From Mustelus asterias (lineage: Eukaryota), in NCBI RefSeq assembly GCF_964213995.1, contig NC_135823.1, forward strand, positions 68,076,001-68,140,000: a DNA stretch of 64,000 bases. The letters are read 5' to 3'. A program made the translations under genes and the position numbers. The notes beneath the pieces were generated by a model. The model was not told the DNA's origin. It did not search any database and saw only the letters and a program-made list of their open reading frames with translations. Shown piece by piece: positions 1-64,000 of the stretch. The stretch's first letter is position 1. Each line of letters begins with the position of its first letter.

Positions 1-230
1 CAAGACTGTTGGCCAGGGCACCAGGAGTACCCTTTGCTCTTCTTTTAATAATGCCTTGTGATCTTCAAAGCTCACGTGAACAATAGTGCAAGACTTTGTT
101 TAATGTGTTATCTGAAGGCTTGCATCTCCTGCAAGTTTCATTACAGCAATGTCAGCCTAGAGTATTCAGTTAGAGTCTTCAAATGCACAACCTCTGACCC
201 ATTAGCCACTGACTTGGCCTAGCTGACACA
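1..230 (-). mobile_element. Degenerate Deu-domain tRNA-derived SINE (SacSINE1-like)
   Basis: Reverse complement resembles the better preserved copies at 8915-9350 and 15505-15902 (gttggccagggcaccagg, gtcagcctaga, cacaacctctgac). Confidence 0.55.
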
Positions 231-892
231 AACATTGCAGCATGCATGAAATTCTCACATGTTGTAAAAAATTAACATGTTTGTCTGCTGACTGTGCAGC
301 ATTTATGTCCACTTTTGAGTTTCAAGCATCTCAATGTACAAAATCAGGTGGAAACAGGGAAGGGTCCAAAGCCTGTGCCTGTGCACTTATTATTTTTTGA
401 AGGATTTATGGCAAGATAGAGTGAAGAAGGAAATATAGAATTTTACAGATGCTCAGGAATTCCCACAGCTCTTCACAGATAATGAAGTGTCCTTGACGTG
501 TAGCTGCTGTTATTATGCAGGTAAACATTGCTGAGAACTCCTCAGGCTGTATTCCAATGAATCAAATTGATTCTAATGATCATCTTATGATTTAAAAAAT
601 GGCTGATTATACAAGTAACAGCTTTTCACCATTTAAAAAACATACCAAACAAAGCTCCTATAGATCATATTACACATCAAAACAGAACTTTAATTACCAT
701 TGAACTTTCCTGTGTTAAACTAGATAACCTTTGGTCTCACTGGTAGCCAAAATCATTAACGCCACATTTATTGTAAAAGTGCAGCAAAATACTCACTGCA
801 ATGTACAATGGTTGCTATTGGCACTGCATATTCAAATTAAACGATAATGGGGACTGTGCAATATTGCTACAACTGTCTAAAGCTATAGCAGG

Positions 893-1198
893 GGGTGGCA
901 AGGTGGCACAGTGGTTACCACTGCTGCCTCACAGCGTCAGGGACTCGGGTTTGATTCCCGGCTTGGGTCACTGTATGTGTGGAGTTTGCACGTTCTCCAC
1001 GTGCCAGCGTGGTTTCCTCCGGGCGCTGTGGTTTCCTCCCACACTTCGAAAGACGTGCTGGTTAGGTGCATTGGCCAAACTAAATTCTCCCTCAGGATAC
1101 CTGAACAGGTGCTGGAGTGTGGCCACTAGAGGATTTTCACAGTAATTTCATTGCCATGTTAATGTAAGCCTACTTGTGACACTAATAAATAAACTTTA
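893..1198 (+). mobile_element. V-SINE (HE1-like head and core) with alternative 3' tail
   Basis: tRNA-like head with A box TGGCACAGTGG and B-box-like GGTTTGATTCC, core GGTTTCCTCCGGG...GGTTTCCTCCCAC, tail GGATTTTCACAGTAATTTCATTGC...CTACTTGTGACACTAATAAA. Confidence 0.85.
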
Positions 1199-1552
1199 AA
1201 TAATGGTATTTTATGTGACAAGCTTAGCTGGAATGCAAATTAAATTCAATTTTTTTTAGAATTTCTGTTTTTAACAATAGAATTCTATATTTATTAGGGT
1301 GCACATGCTCAGCACTGTGTTTGTGTGTGAGAGAGGATGGCTAACATGACAACAGTTACAGTATCTGGTTAACAGAGATGGGATTTAGTGAGCAATACAA
1401 GCTTTTGAAAACGAACATTCATTAGTTGTTACATTTTGTCAGACTGATGGTGCCACCCATTCATCAAATGCTGACCAAATCATACAGGGCATACCATAGT
1501 TGGCATTGCATTAGCTTGCTGAGGGAAAAACAAAATAAAAAGAACAGTTTCT

Positions 1553-1769
1553 CGACTCAAGAACAGCTTCTTCCCTGCTGTCATCAGACTTTTGAATGGA
1601 CCTACCTCACATTAAGTTGATCTTTCTCGACACCCTAGCTATGATTGTAACACTACATTCTGCACTCTCTCCTTTCCTTCTCTATGTACAGCTTGCTTTG
1701 TCTGTATTAGCGCAAGAACAATACTTTTCAGTGTATACTAATACATGTGACAATAATCAATCAAATCAA
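1553..1769 (+). mobile_element. Rex-Babar-like LINE 3' end
   Basis: Encodes LKNSFFPAVIRLLNGP and ends in an (AATCA)n-like tail; matches 35566-36355 and 47863-48220. Confidence 0.8.
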
Positions 1770-2170
1770 AGTATTTGCATTTGTATAGCACCTTGCCATC
1801 GCATCAACTGTCTCAGATTGCTTGATATAATAATGACTTACTCTGAAGTGTAGTCACTGTAGTATATAAGCAAACACTGCAGCTAGCAAGCTTCCATTTA
1901 AAAAAATGACTGGTTAGTTTCTGGTGCTGAGCAGAGAGGAATGTTGCTAAAATACGCCTGCAGAATTCCCTGCTCCAATAGAGACATGGAATCTTTTACT
2001 TCCACCTGAACAAACTTTGGTTCAGTGTCTCACCTGAAGTACAACACTTCTGGCAATGCAGCATTCACACACAACTGCAGTCAAGTGTCAGTCAGGATTA
2101 TGTGCTTGTGTCCTGAATGGGCCTTTAACCCACAATCTTTTATTTGAAAGAATACTCCCAATTGAGACAA
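1770..2170 (-). mobile_element. Degenerate Deu-domain SINE
   Basis: gaagtgtagtcactgt, ggaatcttttacttccacctga and aacccacaatct motifs shared with the other copies. Confidence 0.55.
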
Positions 2171-2398
2171 GCAAACAGATGTGTGTTTGACAGTGATTAA
2201 GGAGTTAAGAATCTCAATTGGCTTTTTAGATTAATCTCTGATCACCAGTGCGTTAAATTCAAAATCATTGTCCTTGCCTGTAAATTTGTTAGTATAGAAA
2301 TAACGTAATGACCAAATAATCTGTTTTCAGTGACATTGATTAAGGATACAGTTGTCTAGGACAACAGGGAGCACTCCCATGCTCCCCTTCGAAATAGT

Positions 2399-5300
2399 TC
2401 GAAATCATTGCGAACAAGTATGATTTGGTGGCCATTACAGAGACATGGGTGCAGGATGTTCACAACTGGGGGTTAAGTATCCAGGGGTATCAGACTGTTC
2501 GGAGGGACTGACAGGAAGGTAAGGGAACTGGTGTAGCTCTGACATTTAAGGATGACAACAGGGCAGTAATGAGAGATGATATAGGTTCTATGGAACAAAA
2601 GGTTGAATCCATTTGGGTGGAAATTAGAAATAGGAGAAAAAGTCACTGATAGGCCACCAAATAATAACATCACGGTGGGGCGAGAAATAAACAAAGAAAT
2701 AACTGATGCATGTAAAAATGGTACATCAATTATCATGGGGGATTTTAATCTCCATACGAATTGGTCAAACCAGGTCAGTCAAGGATCCTTGAGGAGTTCA
2801 TTGAATGTATCCGCGATAGCTTCCTTGAACAGTATGTAACGGAACCTACGAGGGAGCAAGCTATCCTAGATCTGGTCCTGTGTAATGAGACAGAAAAAAT
2901 TCATGGTCTTACAGTTAGGGATCCTCTCGGAAGAAGCGATCACAGTATAGGTGAATTTAAAATACAGATGGAGCGTGAGAAGGTAAAATCTAATACCAGT
3001 GTCTTGTGCTTAAACAAAGGAGACTACAAAGGGATGAGGGAGGTGTTGGCTAAGGTAGACTGGGAGCAAAAACTTTATGGTGGGACAATTGAGGAACAGT
3101 GGAGGACTTTCAAAGCGATCTTTCACAGTGCTCAGCAAAAGTATATACCAGTGATAAGGAAGGACTGTAGAAAAAGAGATAATCAGCCATGGATATCTAA
3201 GAAAATAAAGGAGGGTATCAAATTGAAAGAAAAGGCATACAAAGTGGCAAAGATTAGTGGGAACCTAGAGGATTGGGAAATCTTTAAAGGTCAACAGCCA
3301 CGAAAAAAGCTATAAAGAAAAGTAAGATGAATTATGAGAGTAAACTAACTCAGAATAAAAAAACAGATAGCAACAGTTTCTACAAATATATAAAACGAAA
3401 AAGAGTGGCTAAAGTAAACATTGGTCCTTTAGAGGATAAGAAGGGGGTGTAATAACTGGAAATGAGAAAATGGCTGAGGCATTGAACAGGTATTTTGTGT
3501 CGGTCTTCACAGTGGAAGACACAAATAACATGCCAAAAATTGAAGACAGGAAGGCTACGACAGGTGACCTAGAAAGTATCATTATCACGAAAGAGGTAGT
3601 GTTGGGCAAGCTAATGGGGCTAAAGGTAAACAAGTCTCCTGGCCCTGATGGAATGCACCCCAGGGTACTAAAAAAGATGGTGGGAGAAATAGCAAATGCA
3701 CTAGTGGTAATTTACCAAAATTCGCTGGACTCTGGGGTGGTTCCAGCAGATTGGAAAACGGCAAATGTGACACCACTGTTTAAAAAGGAGGTAGACAAAA
3801 GGTGGGTAACTATAGGCCGGTTAGCTTAACTTCTGTAGTAGAGAAAATGCTTGAATCTATCATCAAGGAAGAAATATCGAGACATCTGGATATAAATTGT
3901 CCCATTGGTAAGATGCAGCATGGGTTCATGAAGGGCAGGTTGTGTTTGACCAATTTGGTGGGATTCTTTGAGAACATTACATGCGCAGTGGACAATGGGG
4001 AACCTGTGGATGTGGTGTACCTGGATTTTCAGAAGGCATTTGACAAGGTGCCGCACCAAAGATTGCTGCATAAGTTAAAGGTGCACGGTGTTACAGGTAA
4101 TGTATTAGCAGGGATAGAGGATTGGTTAACTAACGAAGCAAAGAGTGGGGGTAAATGGGTTTTTTTCTAGTTGGCGCTCAGTGACTTGTGGTGTGTCTCA
4201 GGGATCAGTGTTGGGACTGCAGTTGTTTACGATTTACATAGATGATTTGGAGTTGGGTACCAAGTGTAGTGTGTCAAAATTCGCAGATGACACGAAGATG
4301 AGTGGCAGAGCAAACTGTGCAGAGGATGCAGAAAGTCTGCAAAGGGATATAGATAGTCTAAGTGAGTGGGCGAGGGTCTGGCAGATGGAATACAATGTTG
4401 GTAAATGTGAGATCATCCATTTTGGTAGGAATGACAGCAAAATGGACTATTATTTAAATAGTATAAAATTGTAGCATGCTGCTGTGCAGAGGGACCTGGG
4501 TGTCCTTGTGCAAGAATCACAAGGAGTTGGTTTGTGGATGCAGCAGGTCATTAAGAAGGCAAATGGAATTTTGTCCTTCGATGCTAGAGGGATGGAGTTT
4601 AAAAACAGTGAGGAAAGGATGTGTAGATAGTTTCAGTCATGTTGAGATCAAAAAGGAGGAAGTATTGGGGTTCTTGAGAAACATTAAGGTAGACAAGTCC
4701 CCAGGGCCTGATGGGATATACCCCAGAATACTGAGAGAGCCAAGGGAGGAAATTGCTGGGGCCTTGAGAGAAATCTTTGTATCCTCACTGGCTACAGGGG
4801 AGGTCCCAGAGGATTGGACAATAGCCAATGTTGTTCCTTTGTTTAAGAAGGGTAGCAAGAATAATTCAGGTAATTACAGGCCGGTGAGCCTTACCTCAGT
4901 GGTAGGGAAATTATTGGAGAGGATTCTTTGAGACAAGATTTATTCCCACTTGGAAATAAGTGGACATATTAGTGAGAGGCAATATGGTTTTGTGAAGGGG
5001 AGGTCGTGTCTCACAAACTTGATTGAGTTTTTCGAGGAAGTGACGAAGATGATTGATGAAGGTAGGGCAGTGGATGTTGTCTACATGGACTTCAGTAAGT
5101 CCTTTGACAAGGTCCCTCATGGCAGACTGGTGCAGAAGGTGAAGTCGCATGGGACCAGAGGTGAGCTAGCAAGGTGGATACAAAACTGACTCGGTCAAAG
5201 AAGACAGAGGGTAGCAGTGGAAGGGTGCGTTTCTGAATGGAGGGCTGTGACAAGTGGTGTTCCTCAGGGATCAGTGCTGGGACCTTTGCTGTTTGTAATA

Positions 5301-6863
5301 TATATAAATGATTTGGAGGAAAATGTAACTGGATTGATTAGTAAGTTTGCGGACGACACAAAGGTTGGTGGATTTGCGGATAGCGATGAGAACCATCAGA
5401 GGATACAGCAGGATATGGATCAGTTGGAAACTTGGGCGGAGAGATGGCAGATGGAGTTTAATCTGGACAAATGTGAGGTAATGCATTTCGGAAGGTCTAA
5501 TACAGATAGGAAATATATAGTAAATGGCAGAACCCTTAAGAGTTTTGATAGGCAAAGGGATCTGGGTGTCCAGGTACACAGGTCACTGAAAGTGGCAATG
5601 CAGGTGGAGAAGGTAGTCAAGAAGGCATATGGCATGCTTGCCTTCATTGGCCGGGGCATTGAGTTTAAAAATTGGCACGTCATGTTGCAGCTTTATAGAA
5701 CATTAGTTAGGCCGCACTTGGAATATAGTGTTCAATTCTGGTTGCCACACTACCAGAAGATGTGGAGGCTTTGGAGAGGGTACAGAAAAGATTTACCAGG
5801 ATGTTGCCTGGTATGGGGGGCATTAGCTACGAAGAGAGGTTGGAGAGACTTGGTTTGTTCTCACTGGAACGACGGAGGTTGAGGGGAGACCTGATAGAAG
5901 CCTACAAGATTATGAGGGGCATGGACAGAGTGGATAGTCAGAAGCTTTTTCCCAGGGTGAAAGAGTCAATTACTAGGGGGCATAGGTTTAAGGTGCGAGG
6001 GGCAAGGCTTAAAGGAGATGTACGAGGCAGATTTTTTACACAGAGGGTGGTGGGTGCCTGGAACTCGTTGCCGGGGAGGTAGTGGAAGCGGATACGGTAG
6101 TGACTTTTAAGGGGCATCTTGACAAGTACATGAATAGGATAGGAATAGAGGGATATGGTCCCTGGTAGGGTAGGGGGTTTTAGTTAAGTCGGGCAGCATG
6201 GTCGGTGCAGGCTTGGAGGGCCAAAGGGCCTGTTCCTGTGCTGTAATTTTCTTTGTTCTTTGTTATGTTGCAGCTGTATAAGGTACTGGTGAGGCTACAC
6301 CTGGAGTACTGTGTACAGTTTTGGTCTCCTTACTTGAGAAAGGATATACTGACACTGCAGGGGGTGCAGAGGAGATTCACTAGGTTGATTCCGGAGTTGA
6401 GAGGGTTGGCTTATGAGGAGAGACTGAGTAGACTGCAGCTATACTCATTGGAATTCAGAAGGATCAGGGGAGATCTTATAGAAACATATAAAATTATGAA
6501 GGGAATAGATAAGATAGAAGCAGGGAAGTTGTTTTCACTGGCAGGTGAAAGTGGAACCCGGGGGCATGGCCTCAAAATAAGGGGAAGCAGATTTAGGACT
6601 GAGTTGAGGAGGAACTTCTTCACACAAAGGGTTTTGAATCTGTGGAATTCCCTACCCAGTGAAGCAGTTGAGGCTACCTCATTGAATGTTTTTAAGGCAA
6701 GGATAGATGCATTTTTGAACAGTAAAGGAATTAAGGGTTATGGTGAGCGGGCGGCTAAGTGGAGCTGAGTCCATGAAAAGATCAGCCATGATCTTATTGA
6801 ATGGCGGAGCAGGCTTGAGGGGCCAGATGGCCTACTCCTGCTCCTAGTTCTAATGTTCTTATG
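2399..6863 (+). mobile_element. CR1-clade LINE, 5'-truncated, frameshifted ORF2, interrupted at 4614-6262
   Basis: APE motifs (AITETW, IMGDFN, SDH), RT motifs (YLDFQKAFDKVPH, QGSVLG, KFADDTK), C-terminus LEYCVQFWSP at 6263-6768, 3' stem-loop and (TTCTTATG)-like tail. Confidence 0.95.
4614..6262 (+). mobile_element. Younger CR1 LINE (5'-truncated) nested inside the previous CR1
   Basis: Second RT domain (DKSPGPDG, YMDFSK, KFADDTK), own tail cctgtgctgtaattttctttgttctttg; the host frame KNSE|VMLQ is restored when it is removed. Confidence 0.93.
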
Positions 6864-8080
6864 TCATGGAATCATTTATACCCACTTCTGAGAGAAAACA
6901 GGACCTTGGTTTAGCATCTTATCTGAAAGAAGGCACAGGAATGGTGGCCTAGATCATTCTCAAGTGTCTGGAGTGAGTCTTGATCCCACAGCTTAACTCA
7001 AGTACTATCAACCAAGCCACTCTTTTTTATTCATTAAAAATAAGTGTAAAGTTTTGAATCAATGTCAGCGTCCATGAAGAGATGTCCAAGAAAAAATTAC
7101 CAAGATCATTTGCATTAGAACATTATTTTCTCCAAGGTTTCATGTGCAAGCTATAGTTGGCCCCATTTACAAAAATAGAAACTCAAGCTTATTCCATTTG
7201 TAGTCCAGGAAATGTTGTTTATAAACATAATTATGACCCTAAACACCATCTACGTGCACTTTCAGTAAAATCTATGCATTTCCGTTTGCCTGTCATGTAA
7301 ATTACGGTTTTTTATTTTTCCAACAGCTGTGCCACCATCTTCCCTGATTTTTCAAGCGCTCAAATAGGATGTGGAATGATGCATCAGTGCGTAAGCACCA
7401 AGTAGCTGCTCCTACCCCTTCAGTTCTGCACCTGGTCCTTCCTTGCCTCTAAATATGATGTTAAGCATGTGCTACCCTCTCAGACTGGAGAAGAGAAATG
7501 AAGCTGATTCACTGCAGGAGGGCAGCAAGTGCTTAAAATGAGAAGCTACTGTGAGGAAGGAGGAGGTGCAGCACTACAATGAGTGAAGCAGAAAATAAGT
7601 AGTCTTTGTAAGGCATGTGTGCTTGTTCTACTAAGCATCTTTTTATAGAGTTATCTTTTGTTTTAAATTGCCAATGCAATGGTAATTTGCAAGCCACTTG
7701 GAAAATAAGTCACTGGAGAACTTGCTGAATGAAAATGAATTTAATGCATTTTGTTTTATCAAATGAATATTTCCAATACATGATCTACATGATCCTAAGC
7801 AAGGATGGAAAATTTGGCACTCAGCCAAATCTCTGTTCACTGCAGCAGGACCAAAAATCCTGGTGTGAAAGGCCAGAAAATTCCCCCGAATGTTTTGGGC
7901 CTGCATGATTCTGTCTGGAATTGCATCACCTCAAGTAGATAAGTTCAAAAATCAGGGTGGAAGGGAAATGGCAGGGACCCACGGAACTCTGATCAATGTA
8001 AACAAGGAATTGGGATCAGAGAATCTGCTTACAGGATTGGGGATGACAGCTGGAGTAGATAGGGGAGACCAGCGTTACCC

Positions 8081-8432
8081 TTATGGGGTCAGGAGGAGCA
8101 CTCGTGCCAACAAAGAACATTTATAAAGTAGCATCGGAATTTTCTATAGCAAGAAACCTGGTTGCTAGCAGGCTTGAGACAATGCAGGCTTTAGTTGGAA
8201 CCATAGTTAGAATGACGTTCAGGACCCAATTATTAATTGTTTATCAACTGTGCTTAATTATATGCAGGTGGAGGACATTTAACTGGAGTTTTACTTAAGC
8301 ACATAAAGAGACACTGAAAAGGGAAAGAGGCGTTGAGTTAGGAGGTATATGCTTATGATGTTTCACTCTAAATAAATATAAGACTGAGTTAAGATTGGCT
8401 CTAGCATTACCCTTCACCAACTGATTTATGAC
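8081..8432 (+). mobile_element. Possible degenerate LTR
   Basis: Non-coding block with TATA-like and AATAAA signals ending ...atgaca followed by ctgg; family not identified. Confidence 0.25.
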
Positions 8433-8914
8433 ACTGGGACATGGCAATGCCATTTAAATTAGAACCCTGCTCCTGGACTGTTACCTGTGCCCAATTTCAA
8501 GCCAAATAAAATGGTTAAGGGATGGGAACTAAATGTCATTGCTGAGAGATAGTGATAGTCCCTTAATTATGGGCAAATGACTGTTAACAGGTATACAAAA
8601 TCTAAGGTTTAAAATTAGTTTAAAAAAGAATCGGAAAATATTTGAACATTTTGTCATTTGAGACTTCCATCTTCTAAAAACTGAGTCGTGTTCAGATTTT
8701 CAAGCAACTCTTTGAAATGGATGCGGAACGGTTTCACCTGTCAGGGAAACCTATATCTGAGCAGCCCCACAAGTCATTTGTACCATTTAAAAGTCTATAA
8801 TCCTGAAGGTGACCAGCAAAATCAGCTCAGAATTCGGTGCAAAATACCAAACAGATGAAACCTGTACCCTAAAGAGAAAATACTCTTAGGACGCTGTACA
8901 TCAGACTTTATGAA

Positions 8915-9350
8915 AGAACTTGAATTTAAATAGTGATTTTCACATTCTTGGGGCATCTCAAGTGTCTCACAGTCTTTTGAAGTACAATCATTCCCTTGTG
9001 GGCAAATGCAGCAGCCATTTTGTGCAGAGCTAGGTTGCACAAACAGCAGTCAGACAAATGGCCAGCTAATCTGCTTTGGATGGTTCTGGTTAGGGGCTCA
9101 ATGTTTGGACACAACACCAATGAAAGCCTCTACACTTTTTCAAGTTGTGCTGTGGGATGTTTTTCATCTATCTGCACAGGCAGACAGGGCCTCAATTAAA
9201 CATCTTGAAAGATGTAACTTTTGATGATTATTACTGTATTATATTATTATTATTAATATTATACTGAGATGTCCGCTGACATTATATACTTAAATCCTGG
9301 AGTGGCACATGAGGCCACAACCTCCTGACTCGGTAAGAGTCAAGGTTGAC
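8915..9350 (-). mobile_element. Deu-domain SINE (SacSINE1-like)
   Basis: aaatgcagcagccattttgtgcagagc, gggatgtttttcatctatctg, cacaacctcctgactc; near full length. Confidence 0.65.
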
Positions 9351-9748
9351 TCCTAAATAAAATTGGCTGAATGCAGTTTGACAGCAAGATCACTGAACAG
9401 CACAGCTGGTCCCTTTATGTTACCTAATAGCTTACAGGCAAAGCTAATTCATGCAAATTGTCAGCAGTAGAATCTTGGGTGCCCAGACACAATACTTGGA
9501 TATGGCCAGCAAAGTTGGTATCTTAGAGGGACAAGCTGTGGCCAATTTTATTGTGTGTGTGGAGCGAAAGATGTCCTAATGCCACCTTATCCATTTTTAT
9601 GTCTCCAATAAAGAAAACATAACCCCACATTATTTTTGCAAAACCTGAGCGGCTTTAAATTGGAAATGTCTTGGTGTTCCTGCTGGCTTTGTGTCTGTGC
9701 TGCATGATGATGGCTTTAACTCAGTAAAATCTGACATGTAAACAGGTA

Positions 9749-9877
9749 GGCTGGAATTTTACTAGCCCCCATCCGCCATGGGAATCGGAGCGGGTGAGAT
9801 GAGGAGCATGGGAAGGTCCGTTTACCTCAGGCGGGATTTTACTGTTTCGGGATGAGCAAGGCCGTAAAATCCTGCCT
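9749..9877. mobile_element. About 130-bp MITE-like element with TIRs
   Basis: Ends GGCTGGAATTTTAC ... GTAAAATCCTGCC; internal sequence shared with 20690-20815, 48730-48847 and 63541-63669. Confidence 0.7.
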
Positions 9878-11562
9878 GTAATCTATAAAAGCAACTTGTA
9901 ATCAGGGCACAGGAGATGTACAACTTTCCTGGAGAAGATTCTCTTCCCCATCCCTCACTGTATTCCCTCCTTTGTGCTTACCTCTTGACACCTGCCTGGA
10001 TAATCAAACTGAAAGCCCTGTCTGGGAAGTGCTGGACTATATTAAGCCTCCATAACATTCCATTCCAGCTTTTGAAGTTGAAATTTAAACTGTGATGCAT
10101 ATTTATTATTTAAATAATGAGCAAGTGAATAATCTAACAGAAGAGTGTCTTTTATCTAATCCCTTGGGTAGACATAATAATAAAAGATCCCAATTCTGTG
10201 AAATAACCTAATCCATTGTAATTACTTTTTAAATGCATGGTATTTTTCCCCATCTTTTTGAAATATCAATCTCTCATGAGATTTTCAGTCTTTTTGTTTC
10301 TGAGGTTTAAAATGATTGTCTCACTCATGCACTTCTCCAACTGCCAACTGAAAATTGTGTGTGGGTTGCCTCTGAAACCTGCTACCTAGTCCATAATCAC
10401 AAACAATAAACCAGGATAGGCTTGAAATCTTGGTTATAACAGACTGTTAAATTTCCAAAGTATGATGGAGTTTCAAAGAAGGAAAATTAACTAAATTAAA
10501 TCATGGATAATAATATATAATATCAATTTCTAATCTTTTGCTGTATTTGATAAACGATGGGCAATGACAAAGGATTGGAAAAGGCCTGCAATTTCTGTGC
10601 TGTAATTGGTTTATATTACTGCAGTGGCTTCAGGTTTGTGCTAACAGCTTTACAAGTGGAAGATGGAAAATTATTTCAAGTAAGTAAATATAAGTGTTTC
10701 TGAAAGCAGGTAGTTTTTGAGTCATCTTGGAGTAACTTAATTTACCTATGTGCACAGGCACTATAAGCAAAGATGGCTGAGATGCACACATTACCTTTAA
10801 TCATATCAGCATACATCAACGTGAGAAGGCATGTTGAGGTTTAATAATATTTTAACAGAAGCCAAAAGTTGTCACTGCAGGGTATTATTTAATTATTTTG
10901 CCGTCTATTGTATTTTTGCCACAGAAGACAGAATGAGTTCTGCTGTAGCCTCCCACAGGTTTCCTTCAGTCCATGGTGTAATAGAATGTTGCCATTACGG
11001 TTCTCCAAATCAGATCATTCTTGTCTAATAATCTGATGAATTTGTGTTGAGCTTCATTTGTTAATGTTCTGATAATGAAAAAACGAGCAGGTAAATTACT
11101 CCCCATGCATGGTTCCTTTTCACATCTGTAATTAAAAGGAAATTGTGATGGTGCAAAACTCTTTGTTTCTAAATAAGCAATCTAGTGATGTAAGGAGTGT
11201 CGCCATTTTGTGATGGTAAGACCAATCATTCCAGCAACAACACAGATGTTCATTCGAAAATATAATTGCATTGCAGAAATTAAGTGAGACAGTTGTTGGT
11301 TTTGAAGGGCACCGCAGTGCTCTTTTACAGAGCAATATGAACAGCTTTTATTGTAGTAAATGGTAATTTTGCATGCCACTTCTCATTAGATTCATGGTAC
11401 AGAGTTAGATTTCCAATTATCACCAGCTCTTTCTTCAAGCGTAAAGAGATTTTCTCAAACCCAAAGCGGTTTAACCCTCACACTATTAAACTTTCTCTGT
11501 CAAGTTATCAAGTTAAACTGAACAGATTAAGAAAAATAGAAAAATATTTAATGCAATAATAC

Positions 11563-11695
11563 GAAAGCAAAATACTGTGGATGCTGGAAATCTGAAATGA
11601 AAATGGAAAGTGCTGGAAATACTCAGCATATTTGGCAGCATCTGTAACGAGAGAACAGTTAACCTTGCAGGTCTGTGAACTTTGTTCAGAATGTC
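11563..11695 (-). mobile_element. Penelope-like pseudo-LTR fragment with decayed hammerhead
   Basis: gatgctggaaatctgaaat...gctggaaatactcagc...gcagcatctg matches the reverse complement of the pLTR at 49024-49445. Confidence 0.6.
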
Positions 11696-14600
11696 AAACC
11701 TGCTTAGAGTCCTCCATGACTGCAACTGAGAATTCCTTTAGCATTTGTTCAAAATAACTATCTCCCACCACCCTTACTTGGAGGGCAGGTTCCAAGACAG
11801 TGACCAAAATGGTGTCGACGATCCCTAGCACATTTATTTGATCTTGATGTGCATAATTTCTTCAAGTACTCCCCAGCTCCCTCCCCTTCACCAATTTTCT
11901 GGTGGAAGCTCTAATGCCTAAAGCAAGGTGTGCCCAATGTTTGGAATGGACAAACAACAAATGGACACAAAAATTGGCATAATGATGATGAAAATAAACT
12001 TCAAGAACCAATCTACAGTGTAAAATTTAGCTGTTGAGGCTCTGTTCCTAGTAAGCATTTTTGTCGTTGTAAAATGGGCACACTGGATAGGTGTCCTGGG
12101 ATTCAGATATACTCACTTAGGTTCTTAAAAGATTGTAGCTGAATTGTTGAAAGTGTTGGGTTGTTTGCAAATACATTTGACTCTTGAAGAATTTGTTTTT
12201 TTCTCTTTTTACTGTTTTTGTTGAATTTCTTCATACTTTTCCATTATTCCTTTTTCTCATTACTGCCATTTTAGTATCACCAAAGATGAGGAAGGTGAGT
12301 TCTTGGTGAGACAACAATCGACGGTGTGCCAGCATCTGAGGCATTTAATTTCCATCTGTCACTATCCTAAAAACTGTTTTTAAAGACCTCTCCACAGTTA
12401 CTTGGATATGTCAGAGGGGAAATGTCTTGACAAGATAGGCTACAAATTTAAGTCTGGTGTACTTCTTGGGCTCAATGGCATCAATGGGGATTTTCACAGT
12501 AACTTCATTGCAGTGTGAATGCAAGTCTACTTGTGACTTACAAATAAATGCTTTTATCAGTTACTCCCATAAGTAGATCCCATGTCCCTGAAGTTCTGAC
12601 AGCAAACTAAGTCATGAGGCAAGGAGTGCTGTTGGCAGCATGGAGTGAGGAAAAGCTGTACAGACTATTTTTGAGAGGTTTGGAGGAGCACTCCTGCTCA
12701 GATAGTCCCAAAAAATACTTTGTCCACCTTTGAGAGACTCTGCTTGTCGGTTGATTGATGTTCCAACCAGTTAGCTGTAAAAGTGGTTTTGGGATTCTGT
12801 CTTTGTAATGAAACCCCCATTTAAATGCATTCAAGAGTTTGCTGCCCGTATAAACTTAAAGTATAAACCCTTCACTTATTGAAGTAATCAGGAAGGACAC
12901 ATGTGGAAGACACCATTATTCAGCTTTGTGTCAAGAGAGACATCATGCTCATCCCCTGACTATATTCACAGTATTTTACTGGTGTAGTATGAAGCAAGCA
13001 AAACCAACTTGGGGGATTACCAAGCACTTGGAAGATACCTGACCTGATATTGGGTTTACATGCCCATGATACAAGAGTTCCTGGCAATCAACTAAAGTGG
13101 ATGTTAGGAGCTTTTTCAAATGTAAATAAGGTGTCTAACATCTGTGTTGGGTTCCCAGGCAGATGATATTTTGGATGTCACTGGGAAAGAAAATAGTGCA
13201 GGGTGTAAACGGGGTTGCCAATTTACTGATTCTTGTTTTCAGTGTTGTCCAAAACCAATTTCACCTCGAATATGCCAAACATTCATTTATTATGGGACAT
13301 TATGCTCAAAACACCTTGATGATATATTTAGTTTTCACTCCCTTTTAATGCTAACTAAAATATAATTGTCAAACTAATGCTAAAAGAAAAGCAGTTCACT
13401 TTACCAATTTAAAAACAAGTGATTTGGATTGGATAATAAGCTGTCACTTTATCTCAGTGTACCTTCTCTACTGTGGATCGGTTGTTGACCAGTGCACTCC
13501 ATGCTCCCCTGTCTCTTTGCATAGCCCCTGATGTTACATCCATTCCATCACTTGTCTAATCATATTCATGTTTGTCTCCTTCAACAATTTTTTCCAGTTA
13601 ATGACAATGTCAACCACCTGCCAAACAATGGCCCACTGTTTGTCATTTTCCTCACTCGTAATAAAGCCTCATCGCTTCTCTTGTGCTAGTTCAAGGACCC
13701 AGTTATTATTCTTGTCCAACTCATTTTCAGCATGTCTGTAGCGCCATTAATCAAATGTCTCCAGTTTTAAGTAAGCAATCCAGCTCCTGTTTTCACATCC
13801 TCTTAAATGCTTTTATCACACATAGTTCTACTTCTTATGGCCAGCATGATTTTCTGACAGGATAGAAAATCTTTGGCAATGGCTATTTCCTGTTTAACTT
13901 CTTTACCACCTCAGCTATCCTCACCTAACAAGATCAGCAATATTACCCAGTTGCTCAATTCCCATATCATTAATCCAAGGTCAATTTTAGAGGTCCACCT
14001 ACTTCTTAATATTTTTCATGGCCATTATCACAAAAAAATGTTAAATATTCACATTTGTGGTTTACAGAAATATGAAATGTACAGTGCTGTTGCCTTCCAC
14101 TTAATATTGCCTCTAGTTTTCAACCCATTAATTCTCCCATGTGGACATGTGTAAGGTAGTAGAAATGGTACAGATCACTCTAGTTGATAGCAAAATTTGT
14201 TCCCACATTGAAGAAAAGAAGGTAGTAAAGGGCAAATTCTAATACATCTGTCAATATTAAACAAAACCATCAGTCCTGGGAGAGTTTAAGATTAGCCTAT
14301 AGTCTTCAGATGTCTGGAATTCATATATGAAATGAGAACTTTAAAGCAAAATATTGTGAAGCAAACCTCAGACTGGCTATTTATACACAGCCAATATTTC
14401 ATGCTAAAATTGATTTTGTGTTTGTAAAATGTCATTGTTGCTATCCTGGAATATCTCCTTTTGAAACTCACCCCAATGAGTAAAAATGCAGCAGAGATCA
14501 CACTGGAATTTAAATGGTAGTTTGTCACCAATTTTCAAAGTAATGCATTGATCAATATAGTTAATCAATACATTTTAGTTGAAGATTATAGACGCAGGCA

Positions 14601-15504
14601 AATATTAAGGACTGTTTACTTTTACCTTGTGTTTCTATCTTATCTTCATCCATTTGAGTCATCACACTGTGGTTATTCCACCTGAAATAGACAGAAGTAT
14701 TTACATCAAATGTTAGTGCCATGGTATTGCTGTCTGAATGAACACCACCAAGGTCATTCTTCTGGGCTTTTTGAACCTGATGGAAGCCCAAAAAATGCTG
14801 CACCCAATGAAAATGAGCCTCCTTACATTTCCAAACAGATAACTACTTTATTCTTAGGGCAGCAAGAAGGATTAGCATGGTTTAAAATATCCTGATGCTT
14901 TTGAATATCAGCCAGTAGGACCCAAAGCTGACATCCATTAGCCTGTACTATCATTTCTTTTTTGTCCTATGGTTTGGTTGTATACTCAAAAGGGTGTTCA
15001 TATGCTGAGGGAAGCTGAGACCATATGGGTACGTTCAGGTCCATTAAAGCAGCACATTTTGAGTGCACGCCATCTGATGTGCTCAGGCAGGGGTGGGAGT
15101 GAAGAAAATTAGTCCAAGTGGCTTTCAATCCGATTATCTATGTGGAGTGCTTTTGCGGAAAAAACTTTAGATGTAAAGATAAACTCACAACTGACATAGG
15201 TACCTCCTGATGACTTAATTGCAGCATTGCTTTAGAAAGAGTGTTGATGTGTATCCTCTGACTATGAGCATCATGCCAGAACAAAAGTGGATACTAAGAA
15301 TAAGATGTAAATACAGTAATGGGGCAATCCAATAGATGAAAGAGAGAAAGTCTTGTATGTTCCCATTGTACTTACAGGTTTGCAGCACTGTTCTTAACCC
15401 ATAGCAGAACCAATATCAGCATTTATGTAATGTGTTAAAATTCATGAGATTTAACCAAAAGGTTATTCTGTAAAGCAGAATATGAATGATATTAGTTTGA
15501 GTCG

Positions 15505-17225
15505 TGGTAGCACTATTACCATGAAATCTGTGGGTTGTGGGTTCAAACTGCACCAGGGATGAGAGGACACCATTTAGGCTGACACAGTGTGGTGCTGAGG
15601 GAGTGCTGTACAGTTTAAGAAAGTCACAAATAACGTACGCATCTGTGGGTATTCCATTACAAAGAACAAAGAGTTGGAGATACTGTCCTTCATAAGATAT
15701 GAGACTTCGTGGCACTATTCTGAAAAAAAATAATTGAGTTTACCTTGGTGTCCTGGCCGATATCTGTTTAACCTCAGCTGACTTCCTTAAAGTGGATTAT
15801 CTAGACATGATCACATTGCCACTTGTGGGATCTTACTATGTGCAAATTGGCTGCCACTTTTTCTACATGAAAACGGTGACTAGACTTCATACAACACTCC
15901 AGTGTGAGAATAGATGTAATTTTTGGGACAATGTATTGTGTTATTCTGTAAAGAAGGCTGTGTTTGTGTGTGTGCAAATTATTTAATTAAGCTGGAAAAA
16001 TACTATTGGAGATCATTTGTCTGGAAGAGTTGAAGAAAAGGAGTAGAAGTGATAAATGCATCAATTTGCAATTAAACTATGGTCAAGTGGTTTTATACAC
16101 TAAATGGCTAGGTTTAGAAATTTGAATTAAGAGATATATTAGGGATTTGTTGTTTTCAACTTAAATTTCAAAGGGAAGTAAAAGGCAGCTTGCAAAGGTT
16201 TCATAAGTAAACAAGGGAATGATGTTCATTTTTTGACCTGAAAGTGGGAGCCATGGGAAACCATAAAATATTTTTATATTTTTGAAAAGTTGAGTTCCAA
16301 GAAGCGCTGAGGACAATGAAATTGTAGATGAAAGGGAAAAGGGATATTTAAGGGTGTGTGTTGAGTTGATTAGGTACTGGTTATGTGAGAAAGATCTGCT
16401 AGAAACAGCTCTGAGCTGGGAGAAGATGTGAATTTTGAATAAGCCATCTAGTTAAGCCTTAAAAGTCTTGGGTTGTGCAATGCAGTCTTGTATCTGAAGG
16501 TTTCCTGGATTTCCAGAGCAGAATGGAAGGTAGTTTGAGAGGTTGCTTTTTTAAAACAACAGCAGCTATGCCTTGTGTGCGTGGGTTTCCTCCAGGTGCT
16601 TCGGTTTCCTCCCATAATCCAAAGATGTGCATATTAGGTAGATTGGCTACACTAAATTACCCCTTAGTTTGTCCGTGTGTGAGTGTGGCTGTGCCCCTCA
16701 AGCTATAAGCCCCTGGTAATAGACTAGTGATCTGTTCCAGGAATAATTAGCTATAGAAACAAACAAAAGTCTGACCTATGTATCGTCAGGCTGTGGAAAT
16801 GATGAGAGGGAGAGCCTTATCTTGGGTAATTTAACTATATTTTTCTAGTTGAACATCTATAAGGGAATGTTGCCTGGAAAGTATTTACTTGTGGGTCTAA
16901 CCAAGCAGGAAACTTTCGTAGGGAATGTTTTGTAAGACTAATTTTATCTGTGTAACTGTAATCATGTGTGCTTAAGTTTTCTTTCCTTCGTGTTTATTAA
17001 CCTGTTAATTTCAATTTTTAAAGTCCCAAAAGTGTTGCTGGACTTCTTGCTGCTGAGATTAGGATGTTTTCTTCTTATTTTCTGAACAAAAAACGGTATG
17101 GCCCGTAAGTCAAGTTTCACTCTGGGATTTGGTTTGCTCAGAAATTAACATCTGCTGTGGTCATAGTAAATGGCTTTGAAGTGTTTTGGGATGCCCTGTG
17201 CCCTCAAAAACACTATATAAGTGGA
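15505..17225 (+). mobile_element. Deu-domain SINE interrupted by a probable solo LTR (15903-17168)
   Basis: SINE runs 15505-15902 (ggttgtgggttcaa...gtgcaaattggctgcc...gactagacttca) and resumes at about 17169 (tggctttgaagtgttttggg...ctatataa); the insert starts TGTGAG and ends ggtcatagta; a V-SINE core fragment lies inside it at about 16575-16665. Confidence 0.55.
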
Positions 17226-19871
17226 CGTCAGTGAACACATAGACAATTAATAGGTTACATCAGATATCATGCATGATTTTAATTTGTGTTCTGTTGCAAC
17301 ATCCAAATGCCAAGAGTTCCTTTTACACACATTGCAAAATTTTTGTAATTGTCATTTTTCACATACAATGGCTTAAGAATCAAATGATGTGAGTTCATCA
17401 GCACCAACATTTTACTGCAAGTAAATCTGTCATAACCTCCTCCAGTCACTGTTTACGTATCAAGGATTAATTTACCACTTTTCAGTTCTTTTAGAGAAAT
17501 AGGGTCATTATGACCTGAGCGCTAAATATACACAAATTAATCTGTAAACGAAAGTTGCCTCCTACGGTAGCTGTTGCCCTATAATTAATGTGGCTGAGGT
17601 CTTGCCGAAAGCTAATATTCTGCCCTCTGCAGTTAGTTAAGGTAGGGACACCGCTGAGGTGATGGGGAGATGCTGGGTCAAAAACTGCTTGGATGCAACA
17701 CAATTATTATTATCACTGTTGAAGACTGAGGAGGAGAGGGTTGTGATGGATGGGAATATGGACACCCGTGTAGTTTGCATGGAGAAACTGGGAAGAAGTC
17801 ACGCAGACAAGCAAGTACACTTATGTAATTGGAGCTAGTGAATAGCTTAATGTTGATGTAGAAGCTATTTTATATTCCCCTGTGGTGCTAAACAAGTAAC
17901 ATGATTACTTGCTGGCACAAACAGTGGGGAAGTAGTGAAGAGGCCTCATGGTCTTACTTTTTCAAGACTGATCTGCCCTCTTCCACAGAATCTTTTCTGC
18001 ATTTTAGAGGACAAATACCTTTCTTCCATTTTAAAAAAGTAAGCCTTAAACTTAAGGCTGCATGGTGCTGGGATTATATTCATTTGGAATTTTGAAAAAA
18101 AAGGGGGATACCTTGAGCCCGTGCTCACCCCAAGACCGGAAAATCCCGCGCGAGGTTATCGGACCTTCGCATGGTTTGTGTCCTGCCCACTATGAATCCC
18201 GTGGCGGGCGCAATGGGAAAATTACACCTCTTGTCTTTCGCCGAAGCAGCAACAGTTGGTTTTGATAGAGTTTCTAAACTTTTTAAATTGATTCCTCTTT
18301 AAAACATACGTTCAGACTATAACCTCAGCATAACAGGTTGGGAGATTTACACCCAAAAATTCCCAGATAGTTTTACAATTTCGGACTTGGGGTTGGAAGG
18401 AAACATTAAGCATCATTGAGTTTCTCAAAGTGAGGAATTAAATCTGCAGCCGAGATTACTCTTCCACATCTCCGATCGGGTGTTTTTTCCATGCCTTCAG
18501 CTCTAGAAAGTGTGTTTTCATGTTTCCCAGAGTGGAAAATCAAAAAGGAGCAGAGAAGAATAAAAAGGTTGCTAATTTAAAAAAATAATAATTTCAGCAC
18601 TCTTAAGGCATCACTCTACTTTATAAAAAAGCTCTGCAGTGTTTATCCAGAGAAAAATCATTCAAGAGAAGATTCAAGAAGGTTAAAGCTACATTGTGAT
18701 CACAAACACCTGGTGGGCAGATAAACAAAATTGCTTTCATCCTTTCAGAGATAGATCCTTTATGCCTAAATAAACCAACGGTGTGTTTTCAGCTCGGGCT
18801 AAAGTTGTCAAGACACCGACATTCACAGCAGACTCCAAGCATGTAATAATTGAATACAATCTCAAATTGATCTACATTTCACCTTTTGGATGTCAGAATC
18901 AACAAAATATGTTTTTAAAAAATGCTGATTGATGGACTTTACACAGATACAGCACAATTTTTAAAAACCTTTCAAAGGTTTCAACCTGGTGAAATTATAA
19001 AGCAGGCTGCTATAACTGTGAATATATTATACTCATCACAGATGTTCAGCTAAGTCAGTCTTAAGTCTCAAACTAATGGGTTCTTCGGAAATATTTTTAT
19101 TTGACCTAAAATTTATAGATTTTAAAAGGTCCATGGAGATAGCGATCAAGGAAGAATGCTGAACATAGCTAGACTCCAAAGGTTGAACTGCTGAGCTCCT
19201 GTATTTTAGTTTTGGTTTTCAATTGTGGACTGCATGAAAGAATTCTTATGGCTACACCAAAATGCCCCAGAAGGTTAAGTATGAGAATTGTTCCCACCTC
19301 GCTAGATTTCTATTCACAGTCTAAATCTTGCAACTTTATCTGTGACAAGAAAGAATCGTGTTTGGATGCTGTGGATGGTGTTTGAGGTCAAAAATGGGGT
19401 GGGGCAAATATGGGTAAGTAGTGCAGGACACTATATTAGTGAGGGCATTCAGTACATACATGTTTCAGCATGTTCACTGCAAGGTCAGCAGTTCAGGATG
19501 TCAGTCCTTATACAACTGATTTGATGTCCACTGTCATTTTGGACCTCAATATTCCAGCTAACACAATCTCTTAATCTTGCACATCTGAACATGAATTCAT
19601 TGTCAGAAAGCACCCCTCCAGCACTATTTAAGGGATCTTCAAGTACTCTATGACTCTAAGTATGTATCTACCTAGGTGAATATAAAGTCCTGGTCCTTAA
19701 CAAACCACTCATTGTGTTATGACGAGAGAAAATCCCAAGGCCTGAGGGCAAAGCAATATTAAAAAGAAAAAGGGAGACATTCAAGATTGCAAAAAGTACA
19801 GAGGAATTAAACTCTTAACACAACTTCAAGATGCAGCAAAAGTCACGGGCCAGAAACTCAGAAAAATAGTG

Positions 19872-20180
19872 AAAACATAAAAGCATAAGAACTGGGAGCA
19901 GGAGTAGGCAATTCAGCCCCTTGAGCCTGCTCCACCATTCAGTGCAATCATGGCTGACCTTGTCTTAGCCTCAACTCCACTTTCCCGCCCGTTCTCCATA
20001 ACCCTTCAACCCATTACTAATTAAAAATCTGTATATCTCCTCCTTAAATTTACTCAATGTCCCGGCATCCACCACACTCTGGGGTCGTGAATTCCAGATT
20101 TTCAACTCTTTGAGAGAAAGAATTTCTCCTCATCTCTGTTTTAAATCTGTCATTTCTTATCCTAAAACTATGACCTCTCA
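19872..20180 (-). mobile_element. CR1 LINE 3' fragment
   Basis: cataagaactgggagcaggagtaggc...atcatggctga is the reverse complement of the CR1 3' UTR and tail. Confidence 0.8.
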
Positions 20181-20199
20181 TGAGCTCAACTCAGGTTTA

Positions 20200-20955
20200 T
20201 GCCTGGAAGAAGCACCATCAATCCCATTTCTGGTTTGTGACAAGTGATGGAGAAGCATTGGGAATGCAACATGAAGAACTATATTCAATCGAGCTGGAGA
20301 GGGCTTATGACCAATTGTCTAGGGAGGAAGTCTGGAGATGTGCTAGAATTCATGGAGCCCCTGAGAAGTACACAGGGTGTGCAGGAGGACTGTCAGACAA
20401 GAGTAAGAAACAATGTGGAGGAGAGTGAAAGTGTCGAAGCCTAAGTTGGATTGGCACTGAGCCCCTTCCTCTTCTTGATTGCCATGGAAGTTCTAACTGA
20501 GCAAGTGAGACAGGAAATAGCATGATCAATAATGTTTGCAGAAGGCATTTAGGTGGAGAGGCTGAAAACATGACCAGGTATCTGGAGAAAATTGCTGGAA
20601 GGCAAGGGTTTGAAGATCAGTAAACTAAAAGCCCAATTTTTGGACTGTCAGTTTGAGCCTAGGGAAGATAATTAGAGTGGAAAGATTATTGCCAGGATTT
20701 TCTGGCCGCACTCGCCCTAAAACTGGAAAATCCTGCCCGAGGTCAATAGACCTTTGCTATGAAGTCAATGGACGCTCCGATTCCCATGGTGGGTGGGATG
20801 GGAAAATTCCTCCCATGGTAAAGACTTGGAGAAAGTGAGTAGTTTCAAGTAACTGGGATCAGTAGCGGCAAGAAGATGGAAGAATAGAAATGGAAATTAA
20901 GCAACTCATTAGCTCTGGTTGGATAATTGGAAGAAATAACATGGAGTATAGTGTT
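20200..20955 (+). mobile_element. Degenerate RTE-clade LINE RT fragment, interrupted by a MITE at 20690-20815
   Basis: GFMPGRST, ELERAYDQLSREEVWRCARIHGAPEKY and GKDLEKVSSFK*LGS resemble RTE RT segments. Confidence 0.6.
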
Positions 20956-20959
20956 TTGA

Positions 20960-21761
20960 GACCAAAAAAGAAAATGCTGGAAAATCCAGCAGCATCTATA
21001 AGGAGAGAAAAGAGCTAATGTTTCAAGTCCAGATGTCCCTTTGTCAAAGATAAAAGGCACGGAAAGTGGGAGATATTTATACAGTAGGATGAGGGAATGA
21101 AAGATGAACCAGAGCCAAGGGGAAAGGTTAAGAGGTGCTAATGGCCGTCCATCGAGAGAATAGAAGATGTGAATGGCTAAACAGCAGAGAAGCTGAAATC
21201 AGAAGGTAAACTGTGACAGATGAAGATGTGGGGGGAGGGGGGGAGATGGGTAGGAGAGAGGTAAAATAGAAAAAGGGGGGAAAGGGAAGCAAAGCGGGAA
21301 AAATGGGAGGAAAGAGCGGGGGAGGAAATAAAACTAAAGAAAGACAATAAAGAAATAAAAGGTAGAGAACAGTTAAAAATTAAATAAAATGAAAACAAAG
21401 GGGTCGAGGTGGGGTAGAGCTAATCATCTGAAGTTATTGAATTCGATGTTGAGACCGGAAAGCTGTAACGTGCCTAGCTGGAAGATGAGATGCTGTTCCT
21501 CCAGTTTGCGTTGAGCTTCACTGGAACATTGCATTTTGGTAAGCACTCATTACAGGTTAAGCAGCGTTTTACTTGCACCTCTTTCAATTTGGTCTATTGC
21601 ATTCATTGCTCTATGTCGGAGAGACCAAACGTAGACTGGGTGATCGCTTTGTTGAGCACTTTCAGTCTGTACGCAATCAGGATTGACCTTCCCGTTGATT
21701 GCCATTTTAACACACGATCCTGCTCCCATGCCCACATGTCTGTCGTTGGCCTGCTGCAATG
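20960..21761 (-). mobile_element. Penelope-like element: pLTR plus GIY-YIG C-terminus (- strand, 20960-21533) with an inverted GIY-YIG segment (+ strand, 21541-21761)
   Basis: - strand QCSSEAQRKLEEQHLIFQLGTLQLSGLNIEFNNFR*; + strand QVKQRFTCTSFNLVYCIHCS/YVGETKRRLGDRFVEH.../DLPVDCHFN...GLLQ. Confidence 0.85.
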
Positions 21762-21774
21762 GATGGGTACATGG

Positions 21775-21870
21775 GACTGAAACATGGCTAATGGAAGGGC
21801 AGGACTGGTGGCTCAATGTTCCACAGTACAGATGCTATAGGAAAGATAGGACAGGAGGTAAGAGAGGAGG
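21775..21870 (+). mobile_element. CR1 endonuclease fragment
   Basis: TETWLMEGQDWWLNVPQYRCYRKDRTGGKRGG parallels the ORF2 at 60218-60315. Confidence 0.75.
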
Positions 21871-22075
21871 GTTTTTTTTAATTCATCTATGGGACATGGA
21901 CGTCGCTGGCTGGCCAGCATTTATTGCCCATCCCTAGTTGCCCGAGGGCAGTTGAGAGTCAACCACATTACAGTGGCTCTGAAATCACATGTAGGCCAGA
22001 CCGTGTGAGGACGGCAGATTTCCTTCCCTAAAAGAACTTAGTGAACCAGATGGGTTTTTCCAACAATCGACAATG
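21871..22075 (-). mobile_element. 3' half of a tRNA-derived SINE with L2-like tail
   Basis: ggccagcatttattgcccatccctagttgccc...gatttccttccctaaa; matches 57267-57618 in reverse. Confidence 0.75.
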
Positions 22076-22449
22076 CCAAGACAATAAAAGAGAAAATAGA
22101 AAGGAAAAACTACTTATCAGTCACCAGCCAATCACTTACCTGCTGGCCATGATGGCACGGTTCGATTTCTTTCAACTCTCACTTGCCCTCGAGTCTCCCT
22201 CGCAGGTCCACCTCTCCACTCCTGAAGATGAGCACTTCTTTCCCCTCAGCACCGAATTCCCACTCGGCTCTAAATTCCTGATACCCTCACTCTGTCTGAA
22301 ACTCATTCAGGCTGCAGTCTCTCTCTCAGTGGCTTGCGCAAGCTCACTGGTAATGAGTATTTCAGTATTATTCTGATGTCTTTCTGATTTATGCTAGTTG
22401 TTGGTCCTCAATTTGCAGCTGCCTTTTCTGCTTTGTTCTCTGGTCTTTT

Positions 22450-22680
22450 TCATTCATAATGTATCGCCCCCACCTCTCTGCTTTCATCCTCTAGTGAATG
22501 TACATTTCCCACATCTTTTGTTAACCTGTCTCTCGCAGCTGCTATCCTGAAGATATATTTTTGTCCCTCTTTTGAATTGAGACTTTCGTACATTTCTTCG
22601 ATGGCCAGGGATCTTTCTCTAGCAAGCATTCCTTTATGCTTTTTTATACTGTTTATCTTTTTTGAGTTGACTGTTTCCAC
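22450..22680 (-). mobile_element. RTE-clade LINE fragment (region between EN and RT)
   Basis: EEMYESLNSKEGQKYIFRIAAARDRLTKDVGNV resembles the RTE linker as I recall it (YERLDTKEGEKDLYRLARQRDR). Confidence 0.6.
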
Positions 22681-23534
22681 GTCACTGTTCTCACATGATT
22701 ATAAATCTGATTAATATTTTGGAACATATGTCTTGCATTTATTTGTGCCTTTTACAACCTCAAGTTATCCCAAAGAGCTTTACCATCAATGAAGTGCTTT
22801 TGAAGTGCAGTTGCACTATAGTATGTGCAGAGCAGGAACTGTGGCAGTTTGCCCAAGATAACAATCCAAATGTTTTTAATGTTCCACCTGTTATCCTTCA
22901 TTTTCAGTTATATGGTTAAACAGCGTTATGATAAAATATTTGAATGGTGGTTTGTAAATATCCATTTTTATTGTAGGCTGCAGTGCATCTATTCCTTACC
23001 TCAGAGACATTCCTTGAATGCAAATTAGTTGATTTGTTTTTTCACAGTGGTTTATTGTGTAATCAAATACAAGTACTTGAAAAAGTCTCACTGGCTGACG
23101 GTATTTTAATTAAGCATCAAGTAAATCTTTCTTGTTCCAAAAAGAGTGAAGCATCATTTTAATTACGGCAATAACATGTCAAAACAGTTCGAATTATATT
23201 AAGTGTTTGAAAACAAATGCAAAGAGGTTCCCCTAGCATTTTGCCTTGAAAACACCAGCCATTTATTGCAGTCTTTTGCATTGTCCAAGTGCAGCTTTCA
23301 CTTAAACAACATTGGTGTTCATTGCTATCTGGGAATCAAATGCCCAGAAATATCTGTGACAGAAATTTGATTGTCTTAGGTTATGTAGCTATTGATGTTC
23401 TGCTATTTTATTCAATTCCATAGCAGACAACTTGGCTGTAAATTGTTCACTCTTTATCAGTCGGCAAATTAGTGAGCCTTTCCTGGAGTCAGGAAACATG
23501 AATAAATGGGCAGCAGTTACATTAGAACGACCTT

Positions 23535-23750
23535 AAACATTCACTTACTGCACCAGTGTGTACCACGCCAAATGCACTGCAACTTGCTAAACAACCTTCG
23601 ACAGTGCCTTCCAACCCATAACCTCTATTACCTAGAACAACAAAGGCAGCAAGGGCATAGGAACACCACCTACAAGTTCCACTCCTGGTCGCACACAATC
23701 CTAACTTGGAAATACATCGCAGTTCCTTAGCTGTTGCAGGGTCAAAATCA
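23535..23750 (+). mobile_element. L2/CR1-type LINE fragment
   Basis: aaatgcactgcaac...cttcgacagtgccttccaa matches the reverse complement of 46500-46640. Confidence 0.55.
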
Positions 23751-25414
23751 AAAAAGACAACCTCGGTGTTTCTGGCCTGGATCATATCTGCTCCTACTTC
23801 CCCACACCCCGTCTTTGCATCATATTTCTGACCTGATCTTCTGAGCCTAGCTTCTTCAGAAATGTGGAGTTTGCAGTCCCACGAAAGAGGTGGGGGTGGG
23901 GGTAGAAGACAAGGTATGCTCCCTTTTTATGGGACTAGCTGCTATAAGGGAAGTTTAATTGTCCAGCGTGAATATTAGTGAATATATGAATGAATGAATG
24001 AATTAATGGGTAAGGTAAGTGGATGTCGGTAAGGTGGTAGCTTGGTGGGGTGGCAGTGTATATTCAACCTGTGGTAATATAGAGTGGGGCGGATATCTGT
24101 CTGATTCCGCAGACAGCTGAACATAGGTTAAATGTCTCTTCACTGGGACAGGAATAGAAGGAGAATTGGCATTGGCCTGGTGCAACTTTCCAAACGATCC
24201 AGAAGATTAGAAAAGTATTTTACCAGAGTAAAGTGACTTGGTGCCGAGCACCTCCGGATTGAATCTTGAACTTTTTATTTTTTATTTTTACTTCAGCTAA
24301 AAATACTGGCATTGTCCTCTGAGGATTTAAATAAAGCATGCATAACATGATCATTATGAAAGGTAATTGGTGAGTGCAATCAAGGAAAGATGATAGAGAA
24401 GCATAGAGCTAAATGAAACAGGCTGCCAGCTTAAAGTTCCTGCCTGTCAGAATGATAATTGTGTACTTTCTGCACACAGTGCACAACATTTCAGGAGACT
24501 GGAGCATATGTTTGCGGGCATATCTTCAGCTTTTAATTTAACCCATTCCTCCCCTACTCCAGGTGGATGTGTTCCTGGAGGTTTAATCATCTGACCTCCT
24601 GTCTCCAACCACCCCATCGCGCACACTCTCGCCAGTGATCTCCTGATACAGTCAGATGCCCTGACTTCCCATGTCAATTGGAAAACAAATAGACTGTTAC
24701 CTGATTGGATGATTTTTGACTGTCAAACAAACTTTTTAATCCATCACCAGTGTTTTATAGCTAACTAATGTTCAAAGTCACCTTCTCAACTTTCATAATT
24801 AATTACAGATCATTTTGAAATTCATTCTGTAATACGTATAGCTTTTAACATAAAACAGAAGTCTATTTTTTATTAGTGGTGAATGAGGGGCTGCGTCAAA
24901 AGTAACAGAAACACCATCAAATGGGCAAATTTAAAGGATGTTGGAATGCATTTGAATGTGTTTGCTGTTACATGACTTGTATTTAACTATTTCATGAGAA
25001 CATGGGAATAGATCGAGGCCTTTTACCCCTACAGCCTCTTTCGTCATTCAATGGATCATGGCTGATATGTGACCTAATTCCATATACTCATCTTTTCCTT
25101 ATATCTCTTACTAACTTTCAGTCTCAGCTTTAAAATTTACAATTTATCTGGCATCAATTGCTGTTTGCAGAAGAGAGTTTAAAACTTATATGACACTTCG
25201 TGTGTTGAAGTGTTTCCTGATTTCATTCCTAAAAAGACTGGCTCTAATTTCTGGCTCTAGGTGGGGAGCGGTAGTCGGGTTGGTTGGGATTAATGTGGTT
25301 GACAGGGTAGTCAGGTCAGTTTGGGAGTTATTCATTGCATTGATCGAGGTGGCAGTTCTGGAGTTACCCAGGAGTAAGACTAGGATTTTTCTGTGTAACT
25401 ATTCAGATAAATAA

Positions 25415-28400
25415 TCACAGAATTGTTACGGTGCAGGAGGAGGTCACTTGGCCTATCGTGTCTGCATTGGCTCTGCAAATGAGCATCATGACTTAGTGTC
25501 ATTCCTCTGCCCTTTCCCCGCACCCCAGCACATTGTTTCTTTTCCAATAATCACCTAATGCCTTCTTGAATGCCTCAATTAAACCTGCCTCCACCACAAT
25601 TCCAAGCAGAGCATTCCAGTCCTGAACCACTCGCTGTGTGGAAAAGTTATTTCTCTCATCACATTTGCTTCTTTTGCAAATCACTTAAATTGATGCCCTC
25701 TCATTCTTGATTCTTTTATGAGTGGGAGCAGTTTCTCCCTATCTACTCTTTCCAGCTCCCTCATGATTTTGAACATCCCTATGAAATCTCTGCGTTCTTC
25801 TCTCCAAGGAAAATTGACTCAACCTCTATTGTCATAACTGAAGCTTTGCATCCCTGGAACCATTCTTGTAAACCTCTTCTGTACTCTCTCCAATGTGTTC
25901 ACATCCTTCCTATAGTGTGGTGCCCAGAACTGTACGCAATACCCCAACTGTGGTCTAACTGGTGTTGTATAAGTTCAGCATAATCTCCTTGCTCGTGTAC
26001 TCTATTCATTAATAAAGTCCTGAATACTATATACTTCATTAATTGCTGTCTCCATCTGTCCTGCCACCTTCAGTGATCTATGCACATATAGACCTAGGTC
26101 CCTTTGCTCCAGCACTCCCTTAAGAATTTTACCCTTTATTTTATATAGTCTCTCCCTGTTCCTCCTGCCAAAATGAACCACCCCACACTTTTCCACATTC
26201 AACTTCGTTTGCCACCTATCTGCCCACTTCACCAACTTGTCCAACTTGAAACTATGCTCTGCACAACAAGCTGTAGATCATTAATATATGTCAGGAAAAG
26301 CAAGGGTCCCAATACTGATTCCCTGGGGAATACCACTACAGCCCTAAAAATACCCACTGACCATTACTGTCTGATTCTTATTATTCTGTCAAATTTGTAT
26401 CCACATTGCGACTGTAAATCCGTTTGTCTTCCTAATCACTTGCATTACCTGCATACTAACCTTCTGTGATTCATTTACAAGGACAACTAGATCCCTCTGG
26501 ATCCTTTAAATAGCATATTACTTTCCTATTTTTCCTGCCAAAGCGGTCAAGTTAACTTTTTCCCACACTAAACTCCATCGGCCAAATCTTTGCACACTAA
26601 TTCACTCGCTCAATCAATCATTTATCCCTTTGTAGAATCTTTATCTGCTCTTGACAACTTTCTTTCCTTTCTATCTTGTTGTCATCAGCAATTCAGCTGC
26701 CATACATTCAGTCCCTTTATCCAAGTCATTGAGTCATAGAGGTTGACAGCATGGAAACAGGCCCTTCGGCCCAACTTGTCCATGCCGCCCTTTCTTTTTT
26801 AAAGTCCCTAAGCTAATCCCAATTGCCCGCATTTGGCCCATATCCCTCTATACCCATCGTACCCATGTAACAATCTAAATGCTTTTTAAAAGACAAAATT
26901 GTACCCGCCTCTACTACTACCTCTGGCAGCTTGTTCCAAACACTCACCAGCCTCTGTGAAAAAATTGCCCCTCTGGACACTTTTGTATCTCTCCCCTCTC
27001 ACCTTAAACCTATGTCCTCTAGTTTTAGACTCCCCTACCTTTGGGAAAAGATATTGACTATCTAGCTGATCTGTGCCCCTCATTATTTTATAGACCTCTA
27101 TAAGATCACCCCTCAGCCCCCTACGCTCCAGAGAAAAAAGTCCCAGTCTATCCAGCCTCTCCTTATAACTCAATCCATCAAGTCCCGGTAGCATCCTAGT
27201 AAATCTTTTCTGCAGTCTTTTTAGTTTAATAATATCCTTTCCATAATAGGGTGAGCAGAATTACACACAGTATTCCAAGTGTGGCCTTGCCAATGTCTTG
27301 TACAACTTCAACAAGACATTCCAACTCCTGTATTCAATGTTCTGACCGCTGAAACCAAGCATGCTGAATGCCTTCTTCACCACTCTGTCTACCTGTGACT
27401 TCACTTTCAAGGAGCTATGAATACGTACCCCTAGATCTCTTTGTTCTGTAACTCTCCCCAACGCCCTACCATTAACTGAGTAAGTCCTGCCCTGGTTCAA
27501 TCTACCAAAATGCATCACCTCGCATTTGTCTAAAACTCCATCTGCCATTCGTCAGCCCACTGGCCCAATTGATCAAGATCCCGTTGCAAATGGAGATAAC
27601 TTTCTTCGTTGTCCACTATGCCACCAATCTTAGTGTCATCTGCAAACTTACTAACCATGCCTCCTATATTTTCATCCAAATCATTAATATAAATGACAAA
27701 TAACAGTGGACCCAGACTGACCCCTGAGGCACACCGCTGGTCACAGGCCTCCAGTTTGAAAAACAACCCTCCACAACCACCCTCTGGCTTCTGTCAAGAA
27801 GCCAATTTTGTATCCATTTAGATACCTCACCCTGGATCCCGTGAGATTTAACCTTATGCAACAGCCTACCATGCGGTACTTTGTCAAAGGCCTTGCTAAA
27901 GTCCATGTAGACAACATCAACTGCACTGCCCTCATCTATCTTCTTGGTTACCCCTTCAAAAAACTCAATCAAATTTGTGAGACGTGATTTTCCTCTCACA
28001 AATCCATGCTGACTGTCCCTAATCAGTCCTTGCGTCTCTAAATGCCTGTAGATCCTGTCTCTCAAAATACCTTCCAACAATTTACCCAGCACAGATCGAT
28101 ATAGATTGTAAATAGTTGAGGTCCCAAAACTAATCCCTGTGGCACTCCACCCCTGTTATAGCTTGCCACACTGAAAAGGACTCTTATCCCTGCTCTGTTA
28201 CCCCCTATACCATGAGCTTTTTTTCTCTGTAGCAACCTTTGATGTGGCACTTTATCAAATGCTTTTCGGAAATCCAAATACACCACACCTATAGGTTCCC
28301 CTTTATTTGTGTTGCTTGTTACATCCTCAAAGAACTCTAATCTTTTAATGAAATACCATTTTTTGTCTTCCTGATCCCAGTATGGTTTTCTCAGGATTCT

Positions 28401-28520
28401 GCTGTACCTTCCTTACTTAATAGATTCATGCAATTTCCCTCTGACAGATGTTGGGTGAACTGGCCCATAGATTTCTGCTTTTTGCCTCCCTCCTTTCTTG
28501 AAAAGTGGCAGTTATCTAGT
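25415..28520 (-). mobile_element. Cluster of CR1 LINEs: older copies at 25415-26350 and 26400-28520
   Basis: Multiple RT and C-terminal ORF pieces (WADRWQ, YLDFRKAFDKVPH, TQRVV). Confidence 0.85.
26731..28096 (-). mobile_element. Younger CR1 nested in an older CR1
   Basis: ORFs 26886-28092 with RT motifs; the host sequence ccaagtcatt|gatatagattgtaaatag is rejoined on removal. Confidence 0.9.
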
Positions 28521-28899
28521 AACTGGGAAGCAAAATATATCTTGAGGTACTTTACACTGTGGGGTGACAGGGCGCGGGAGAGAAATTAGAAATATAGACT
28601 CGAATGAGCACCAAGCTGTGGATAGAGAAATTAGGAGGGTGACTGAAAGATTCAATGAAATGCTGGCTTTGAAGATTTTTAAAGACAGTATGTGGTGAAG
28701 GGTCCAGAAAGTAGGACTCGGGAGGTTTAACGCCCTGCTGGCAGTGCTTGGACCAATAACTAAGTTGGAAAACTAGCAGGTGCATGAGGAAGAAAGTTGC
28801 AGATATTGGGTGGGGTGAGAACATGGATGGAACCGACGATTAAAAAAATTAATCGTAGCCATGACATATTAATATTGCATTGCAATTGAAGAATGTAAA

Positions 28900-29285
28900 G
28901 AAGGATGAGGGGGGATCGAATTGAAACTTACAGAATACTGAGAGGCCTGGATAGAGTGGACGTGGAGAGGATGTTTCCACTAGTGGGAGAGACTAGAACC
29001 AGAGGGCACAACCTCAGATTGAAGGGACGCTCCTTTAAAACTGAGATGAGGAGGAATTTCTTCAGCCAGATGGTGGCGAATCTGTGGCACTCATTGCCAC
29101 AGAGGGCTGTGGAGGCCAGGTCATTGAGTGTGTTTAAGACATAGATAGGTTCTTGATCAATAAGGGAATCAAGGGTTACTGGGAGAAGGCAGGAGAATGG
29201 GGATGAGAATCATATCAGCCATGATTGAATGATGGAGCAGACTTGATGGGCCGAATGGCCTAATTCTGCTCCTATATTTTATGGT
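28900..29285 (+). mobile_element. CR1 LINE 3' fragment
   Basis: MRGDRIETYRILRGLDRVD...RRNFFSQ plus 3' stem-loop gatgggccgaatggccta. Confidence 0.88.
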
Positions 29286-30406
29286 ATTATAATTTTTCAC
29301 CATAACTTTAGAACAAAAACAGTGGAAAATTATTTGAAAAACAAAATTAGTGTCAGATGGATAGACAAACATTAAAGATTTCTAACTGGCGAAATATTCA
29401 TCTGGAGCCCTGGAAAAGAAAAATGTTCGTGTTAAGATAGACACTTTTGAAAAAAAAATTAAATTACGTAATGGAAATCAGCTAAACTAATAACTGTTTT
29501 TGGTTAAAATGCAAAAGTAACTTAATCTGTAATAATACATAGACCAAGAATGATACAGGTCAATTTTGGCAGCAAACATAAATACATTTTTAACACCATA
29601 CTCTCGGTTCAATTTTTACTTTCTGCAATGTATAAACGTTCTGTAGTGGAAGAATATTTTATGGAAGAGTTTAATAAATTTAAAGTAATTGTTCATGATT
29701 AGATATGTCTACTATTTCTGAATGCAAAATTCCAGCTGATGTGCATTTTAAAACTACTTGCTCAGAATGTGGTATTACATTTTAAAGCTATGAAAATATT
29801 TTGTATGCTGTATAATTGTATAAGTGCTACAGCAGTTGTATACCATGTGCAGATTAAATAGACAATATTAAACAAAATATTCTGTAAAGTAAGTACAGTG
29901 GCACAGCTTATTAGTTCTCCAGCATATGGACAGAGTGGCCTAACCAATGTGCCCTCGCAGCTGTGTAAAAATACAGAATGTACTGCACAGGCAACAATCA
30001 GGCTGTGCACAGCATTGGTCCCAAACCTGGTTCCCTGCTGCTCTTCCACTTATGAGTTCAGGATGAGGTTGCATCATCTGAAGACATGACACAGTAGATG
30101 TTACACATGGAGACATAAATTTTGACTTTGTCTGATATGGTAAAATGGGTGTTATAACTGTCAGCAGCCATTACACACCTCTCCTGATTTTAACAGCCAT
30201 TGAAATCAGTTGCAAATTAAGAGGGATGACCCATTTGCCAACTTCCTTTTTACTCCACTGCAGAATGTCAAGATCTACTGAGACTGATGGAAGAAGTCTT
30301 ACAGCAGAATTAGTCAAAATGCTCTCTCATTTACAGGTTCACAATATATAATTAAATCAGGGGGAAAATGAGCTCATATAACTCCTAGTTTTTCTGTATT
30401 TTTCAG

Positions 30407-30829
30407 GTACACCTTTGCATGATGAGCAAACATTTGACCTCAAGCATGTTCTGAAGGGCATTGACCCTAGCATTCCATTGGTGTTCATCAGTGGCAACCA
30501 TGATATAGGAAACGCCCCCACCCCAGACACTATTTCCGAATATTGCAAGAGCTGGGGAGATGATTACTTCAGCTTCTGGGTTGGGGGAGTGTTGTTCCTT
30601 GTGCTGAACTCTCAGTTTTTTCAAGATGCTTCCAATTGCTCTGAACTAAAAGAAGCCCATGACCTGTGGTTGGATCACCAACTTGCTGCTGCTGAACAGT
30701 CGAAAAGCAAACATGTGATTGTGTTCCAGCACATCCCTCTATTTCTCCAGAGTCCTGACGAGGAGAATAACTATTTTAACCTGGAAAAGTCAAAACGGCT
30801 GGATCTTTTGCAGAAATTTGAAAAAGCAG
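30407..30829 (+). CDS. CPPED1: Internal coding exon of calcineurin-like phosphoesterase domain-containing protein 1 (equivalent to human exon 3)
   Basis: Acceptor tttttctgtatttttcAG at 30405-30406, donor GTattg at 30830; 423 nt, phase 1-1, open frame (G)[38 protein letters not shown]...[21 protein letters not shown]...[11 protein letters not shown]...KFEKA(G). Metallophosphoesterase GNHD motif; peptide closely matches CPPED1 as I recall it. No other exon recognised in the window. Confidence 0.95.
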
Positions 30830-31012
30830 GTATTGTTTTTATTACGTTCATTCACTAACAAGCTAGAAAAGACTTCAGATCTGAAAACTCTAAATGAAAA
30901 TGTTTCCTCTTTGGTTGTGCAAAATTTACACTGTTCCTGAGGTGCGCTCCGTCATTTATAGGTGGGGAATGCTCATCTTTCCTGTGCAGGCTCTTTGCTT
31001 GGCTCAGCTGCA

Positions 31013-31300
31013 TGGTGGCACAGTGGTTAGCACTGCTGCCTCACAGCCCCAGGGACCTGAGTTCAATTCCCGGTTTGGGTCACTATCTGGATGGAGTCTG
31101 CACGTTCTCCCCGCATCTGAGTGGGTTTCCTCTGGGTGCTCCAGTTACTTCCCATAGTCCGAAAAACGTGCTGGTTAGGTGCATTGGCCATGCTAAATTC
31201 CCTCTCAATGTACCCGAACAGACGCCGGAATGTGGCAACTAGGGGATTTTCACAATAACTTCATTGCAGTGTTAATGTAAGTCTACTTGTGACACTCGTT
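31013..31300 (+). mobile_element. V-SINE with alternative tail
   Basis: Same structure as 893-1198. Confidence 0.85.
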
Positions 31301-33030
31301 AAAAAAACCTAAGGGCTCGGACCGGAAATGCCCAAAATGTCTAAGTCCCGCCCCGGGCCGGAATTTCCCACCTTTTCATGAGCGTAGCTGGAATTGGAAA
31401 ATTTGATTCTGGAGGGTTTGGGAGCTTAATGTAAAGTAGTTGCTGCACACTTAATATTTGGGATTGATCTTCCCATGGAAAGAACTGCTTCGAACAAAAA
31501 AAAGTTAATGATGTGTCCAGCTTCTGACATGTTAATTTGAAAAAGAAATCCTTGGGATCTGGAGACTTGTTTTTGCAACAATTTATGAAAAACAGATCAG
31601 AGGCAACAAAGAACATTGGTGAAGACCTAATTAATAGTAAGTGGTTAAAATGCATTTGAGATACATGGACAAGGCTGCTAGCTTTGTACAAGGTAACATA
31701 AAATTTGACAGTCTTGTTAATTTAAAGTTTAAAGAAAGGGAAGGTAAATCTGAATAAAGACTCATGACTTATGAGCAGATTCTTTAATGGATTTGGGTCC
31801 GCTGGGAACCAGAGTAACTTTAAAACTAATGTAAATTTAATAAAGTTGATGCCAGCACAAGACAGCAGAAGCTGTAAAAGCCAGTGTGTATATATCACTA
31901 CCTTTTGCTAAAGGAACAGCACACTGGTAATAATGATTTCCCCCAACTGGGCACTATATTGATTTTTGTGGACCAGACTGTCTGCTAGATTCCATTTTAC
32001 TTGCAGTCTTAGGATTTATTCGAGATAGCATTTGATTACTATTCCCAAGATGACTACTTTCATCTTTTACAGCATCCAGGAGCCATTCTGTCCACACCAA
32101 CATAGTTGTAAATTATAACAGGATTTCAATTAATTACATAACCTTTTGCAAGTTCAGAGAAAAGACAGGTGAAAACTACAGTGCAGTGCTTTGGAAATCT
32201 TAATGCATTGAAGTATAGGGTAAAGGTATCCACTACCCACTGAGACACATGAATTATACAAAGGTGCACATTGAAGACTCTTTGCTAACTGCTGAAACAG
32301 AGTATGAGTTATTTCAGATGATGTTGGTTCGACAGATTAAAATGGTTTGTTCCTTGGATTTAATTGGCAGCATTTTAATTGGCAAAAAACATTCAGTGCA
32401 GATTTTAAAAACCATTCATACTTATGACATATTATTTGAAATCTGTTCCCTTACTGAGCACTACATACATATGTGATACAATTTTATTCATGCCGCGAAA
32501 CCTCTACTTCCAAGTACTAATAACATTGTTGGTTTTGACACCCAAAGTGAAAAGTAGTTTGAAATTGATTATGGGAGTATTTATGAAATGGATGAACAAA
32601 AAGTAATATCATTCTTTGCATCAGAAGTTAACACACAAATCTGTGGAAAGGCAGAACTGACAGATTTCATCCAATCTACAGGGACAGTTACCAGTTCAAT
32701 GCCATTCATATGAAATGGAAATTAACACATTCTGAATGTTATGTTCTTGGGTTGACTTTGATATTTCTGTCATTCCTTTTGTACAGTGGTATTTGTTAGA
32801 AAAACAGTGAGGGCCAATTGGGATATTGCAAAGTATTAATTGCGCTGCATTTTAAAAATACTTTTGGATTCGTTGCAATTTATATCTTCAGGGTATCTTG
32901 TTATGTAAGACATCAAAATCATGAAAGAAAAACACATAGCTGTATACCGTACACCGAGTGAATACCGTACTTTTAACTTTTTCTACTTATCCCCCACTCA
33001 CGGCCCGTCCTACTCACCCCCTCCCACTCC

Positions 33031-33167
33031 TTGTAACACTACATTCTGCACCCTCTCCTTTCCTTCTCTATAAACGGTATGCTTTGTCTGTACAGCACGC
33101 AGGAAACAATACTTCTCAATGTATACTAATACATGTGATAATAATAAATCAAATCAAAAATCAAATC
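33031..33167 (+). mobile_element. Rex-Babar-like 3' UTR fragment
   Basis: tgtaacactacattctgcac...aataaatcaaatcaaa, as at 1645-1769. Confidence 0.75.
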
Positions 33168-34876
33168 TGTTCTTCACCCTTCCCGCTTGCCAACCTTCCC
33201 ACTTGCCACTTCTTTCACCTTTCTTTCCTCTCGCTGACCATTTCCTTTTCCCAAACCCTAGCTGTGAGCGAGGGAGTTAAAGGGGCAAACGGAAGAGAAA
33301 CATTGAATGGGAGGGAAGGAGCAAGTGTGGGGGGGGCAGCAAGTGGGAGAGAGGTGGCTAGCAGGAGGGCTGGAGAGTGGGAGAGAAACAGTGAAAGGGA
33401 GGGAGACAGCAAGTGGGAGATAGGTGGTGAGATAGCCATAGGAAAGACAAGTGCAAGCAGAGTAATAAATATCACTGGTTTAGTAAATAATTGCTGTGAC
33501 TTCCTAATCTTTGGAAAATGTTGGAGTAAACATACTTCAGAATGTGCTGCAATAACATGAGTTATTTATAAGCAGTACCAATAGATCATACAATTGGATA
33601 GTAATTTATACAGCTTTAACGAGCAGCACAATACTTTGCTAATTATCTCAGCAATACTTGACGTGGGTCAGAGTTCATAAAATCTCCAGTCCCATCTTCA
33701 GAAGACTTAGGACGACTATCTTCTACTTCCTTTCCATTTTGAAGATGGATCAAAAACAAAGGTAACTAGATGTATCTCACATTTGCCTTATGTTCATTTA
33801 AAACACAAGTAGCGCTTGTTGGCTAGAGATGTACCTCATACCTTTTGAAGTTAACATTGGAGATATTGTAAACAAAAAGATAGCAACTCAGTAATTTGCT
33901 TGCTTCAGAGGTCCACTAAATGTCCAAAATGTTAATAGGAAATATTCAAGACCTCAAAATGAATTGCAGCCTGCCAAATGGCTCCTGGATCCTAACACAT
34001 TTGTCACTTAAAATTCCTTTGAACTCAATCAACCGGCATAAATAAAGCAAGCAAGTAATGAAAGCCACAATTAAAATATTAACATTAAAAGGCACTCACA
34101 GTTGGTGAAGTAAGTAAGCCTTTCTTCCCATCTTTGGTGCTTGTTTTTATCTGTTTATTGCACCGTGGGAATTTCTGGAGTGCTTTTTAACTTTCTTTTG
34201 CCATTAAAATGTTACTATGTTAATGCCTACCTTCCTCATAACTTACAGGTTTTCTTCTTAAAAGGTTTCTAGTGCTGATGTTTATTTGCATTTAGTAATA
34301 TTTAGAAGTGGACAAGCCATAGTTACAGTCAAGAAATAGTTACAAAAATAAAACTATTTGTAATCCTGTTATGAAACTCCCTATTCACCACAATGTTTTA
34401 CTGCCTGAATGTTTGTACACGTTGTGGTTAAGTATTTGCCATTTTTCAGTTCTGTGTTAATATTTATTTAATTACAAATTAAAATATCAATTGTTTTGTT
34501 CTTTAAACCTTCTGCACTGTAGCACAGTAGCCACCATTTCAAAAATTCTTTATAATATAACACACACTTCGAAGGTCAAAGCATAGAAAATGTAGAGTTT
34601 CATAATGATGGAGAAAGAGTCCACTTAGAGAAATTGCTGGTGCCACGTTGAGAAGAGATGGAACTAAAAACTTCAAATTAACAATGATTGGCGGGAAATA
34701 AATTCTGAGGGATAAATGAGGAACTTTGCAAACTCAATCCAATCTGATAAGTTTATGTTTAACTTTGAAATTTAAAGGAATAAGTCCAGAGGGAGGATGG
34801 AAGTGCATCAAATTTATTTTCATCTTCCTCCCTTCCCAACTAGAAACTTGTGTTCACCCTAGTTACAGTTATTCCT

Positions 34877-35216
34877 TAGAATCCCTACAATGCAGAAGAA
34901 GCCATTCGGCCCATGAAGTCTGCATCAACCTTCCAAAAGAACATTCTACCCAGGCCTAATCCTCCGCCCTAACCCCGCGCATTGATCATGGCCAATCCTC
35001 CTAATCTGCACATCTTGGACACCTAAGGGCTAATATAGCACATATAGCCCAACCTGCACATATTTGGAGTGTAGGAGGAATCCGGAGCACCCGGAGGAAA
35101 CCCACGCAGACACGGAGAACGTGCAGACTCCACACAGGCAATCAGCCACCCAAGGCTGGTATTGAACCCGGGTCCCTGGCGCTGTGAGGCAGCAGTACTA
35201 GCCATTGTGCCACCCC
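34877..35216 (-). mobile_element. HE1-type V-SINE
   Basis: tRNA head, V core and CR1-derived tail (ggccgaatggc...tctgcattgtagggattcta). Confidence 0.88.
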
Positions 35217-35565
35217 TTTTTTTCACCATGGGTGACATACAATACTAAAATCATCCTCTGATATGTGTACTGGCACTAAATTGAAGGTTTCTGCAGATAC
35301 TGAAATTTATTTATGGTGCGTTGAAAACATACACTCTGCTAAATATGTTTCAAAGCTGATGTATTGTGATGGAGGTTGATCCTTTTAGCACCATCTGGCT
35401 GAATAGATACTATTTTCATTTGTACTACTACAATTCAACATTCAATTAAACATGATGTAGTATTCTTGATTTATAGGCAGCATGTATTCGTATATCTTTT
35501 TTGGTCTTGCACAAAGTAGTAGCCACTGTTTTCAATTATACGACTATTTGAGGATGATGCGCAAT

Positions 35566-36355
35566 GATTTGATTTATTATTGTCACATGTATTAGTACAC
35601 TGAAAAGTATTGTTTCTTGCACGCTATACAGACAAAGCATACTGTTCATAGAGAAGGAAACAAGAGAGTGCAGAATGTAGTGTTACAGTCATAGCTAGGG
35701 TGTAGAGAAAGATCAACTTAATACAAGGTAGGTCCATTCAAAAGTCTGACAGCAGCAGGGAAGAAGCTGTTCTTGAGTCGGTTGGTACGTGACCTCGGTC
35801 TTTTGCATCTTTTTCTCGACGGAAGAAGGTGGAAGAGAGAATGTCCGGGATGCGTGGTGTCCTTAATTATGCTGGCTGCTTTTGCGAGGCAGTGGGAAGT
35901 GTAGACAGAGTCAATGGGTGGGAGGCTGGTTTGTGTGATGGATTGGGCTACATTCACGACCTTTTGTAGTCTTGGGCAGAGGAGCAGCCATACCAAGATA
36001 CAACCAGAAAGAATGCTTTCCACAGTGCATCTGTAAAAGTTGGTGAGAGTCATAGCTAACATGCCAAATTTCCTTAGTCTTCTGAGAAAGTAGAGGCGTT
36101 GGTGGACTTTCTTAACTATAGTGTCGGCATGGGGGGACCAGGACAGTTAATCTGGACACCTAAAAACCTGAAGCTTTCAACTAATTCTACTTCATCCCCA
36201 TTGATGCAGGCGGGCATGTTCTCCACTAGCTTCCTGAAGTTGATGACAATCGCTTTCATTTTGTTGACATTGAGGAAGAGATTAATGTCGCCGCACCATC
36301 TCACCAGATTCTCTATCTCATTCCTGTACTCTGTCTCGTCATTGTTTGAGATCCG
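35566..36355 (-). mobile_element. Rex-Babar-like LINE, 5'-truncated
   Basis: NVNKMKAIVINFRK, FYRCTVESILSGCI, HPGHSLFHLLPSRKR, TNRLKNSFFPAAVRLLN; (AATCA)n tail. Confidence 0.88.
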
Positions 36356-36374
36356 GTGTTACGGACAGTGATTG

Positions 36375-36695
36375 GTTACACTATGGTTAGCATTGCTGCC
36401 TCACCGTGCCAGGGACCTGGGTTCAATTCCGGCCTCGGGTCACTATCTGTGTGGAGTTTGCACATTCTCCCTGTTCTGAGTGGGTTTCCTCCGGGTGTTC
36501 CCGTTTCCTCCCGCATTCCAAAGATGTGCAGTTTAGGTTGATTAGCCACGCTAAATTGCTCCTTATTGTCAGAAAGACTAGCTGGGTAAATACATGGGGT
36601 TATGGGGATAGGGCCTGGGTGGGATTGTTGTCGGTGCAGGTTCGATGGGTCAAATGGCCTCCTTCTGTACCGTTGTTATTCAACGATTATATGAA
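36375..36695 (+). mobile_element. HE1-type V-SINE
   Basis: tRNA head, V core and CR1-like tail. Confidence 0.85.
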
Positions 36696-38070
36696 AGAGA
36701 ACTGAAACCCTTTGTTTCCTTCCCTTTCTGTAATCAGTGTGTATTTTTAAAAGGAAGAGGTGTGTGTTTCTTAACCCCTGAGTGTCTGAACAATTTGAAA
36801 GGCCAGCAGCAAGCTTTCTATGAATTTATTAAGAGGAATAGTTATTTAGGTGTCCATCCTGAATGTGTAATGCTATGTCTCATTACTCACCATTCACATA
36901 CACATGCGCACGCACTCGAAAAAAACTTGTCAAATAAAATAGTGCATTTTTGTAAGTTATCAACAAAAGATAGTTCGTAATTTACGTGATTGGCTAGTTT
37001 TGACAAAAACATGCGTAGCACGCCTGGTGAAGAAGGCGTTTTCACTCCTATAGAGTAATCTAGGCGGATTCAGTAGTTGGAGTCGTATATCAGAATTGTT
37101 GTAGGTTTTTGAGAAGAGATGGATTTTGAGCAGGTTATTAAGTCAGTTACTTGTAGTTTCATCGGAATATAGAAAATATGAGTTGGAGTAAGCCATTGGG
37201 CCCATTGAGCCCGCCATGCCTTTCAACTAGATCATGGCTGATCTTTTACCTCAGGACCATTTTCCCATCATATCCCCATGTGCCTTGATATATTAAATAT
37301 CTAGAAATGGATTGATCTGTATCTTGAACCTACTCAATGACTGAGCCTCTGGAGACCTCTGGAAGTTCCATGCCTTTATGTGTGGTCCAACCTGCGCTCT
37401 ACATTCAGACATTGGAGGTCAGAGCTGCTCCGATAGGAAAGACTTAAAAGGTCTGGGATGAGCTAAAGATGAATATGACAGATTTTTTTCTTCACTTCTT
37501 AAGCACTTACTATTTTAAAGACATTGATTTCCCCCTCTGGTCCATCCATTACCTTTTTTTAAGCTAACCATTGAATCCAGCTAGGTCTTAGTTGGCAAGA
37601 TTTCCATAAGCCTTACAAGTACATAATGGGTGAAATTCCCATGGTAGTCCAGGAGCTACATCAGACACACTCCCTAGGAGAATCTGGAAGGATCATTTGC
37701 TCCTCTGAATCATGTTTTGATCCAAATTTCAGCCTAATCTGCCTGACTTTCAGTCTGGCACCCCATTGGAATTTTAGGCCCAAAGCAGCTCATCACATAA
37801 GAGCTTGGACAGTCAAATTCCACTCAACAGCAATTTTATTCTAACAATGTTGCATTGTAGAAGGAATACCTGCTTCATCCAAACACACAAAAAAATGAAA
37901 ATTTCCCTTATTAAATACAAATTTTGCATCGTGATGGAATGGCATTTTATATTGGGTCAAAATCCTGGAACTCCCTCCCTCGCAGCACTGTGGATGTATC
38001 TACATCATATGGACAGTGGTGGTTCAATAAGACAGCTCACCACCACCAACTTTTCAAGGGCAATTAGGGG

Positions 38071-38658
38071 GCCTAACTCCACTAGTCCTAGATCTTGTAC
38101 TGCGTCAGTCTCCAACTCTTGCTGATGAACAAATCCTTTCACCTGATGTCCAGCAAGTTTCAGGCACCCTGAAGATCATTTTTTCCCGACCTGATGGTTT
38201 CCAGCAGCAGTTGATGTTTGTCCAGGCATGCGCCCCTGGGAGCACAGGATCCTGTGTTAGAGCTGCTGAGAATGACACTTAACAAAAAGCACTGCATTTC
38301 TTTCTTGGAAAATGTAAATTTTAAAAATCTTTTAAAAAAATACTTTTCCAATTCAATCAAATCAAGTCCAATTCAGAGTCTCGACAAGTTGAGACATTTC
38401 CGATCCAAGCTGACAAGACAGGGTATGCGACCCTTTACCCTGTCTTGGGCCTGATCTACATGAGCCAAGCTGATTGGAGTAGGCAGACGTCTCCACCCCC
38501 AAGACTTGATCTCATTTGCATCTTAGCCAAAAGGCCGAGATGCCACTTTTTGAAAATTGCTTCATATGAAAATGAAGCTTAAATGCAACCCAATGGCCAC
38601 GACCAAGTGCAGCATTGGCAGACTACACTTGATCTTAGCCAAAAGGCCGAGAAGCGAT
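38071..38658 (-). mobile_element. Non-autonomous Keno/Tx1-like element headed by U2 snRNA nt 1-37
   Basis: U2 5' end, then a structured UTR-like segment, then a decayed Tx1-type ORF2 C-terminus (KEMQCFL.., TQDPVL, TNINCCW, NLL..., WRL). Confidence 0.65.
38622..38658 (-). pseudogene. RNU2: U2 snRNA 5' fragment (nt 1-37)
   Basis: Reverse complement ATCGCTTCTCGGCCTTTTGGCTAAGATCAAGTGTAGT equals vertebrate U2 nt 1-37; the rest of U2 is absent. Confidence 0.92.
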
Positions 38659-39529
38659 GTAAATTATTCCAAATGGTTTTATATTCTTCACTCTAAAGCA
38701 TTTGTAGCCAAATTGCCAAGCTTGATTCACTAGTAGAGCTACCACATTTGCATAGATGTGTCCCTGAAATCACTTTCCAATGAGGCAGTGTGTGTATTTT
38801 AATAACATCACTTGGAGATTAGTCTGTGCTAAATTGTCGATATTTCTTCCGAAGTGCCGGCAACTTATTTCTATGTTGATGAGAGCTGAATCGTTTGCTG
38901 CAGGAAATGGTGTATGGTGGTGACTTTATGAAGATTTTGCATTTCCATGGATAAGTAATTGTTATCTTCATTAGAAGTTCAATTATAAAACCTTATTATC
39001 TACATTGGAAAATTATGCCTAGATTTGTGTAATGACTAGTTTTTGTTTTATTGATACTTTTTCAACAAATTGTCAGCATCTCACAAATAAATTAACATAG
39101 TGAAAATTGCATAACCCATTTACATAGTTGGTGAATTATGTAGCAAGATAATACATTAATCACAATTATACCTTAAAGTTCAAAAATGAATATCTTTGGA
39201 GCAAATTTTAAATCAAATAATGTTGCTTTGGGAATAGTATGGTATACAAGTGTAGAATCTCACACTGTGACCCTAAAATAGATGCCAATATGTTGGCAGT
39301 GAAGCTATTTGAAGCATCAGTGTTAAAACTACTAGTAATTAAAGAGGCTGTTTCTGTGTATCCATTTAGGTCCTTCATATTCACTCCTCCATTCTCAGAA
39401 TCATTGGTTTCTCCTGTGCTGTAAAATTCATTTGGTTCATTCTGCCCTGGCCACCACACCTGAAAGAGATTTTCTCTTTCCGTAAATATTTTTCAATGTT
39501 TCCATTCCAAATATGTATTCATTGTCTTT

Positions 39530-40232
39530 GTGATAATAGTGTGCTATTGCTATGGATATTTTGTTTTTATATTTAACGGGACTGTTTTAAAGTTAAGTTT
39601 TTGTTCTACAGGTAGTCGGTATGTCTGTGGGGGACGTAGGTCAGAGGCTGGGAAAGCAGGATAATTATTCACTTTAACCATGTTATGTTTACTTAAGAGA
39701 GAGCTAGTGGACTTCAGTCTACAAAAAGAAAAAGTTTCCTGAGGTTTTTGATTAAAGGAATACAAGGTAGGTTTTGATTGACAGGATCATGTGATAATGT
39801 GGTTAGGGAGAGTTGGCTATGTAGCAGAGAAAAAACCAGCTTTTGAGTTCTGGCTGGAGTTTGTTTAAAGACAGAGGTCTGCAAGCTGCTCTCTCCACAA
39901 AATCTCTGAAAGTTTCAAGGCTGTTTACATCCAGCAAGTATATTTACGGTTTAAAGTGATTTTTGAGTCTGTGAGAAGAATGTTGCTTATTTGGAGCTGA
40001 AACAGTGATAAGTTAGAAATTAGAGTTGTCTCTTTTCATGTTTAAATATTGTTCAATGGACAATAGTTAAACTGCTTCATTTATAGTTATAGTGTTATTA
40101 AATAAGTTTGTTTTAGCGGAATTAGTTCTGGAGTGAAGCATTCTATCCTCACATTTATGCTAAAATAGAAAAATTGTTGAGATCTAGTCTGGCTTCCTAA
40201 TGTAACTTGGTATTCTGGTCCAGGGCCCTAAT
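39530..40232 (+). mobile_element. Probable solo LTR (5' boundary uncertain)
   Basis: 3' end ctggagtgaa...atgctaaaat...ttctggtccagggccctaata resembles the reverse complement of 56482-56590. Confidence 0.45.
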
Positions 40233-40309
40233 ACTTTATTAGACGTGATTATTAATTCTGATTCCATAACTGCCCTAACAACAAGCACAAAGCAAATTAT
40301 TGTAGATGA

Positions 40310-40405
40310 AGTAAAAGAGAAAATGCCGGAAAGGCTCAGCAGGTCTGGCAGCATTTGTGCAGAGAGAAGCAGAGTTAAGGTTTCAGCTCCTGACCTTTCA
40401 TTACC
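40310..40405 (-). mobile_element. Penelope-like pLTR fragment, hammerhead decayed
   Basis: ctcagcaggtctggcagcat...agagttaaggtttcag...gacctttcat. Confidence 0.55.
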
Positions 40406-40471
40406 ATTCACCCTATTTTTGTGTTGACTGCAAATGAATGTGTACCCTACACTTAGAAAAAGGGAGGGGGG

Positions 40472-40496
40472 GAGAGAGAGAGAGAGAGAGTGAGAG
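40472..40496. repeat. (GA)n microsatellite
   Basis: gagagagagagagagagagtgagag read directly. Confidence 0.85.
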
Positions 40497-40844
40497 TTTT
40501 AATACTGATCCTTGATGTATATCCCTTCAATCTGAAAATATTGATTTACCCTTGAGTTAACGAGGTCCAATATGGATGAACTTTCAATCTTACCAGTCAG
40601 ATGTCCTGTGTCTGTGTACCCAAAAATGGATGCATCTGAATTTGTAGGCCAGTGGATTAAAAACATATTTTTCATTATTATATGGTTTTCATGATTTATA
40701 TGTATAATTAAATATTTGAGGTAAATGCAAGCAACAGTTAAATTGTGGGTGTGAATATTCCAGTCTGTGGATATTTAAGGTTGTTTAGATTATATGATGC
40801 TAGATACAGTAGCTAGAATTGTTTAAATCTTAAATCTTAAATAA

Positions 40845-41195
40845 GGGCGGCACGGTAGCACAATGGTTAGCATTGCTGCCTCACAGCTCCAGGGACCTGG
40901 GTTCGATTCCCGGCTTGGGTCACTGTCTGTGTGGAGTTTGCACATTCTCCTCGTGTCTGCGTGGGTTTCCTCCGGGTGCTCCGGTTTCCTCCCACAGTCC
41001 AAAGATGTGTGGGTTAGGTTGATTGGTCATGCTAAAAAAAAATTGCCCCTTAGAGTCCTGAGATGCGTAGGTTTGAGGGATTAGCGGGTAAATATGTAGG
41101 GATATGGGTGTAGGGTGTGGGTGGGATTGTGGTTGGTGCAGACTCGATGGGCCGAATGGCCTCCTTCTGCACTGTAGGGTTTCTATAATTCTATG
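40845..41195 (+). mobile_element. HE1-type V-SINE, full length
   Basis: GGGCGGCACGGTAGCACAATGG, B box GGTTCGATTCC, V core, tail ggccgaatggcctccttctgcactgtagggtttctat. Confidence 0.92.
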
Positions 41196-41482
41196 AAATC
41201 TACTGTTTCAACATATGCAAATGAACCCTCTACTCCTGCTCCTAGTTCTTATGTTCTTAACATCTGCAGCCATTCAGGGGTTCCTTGAATCTCTTGGAGA
41301 GTTTTACAGCGACAAACAATTAACTCTTTTGTAACTCAGTCCCTCCCTTCCTCAGTACCATGCCTGCACCACGCAATGCAGCGGATGATTTTGTTCTCCA
41401 ACAGATTGGGCTTCTCGAAGTTTGACAGCAATTAGACAGTCAGGTTTAACTATATAATTGAATAAACTTATCACAGATGTTA

Positions 41483-41819
41483 GGGGCAGCACGGTAGCAC
41501 AATGGTTAGCACTGCTGCTTCACAGGGTCCCGGGTTCGATTCCCGGCTCGGGTCACTGTCTGTGTGGAGTTTGCACATTCTCCTCATGTCTGCGTGGGTT
41601 TCCTCCGGGTGCTCCGCGTTCCTCCCACAGTCCAAAGATGTGCGGGTTAGGTTGATTGGCCAGGTTAAAAAAAAAATTGCCCCTTAGAGTCCTGAGATGC
41701 GTAGGTTAGTGGGATTAGCGGGTAAATATGTGGGGGTAGGGCCTGGGTGGGATTGTGGTCGGTGCAGACTCGATGGGCCGAATGGCCTCTTTCTGCACTG
41801 TAGGGTTTCTATATTTCTA
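41483..41819 (+). mobile_element. HE1-type V-SINE, full length
   Basis: Very similar to 40845-41195. Confidence 0.92.
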
Positions 41820-41959
41820 CGTTGATTAAACAATATTGTGTTTTGTCACAGTTCAGTTTTTTGCGTGTAATGCTAGTGTCTGACACAGCATTACTGTTGC
41901 ATTATGCACACCGTTATCAAAAATTGTTATTACAGATGTCCTCTATCCATTTCAAATAG

Positions 41960-43871
41960 AGTTGGCAAGATAGTTATGCCACTGGCTAGTGATTCAGAGG
42001 CCCAGGTCTGGGGACATAGGTTCAAATCCTACCATGGCAGTTGGTGGAATTTAAATTCAATTAATAAATCCAAAATAGCTAGTTAAGTAATGGTGACCAG
42101 GGAAACTATCATCAATTGTTGTAAAAACCCATCTGTTTCCTAATATCTTTCAGGGGATGAAATCTACCGCCTTTATTTGACCTGGCCTTGGGAGGCCTTT
42201 GGGAGGCAAGGGATGAGATTGCAGAGCCTTTGGCTTTGATCTTTGGGTCCTCACTGTCCACGGGGATGGTGCCAGAGGTCTGGAGAATGGCGAATGTTGT
42301 TCCTCTGTTTAAGAAAGGGAATAGAAATGACCCTGGTAATTATAGACCGGTTAGTCTTACTTCGGTGGTTGGTAAATTGATGGAAAAGGTCCTTAGGGAT
42401 GGGATTTACGACCATTTAGAAAGATGCGGATTAATCCGGGATAGTCAGCACGGATTCGTAAAGGGCAAGTCGTGCCTCACAAATTTGATTGAATTTTTTG
42501 AGGAGGTAACTAAGTGTGTTGATGAAGGTAGGGCAGTTGATGTCATATACATGGATTTTAGCAAGGCGTTTGACAAGGTCCCCCATGGTCGGCTTATGAT
42601 GAAGGTGAGGAGGTGTGGGATTGAGGGAAAGTTGGCCGATTGGATAGGTAACTGGCTGTCTGATCGAAGACAGAGGGTGGTGGTGGATGGAAAATTTTCG
42701 GATTGGAGGCAGGTTGCTAGCGGAGTGCCACAGGGATCGGTGCTTGGTCCTCTGCTCTTTGTGATTTTTATTAATGAGTTAAAGGAGGGGGCTGAAGGGT
42801 GGATCAGTAAATTTGCTGATGACACCAAGATTGGTGGAGTAGTGGATGAGGTGGAGGGCTGTTGTAGGCTGCAAAGAGACATAGATAGGATGCAAAGCTG
42901 GGCTGAAAAATGGCAAATGGAGTTTAACCCTGATAAATGTGAGGTGATTCATTTTGGTAGGACTAATTTAAATGTGGATTACAGGGTCAAAGGTAGGGTT
43001 CTGAAGACTGTGGAGGAACAGAGAGATCTTGGGGTCCATATCCACAGATCTCTAAAGGTTGCCACTCAAGTGGATAGAGCTGTGAAGAAGGCCTATAGTA
43101 TGTTAGCTTTTATTAACAGGGGGTTGGAGTTTAAGAGCCGTGGGGTTATGCTGCAACTGTACAGGACCTTGGTGAGACCACATTTGGAATATTGTGTGCA
43201 GTTCTGGTCACCTCACTATAAGAAGGATGTGGAAGCGCTGGAAAGAGTGCAAAGGAGATTTACCAGGATGCTGCCTGGTTTGGAGGGTAGGTCTTATGAG
43301 GAAAGGTTGAGGGAGCTAGGGCTGTTCTCTCTGGAGCGGAGGAGGCTGAGGGGAGACTTAATAGAGGTTTATAAAATGATGAAGGGGATAGATAGAGTGA
43401 ACGTTCAAAGACTATTTCCTCGGGTGGATGGAGCTATTACAAGGGGGCATAACTATAGGGTTCGTGGTGGGAGATATAGGAAGGATATCAGAGGTAGGTT
43501 CTTTACGCAGAGAGTGGTTGGGGTGTGGAATGGACTGCCTGCAGTGATAGTGGAGTCAGACACTTTAGGAACATTTAAGCGGTTATTGGATAGGCACATG
43601 GAGCACACCAGTATGATAGGGAGTGGGATAGCTTGATCTTGGTTTCAGATAAAGCTCGGCACAACATTGTGGGCCGAAGGGCGTGTTCTGTGCTGTACTG
43701 TTCTATGTTCTATGGCCTATCTGCGACTCTAGATCCACAACAATATGGTTGACTCTTAATTGCTCTCTCTGAAATGGTGTAGCAAGCCACTCAGTTTAAG
43801 GGCATTAGGGATGGGCAACAAATGCTGACCTTGCCAGTGATGCCCATATCCCATGAATGAATAAAAAAAAA
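41960..43871 (+). mobile_element. tRNA-derived SINE with L2-like tail, split by a CR1 (halves 41960-42188 and 43713-43871)
   Basis: ggttcaaatcc B box, ggtggaatttaaattcaa, tail aagggcattagggatgggcaacaaatgctg...atgaatgaataaaaaaaa. Confidence 0.75.
42189..43712 (+). mobile_element. Young 5'-truncated CR1 with an uninterrupted 482-codon RT/C-terminal frame
   Basis: No stops or frameshifts 42188-43636; (TTCTATG)n tail; TSD TGGCCT at 42183-42188 and 43713-43718. Confidence 0.95.
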
Positions 43872-46334
43872 GACTTCCAGTTTACTGAGGATAACTACAG
43901 ATAATATAGCCAATACTGGCATTTTCTTTTACATGTAACATTTTTTTCTAGTACTTTAAGCTATCCTGCTTGCATTTGGGTCAATGATTGCCCTCCATAA
44001 TACCCTTTTGATTGCAAATGTAAATGCTTTAGCATGGTGCCTGGTTACCCTCTGGGTGCTCCTGCATCAATTTATGAAGCTGAATTACAAACATATTCTT
44101 TCGCCCAAAATACTGGTATGACGATACTGTGCCTTTAAGAAATGTATTGTTATGTCATGTTCCTTGTGAAGGGAATGTTTTAAACTTCAGCTCTGATTGC
44201 AGTGCCAATTTGTCTGCTCCAGGCAGCCCACTGCTGAGAAGCATAATTGATCCTAGATATTGGGTGTTTGTTTTAATCTGACTAATGTAGTTTTGATTAT
44301 TTTTGTGTGTTGTCCCCTGGGGTTTCAGCGTAAAGATTAATTAGGTTGATTGACAAGAGTGCATCATGTGCTGATAAAAGGAGCTAGGCTTACAGAGGGG
44401 AAAAGGCAGGCAATTTCTGTTTGGATTTTGTAAGAAGCAGCAACTCTCTCTCTCTCTTTGGTGATTGAAGTGTGGGACTTGCCAGAAAATAGGTATCTCT
44501 CGCCAGAGGTGTTAAAAAGCTTGAATATTGGCAACCCTTGTTAGCCTATCTGCTCAAAAATTTCTATCCATTACCTAAGCTGTGTTCGTGAGTGTTACAC
44601 ATAGACAATAAGGTGAGTGAAGACCTTCTTCAAAGAATAGACAGTTGGGATTCACTGACAAACAAGAGCGCTATCAGATACGATACATTAAATCTGAAAT
44701 GTGTTTCCACTTCAAGAAACACTGGCCTTGTGATTCAGTTTTCCCAAAAAACTGAATATTGGCCAGTTCCTTACTCCACACAAGCAAGGAATTCTCAAGA
44801 AGCCTGCTCTTTGGGCTGCAGAGCTGTTATTCACTTGAGCTCTCTTCTAAAGTTAACAGCTACTTTAGTTGATTTTCCAAATCTGTGCAGACTGTATCAA
44901 AAACAAATCAGCTGAAGTAATCAGTGGAGATTTCTCTGTTTCAGCAGTTTGCCTGGATCAGTAGTTGCGAACCATGCCAGATGGAATCACTGCTGTACGT
45001 ACTTGTAACATGCCTCAATTCTACCAGGATCCGCATAATAGATTACCAGAGCACTCCACCAGTACTTGGACTTCTGCATCAATGCTTAGTTTTCAAATTG
45101 CTTTTAAATTACAAGAACACTTTACTTAAATCCCAAGGTTCATGTCCTTTTCATTGTTGCTTCAAGTTGTTAACAGTTTCTTTGCTGAATGTGCAACAGT
45201 TTAAATACAGCAACCAGAGCTCAGAAGCAGCTAGAAGACAAAGTGATAGAAGGGAAAAGGGGAAAGCTTACAGTATGTTCAGCAACTTTCACAATCTCAG
45301 GGCAGCTGTTCTCTCAGGCACAGGGAAGAGGAAAACCCAGAGCAAAAGATTATTACTTGGCTATATAAAGTGCAGAATTTTAAGCAACAGGCCACGCTAA
45401 TTGTGTAATTAAAGAAATTAGATGGGCCAATTCCTGCCAAGGTGAGAAATGGCCAAGCATTTTGCTGATGTTTATAAGCAAACAGAAAAAAAGATGTGCT
45501 GCTTCCTTGATTCAACACGATACAGTATCTTCATAATAGCACGTAGGCTCTATTTTATCATGAACAGGCTAAATTGCCTTCACTTAAGAGTTAATTGTCT
45601 TATTCTGTTGAAGATATGAAATGTATCCCAGCTGTAATTGAATTTCAAGTCATGAGCTATGTAAAGTGTGTGGGAGGGCAATTGGATCAAGCTTGAGAAA
45701 TTTGTGAAGATTTTATCAATGTCTGTCATTTGAAATTAGTGAGCATGACGAAGGTTGTCTTTCTGACTTTGCTGTTTTCTACTTTGCTTTACCTGATGAG
45801 CGAGGCTCCAATTTTTAATACCACTGGATCCAGTAATGAGAAATTAATCAAAACAGATAAAAGAAATAAACATTGAAGAACGTCTAGACAATAGTGATCA
45901 TAACATAAGATTTGAAATAAAAATTGAGCAAGATATAAGTACGACAGAAAAAACTAATAGATTGGAAAAAAACAAATTTTGATGGGATGGGAATGGAACT
46001 AGGGAAGGTAAATTGGAAAACGAAAGTGACGAGCAACATAAATGATCAATGGGAAGTTTTTAGAACTGTGATCAGTAGAGTTTAGGAGAAATATATTCTG
46101 CTAAAATACAAGAAGAAACCTAGCTAGTAATGAAATATCATGGAGATATATAGAGTTGAGGGTGAAATTGAAACTAAAGAATATGGCATATACTAACTAT
46201 ATAGTGGATAAATTATAATAGTATTGGATATGCATCTGCAGAGAAGACATTTCCAGGGTTATGAGATAGGGACAGGCAAGTGGGATGAGTAACTTTTGTA
46301 TAGAGCCGACGCAAACAATGAACCGAGTGGCCTT

Positions 46335-47150
46335 TTAAAAAATGCATTCACGGGATGTGAACATCGCTGGTTCGGCCAGCATTTATTGCCCATCTCTAAT
46401 TGCCCTTGAGAAGGTGGTGTTAAGCTGTCGTCTTGAACTGCTGCAGTCCACCTGGTGTGAGTACAAGCACAGTGCTGAAGGGGAATGACTTGGAAGGGAA
46501 CTTTCAGGTAGTGTTGTTCCCATTGTCTGCTGCCCTTGTCTTTCTAGATAGTAGTGGTCATGGGTTTGGAAAGTGCTGTCCAAGGAACCTTGGTGAGTTC
46601 CTGCAGTGCATCTTGTAAATGATACACACTGCTGCTATGATGCATTGGTGGTGGAGAGAGTTTGTGGATGGGGTGCCAATCAAGTGGACTGCTTTGTCCT
46701 GGATGATTGGGGAAGATCCCAATATTCTTGAGTGTGTTGGAGCTGCACTCATCTAGTGAAGTGGAAAGTGTTCCATCGCACTCCTGTCCTGTGCCTTGTA
46801 GATGGTGGACAACCTTTGGTTAGTCAGGAGGTGAGTTACTCTCCGTAGAATTCCTAGCCTCTGACCTGCTCTTGTAGCCAGTATTTAAATGGCTAATCCA
46901 GTTCAGTTTCTGGTTAATGGTAAGCCCCATGTTGTTGTTAGTGGGGAATTCAGCAATGGTAATACCATTGAAGGTCAAGGGGGTGATGATGAGATTCTCT
47001 CTTGTTGGAGAAGGTAATTGCCTGGTACTTGGGTGGCGCAAACGTTACTTGTCACTTGCCAGTCCAAACCTGGTTATTGTCCAGGTCTTGCTGCATTTGG
47101 ACACAGACTGCTTCAGTATCTGAGGAGTTGCGAATTGGGCAATCATCAGC
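46335..47150 (-). mobile_element. L2/CR1-type LINE 3' fragment, likely tail donor of the SINEs at 21871, 41960 and 57130
   Basis: IQDKAVHLIG, SLHHQCIIAAVCIIYKMHC; 3' end aagggcaattagagatgggcaataaatgctggcc shared with those SINEs. Confidence 0.75.
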
Positions 47151-47862
47151 AATACCAATACATGTGACAATAATAAATCCAACAATGCTTTTATGTAGCA
47201 TCTTTCACAGCCCCAGGATATTCATGACCAATGAAACACTGTTGTGATGAAGGGAGAACTGACATCTAATTACCTGGTGTTTTTTTTCCTGATGGTGTGG
47301 ATTGGGGGCTGAATGCTTTCCAATTAAAAGGGCAGGTATGGCTTAACATTTCTTAAAATATTGCATGCAACAGTGGAACACTCCCTTCATGCTTAAGTCT
47401 CTGGAGTGGGGCTTGAACTCAAGATTTTCTGATTCAAATGTGGGAATGCTTCCGAAAAAGGATGATACATCACATGATTATACCATAAATATAATTCTTT
47501 GTCCATAGTTCCGATTATGGAAACTTTACGTCAAGTTCAGTTCTTGGATATTTTATGAAGAATGACAAAGCCTATCGTCCAACCTCCAAAGAAAGTGATT
47601 ATAACAGCCAGAAGATATTTTGAAGCTTTGTGCAAAGAATTATTGTATAATTTAGTTTTGTTTCTCTTCTGATTATTCATATGGCAGAATTAACAGCCAG
47701 TATTCAAGATTGTATTATTTGGGAATCTCATACTTAAACATGGAGGATTAATAATGCAAATTCCGTCACACTATAATAAATCATCTGAATGTATTTGTTA
47801 ACTAAGAAAAATGGAATGTGCTAATGACTTGACAAAAATCCAAGGATGAGTGCAGCTCATGT

Positions 47863-48220
47863 GATTTGATTTGATTTATTATTGTCACATGTATTAGCAT
47901 ACAGTGAAAAGTATTGTTTCTTGCGCGCTATACAGACAAAACATACCGTTCATGGAGAAGGAAACGAGAGAGTGCAGAATGTAGTGTTACAGTCATAGCT
48001 CGGGTGTAGAGAAAGATGAACTTAATGCAAGGTAGGTCCATTCAAAAATCTGACAGCAGCAGGGAAGAAGCTGTTCTTGAGTCGGTTGGTACATGACAGA
48101 CTTTTGTATCTTTTTCCCGACGGAAGAAGGTGGAAGAGAGAATGTCCGGGGTGCGTGATGTCCTTAATTATGCCGGTTGCTTTGCCAAGGCAGCGGAAAG
48201 TGTAGACAGAGTCAATGGAT
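47863..48220 (-). mobile_element. Rex-Babar-like LINE 3' fragment
   Basis: Closely matches 35566-35917. Confidence 0.85.
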
Positions 48221-49023
48221 TTTGGGATATGTAATTATGATAGATAATTTACTCTATTGTTACTCTATCTGTACCATTCTAGTTCCCACTACTAACAGGA
48301 GGAAACAGATAAACTATAAAGCCTAGGTTTATGAGCACAGTGGACAAATGAGGTAAAAATAAAAGGTGCTGGAAATCCTCAGCAGGTCACGCAGCATCTG
48401 TGGAGAGAGAAACAGGTTATCGACCTGAAATGTTAACTTTAATCTGAATTGGGAAAGTTTAGAAATGGAATGGGTCTTGAGCAAGCAGTGGGTGAGACAA
48501 GGGCGAAAGGAAGGTCTGTCAGCTGAGGAACAGCACCTCATTTTTCAATTAGGCACTTTACAGCTTCTAGATTCATCATTAAGCTCAACAATGTCAGACC
48601 ATAATCTCTGCTCCATTTTGTTTCCTTTTCTTTGTTTTCAGTTTTTCTCTTACTTTTGCTTTCCCACTTCAGAACAGCTGCCCTTGGCACATTTTTTCCT
48701 ACTCTCTCCGTAGATGCTGTCAGACCCAATGGACGGGATTTTACGGCTTCGCTCATCCCGATACTGTAAAATCCCATCCAAGGTCATTTCCATGGTCCGC
48801 CCCTCTCCTCCAATTCCAATGGTGGGTGGGGCAGTAAAATTCTGGCTCTCAGTTTTTCCAGCATTTTGTTCTTGTTTCTTGCCCCATCACCATTCCCGTT
48901 GACCCTGTGAAACGGACTCATATGTTGTTTAATCTCTCCTGTGTTGCACCTTATCACAGATCATCCTTTTGTCCTTGTCTCACCTACTCGCCCCTTGCTC
49001 AAAACCCATTTCTAACTTTTCCC

Positions 49024-49060
49024 AGTTCTGATGAAAGGTCATCAACCTGAAACGTTAATT
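49024..49060 (+). ncRNA. Minimal type I hammerhead ribozyme motif in a Penelope pLTR
   Basis: agtt-CUGAUGA-a-aggu(cauca)accu-GAAA-C-GUU-aauu: core boxes, 4-bp stem II, palindromic ACGU stem III, stem I agtt/aatt. Confidence 0.65.
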
Positions 49061-49091
49061 ATTTTCCTCTCGCAACACGTTGCTGTCCTTT

Positions 49092-49373
49092 GGGTGGCAC
49101 AGTGGTTAGCACTGCTGCCTCACAGCACCAGGGACCTGGGTTCGATTCCCAGCTTGGGTCACTGAGTGTGGAGTTTACACGTTCTCCCCGTGTCTGGGTG
49201 GGTTTCCTCCGGGTGCTCCGGTTTCCTCCCACAGTCTGAAAGACATTCTGGTCAGGTACATTGACCCGAACAGGCGGCAGAGTGTGGCGACTAGGGGAAT
49301 TTCACAGTAACTTCATTGCAGTGTTAATGTAAGCCTTACTTGTGACTAATAAATAAACTTAATAAAAAACTTT
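49092..49373 (+). mobile_element. V-SINE with alternative tail, inserted in the Penelope pLTR
   Basis: tRNA head GGGTGGCACAGTGG/GGTTCGATTCC; tail as at 893-1198. Confidence 0.88.
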
Positions 49374-50260
49374 ACCTGCTGAGTATTTCCAACATTTTCT
49401 GCTTTTATTTCAGATTTCCAGCATCTTTAGTATTCGGTTTTTTGGTTTGAAATGTGAGAATCTGATTCTGAGATAGGGCCCTGTGATTCATTGAGCATAG
49501 GACTCTGAGTTACTGAGCATACTCACTGATAGATAATTGCATTCAAATACAATGGCCCTAAATCATTCACAAAACTTCTCTGGTCACGTTTTTTATCTGC
49601 TCAATGTACACAAGCTTTGCAACTTCTGAACTAGTTCAGAGAGAAAGCTGTATGTCAAAGAAACAAATAAAGTGCGAGTAGAGAAACCTGACAACTAATA
49701 TAATCAGTTCTGACACTGATTAGGAAGTGTCTCCTTTTTTTGGAATACCCTGCATATGAAGAAAACACATGCTGTGATTTGCATTTTGACTATTTTGTAG
49801 TCATGCGAGCGAGCAATATAACCTATTGCTTTCCATTTGTAGAATCCTCAAGTTAATATTAGTGTAAAATTCTACCAAATGCATCTCAGATTGTGAGGTT
49901 AAATTGAAACATAGTTTGGTTCCCAAAACTGCTGGATTCTGGCTCATGGCACTGAATAGCAAATAGCATTGCCACATATAGCCGCAAGTTAAATCTACTC
50001 AGATAGCATATGCTTAACTTCAAATAAATACCATTAAATTTCCTGTTTGTCTTTTAAGTTATCAAAGGATTTAGATTTATTAAATGCCACTGTGATGTAG
50101 TGATCGTTAGTTGGAGCAATTGTCGTAAATTTGGATCAGTCTGCATTAGAGGGAGACTTGCTAATACAGAGGGTTGTGCTGATATTAAAATTATAGGGCA
50201 GGATTTTCCGCACAACCCACTGCAGGTTTTGCAGGGGTGGAGGCGGCCGGTGATAGGATG

Positions 50261-50600
50261 GAATCATAGAATCCCTGCAGTGCAGAAGAGGCCATTTGGT
50301 CCATTGAGACTGCCATCAACTCTCCAAAAGAGCATCTTACCAAGGCCCTATCCCCCTAACTCAATGTATTTACTCTGCTAATACCCCTAACCTACACATC
50401 TTTGGACAGAAAGCAGCAATTTAGCATGGCCAATCAACCTAACCTGCACAGCATTGGACTTTGGGAGGGAACCGGAGCACCCGGGAGGAAACCCACGCAG
50501 ATACAGGGAGAACGTGCAAACTCCACACAGTCACCCAAGGCCGGAATTGAATTCGGGACCCTGGCGCTGTGAGGCAGCAGAGCTAACCACTGTGCCACCC
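50261..50600 (-). mobile_element. HE1-type V-SINE inside a TIR element (about 50186-50739)
   Basis: Full SINE; flanks GGGCAGGATTTTCCG ... CGGAAAGTTCCAGCC form TIRs. Confidence 0.85.
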
Positions 50601-52841
50601 CAGATCATCTGGTCTTGCTGCTGTCAACGGGGTTTCCCATTGAATTCACCCTTCACTGCCGGGAAACCTGCGACAGGGAGTGAGCCATCAGCTGGACCAG
50701 AACATCCCGCCGCCATGAACGGCCGGAAAGTTCCAGCCACAATTGTATTGCCTTGTGTTTGAAGGGCTTAATGTCAAGTGTGGAAACCATATTTTGCTTG
50801 ATTACAGTGATCAATTTTACCAATACCACATTTGCTGGTGTGATAGCTCAGCAAAAACTCATAAAATAATCAGGGTTGATTGTTTCCATGGAAACATAGC
50901 TTTAAATTTTCAGATGTGGTCCCCATAGTCTTGTTCTTCCTGCACTTGCCTTGTCAAAATGGCATCAAGGGGGAATTATTATGGTGGTACAAATGCAGTG
51001 ACACCAATTTATATTTGCTCTGAATTGGTGGCTGGGGGGCAATAAACTGCCACAGTCATGATTAGAGATACTTTATCTATAGGAGAGAATGCCTTATTTA
51101 TAGAAAGCTCAGAAAGCCCAGACTTTGGAAGGCAATTATCTGGATCAGCAACACGATTTGTTTTGCCTCCGTTCAACGTACAATCTCAGAAAATTGCACA
51201 TTGAAAAGCATGCTACATTTTTGTATGGGAAAAGGTGAAACAAAAAATCATCTCCCTACAAATCATCTCCTGTCTTTTAGTACATGACCAGCTAGTCACG
51301 AATATTTTATGTCAGTCACTTAATGCATTGTCAAATGGAATAGTACTGTTTATGATGAACAAACAAAGAACAAAGAAAATTACAGCACACGAACAGGCCC
51401 TTCGGCCCTCCAAGCCTGCACCGACCATGCTGCCCGACTTAACTAAGACCCCGTACCCTTCCGGGGACCATATCTCTCTATTCCCATCTCATTCATGTAC
51501 TTGTCAAGACGCCCCTTAAAAGTCACTATTGTATCCGCTTCCACTACCTCCCCCGGCAACGAGTTCCAGGCACCCACCACTCTGTAAAAAATCTGCCTCG
51601 TACATCTCTTTTAAACCTTGCCCCTCGCACCTTAAATCTATGCCCCCTAGTAATTGACTCTTCCACCCTGGGAAAAAGCTTCTGACTATCCACTCTGTCC
51701 ATGCCTCTCATAATCTTGTAGACTTCTATCAGATCGCCCCTCAACCTCCATCGCTTCAGTGAGAGCAAACCTCTCATAGCTAATGCCCTCCATACCAGGC
51801 AACATTCTGATAAATCTTTTCTGTACCCTCTCCAAAGCCACCACATCCTTCTGGTAGTGTGGCGACCAGAATTGAACACTATATTCCAAGTGCGGCCTAA
51901 CTAAGGTTCTATAAAGCTGCAACATGACTTGCTAATTTTTTTAACTCAATACCCCAGCCAATGAAGGCAAGCATGCCATATGCCTTCTTGACTACCTTCT
52001 CCACCTGCATTGCCACTTTCAGTGACCTGTGTACCTATACACCCAGATCCCTTTGCCTATCAATACTCTTAAGGGTTCTGCCATTTACTGTATATTTCCT
52101 ATCTGTATTAGACTTTCCAAAATGCATTACCTCACATTTGTCCGGATTAAACTCCATCTGCCATCTCTCCGCCCAAGTCTCCAACTGATCTATATCCTGC
52201 TGTATCCTCTGATGGTCCTCATCGCTATCCGCAAACTTACTAATCAATCCAGTTACATTTTCCTCCAAATCATTTATATATATTACAAACAGCAAAGTTC
52301 CCAGCACTGATCCCTGAGGAACACCACTTGTCACAGCCCTCCATTCAGAAACGCACCCTTCCATTGCTACCCTCTGTCTTCTTTGACCGAGCCAGTTTTG
52401 TATCCACCTTGCCAGCTCACCTCTGATCCCATGCAACTTCACCTTCTGCACCAGTCTGCCATGAGGGACCTTGTCAAAGGCCTTACTGAAGTCCATGTAG
52501 ACAACATCCACTGCCCTACCCTCATCAATCATCTTTGTCACTTCCTCGAAAAACTCGATCAAGTTCGTGAGACACGACCTCCCCTTCACAAAACCATGTT
52601 GCCTCTCACTAATACGTCCACTTATTTCCAAGTGGGAATAAATCCTGTCTCGAAGAATCCTCTCCAATAATTTCCCTCCCACTGATGTAAGGCTCACCGG
52701 CCTGTAATTACCTGGATTATTCTTGCTACCTTTCTTAAACAAGGGAACAACATTGGCTATTCTCCAATCCTCTGGGACCTCCCCTGTAAGAAGTCTAACA
52801 ACACCAGGTTAAAGTCCAACAGGTTTATTTGGTAGCAAAAG

Positions 52842-52880
52842 CCGCTAGCTTTCGGAACAGGCTGTCCCTTCGTCAGGTGG
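52842..52880 (-). ncRNA. Minimal type I hammerhead ribozyme motif
   Basis: ccac-CUGACGA-a-gggaca(gcc)uguucc-GAAA-G-CUA-gcgg; palindromic AGCU stem III; one mismatch in stem I. Confidence 0.65.
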
Positions 52881-52904
52881 GTGAGAGTTCTGATCACAAA
52901 CAGG

Positions 52905-53060
52905 GCAATTATCTATCAGTGAGTATGCTCAGTAACTCAGAGTCCTATGCTCAATGAATCACAGGGCCCTATCTCAGAATCAGATTCTCACATTTCAAAC
53001 CAAAAAGCCGAATACTAAAGATGCTGGAAATCTGAAATAAAAGCAGAAAATGTTGGAAAT
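52905..53060 (-). repeat. Inverted 156-bp copy of 49385-49540
   Basis: Manual alignment gives 155/156 identity. Confidence 0.93.
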
Positions 53061-54716
53061 CTTTACAGCTAATCAAGTCTTAAAGGTACAGACAATGTGA
53101 GTGGAGGGAGCATTAAGCACAGGTTAAAGAGATGTGTATTGTCTCCAGACAAGACAGCTAGTGAGATTGTGCCATACTTATCCTTCATCCTTACAGGAAT
53201 GTGCCGGTCCTGAATCCCTATCAACTTGCACTTGAAAGCCTCCCACATGCCAGATGTTGATTTGCCCTCAAATCTACATTCTTCAGTTCCTGTCTAATAT
53301 TGTTGTAATTAGCTTTCCCCCAATTTAGCACCTTAACTTGAGGACTACACTTATCTTTATCCATCAGTACCTTAAAGCTTACTGAATTGTGGTCACTGTT
53401 CCCGAACTGCTCCCCTACTGAAACATCGACCACCTGGCCGGGCTCATTCCCCAATACCAGTCTAGTATGGCCCCTTCCCTAGTTGGACTATCTACATACT
53501 GTTTCAGGGAGCCCTCCTGGATGCTCCTTACAAACTCTGCTCCATCCACACCCCTAGCACTAAGTGAGTCCCAGTCAATATAGGGGAAATTAAAATCTCC
53601 CACCACAACAACCCTGTTACTTTTACACCTTGCCAAAATCTGCCTACACATCTGTTCCTCAGTCTCCCGCTGGCAGTTGGGTGGCCTGTAGTAAACCCCC
53701 AACATTGTGACTACACCTTTCCTATTCCTGAGCTCTACCCACATTGCCTCGCTGTATGAGCCCTCCGAGGTGTCCTCCCGGAGTACAGCTGTGATATTCT
53801 CCTTAACCAGTAGTGCAACTCCCCCACCCCTTTTACATCCCCCTCTATCCCGCCTGAAACATCTGGAATGTTAAGCTGCCAATCCTGTCCTTCCCTTAAC
53901 TAAGTCTCTGTAATGGCAACAACATCATAGTTCCTAGTACTAATCCAAGCTCTAAGTTCATCTGCCTTACCTGTTACACTTCTCGCATTGAAACAAATGC
54001 ACTTCAGTTCACCAGACCCTCTCTGATTAGCAATCCCACCCTGCCTGCTGTTTCTCTGAGTCTTACTGGCCCTGCTCTCTCATTCCCCTTCAGCTAATTC
54101 ACCTTTGCTTTGGTTCCCACCCCCCTGCCAAACTAGTTTAAATCCTCCCGTGTGACACTAGCAAACCTCCTGGCCAGAATATTTGTGCCTTTCCAATTTA
54201 GATGCAACCCGTCCTTGTACAGGTCCCATCTGTCTGGAAGACCCAATGGTCCAGATATCTGAAACCCTCCCTCCCACACCAGCTGTTTAGCCACGTGTTG
54301 AGCTGCACTATCTTCCTATTCCTAGCCTCACAAGCACATGGCACAGGGAGTAATCCCGAGATTTCAACCCTCGAAGTCCTGCTTTTTAACTTTCTACCCT
54401 AACTCCCTAAACTGCTGCTGCAGGACCTCATCACTGTTCCTGCCCATGTCGTTAGTACCAATATGTACCACGACCTCTGGCTGTTCACCCTCTCCCTTCA
54501 GAATGCTTTCTGTCCGTTCAGAGACATCCTGGACCCTGGCACCAGGGAGGCAACAAAACATCCTGGAGTCTCTTTCACATCGACAGAAACGCCCATTTGC
54601 ACCCCTAACTATAGAGTCCCCTATAACTATTGCTCTAGTCCTCTTTGTCCTTCCCTGCTTAACAACAGAGCCAGCCATGGTACCACTGCTTTGGTTGCTG
54701 CTGCTGGTATCCCCTG

Positions 54717-55035
54717 ATAGAATCATAGAATCACAGAAACCCTACAGTGCAGAAAGAGGACATTTGGCCCATCGAGTCTGCACCGACCACAATCCCACCC
54801 AGGCCCTACCCCCACATCCCTACATATTTTACCTGCTCAGCCCTCTAATCTATGCATCTCAGGACACTATGGGGCAATTTTAGCATGGCCAATCAACCTA
54901 ACCCGCACATCTTTGGACTGTGGGAGGAAACCGGAGCACCTGGAGGAAACCCACGCAGACACGAGGAGAATGTGCAGACTACACACAGACAGTGACCCAA
55001 GGCAGGCATCGAACCTAGGCCCCTGGAGCTGTGAA
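54717..55035 (-). mobile_element. HE1-type V-SINE
   Basis: Tail atagaatcatagaatc, V core and B box. Confidence 0.88.
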
Positions 55036-55855
55036 ACAATCTCATTCAACAGTTACAAATTTAAGTACTTAGAAAGTGTGGAGGGGTGACAAGAAAGAAT
55101 CCTTTCTCAAAAATTGGTTTAAAAATTATTCAGTGGCCCATTGGATCACTTGGTTGCTTCGTTAATTAGGTTAGTCACAGTTTTGAGTGTCGATGTCCCA
55201 TGTGGCACCAAACCAAAGGGTTGTGCAACCACTGTCTCTAAGTTTTGTTCCAAAGTAAGTTTGCACATAGATTTATGCTGCAACTTTAGCATTGGGGCAA
55301 AGTGAAACTACTTTGCACAGGTATTAAACTCGCTGTGTAAATACACCTTAAGTTACAAAGAAAAACATGAATAAAATTGGGCTTGTTCTCATTGCAGTGG
55401 GAACTTGGAGATAACATGTAGGTTTCCAAAATTACAAAAAGTATTTGATGAGGATGAATAGTTTATTCTGATTTGCAATTTAACTTGAAAATTAATTTAG
55501 GAAGCCTGTTTTTATAAATAATGCTGAAAACACTTGCAAAGGACTTCCCAAACTGTGTGTCACGATCATCATTGGGGTCATGAGATGAGAATTTGAGTTC
55601 ATGATCTCCCAGGGAGCAATGACAGATCTTTGAGGCCTGATTGCTGCTACAAAAAAAGGCTGTGAAAAGGTAGCTGTTTGTCTGCAATTTAAATGCCTCC
55701 TAACATGCTCAACCTTGCTTCACCTCCACTCAGCAGATGGGGGACCATTCCAGTAAATCTTCAATGATCGCCGATGACCATGGGGGCAGGCAAGTACTGA
55801 GATGGGCTGTTTAGAAGGCAACAGTGAAGTAAAGGTGATCTATTTCCAAGTCCAC

Positions 55856-56157
55856 CAGTGGTTAGCACTGCTGCCTCACATCGCCAGGGTCCCAGGTTCA
55901 ATTCCAGCTTCCAGTGACTGTCTGTGTAGAGTCTGCATGTTCTCCTCGTGTCTACATGGGTATCCTCTGGGTGCTCCAGTTTCCTCCCACACTCCCCAAA
56001 TGTGCAGGTTAGGTTGATTGGCTATGCTAAATTGCCACTTAGTGTCAGGGGTAGGGTAAATATGTGGGGTTACAGAATATGGCCTGGCTGGGGTTGTTGT
56101 CAGTGCAGGCTCGATGGGCCAAATGGCCTCTTTCTGCACTCCAGAGATTCTATGATT
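55856..56157 (+). mobile_element. HE1-type V-SINE
   Basis: tRNA head remnant, V core and CR1-like tail. Confidence 0.85.
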
Positions 56158-56159
56158 TC

Positions 56160-56450
56160 CAAACCCACGACCTTTAATAACTAGAAGGACAAGGAAAGCA
56201 GTTGCATGCAAATACCACCACCTTCAGGTTCCCCTCCAAGCCACACACCTTCCTAAACCAATACTATATTGCCGTTCCTTCACTGTTACTGCATCCTAGA
56301 ACTCCCTCCCAAACACCACTGTACACCAACAAAAGATGATTTGCAACAGTTTAAGTAGACAGCTCATCACCACCTTCTTAAGGGCAATTAGGGATGGGCA
56401 TTAAAAAAAACGCTGGCCTAGCCAGTGATACTCACGAGTGAAAGGAATTA
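56160..56450 (+). mobile_element. L2/CR1-type LINE 3' fragment
   Basis: Ends aagggcaattagggatgggca...gctggcctagccagtga; matches 46335-46580 in reverse. Confidence 0.65.
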
Positions 56451-56481
56451 AAGTCAGGAAGGTGAATGGCTTGCAAGAGAA

Positions 56482-57125
56482 TGTTAAGACCCAGGCCAGA
56501 AACTGCAAGGTAATTCGTGAAGTTAGCTTGGATCCTAAGTTTTACATTTGATTTTAGCATGGATGAGCATAAGGCGTTTCACTCCAGGTATGATTCAAGT
56601 GACCCACTAGGAAGCTTTTATCAAACAAAGTTTATTTAACAACAGTTAGAATATAACAAAAAAAAATCAGCATAACTTTTACAAGACTTAAACATGACAC
56701 GGTATAACTCCTAACAGCTAGCTATCTCTGCTGTTCCAAGTTAAACACCATCCCATGGACATACACCCTTCTTCAGACTTAGCACAAAACTAGTATGCTG
56801 ACGTGATTCTGAATATTCAGCTTTGTAACATCTATGTGAATTGGTTCTTCGAATGTTGGATCAAATCTCTGAGGCTCCCCAGTCCTGGAACTTTCAAAAA
56901 ACCTCTGGAGAGAGAGAGACACTGCCTTCTTCGTCAGCTTCTGGCAGCAACAGAAAACAAAACTAAAACTAGAATGTTCTGTGGAAAAAAGTTGTCCTCA
57001 GTCGCATGACATAACCTGTCAATCAACCCCAATGAAGCTCCACTCAGCAATCAATTAAAACCACAGAACACTGCATTAGTTCAGATTAAAATCAACATTC
57101 CTTCAATTATCCTGCTTCAACAACA
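56482..57125 (-). mobile_element. Probable LTR remnant
   Basis: Begins TGTTAAGAC (LTR-type ...TAACA end on the - strand); similar to 40125-40232. Confidence 0.4.
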
Positions 57126-57129
57126 ATAA

Positions 57130-57684
57130 ATCTACTGATGAACCATGAAACCATTGCAGATTGTTGTAAAAACACATCTGGTTCACTAAGGTCCTTTAGG
57201 GAAGGAAATCTGCTGTCCTTACCTGGTCTGCCTCCAGACACAAGCAATGTGGTTGACCGTTAAATGGGGAAGCGATGACCAAGTGAGATTATCACTAGAC
57301 TATTAATCCAGAAACTCAGCTAATGCTCCGGGTTCAAATCCCACGGCACATGGTGGAATTTGAATTCAATAAAAAATATCTGGAATTAATCTACTGATGA
57401 CCGTGAAACCATTGACGATTGTTGGAAAAACCCATCTGATTCGCTAATGTCCTTTAGGGAAGGAAATCTGCCGTCCTTTCCTGGTCTGGCCTGTATGTGA
57501 CTCCAGAGCCACAGCAATGTGGTTGACCCTCAACTGCCCTCTGAACAAGGGAAATTAGGGATGGACATTAAAATGCTGGCCAGCCAGCAATGGCCATGTC
57601 CTACAAATGAATGAAAAAAAATGCCCTCAGAGATGGGCAATAAATGCTAGCCCAGCCACATCCCATAAACAAATAAATAAAAAA
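57130..57684 (+). mobile_element. L2-tailed SINE (57267-57618) inserted into another copy of the same family
   Basis: Core repeated twice; TSD AAATG at 57262-57266 and 57619-57623. Confidence 0.75.
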
Positions 57685-58166
57685 GGTCAAGGACAGACTG
57701 GGAATGGGACAGGAAATTAAAATGGCAAGTGACCAGAAACTCGGGATCGTGTTTCAGAGGAGGGAGGATTGAGGGATATGATGAGATGGGATAAGTTCAC
57801 CCAAGGCCAAGTAATTCCTATGCTCCTAACAAGCTGTTAAACATTCTAATTAAGTGCCATTGTTAATTTCAACACTTGATTAATCTTGTTGATTATAAAT
57901 TCTGATTGGATTATTTCAATGAAGGCTGTATATTCACACTAATTGATACCCTACATACATACTCATGTTTCACATTTTCGAATATCTGCAATATTACCAT
58001 ATATTTTCCATATCAAATCCTAGCTGTTATTTTTTACCTGTTCCTTTGAATGCTATCTCCTTTCTCCTTGTTATGTGACCACATAGCTTGGTTATCAGCA
58101 AGTGAACCCTCTTCCAATTTGTTTATGGATAGTGCAAATAGATAATCCAGAACAGGTGGACATTAA

Positions 58167-58258
58167 ATGTGGGGGTAGGGCCTGGGTGGGATTGTGGTCG
58201 GTGCAGACTCGATGGGCCGAATGGCCTCCTTCTGCACTGTGGGGTTTCTGTGATTTTC
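58167..58258 (+). mobile_element. HE1 SINE 3' fragment
   Basis: Matches 41728-41815. Confidence 0.8.
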
Positions 58259-58589
58259 TGTGAGGTTCTGGAATAATGTATTGAAGGATACATCTCACAA
58301 CTTTAACTGAAGTATATTTTATGTTCTTATGAAGCATTTTGACAATGATTACAGATTTTGAAATTCATGCAATGATTTAAAACATCAAAACTGAGGAAAT
58401 TGACATCCAATGAAAACAGAAATGATTTTACTTTAATGTTACAACACAAAGGAACTGAAGCATATTTTGTATCAGCATTAACTACATGAGAAGTTGAGAA
58501 CACTTAAAATTTATTCTCTTACAGCAATGTATTCCATTAAAATAGTGCTAAACAAACCAAAGTAATAAAAAAAGTACAGCTTCCATTTA

Positions 58590-59880
58590 CTAAAGCACTG
58601 CTTTGTCGGGTAGATGTAGGGGAACCAGCACAATACGTGGATTACTAAAAAGAATTTGATATGGTGCCGCACAAAAGGTTGCTAGACAAGGTAAGGCAAG
58701 TTGGGGTAATATCTTAGAATGGATAGAGGATTGGTTAATGGACAGGAAGCAAAAAATAGGCATAAGCACAGCATTTTCAAGTTGAATGGCTTGACTAGTG
58801 AGTGCCGCAAGCATTAGTGCTGGGACCTCAACTGTTTATAATCTTTACTAATGATGTAGCTGAAGAGGCAGAGTATGGTATAAAGTCAGTTGAAATGTAA
58901 GGTGCGCTTTTCTGTGCGTCCCTGCAGCTTATTTTGCTGAGGCAACCCGCCATTGGCCAGTGGCGGGCTCTACTGATTCCACCTCTGTCAACAGGGTTTC
59001 CCATTATATGGCATCCCCTGCCACCAGGAAACTCATGGTGGGGTTTCGCTGTCGGCAGGGCTGAGAGATCTCGCCGGCAAGCATAGCCAGCTGTGAAGAG
59101 GACACAAACAGGCTGCAAAGAGGTATAGATGAGCTAAGTGAGTAGGCAACAAGAAGATGAATGGAGAATATTATGGGTAAGTGTGAGGTTATTCACTTTG
59201 GTCGTAAGAACAGAAATACAGAATCTTTTTTGAGAGATGTGAAACTTGTAAGTATTGATGTTCAGAAAGACTTGAGTGTGCTCGTATAAGAAATGCAGGT
59301 ATAGCAAGCAAATAGAAAGTCAAATGGCATGTTGACCTTTATTGCAAGGGGATTAGAGTACAGGAATAAGGAAGTCTTGCTACAGAGCTTTGGTGAGACC
59401 ACATCTGGAACACTATCTCTCCATATCTAAGGACTGGAAGTAGCGTAGTGAAGGTTCACTAGGTTGGACCCTGTGTCTCCTATGATGAGAGGCTGAGTAA
59501 ATTGGGCCTGTATTCTCTGGAGTTTAGAAGAGTGAGAAGCAATTTCATTAGGGTTAGGGTTAACATAGAAAGAGCATGACAGGGTAGATACTCAGAAATT
59601 GTTTCCGCTGACTGGGGAATCTAAAACATGGTGACACCGTGCCAAGATAATTTAGGATTGAGATTAGGAAAATTGCTTCACTCAAAGGCTCATGAATCTT
59701 TGGAGTTCTTTGCCCCAGAGAGTTGCGGATGTTCCATCATTTGATACATTTAACACTGATAGATATTTGGTCTCTCAGGGAATCAAGGGATGTGGGGAGA
59801 AGGAGGGAAAGTCAGGTTGAAGCCTGACTACATTAAATGAGGAGCAGGGTCAACAGGCCAAATGGTTACCTCCTGTTAAT
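58590..59880 (+). mobile_element. Old, highly degenerate CR1 with an internal TIR-element remnant
   Basis: gtgccgcacaaaagg, aagtgtgaggttattcactttgg, ggtgagaccacatctgga, cttcactcaaagg. Confidence 0.75.
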
Positions 59881-59929
59881 TGAGCTTATATGGGTGTCAC
59901 TATTTCTCGATCTGAACTCCAATTGTTGT

Positions 59930-62900
59930 TGAAGGGCACAAATATCCTGGCTGGGAGCTTTGCTAATGCAATTCGGGGGGGTTTAAACTAGTGTGGCAGG
60001 GGGGTGGGGATCAAACTATTAGGTCTATAAGTGTGGTGGCTGGGGACGAGCTTGGGGCTGGGACAAGGCTGGCAAAGAAGAAGAGCACTCTGGGGGAGGA
60101 CGACCTCACTGAGCCTGGGGGTCTGGAGTGCTTATACTTCAATGCAAGGAGCGTAGCAGGTAAAACAGATGAACTTGGGGCCTTAATGCGCACGAGGAAT
60201 TTGGATGTGGTTGCGGTGACGGAGACTTGGTTGAAAGAGGGACAGGACTGGCAGCTGAATATTCCAGGGTACAAGTGTTTTAGGCGAGACAGAGGAGGGG
60301 CCAAAAGAGGTGGGGGAGTAGCGGTATTGGTTGGAGAGCATATTACAGCGGTGCAGAGGGAGGACAATTCGGAGGAGTCGTGTAGCGAGTCACTCTGGGT
60401 GGAGCTTAGAAACAGGAAAGGCGCAGTCACTATGTTGGGGGTGTACTACAGGCCCCCCAACAGCCCAAGGGAAGTGGAAGAATGGATATGTCAGGAGATA
60501 CTGGATAGGTGCAGGAAATATAGGGTTGTTGTAGTGGGAGACTTCAATTTCCCTGGTATAGACTGGAAATCGCTGAGGGCAGGGACTCTGGATGGTGAGG
60601 CATTTGTAAAATGTGTACAGGAGGGTTCGTTGGAACAATATGTGGACAGCCCAACTAGAGAGGGGGCTATACTGGACCTGGTGCTGGGGAATGAACCCGG
60701 TCAGGTCTTCAAAGTTTTGGTCGGGGAACATGTGGCAAATAGTGACCACAATTCTGTTAGCTTTAGGATAGTGATGGAAAAGGATGAGTGGTGTCCCAAG
60801 GGTAAGGTGTTGGATTGGGGGAAGGCTAACTTTATTGGGATCAGGCAGAAATTGGCAGCTCTTGATTGGGAGAGGCTGTTTGAGGGTAAATCCACATCTG
60901 GTATGTGGCAGTCTTTTAAGGAACGGTTGTTAGGGCTACAGGACAAGCATGTGCCTGTAAAAAAGAAGGATAGGAAGGGTAGGATTAGAGAACCGTGGAT
61001 AACCAGGGAAATTGAGGGACTGGTCAAAAGGAAAAGAGAGGCGTATGTTAGGTCCAAGCAGCTAAAAACGGAGGGAGCTCTGGAGGAGTATAATGAAAGT
61101 AGGAAAATACTCAAACGGGGAATTAGAAGAGCAAAAAGGGGTCACGAAATGTTCTTGGCAGACAGGATTAAGGAGAATCCCAAGGCATTTTATTCATACG
61201 TTAGGAACAAAAGGGTTGTAAGGGAAAAAATCGGACCTCTCAGGGACAAAAGTGGGGACTTATGCTTGGAGCCCAAAGAGGTAGGGGAGATCCTAAATGA
61301 ATACTTTGCGTCGGTATTCACTAAGGAGAGGGATGTGTTGACTGGGAGTGTCTCGGAGGGGAGTGTTGAACCGTTGGAGAAAATCTCCATTACAAAGGAG
61401 GAAGTGTTAGGTTTGTTAGAGAATATAAAGACTGACAAATCCCCAGGGCCTGATGGAATCTATCCAAGGCTGCTCAGGGAGACGAGAGGTGAAATAGTTG
61501 GGCCTCTGACGCAAATCTTTGTCTCGTCACTGGACACAGGTGAGGTCCCAGAGGATTGGAGGATAGCCAATGTGGTCCCGTTATTTAAGAAGGGTAGGAA
61601 GGATAACCCGGGTAATTATAGGCCGGTGAGCTTGACGTCCGTGGTGGGGAAGTTGTTGGAGAAGATTCTTAAAGATAGGATGTATGCGCATTTAGAAAGG
61701 AATAAACTCATTAACGATAGTCAACATGGTTTTGTGAGAGGGAGGTCATGCCTCACGAACCTGGTGGTGTTTTTTGAAGAAGTGACCAAAATGGTTGACG
61801 AAGGAAGGGCCGTGGATGTTGTCTATATGGACTTTAGTAAAGCGTTTGACAAAGTCCCTCATGGTAGGCTAGTGAAAAAGGTTGGATCCCATGGGATAAA
61901 GGGGGAGGTGGCTAGATGGGTGGAGAATTGGCTTGGTCATAGAAGACAGAGGGTGGTAGTGGAAGGGTCTTTTTCCGGCTGGAGGCCTGTGACTAGTGGT
62001 GTACCGCAGGGCTCTGTATTGGGACCTCTGCTGTTTGTGATTTATATAAATGATCTGGAAGAAGGAGTAACTGGGGTGATCAGTAAGTTTGCGGACGACA
62101 CAAAACTGGCAGGACTTGCAGATAGTGAGGAACATTGTCAGAGGCTACAGAAGGATATAGATAGGCTGGAAATTTGGGCAAGGAAATGGCAGATGGAGTT
62201 CAATCCTGATAAATGCGAAGTGATGCATTTTGGTGGGAATAATGTAGGGAGGAGCTACATGATAAATGGAAGAACCATAAAGGGTGTAGAGACGCAGAGG
62301 GACCTGGGTGTGCAAGTCCACAGATCTTTGAAGGTGACGTCACAGGTGGAGAAGGTGGTGAAGAAGGCATATGGCATGCTTGCCTTTATAGGACGGGGCA
62401 TAGAGTATAAAAGTTGGGGTCTGATGTTGCAGATGTATAGAACGTTGGTTCGGCCGCATTTGGAATACTGCGTCCAGTTCTGGTCGCCACACTACCAGAA
62501 GGACGTGGAGGCTTTGGAGAGAGTACAGAGGAGGTTTACCAGGATGTTGCCTGGTATGGAGGGGCTTGGTTATGAGGAGAGAATGGGGAAACTGGGGTTG
62601 TTCTCCTTGGAAAGACGGAGGATGAGGGGAGACTTAATAGAGGTGTATAAAATTATGAAAGGCATAGATAGGGTGAACGGTGGGAAGCTTTTCCCCGGGT
62701 CGGTGGTGACGTTCACGAGGGGTCATAGGTTCAAGGTGAAGGGGGGGAGGTTTAACACAGATATCAGAAGGACATATTTCACACAGAGGGTCGTGGGGGC
62801 CTGGAATGTGTTGCCGGGCAAGGTGGTGGAGGCGGACACACTGGGAACGTTTAAGACTTATCTAGACAGCTATATGAACGGAGTGGGAATGGAGGGATAC

Positions 62901-63456
62901 AAAAGAGTGATCTAGTTTGGACCAGGGAGCGGGGCGGGCTAATTGTTCCTGGTTTCTCGTTTCAAGGCTTCATTCTACGATCATCTTGCTGGTGCCAGTA
63001 CAGAGTGAGACTGCGGATAGTTGGGAACCTGTCTCGGGGGCAGGGGATTCATATGGTGTTCGTGGAAGTGGAAATGACTAGGGTTGGGAAGCATTTTCCG
63101 ATCGGGGCCATTGTGATCTCCTGGACTCGTTTCGATCGCCTCAGGGGGTCGGAGAGGAATTTCCCAGATTTTTTTTTCCCCATATTGGCCCTGGGGTTTT
63201 TCACTCTGGGTTTTCGCCTCTCCCTGGAGATCACATGGTCTGGAATGGGGGGGTGGGGGTAAGTTAATAGGTTGTAATGAACAAAGCATCGTAGCTGTGA
63301 GGGACAGCTCGGTGGATAGGATATTGGTATGTAGATAGGCTGGAAAATTGGGCGGGGATCCTGGATTCAGGATTCAATCCTGGACCGGGGAGCGGCGCGG
63401 GCTTGGAGGGCCGAAGGGCCTGTTCCTGTGCTGTATTGTTCTTTGTTCTTTGTTCT
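59930..63456 (+). mobile_element. Young CR1 LINE: ORF1 C-terminus, intact ORF2 and long 3' UTR
   Basis: ORF1 end GTNILAGSFANAIRGGLN*; (TTCTTTG)n tail; TSD TTGTTGT at 59923-59929 and 63457-63463. Confidence 0.96.
59991..62915 (+). CDS. CR1 ORF2, APE endonuclease plus reverse transcriptase (974 codons; true start uncertain)
   Basis: FNARS, VTETW, YRPP, GDFN, LDLV, SDH; YRPVSL, QHGF, DFSKAFD, GVPQGSVLGP, KFADD; no interruptions. Confidence 0.93.
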   Translation: MWQGGGDQTIRSISVVAGDELGAGTRLAKKKSTLGEDDLTEPGGLECLYFNARSVAGKTDELGALMRTRNLDVVAVTETWLKEGQDWQLNIPGYKCFRRDRGGAKRGGGVAVLVGEHITAVQREDNSEESCSESLWVELRNRKGAVTMLGVYYRPPNSPREVEEWICQEILDRCRKYRVVVVGDFNFPGIDWKSLRAGTLDGEAFVKCVQEGSLEQYVDSPTREGAILDLVLGNEPGQVFKVLVGEHVANSDHNSVSFRIVMEKDEWCPKGKVLDWGKANFIGIRQKLAALDWERLFEGKSTSGMWQSFKERLLGLQDKHVPVKKKDRKGRIREPWITREIEGLVKRKREAYVRSKQLKTEGALEEYNESRKILKRGIRRAKRGHEMFLADRIKENPKAFYSYVRNKRVVREKIGPLRDKSGDLCLEPKEVGEILNEYFASVFTKERDVLTGSVSEGSVEPLEKISITKEEVLGLLENIKTDKSPGPDGIYPRLLRETRGEIVGPLTQIFVSSLDTGEVPEDWRIANVVPLFKKGRKDNPGNYRPVSLTSVVGKLLEKILKDRMYAHLERNKLINDSQHGFVRGRSCLTNLVVFFEEVTKMVDEGRAVDVVYMDFSKAFDKVPHGRLVKKVGSHGIKGEVARWVENWLGHRRQRVVVEGSFSGWRPVTSGVPQGSVLGPLLFVIYINDLEEGVTGVISKFADDTKLAGLADSEEHCQRLQKDIDRLEIWARKWQMEFNPDKCEVMHFGGNNVGRSYMINGRTIKGVETQRDLGVQVHRSLKVTSQVEKVVKKAYGMLAFIGRGIEYKSWGLMLQMYRTLVRPHLEYCVQFWSPHYQKDVEALERVQRRFTRMLPGMEGLGYEERMGKLGLFSLERRRMRGDLIEVYKIMKGIDRVNGGKLFPGSVVTFTRGHRFKVKGGRFNTDIRRTYFTQRVVGAWNVLPGKVVEADTLGTFKTYLDSYMNGVGMEGYKRVI

Positions 63457-63540
63457 TTGTTGTGCATTTTATCAGAGTCTGACGCAAGATGAAATGAATA
63501 TTTCAGTCTATGCCTTCAATCAGATCAATATTAACTTCAA

Positions 63541-63669
63541 TGGCCAGAATTTTACCACCCCACCCACCATGGGAATTGGAGCGGGCAAGGGGCGGACAAT
63601 TTGAAGGTCAATTGATCTCGGGCGAGGTTTTACAGTTTCGGGACGAACGAGGCCGTAAAATCCCACCCA
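63541..63669. mobile_element. About 130-bp MITE-like element
   Basis: TGGCCAGAATTTTAC ... GTAAAATCCCACCCA; homologous to 9749-9877. Confidence 0.7.
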
Positions 63670-64000
63670 TCATCTTGAATATAGTGCAACAAGGAACCTA
63701 GACTTAGGAGACAGGGGAAAGAGAGTTATATAAGAGCAACAGGAAGACAGAGAAACCCAGATAACAAATAAATTAGTTTAATAGGAAACAACTAAGACCC
63801 TCTGTTTTTAAATATGCAATTTTTTAATAAAAAGAATTTTAATGAAAATCTCAATTTTCTTAAATGATCAATTAAGCCGGAGTAGTTTCTTTATGACCAT
63901 TGCTACATGATTAATGGAAGAAAATGTCATACTGAAAACACAGATTAATGTCAAAAATGACCTGTGACCGAAACACGTGTAGGACTAAGCAGCTTAATTA

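What the first reader, a model, noticed from the sequence alone, without database searches (positions are those of the whole stretch)
38071..38658. U2 snRNA-headed bipartite Keno/Tx1-like element outside a U2 gene
Seen (- strand): perfect U2 nt 1-37, broken inside the GUAGUA branch-point recognition motif, then about 320 nt of structured non-coding sequence, then about 220 nt of decayed coding remnant. No downstream U2 half, no poly(A) and no obvious U2 promoter. Known: Keno (Tx1 clade) inserts at about this position of U2 genes, and U1/U2-derived SINEs (SINEU) are described in crocodilians. Inference: a U2-promoter-driven transcript of an internally deleted Keno was retroposed here. The pristine head with a decayed ORF suggests an amplified snRNA-headed SINE-like family in sharks. 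The Tx1 call for the remnant is from memory.
Basis: partly seen in the sequence, partly recalled or inferred. Interest (0 to 1): 0.72.

Follow-up and report, generated by a model that had tools for sequence, protein, structure and literature searches.

The report
U2-headed, self-pairing retroposon copy
This is a short mobile-element copy that begins with an exact piece of the splicing RNA U2 and carries its own complementary strand that folds back over that piece, a design resembling U2-headed retroposons described from crocodilians; its copy number and parent element could not be checked.

Summary
Confirmed on the minus strand: U2 nt 1-37 (38658-38622, 37/37 to vertebrate U2), ending one base before the Keno/Utopia insertion site, then 317 nt that fold better than all 356 control tiles of the window. 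(1) Nine bases after the head lies an antisense copy of U2 nt 11-36 whose changes keep the pairing; it buries five of the six branch-point recognition bases. (2) A second, diverged U2 piece (nt 4-33, plus a repeat of nt 24-32) lies inside the body, as in SINEU-1. (3) The right end abuts a repeat fragment lacking its own terminal ~55 nt, so the 3' end was probably deleted and the missing poly(A) says nothing. The Tx1 identity of 38304-38071 rests on recall; no search confirmed or excluded it. There is one copy in 64 kb and no eukaryotic genome to search, so family status is untested. Best reading: a non-autonomous U2-headed (SINEU-like) retroposon. Main rival: a ~340-nt U2-headed SINE with a 7-9 bp target duplication beside an older LINE fragment. 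No report of such an element in sharks in nine literature searches; Repbase and Dfam unchecked.

The parts
38622..38658 (-). U2 snRNA nt 1-37, unmutated head
   Evidence: Rfam U2 E 1e-7; 37/37 by eye to the U2 row in PMC4640811 S1 Fig
38587..38612 (-). Antisense arm complementary to U2 nt 11-36: 17 Watson-Crick, 6 G.U, 3 mismatches; forms a long hairpin with the head
   Evidence: 23 of head positions 11-37 pair with probability 0.78-1.0; duplex -37.5 kcal/mol on this strand, -17.0 on the other; decay simulation
38559..38578 (-). 7-bp hairpin between arm and second U2 piece
38513..38543 (-). Second, diverged U2 piece (nt 4-33; 23/24 over nt 4-27), with an extended stem and an internal octamer motif at 38521
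   Evidence: D2; 2 matches, 0.14 expected; 0 of 581 null stretches score as high
38504..38512 (-). Repeat of U2 nt 24-32; pairs with 38368-38355
   Evidence: (D16, I7)
38355..38503 (-). Structured body of unknown origin, with a perfect 12-bp helix (38447-38436 with 38425-38414), closed by a strand antisense to U2 nt 24-32
   Evidence: (I6, I7); no Rfam family above chance
38305..38351 (-). A/T-rich terminal hairpin (-10.2 kcal/mol); its 3' arm contains the candidate target-site repeat
   Evidence: I1; 3 of 3000 random 7-mers give an equal fold
38312..38320 (-). 9-nt direct repeat of 38665-38657 (7 flank bases plus U2 nt 1-2): candidate target-site duplication
   Evidence: (D14); chance 78 of 8544 in AT-rich 45-nt zones, 54 of 20000 draws in all zones
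38071..38304 (-). Unstructured 234-nt segment; putative frameshifted C-terminal ORF2 fragment of a Tx1-clade LINE (identity recalled, not tool-confirmed)
   Evidence: z -0.3; searches negative
37960..38069 (+). Neighbouring fragment of a dispersed repeat in opposite orientation (LINE 3' end by recall), lacking the terminal ~55 nt that other copies have; marks a probable deletion breakpoint. Not part of the element

Best explanation
38658-38071 is the 5' part of one copy of a non-autonomous, SINEU-like retroposon: U2 head, structured U2-containing body, then a decayed LINE 3' segment; its true 3' end was removed later by a deletion at ~38070. Shown: exact U2 nt-1 start without promoter-like flank; break at nt 37; antisense arm; second U2 piece; strong fold ending at 38305. 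Inferred: (1) the master is transcribed from a U2 promoter, most simply because it sits in a U2 gene at the Keno site, so the RNA starts with U2 1-37; (2) the arm pairs with that head, opening stem I and hiding the branch-point motif, which would keep a Sm-less U2 fragment out of the spliceosome and stabilise the 5' end; (3) an earlier round of head addition left the inner U2 piece, as in SINEU-1; (4) Tx1-clade RT/endonuclease supplied in trans copied the RNA to this non-U2 site, the LINE-derived 3' part giving recognition. A promoterless copy like this one is probably dead on arrival.
For: Head 37/37 from nt 1. Keno inserts 37 nt into U2 and its 3' flank starts at nt 39 (PMC6136364; PMC4640811). 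Arm with 9 substitutions keeps a -34.0 kcal/mol duplex; random decay does so in 0 of 3000 (50% transitions) and 8 of 3000 (67%) trials. All 6 transitions are of the type that keeps pairing on this strand (P 0.035). G.U pairs in the predicted fold: 17 of 123 on this strand, 6 of 110 on the other. Arm diverged while the head did not, so both cannot be a foldback made at this locus. Recurrent U2 addition, partial duplication and U2-headed Tx1 LINEs are described in crocodilians (PMC4494074). The terminal hairpin runs through the candidate TSD up to the first base of the remnant; splitting the unit there needs a 3-in-3000 coincidence, keeping it whole a 78-in-8544 one. Neighbouring repeat truncated at the junction.
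Against: No second copy, so family status and covariation are untested. Tx1 identity unconfirmed: phmmer over 1.84 billion representatives gave 1 hit, a spurious tandem-repeat protein; word searches found nothing. A 9-nt junction repeat sits exactly at the body/remnant boundary. The count-only wobble test is modest (478 and 1884 of 20000), and 2 of 4248 other window tiles pair with the head as strongly. The body folds well on both strands (z -6.1 and -8.1 for 38579-38305), so only the head/arm part is strand-specific. Kojima 2018 lists only RTE, Ingi, Vingi and R2 as makers of ORF-less bipartite LINEs. All statistics were chosen after seeing the sequence.
Confidence: 0.5

Rival explanations
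1. Two insertions. A ~340-nt U2-headed SINE (38658-38321) with an A/T-rich tail and a 7-9 bp target duplication landed at the 5' edge of an older, unrelated or partner LINE fragment, perhaps through shared target preference.
For: 9-nt repeat at the 5' junction and at 38320-38312; chance 0.3-0.9% in a 45-nt zone. Intact head and helices beside an unstructured, apparently decayed segment; CpG o/e 0.52 against 0.23, on only 8 and 3 sites. Tandem SINEU/Tx1 insertions sandwiching a TSD are described.
Against: Needs the terminal hairpin across the TSD to be chance (3 of 3000); no poly(A) before the repeat; 2 of the 9 bases are U2 nt 1-2; over the whole 721-nt downstream stretch such a repeat occurs in 4% of controls.
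Confidence: 0.25
2. A full-length autonomous U2-headed Tx1/Keno LINE inserted here and lost its middle by a deletion private to this locus; the structured part is simply its 5' UTR and there is no non-autonomous family.
For: U2-headed Tx1 LINEs exist (Tx1-11_Crp); the locus has suffered at least one deletion; one copy only.
Against: Head and helices are nearly unmutated while the putative ORF reads through several stops and frameshifts (recalled reading; frames); equal residence time should decay both alike.
Confidence: 0.13
3. A one-off product: a tailless U2 retropseudogene or a U2 template-switch chimera, with local foldback and duplication explaining the arm and the second piece.
For: 3'-truncated U2 retrocopies and snRNA-LINE chimeras are known.
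Against: Arm differs at 9 of 26 sites and the inner piece at 3 of 31 while the head has none; no target repeat next to nt 37; 317 nt of fold beyond all 356 control tiles.
Confidence: 0.07

Closest known systems
SINEU-1 (C, E, F, H) and SINEU-3 of crocodilians (Kojima 2015, PMC4494074)
   Same: U2-derived 5' head, nested U2 pieces and partial duplication, internal oligo-T, no pol III boxes, probable Tx1 mobilisation
   Different: Non-crocodilian host (cartilaginous fish by recall); antisense arm to the head not mentioned in the text read; a LINE-like 3' segment may be attached, whereas no LINE partner tail was found for SINEU-1; poly(A) not seen here.
Tx1-Mar LINEs with U1/U2 heads (Tx1-11_Crp and others; PMC4494074)
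   Same: U2 head on an element with putative Tx1 sequence, outside U2 genes
   Different: Those are Tx1 LINE families preferring Mariner-N4; here no EN or RT region, and no target repeat recognised
Keno (Tx1 clade, U2-targeting; Kojima and Fujiwara 2004, known only through PMC6136364, PMC4640811, PMC4494074)
   Same: 5' break at U2 nt 37/38
   Different: Not inside a U2 gene, no U2 3' flank, no promoter-like flank, no ORF1/EN/RT; sequence similarity untested
Utopia (RLE-type, U2-targeting; PMC4640811)
   Same: Same U2 site; off-target copies occur in crocodilians
   Different: No RLE or RT sequence here; nothing links the body to it
Bipartite non-autonomous LINEs (RTE, Ingi, Vingi, R2; PMC5786205)
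   Same: Possible 5' part joined to a 3' part of a LINE
   Different: Tx1 is not among the clades listed in 2018; snRNA head

Membership tests
SINEU | Head derived from U1 or U2 snRNA | tested here: met
SINEU | Recurrent U1/U2 addition or partial duplication (SINEU-1) | tested here: met
   second U2 piece and nt 24-32 repeat
SINEU | No internal pol III promoter; oligo-T inside | tested here: met
   no A/B box by recalled patterns, 8 runs of 4 or more T
SINEU | 3' poly(A) tail | tested here: inconclusive
   none seen, but the right junction looks deleted; only an A/T-rich run at 38345-38321
SINEU | Short unit, under about 500 bp | tested here: inconclusive
   338 nt if the TSD is real, 588 nt or more if the remnant belongs
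SINEU | Many copies of one shared structure | not testable with these tools
   1 copy in 64 kb; no eukaryotic genome collection; 0 matches in GTDB as expected
SINEU | Sequence kinship to SINEU-1/2/3 and shared target with Tx1-Mar | not testable with these tools
   supplement not readable; Repbase not available
Keno | 5' junction at U2 nt 37/38 | tested here: met
Keno | Located in a U2 gene, U2 resuming at nt 39 on the 3' side | tested here: not met
   no 3' U2 in the window; no PSE-like flank; 3' junction probably lost
Keno | ORF2 with APE endonuclease and RT | tested here: not met
   no Pfam match in the frames of the element that were scanned
Keno | Sequence or phylogenetic placement with Keno in the Tx1 clade | tested here: inconclusive
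   no reference retrieved; fragment too short and broken for the negatives to count
Functional U2 snRNA gene | Full-length U2 with Sm site, PSE and 3' box | tested here: not met
Tailless U2 retropseudogene | TSD directly after the truncated U2 | tested here: not met
   only junction repeat of 7 nt or more lies ~300 nt further on
HDV-like ribozyme 5' end (R2/RTE type) | Nested double pseudoknot with P1, P3, P1.1 | tested here: not met
   own descriptor 0 hits (not validated on a positive control); Rfam hit 14.5 bits against 44, E about 1, driven by the U2 piece

The most novel reading that the evidence does not exclude
An snRNA-headed retroposon family in cartilaginous fish, independent of crocodilian SINEU and built on a Tx1-clade 3' end, whose RNA has evolved antisense arms against U2. 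The arm ends where the head ends, so in trans it could capture cellular U2 snRNA (nt 11-36) and hand it to the reverse transcriptase for a template switch at nt 37, renewing a pristine head at each insertion; in cis it would silence the U2 fragment. This would give a mechanism for the recurrent snRNA head addition that Kojima 2015 described without a specific docking mechanism.
Probability: 0.2. Interest if true: 0.8.

Novelty: new variant of a known kind. Interest (0 to 1): 0.58.

Why it matters
Kojima 2015 found SINEU only in crocodilians and left open how such elements are transcribed. A second lineage whose head ends at the Keno target site would tie snRNA-headed SINEs to U2-targeting LINEs and make the borrowed-U2-promoter model testable. 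An antisense arm co-adapted to the head would show selection on the element's RNA to manage a spliceosomal fragment. A Tx1-derived ORF-less bipartite element would add a clade to the four listed in 2018. If it is already a Repbase or Dfam entry, only the structural observation remains new.

Tried and rejected
An alignment of two reading frames came out of register and was not used. Antisense 85-aa frame of the body: no candidate. GTDB scan with a 27-mer of the body: 0. Ribozyme, A/B box, Sm site, 3' box, poly(A) signal: none. tRNA: 0. A degenerate third U2-like piece at 38720-38698: 365 of 585 null stretches score as high against the whole element, 20 of 584 against the inner piece alone; treated as chance. 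Continuation of the remnant downstream: none (112 of 143 nulls as high). Host exons or a Tx1 reference in the window: 120 of 130 non-repeat frames scanned (the other 10), 1 endonuclease-like hit, no host gene. No structure prediction was run. The viral and metagenome contig collections were not searched.

Full report
Setting. The window is repeat-rich animal DNA: 32% has self-matches, with many LINE endonuclease and RT fragments and no host exon recognised by Pfam.

Observation. On the minus strand 38658-38622 is U2 nt 1-37 (Rfam E 1e-7; 37/37 by eye to the U2 row of PMC4640811 S1 Fig). It ends inside GUAGUA. Keno inserts 37 nt into U2 and Keno and Utopia share a 3' flank that starts at nt 39, so the break lies at that site. 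The bases at 38622-38619 also equal U2 39-42, so the junction can be read as a 2-nt deletion. Upstream there is no PSE-like match near -60, only an octamer at -95, where Kojima 2015 places the distal element near -220 (patterns recalled). An exact nt-1 start in a non-promoter flank indicates that the head was copied from RNA.

Structure. 38658-38305 folds at -134.9 kcal/mol, z -6.8 against dinucleotide shuffles, while the upstream flank (+0.9) and the remnant (-0.3) do not; 0 of 356 same-size tiles of the window reach it after GC correction. Short tiles elsewhere can score as low in a noisier scan (12 of 534).

New anatomy. (1) 38612-38587 is complementary to U2 nt 11-36 with 17 Watson-Crick pairs, 6 G.U pairs and 3 mismatches. 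Head alone folds at -10.4, head plus arm at -36.6; the duplex is -37.5 on this strand and -17.0 on the other. A perfect arm given 9 random substitutions stays this stable in 0 of 3000 or 8 of 3000 trials; the count-only test is weaker (478 or 1884 of 20000), and 2 of 4248 other tiles pair with the head as well. As the head has no change and the arm has nine, the arm is older than this insertion. (2) 38543-38513 is a second U2 piece (nt 4-33, 28 of 31 columns; 0 of 581 nulls), followed by a repeat of nt 24-32, which in turn pairs with 38368-38355. Both U2 pieces thus have antisense partners. (3) An A/T-rich hairpin, 38351-38305, closes the folded region right before the remnant.

Right end. 38069-37960 is a fragment of a dispersed repeat in the opposite orientation; four other copies in the window show about 55 further terminal bases that this one lacks (two aligned by BLAST, two compared by eye). 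The junction is therefore probably a deletion, and the absence of poly(A) or of the 3' half of U2 carries no information.

Remnant. No tool confirmed this: searches gave no real hit. The piece is about 75 codons in two frames with stops, so these negatives are weak. The Tx1 label stays a lead. I also recall having seen the body as a repeat in shark assemblies; that too comes from no call.

One unit or two. A 9-nt repeat joins the 5' junction (38665-38657) to 38320-38312. As a TSD it would make a 338-nt SINE beside an older fragment. Its chance level is 78 of 8544 in AT-rich 45-nt zones, but accepting it makes the terminal hairpin a 3-in-3000 accident. One of the two is chance; the numbers and the same-strand adjacency favour one unit, by a modest margin, and both tests are post hoc.

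Mechanism. Most likely (0.5): a non-autonomous retroposon whose master is read from a U2 promoter, giving an RNA that starts with U2 1-37; the arm folds over the head and masks the branch-point motif; Tx1-clade proteins copy it in trans to non-U2 sites. Only the anatomy is shown; transcription, mobilisation and family status are inferred. The bolder variant (0.2) has the arm dock free U2 snRNA for a template switch at nt 37. Rivals: two insertions (0.25), a privately deleted autonomous LINE (0.13), a one-off pseudogene or chimera (0.07).

Known systems. It works like SINEU-1 and the U2-headed Tx1-Mar LINEs of crocodilians. SINEU membership is met for head, nested U2 pieces and lack of pol III boxes, and open for copy number, tail and sequence kinship. 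It is not filed as Keno: it is not in a U2 gene and has no EN or RT. Nine paper searches listed no U2-headed element from cartilaginous fish; only the listed top rows were seen, the library lacks most subscription papers, and Repbase and Dfam were not available, so it may be catalogued.

Papers seen. PMC4494074: parts 1-4 of 5 of the text, supplement unavailable (its SINEU alignments bear on kinship and on whether an antisense arm exists there). PMC4640811: section 6, 3 passages, S1 Fig part 1 of 8 plus searched rows, S4 Fig part 1 of 2. PMC5786205: 12 of 15 passages. PMC4758252: 3 passages. PMC6136364: 4 passages. PMC9323068: 4 passages. PMC3747384: 5 passages. PMC8455134: 3 passages (Tx1 present in whale shark and Callorhinchus). 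PMC5322556: 12 of 17 passages. PMC13019295: 12 of 23 passages. PMC5499810: term search, 0 hits. PMC11979771: listing only, supplement too large to read (may hold repeat classes). Kojima and Fujiwara 2004: not seen, cited second-hand.

Verdict. A real, non-trivial feature; new variant of a known kind; interest 0.58, limited by the single copy and the unconfirmed parent.

Noticed in passing
window 59967-62915 (+): Uninterrupted 982-codon LINE ORF2 frame with endonuclease and RT domains; related fragments at about 4650-6270, 26835-28095, 42200-43580 and 51360-52790.
   Followed up: partly
window 49385-49540 and 53060-52905: 156-bp inverted repeat, 99.4% identical, about 3.4 kb apart; could be terminal repeats or a recent inversion or duplication.
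   Followed up: no
window 48721-48840, 34081-34200, 20881-21000, 46561-46680, 44641-44760: 120-nt tiles with very low folding z in a noisy scan.
   Followed up: no
window 35721-36146 (-): Frame matching Pfam ALKBH8_N (E 3e-11) inside a dispersed repeat; probably a LINE C-terminal piece (recalled), not a host exon.
   Followed up: no
window 30382-30855 (+): Frame matching Pfam Metallophos just above cut-off (E 7e-5); origin unexplained.
   Followed up: no
window 38521 and 38753 (-): Two perfect octamer motifs 232 nt apart, one inside the second U2 piece and one 95 nt upstream of the head; 12 octamers in the whole window.
   Followed up: partly
window 38672-38667 and 38310-38305 (-): If the 9-nt repeat is a TSD, the empty site would be a 6-bp inverted repeat around it; the same hexamer opens the terminal hairpin at 38351. 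Unexplained under either model.
   Followed up: partly
window 36373-36696 and about 10 other places: Abundant ~330-nt SINE-like repeat (depth 10); V-SINE/HE1 type by recall.
   Followed up: no

Follow-up and report, generated by a model that had tools for sequence, protein, structure and literature searches.

A conserved U_UUA_AAC junction in CR1-type LINEs of Mustelus asterias as a probable −1 frameshift signal joining ORF1 and ORF2

Introduction

In the available text of two reviews, the translation of ORF2 from bicistronic LINE RNAs is treated as established only for L1 and SART1, where it depends on ORF1 translation and yields a separate protein (PMC2881922, PMC3708506). A −1 frameshift is stated for ORF2 of the Dictyostelium elements TRE5-A and TRE3-A in the figure legend of a further review, a legend that gives no shift site or stimulator (PMC5911963). 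These are two-ORF non-LTR LINEs of the APE type. For Paramecium LINEs, either +1 shifting or reinitiation is suggested in the accessible part of PMC5405496.

Defined −1 shift sites are found in several viruses. In Rous sarcoma virus a 0-frame stop directly follows the heptamer, and the yeast L-A virus uses a GGGUUUA site. According to the accessible part of PMC5009743, U_UUA_AAC and G_GGA_AAC rank among the shiftiest sites, and the first of them serves the 1a/1b junction of the coronavirus IBV. The IBV and gag-pol sites use a pseudoknot or hairpin a few nucleotides downstream. In PRRSV, the −2/−1 shift in nsp2, which nsp1beta and PCBP stimulate, is structure-free; the part of PMC4937337 at hand describes a short, low-complexity, C-rich motif after a 10-nt spacer, which is bound by protein and needs a spacer of 9–11 nt but no RNA structure.

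CR1-group elements account for 22–34% of the genome in sharks and rays and are dominant in most vertebrates, as stated in the accessible text of a 2026 survey (PMC13343379), and an esterase ORF1 occurs in the CR1 clade (PMC3905857, in part). No mechanism for CR1 ORF2 translation is given in the available portions of PMC3905857, PMC2734521, PMC4255032 and PMC11835228, and CR1 goes unmentioned in those of PMC5009743. The survey text, as far as accessible, has no word on frameshift, overlap, slippery or translation; its supplement lists 1,003 elements and may show junctions. In the supplement of PMC4316615, two of the 3 TTTAAACTA passages were accessible, neither of them at the junction. The literature searched, which mostly excluded subscription papers, among them the CR1 papers of the 1990s, held no report of a CR1 shift site. 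Those papers, on chicken and turtle CR1, reportedly described closely spaced or overlapping ORFs and may have proposed a frameshift. Here we analyse the ORF1–ORF2 junction of a CR1-type LINE found in a 64,000-nucleotide stretch of Mustelus asterias DNA (the window) and compare it with its relatives in the same genome and elsewhere.

Results

The ORF1 of the window element, on the forward strand, ends GGG GGT TTA AAC TAG (59977–59991). It contains a slippery heptamer, T_TTA_AAC (U_UUA_AAC in the RNA), at 59982–59988 in the X_XXY_YYZ register, adjoined by the ORF1 stop TAG (59989–59991). The ORF2 frame lies at −1 relative to ORF1 and is intact from stop to stop over 982 codons (59967–62915), 975 of them counted from the shift site. 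It matches the Pfam domains PF03372 (aa 57–261; 60135–60749), PF14529 and PF00078 (aa 545–773; 61599–62285), corresponding to an APE-type endonuclease and a reverse transcriptase, and no protease domain is among its Pfam matches. The −1 frame linker between the shift site and the endonuclease (59988–60134) comprises 49 codons with neither a stop nor a Met, and the first in-frame ATG (60186–60188) falls inside the endonuclease domain, 15 codons past the Asn of the NARS motif (60141). Downstream of the stop is a G6-T-G4 tract (59999–60009; G6 at 59999–60004 and G4 at 60006–60009), a candidate linear 3′ stimulator whose conserved part is the G-run from +11. The positions of the heptamer, the opening of the ORF2 frame and the first ATG, as well as the register, are those given in the original prediction, which also placed a G-rich tract within a few nucleotides. 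The 3′ untranslated region (62916–63461, about 545 nt) ends with three TTCTTTG repeats (63439–63461). With the terminal motif as reference, the ORF2 stop comes earlier here than it does in several of the other families (about 3420 nt from the junction, against about 2950–3050 nt). A short 3′ tandem repeat and frequent 5′ truncation are features of CR1-group LINEs, and both are present in the window family; we take the element to be CR1-type, a label based on the original prediction, the esterase ORF1 and ORF2 motifs characteristic of CR1.

The junction was thus read correctly at the outset, but the ORF1 in the window is a remnant: the last 19 codons (59932–59988) of an SGNH-esterase ORF1 and its TAG, at 59932–59991. 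All 39 other best DNA matches start at 59931, and the copy is 5′-truncated at about that position. The frameshift claim therefore concerns the family, a young one (99% identity) of which this copy is a truncated member, as the copy itself cannot make the fusion. Full copies elsewhere in the genome have an ORF1 of 338 aa and the same junction in 30/30 loci, which were counted only once because they are near-identical and had been found with the junction in the query; partial ORF1s are also present among the sister copies. The SGNH esterase domain (PF13472) was found in the ORF1 of a full-length sister copy, L005. The last 30 residues of this ORF1 contain EGSQL where nearly all relatives read DGLHL, so that the esterase Asp and His appear to have been lost in this young, expanding family.

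A second junction is found on the minus strand of the window. It belongs to an older copy (53165–54708), CR1-type but from a different family, that includes the 3′ half of ORF1 and whose linker holds a stop. The junction reads GAT TTA AAC TAG, with the heptamer at 54142–54136, ORF2 in −1 and a G6 at +11 (54125–54120), the whole spanning 54120–54144. Matches with at most one mismatch number 3 in the window, against 1.56 expected; a lone heptamer in one window is within chance, and its significance comes from the comparison of families.

For this comparison, 280 loci of the Mustelus asterias genome were collected: a DNA search supplied 30, a set of seven ORF1 proteins used as queries 210, and 40 were taken by place. 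Six of these proteins have a Leu-Asn end, and this may favour copies with the same ending but not a choice of codon. Anchoring with a profile that lacked the last 12 ORF1 residues yielded 265 distinct contexts, of which 236 have a stop at the expected place; TTTAAAC is still present in 23 of the 29 broken contexts set aside. At 85% identity the 236 copies fall into 12 clusters (16 at 90% and 9 at 80%), referred to below as families, with one vote per cluster.

T_TTA_AAC ends ORF1 in 227 of the 236 copies and is the most frequent form in each of the 12 families; the stop in the 236 copies is TAG in 140, TAA in 95 and TGA in one. Conservation of the heptamer beyond the needs of the protein, the check that the original prediction had proposed, is what the aligned codons indicate at the nucleotide level. 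The Leu codon at −2 is TTA in 12/12 families, compared with 29 of 261 Leu codons in ORF1 (11%), and the Asn codon at −1 is AAC in 12/12, compared with 42 of 100. The preceding codon ends in T in all 12 families while its residue varies (AGT, GAT, ACT, GGT, CGT or GCT, for S, D, T, G, R and A). Two other invariant residues, the Leu at −14 and the Gly at −18, are each encoded by four different codons among the same families. The third base of column −9 is also invariant in 12/12 families, which share ancestry. Little synonymous change is seen over codons −10/−9 as a pair (TTT GCT, located some 25 nt ahead of the heptamer), possibly a 5′ element or the result of that shared ancestry. The overlapping G_GGT_TTA, put forward as a second slippery site, occurs in only 102 of the 236 copies and is not a general feature.

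Changes of frame at the DNA level are rare. One base has been lost inside the heptamer in 1 of 265 copies, and ORF1 and ORF2 are joined in frame in only three copies, all of them with other stops. Two sets of loci on small contigs deviate from the common arrangement. In L044, L055 and L060 an extra G before the heptamer places ORF1 in frame with ORF2, and ORF1 contains stops too; these look like a decayed copy amplified by duplication. In L505, L506, L513, L516 and L527, which are repeated, the stop after the heptamer has been lost (GAG or GAC), and they are probably duplicated DNA.

The endonuclease motif could be located in 201 of the 236 copies, in the −1 frame in 177, in the 0 frame in 17 and in +1 in seven. 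By family, ORF2 lies in −1 and is open through the heptamer in 10/10 scorable clusters, as the window had led one to expect, with heptamer–endonuclease spacers of 116–227 nt; two clusters were unscorable. Among the 177 copies, the linker contains a stop in 13 when read in −1, compared with 175 in the 0 frame and 176 in +1. The −1 frame mostly opens 3–7 codons before the ORF1 stop (39 in one cluster), which confines the shift to the heptamer region. The absence of an AUG ahead of the endonuclease holds for the window family and for 7/10 clusters; a linker Met is present in the other three, at unrelated positions, and TAATG in one more. That cluster, C8 (L032, L035, L047, L049, L051–L053), has TAATG at the junction together with the heptamer, and is the only one of the 12 families with the SART1-type UAAUG stop-start, the window family having TAGTG. 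The −1 codon overlapping the stop is ATG in one family, GTG in one (the window family), ATT or ATA in four and a non-start codon (GAA, GAG, GAT, GTT or AAT) in six. Since the start of L1 ORF2 is reported as independent of its AUG in the accessible part of PMC5009743, a missing AUG alone proves little for CR1-type ORF2. The longest pyrimidine run in the linkers is 3–6 nt, and no polypyrimidine tract is present.

Downstream of the heptamer, positions +11 to +14 read GGGG in 212 of the 236 copies, compared with 1.1% at an arbitrary position, and +11 is where the G-run begins in most families. In five of seven folded junctions from outside this genome the G-run has its first base at +11, and in the other two at +8, A-rich contexts included. 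The run encodes differing residues in the −1 frame, and the constraint therefore acts on the RNA. What is retained of the G-rich tract of the original prediction is thus a single G-run at constant spacing; neither a hairpin nor a G-quadruplex showed a conserved fold, and several outside families have just one G-run in A-rich sequence. Local folding of 19 junctions gave a z score of −1.36 for the window family and values below −2 in 1/19, the C content of the 100 nt after the heptamer is only 8–20%, and Rfam has no match at the junction. A long-range partner was also sought, the YRPP C-run and the 3′ tail included, and no common site emerged. Local folds and distal partners thus gave no conserved stimulatory hairpin 5–9 nt downstream, and the low C content makes a pseudoknot less likely. 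What was found is a linear conserved motif after a 9–11 nt spacer, the arrangement of the arterivirus type. The G-run could be an unstructured stimulator located at the mRNA entry channel of the ribosome and bound by a protein, a reading to which we give slightly less than an even chance.

The search was extended to distant relatives. The close ORF1 homologues (n = 36), of which the named ones come from sharks and rays except for one labelled bacterial, mostly end in Leu-Asn when full-length. Clustering at 50% left 149 representatives, and in 81 of them the esterase block is close to the end; 42 of these finish in Leu-Asn, nine in Gln-Gly-Asn, five in another residue plus Asn and 25 otherwise, so that 56/81 are Asn-ending and 25/81 are not. 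The tail after the esterase motif ranges from 24 to 39 aa, yet the Leu-Asn end is kept, and its named bearers include snake, lizard, turtle, eel and sturgeon proteins. The residue before Leu-Asn can have a T-ending codon in 41/42, while 20% of the background cannot (p about 0.001 if the proteins are independent). The Gln-Gly-Asn enders form a divergent group with this ending at any tail length (P0088, P0094, P0097, P0100, P0101, P0102, P0104, P0145 and P0157), and such an ending would fit a G_GGA_AAC shift site, which is the prediction for this group. P0115 ends in Lys-Asn, and P0129 and P0168 in Glu-Asn.

At the nucleotide level, pattern scans requiring AAACTA gave 281 loci, 14 of them CR1-like and many from two assemblies; 13 of the 14 read T_TTA_AAC and one G_TTA_AAC. 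A profile search that did not depend on the motif, run on two of those assemblies, returned 26 matches that supplied 15 distinct junctions, of which 13 read T_TTA_AAC, one T_TTA_AAG and one has an unrelated ending, with the endonuclease in −1 in nine, in 0 in three and absent in three. The heptamer is kept in relatives with 30–44% endonuclease identity (30–41% for the four best-covered or named outside families), and a Met precedes NARS in 2/7 outside linkers. Related loci were not found in metagenomes, viral contigs or plasmids, DNA of the Gln-Gly-Asn enders did not come up in the searches, and none of 42 viral pattern matches was taken as CR1-like. Several entries with bacterial labels (L368, L408, L420, L449 from G001, L462 from G002, L380 and the protein P0017) have CR1-type LINE content, pointing to contamination with host DNA. 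Naturally fused ORF1–ORF2 proteins were sought as well; the one long match, P0259, was rejected because its ORF1 sits after an unrelated reverse transcriptase, and the lack of others is a weak negative.

Discussion

The same heptamer, stop and G-run recur in 12 lineages and in distant relatives, and for this reason ORF2 is likely to be made by a −1 slip. In the mechanism that we consider probable, tRNA-Leu on UUA and tRNA-Asn on AAC would slip in tandem onto UUU and AAA, so that a minority of ribosomes moves one base back at the heptamer. Ribosomes that do not shift would terminate one codon further on, releasing the esterase ORF1p of 338 aa, and shifted ones would read a linker of 39–76 codons followed by the endonuclease and the reverse transcriptase, giving a fusion of about 1,310 aa in the window family. 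The shift would set a high ratio of ORF1p to ORF2p, as in gag-pol. Comparative evidence therefore sides with the gag-pol-like ORF1–ORF2 fusion first proposed for the window.

Three other routes to this arrangement have to be weighed. The most substantial, though unlikely, is termination-coupled reinitiation of the type documented for L1 and SART1 in the accessible text of reviews (PMC2881922, PMC3708506), in which ribosomes would restart near the UAR at an AUG, at a near-cognate codon or at no particular codon, a separate ORF2p would be made, and the conserved bases would serve termination or restart. The ATG, GTG and ATT/ATA codons that overlap the stop in half of the families, and the Met residues in some linkers, are what it would use, but the other six families offer only non-start codons at this place. 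It also leaves unexplained the stop-free linker, which extends up to 76 codons and is open in −1 only, as well as why the T and the TTA, two codons ahead of the stop, are invariant, as tandem slippage demands. That T_TTA and AAC are both needed fits two tRNAs slipping during elongation better than a restart that follows termination.

It is less probable still that Leu-Asn-stop is kept for the sake of the ORF1 protein or by shared ancestry, with an incidental slippery look. The families are indeed related, and columns −10 and −9 likewise show little synonymous change; however, protein-level selection does not account for an invariable TTA, an invariable AAC and a T in third position whichever of six residues is encoded, the Leu-Asn end stays constant over tails of varying length, and ORF2 would still require an entry route. 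That the two frames are joined in the RNA, whether through splicing to ORF2 or through slippage of the polymerase, seems the least credible of all. The linkers lack the polypyrimidine tract that splicing would call for, and T3A3 is short for polymerase slippage. Joined RNA should moreover have been retrotransposed, an expectation at odds with the single one-base loss in the heptamer and the three in-frame joins described above. RNA from four runs, in the form of assembled contigs, which cannot show absence, had neither a GT..AG joint nor an indel at the junction.

Tandem slippage at the heptamer is thus the preferred reading, and the junction likely represents a known class of −1 frameshift signal that occurs here in a new setting, combined with an unexplained, structure-free G-run. 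It shares with IBV the heptamer and its register, and with retroviral and LTR gag-pol the joining of a structural or chaperone ORF to a polymerase ORF. It differs from both in the immediate 0-frame stop, in the absence of a protease domain match in ORF2 and in having no conserved structure downstream. The structure-free design and the spacing resemble PRRSV, whose motif, in contrast, is C-rich, has known binders and accompanies a different shift site; in the CR1-type junction a G-run is the candidate and only the −1 frame is open. L1 and SART1 likewise have a bicistronic RNA and an ORF2 dependent on ORF1 translation, but make separate proteins. TRE5-A and TRE3-A are like the CR1-type element in type and in the stated −1 shift, and have another host and another ORF1; the CR1-type signal has a defined heptamer, stop and G-run, conserved among CR1-type families of animals.

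If the frameshift is true, CR1 ORF2p bears an esterase ORF1 at its N-terminus, ORF2 models begun at the first Met cut the endonuclease, and constructs for CR1 retrotransposition must retain the junction. The G-run is a candidate for a new kind of stimulator. More tentatively, and with less confidence than we attach to a protein bound at the G-run, the LINE that dominates in sharks, reptiles and other animals might make its replicase as a gag-pol-like ORF1–ORF2 fusion by means of an ancient, structure-free −1 signal. This signal would consist of U_UUA_AAC, or of G_GGA_AAC in the case of a sister group, followed by a stop and by a G-run at +11 that a trans-acting protein recognises, possibly ORF1p itself in a feedback control, and would amount to a frameshift outside viruses that protein stimulates without RNA structure.
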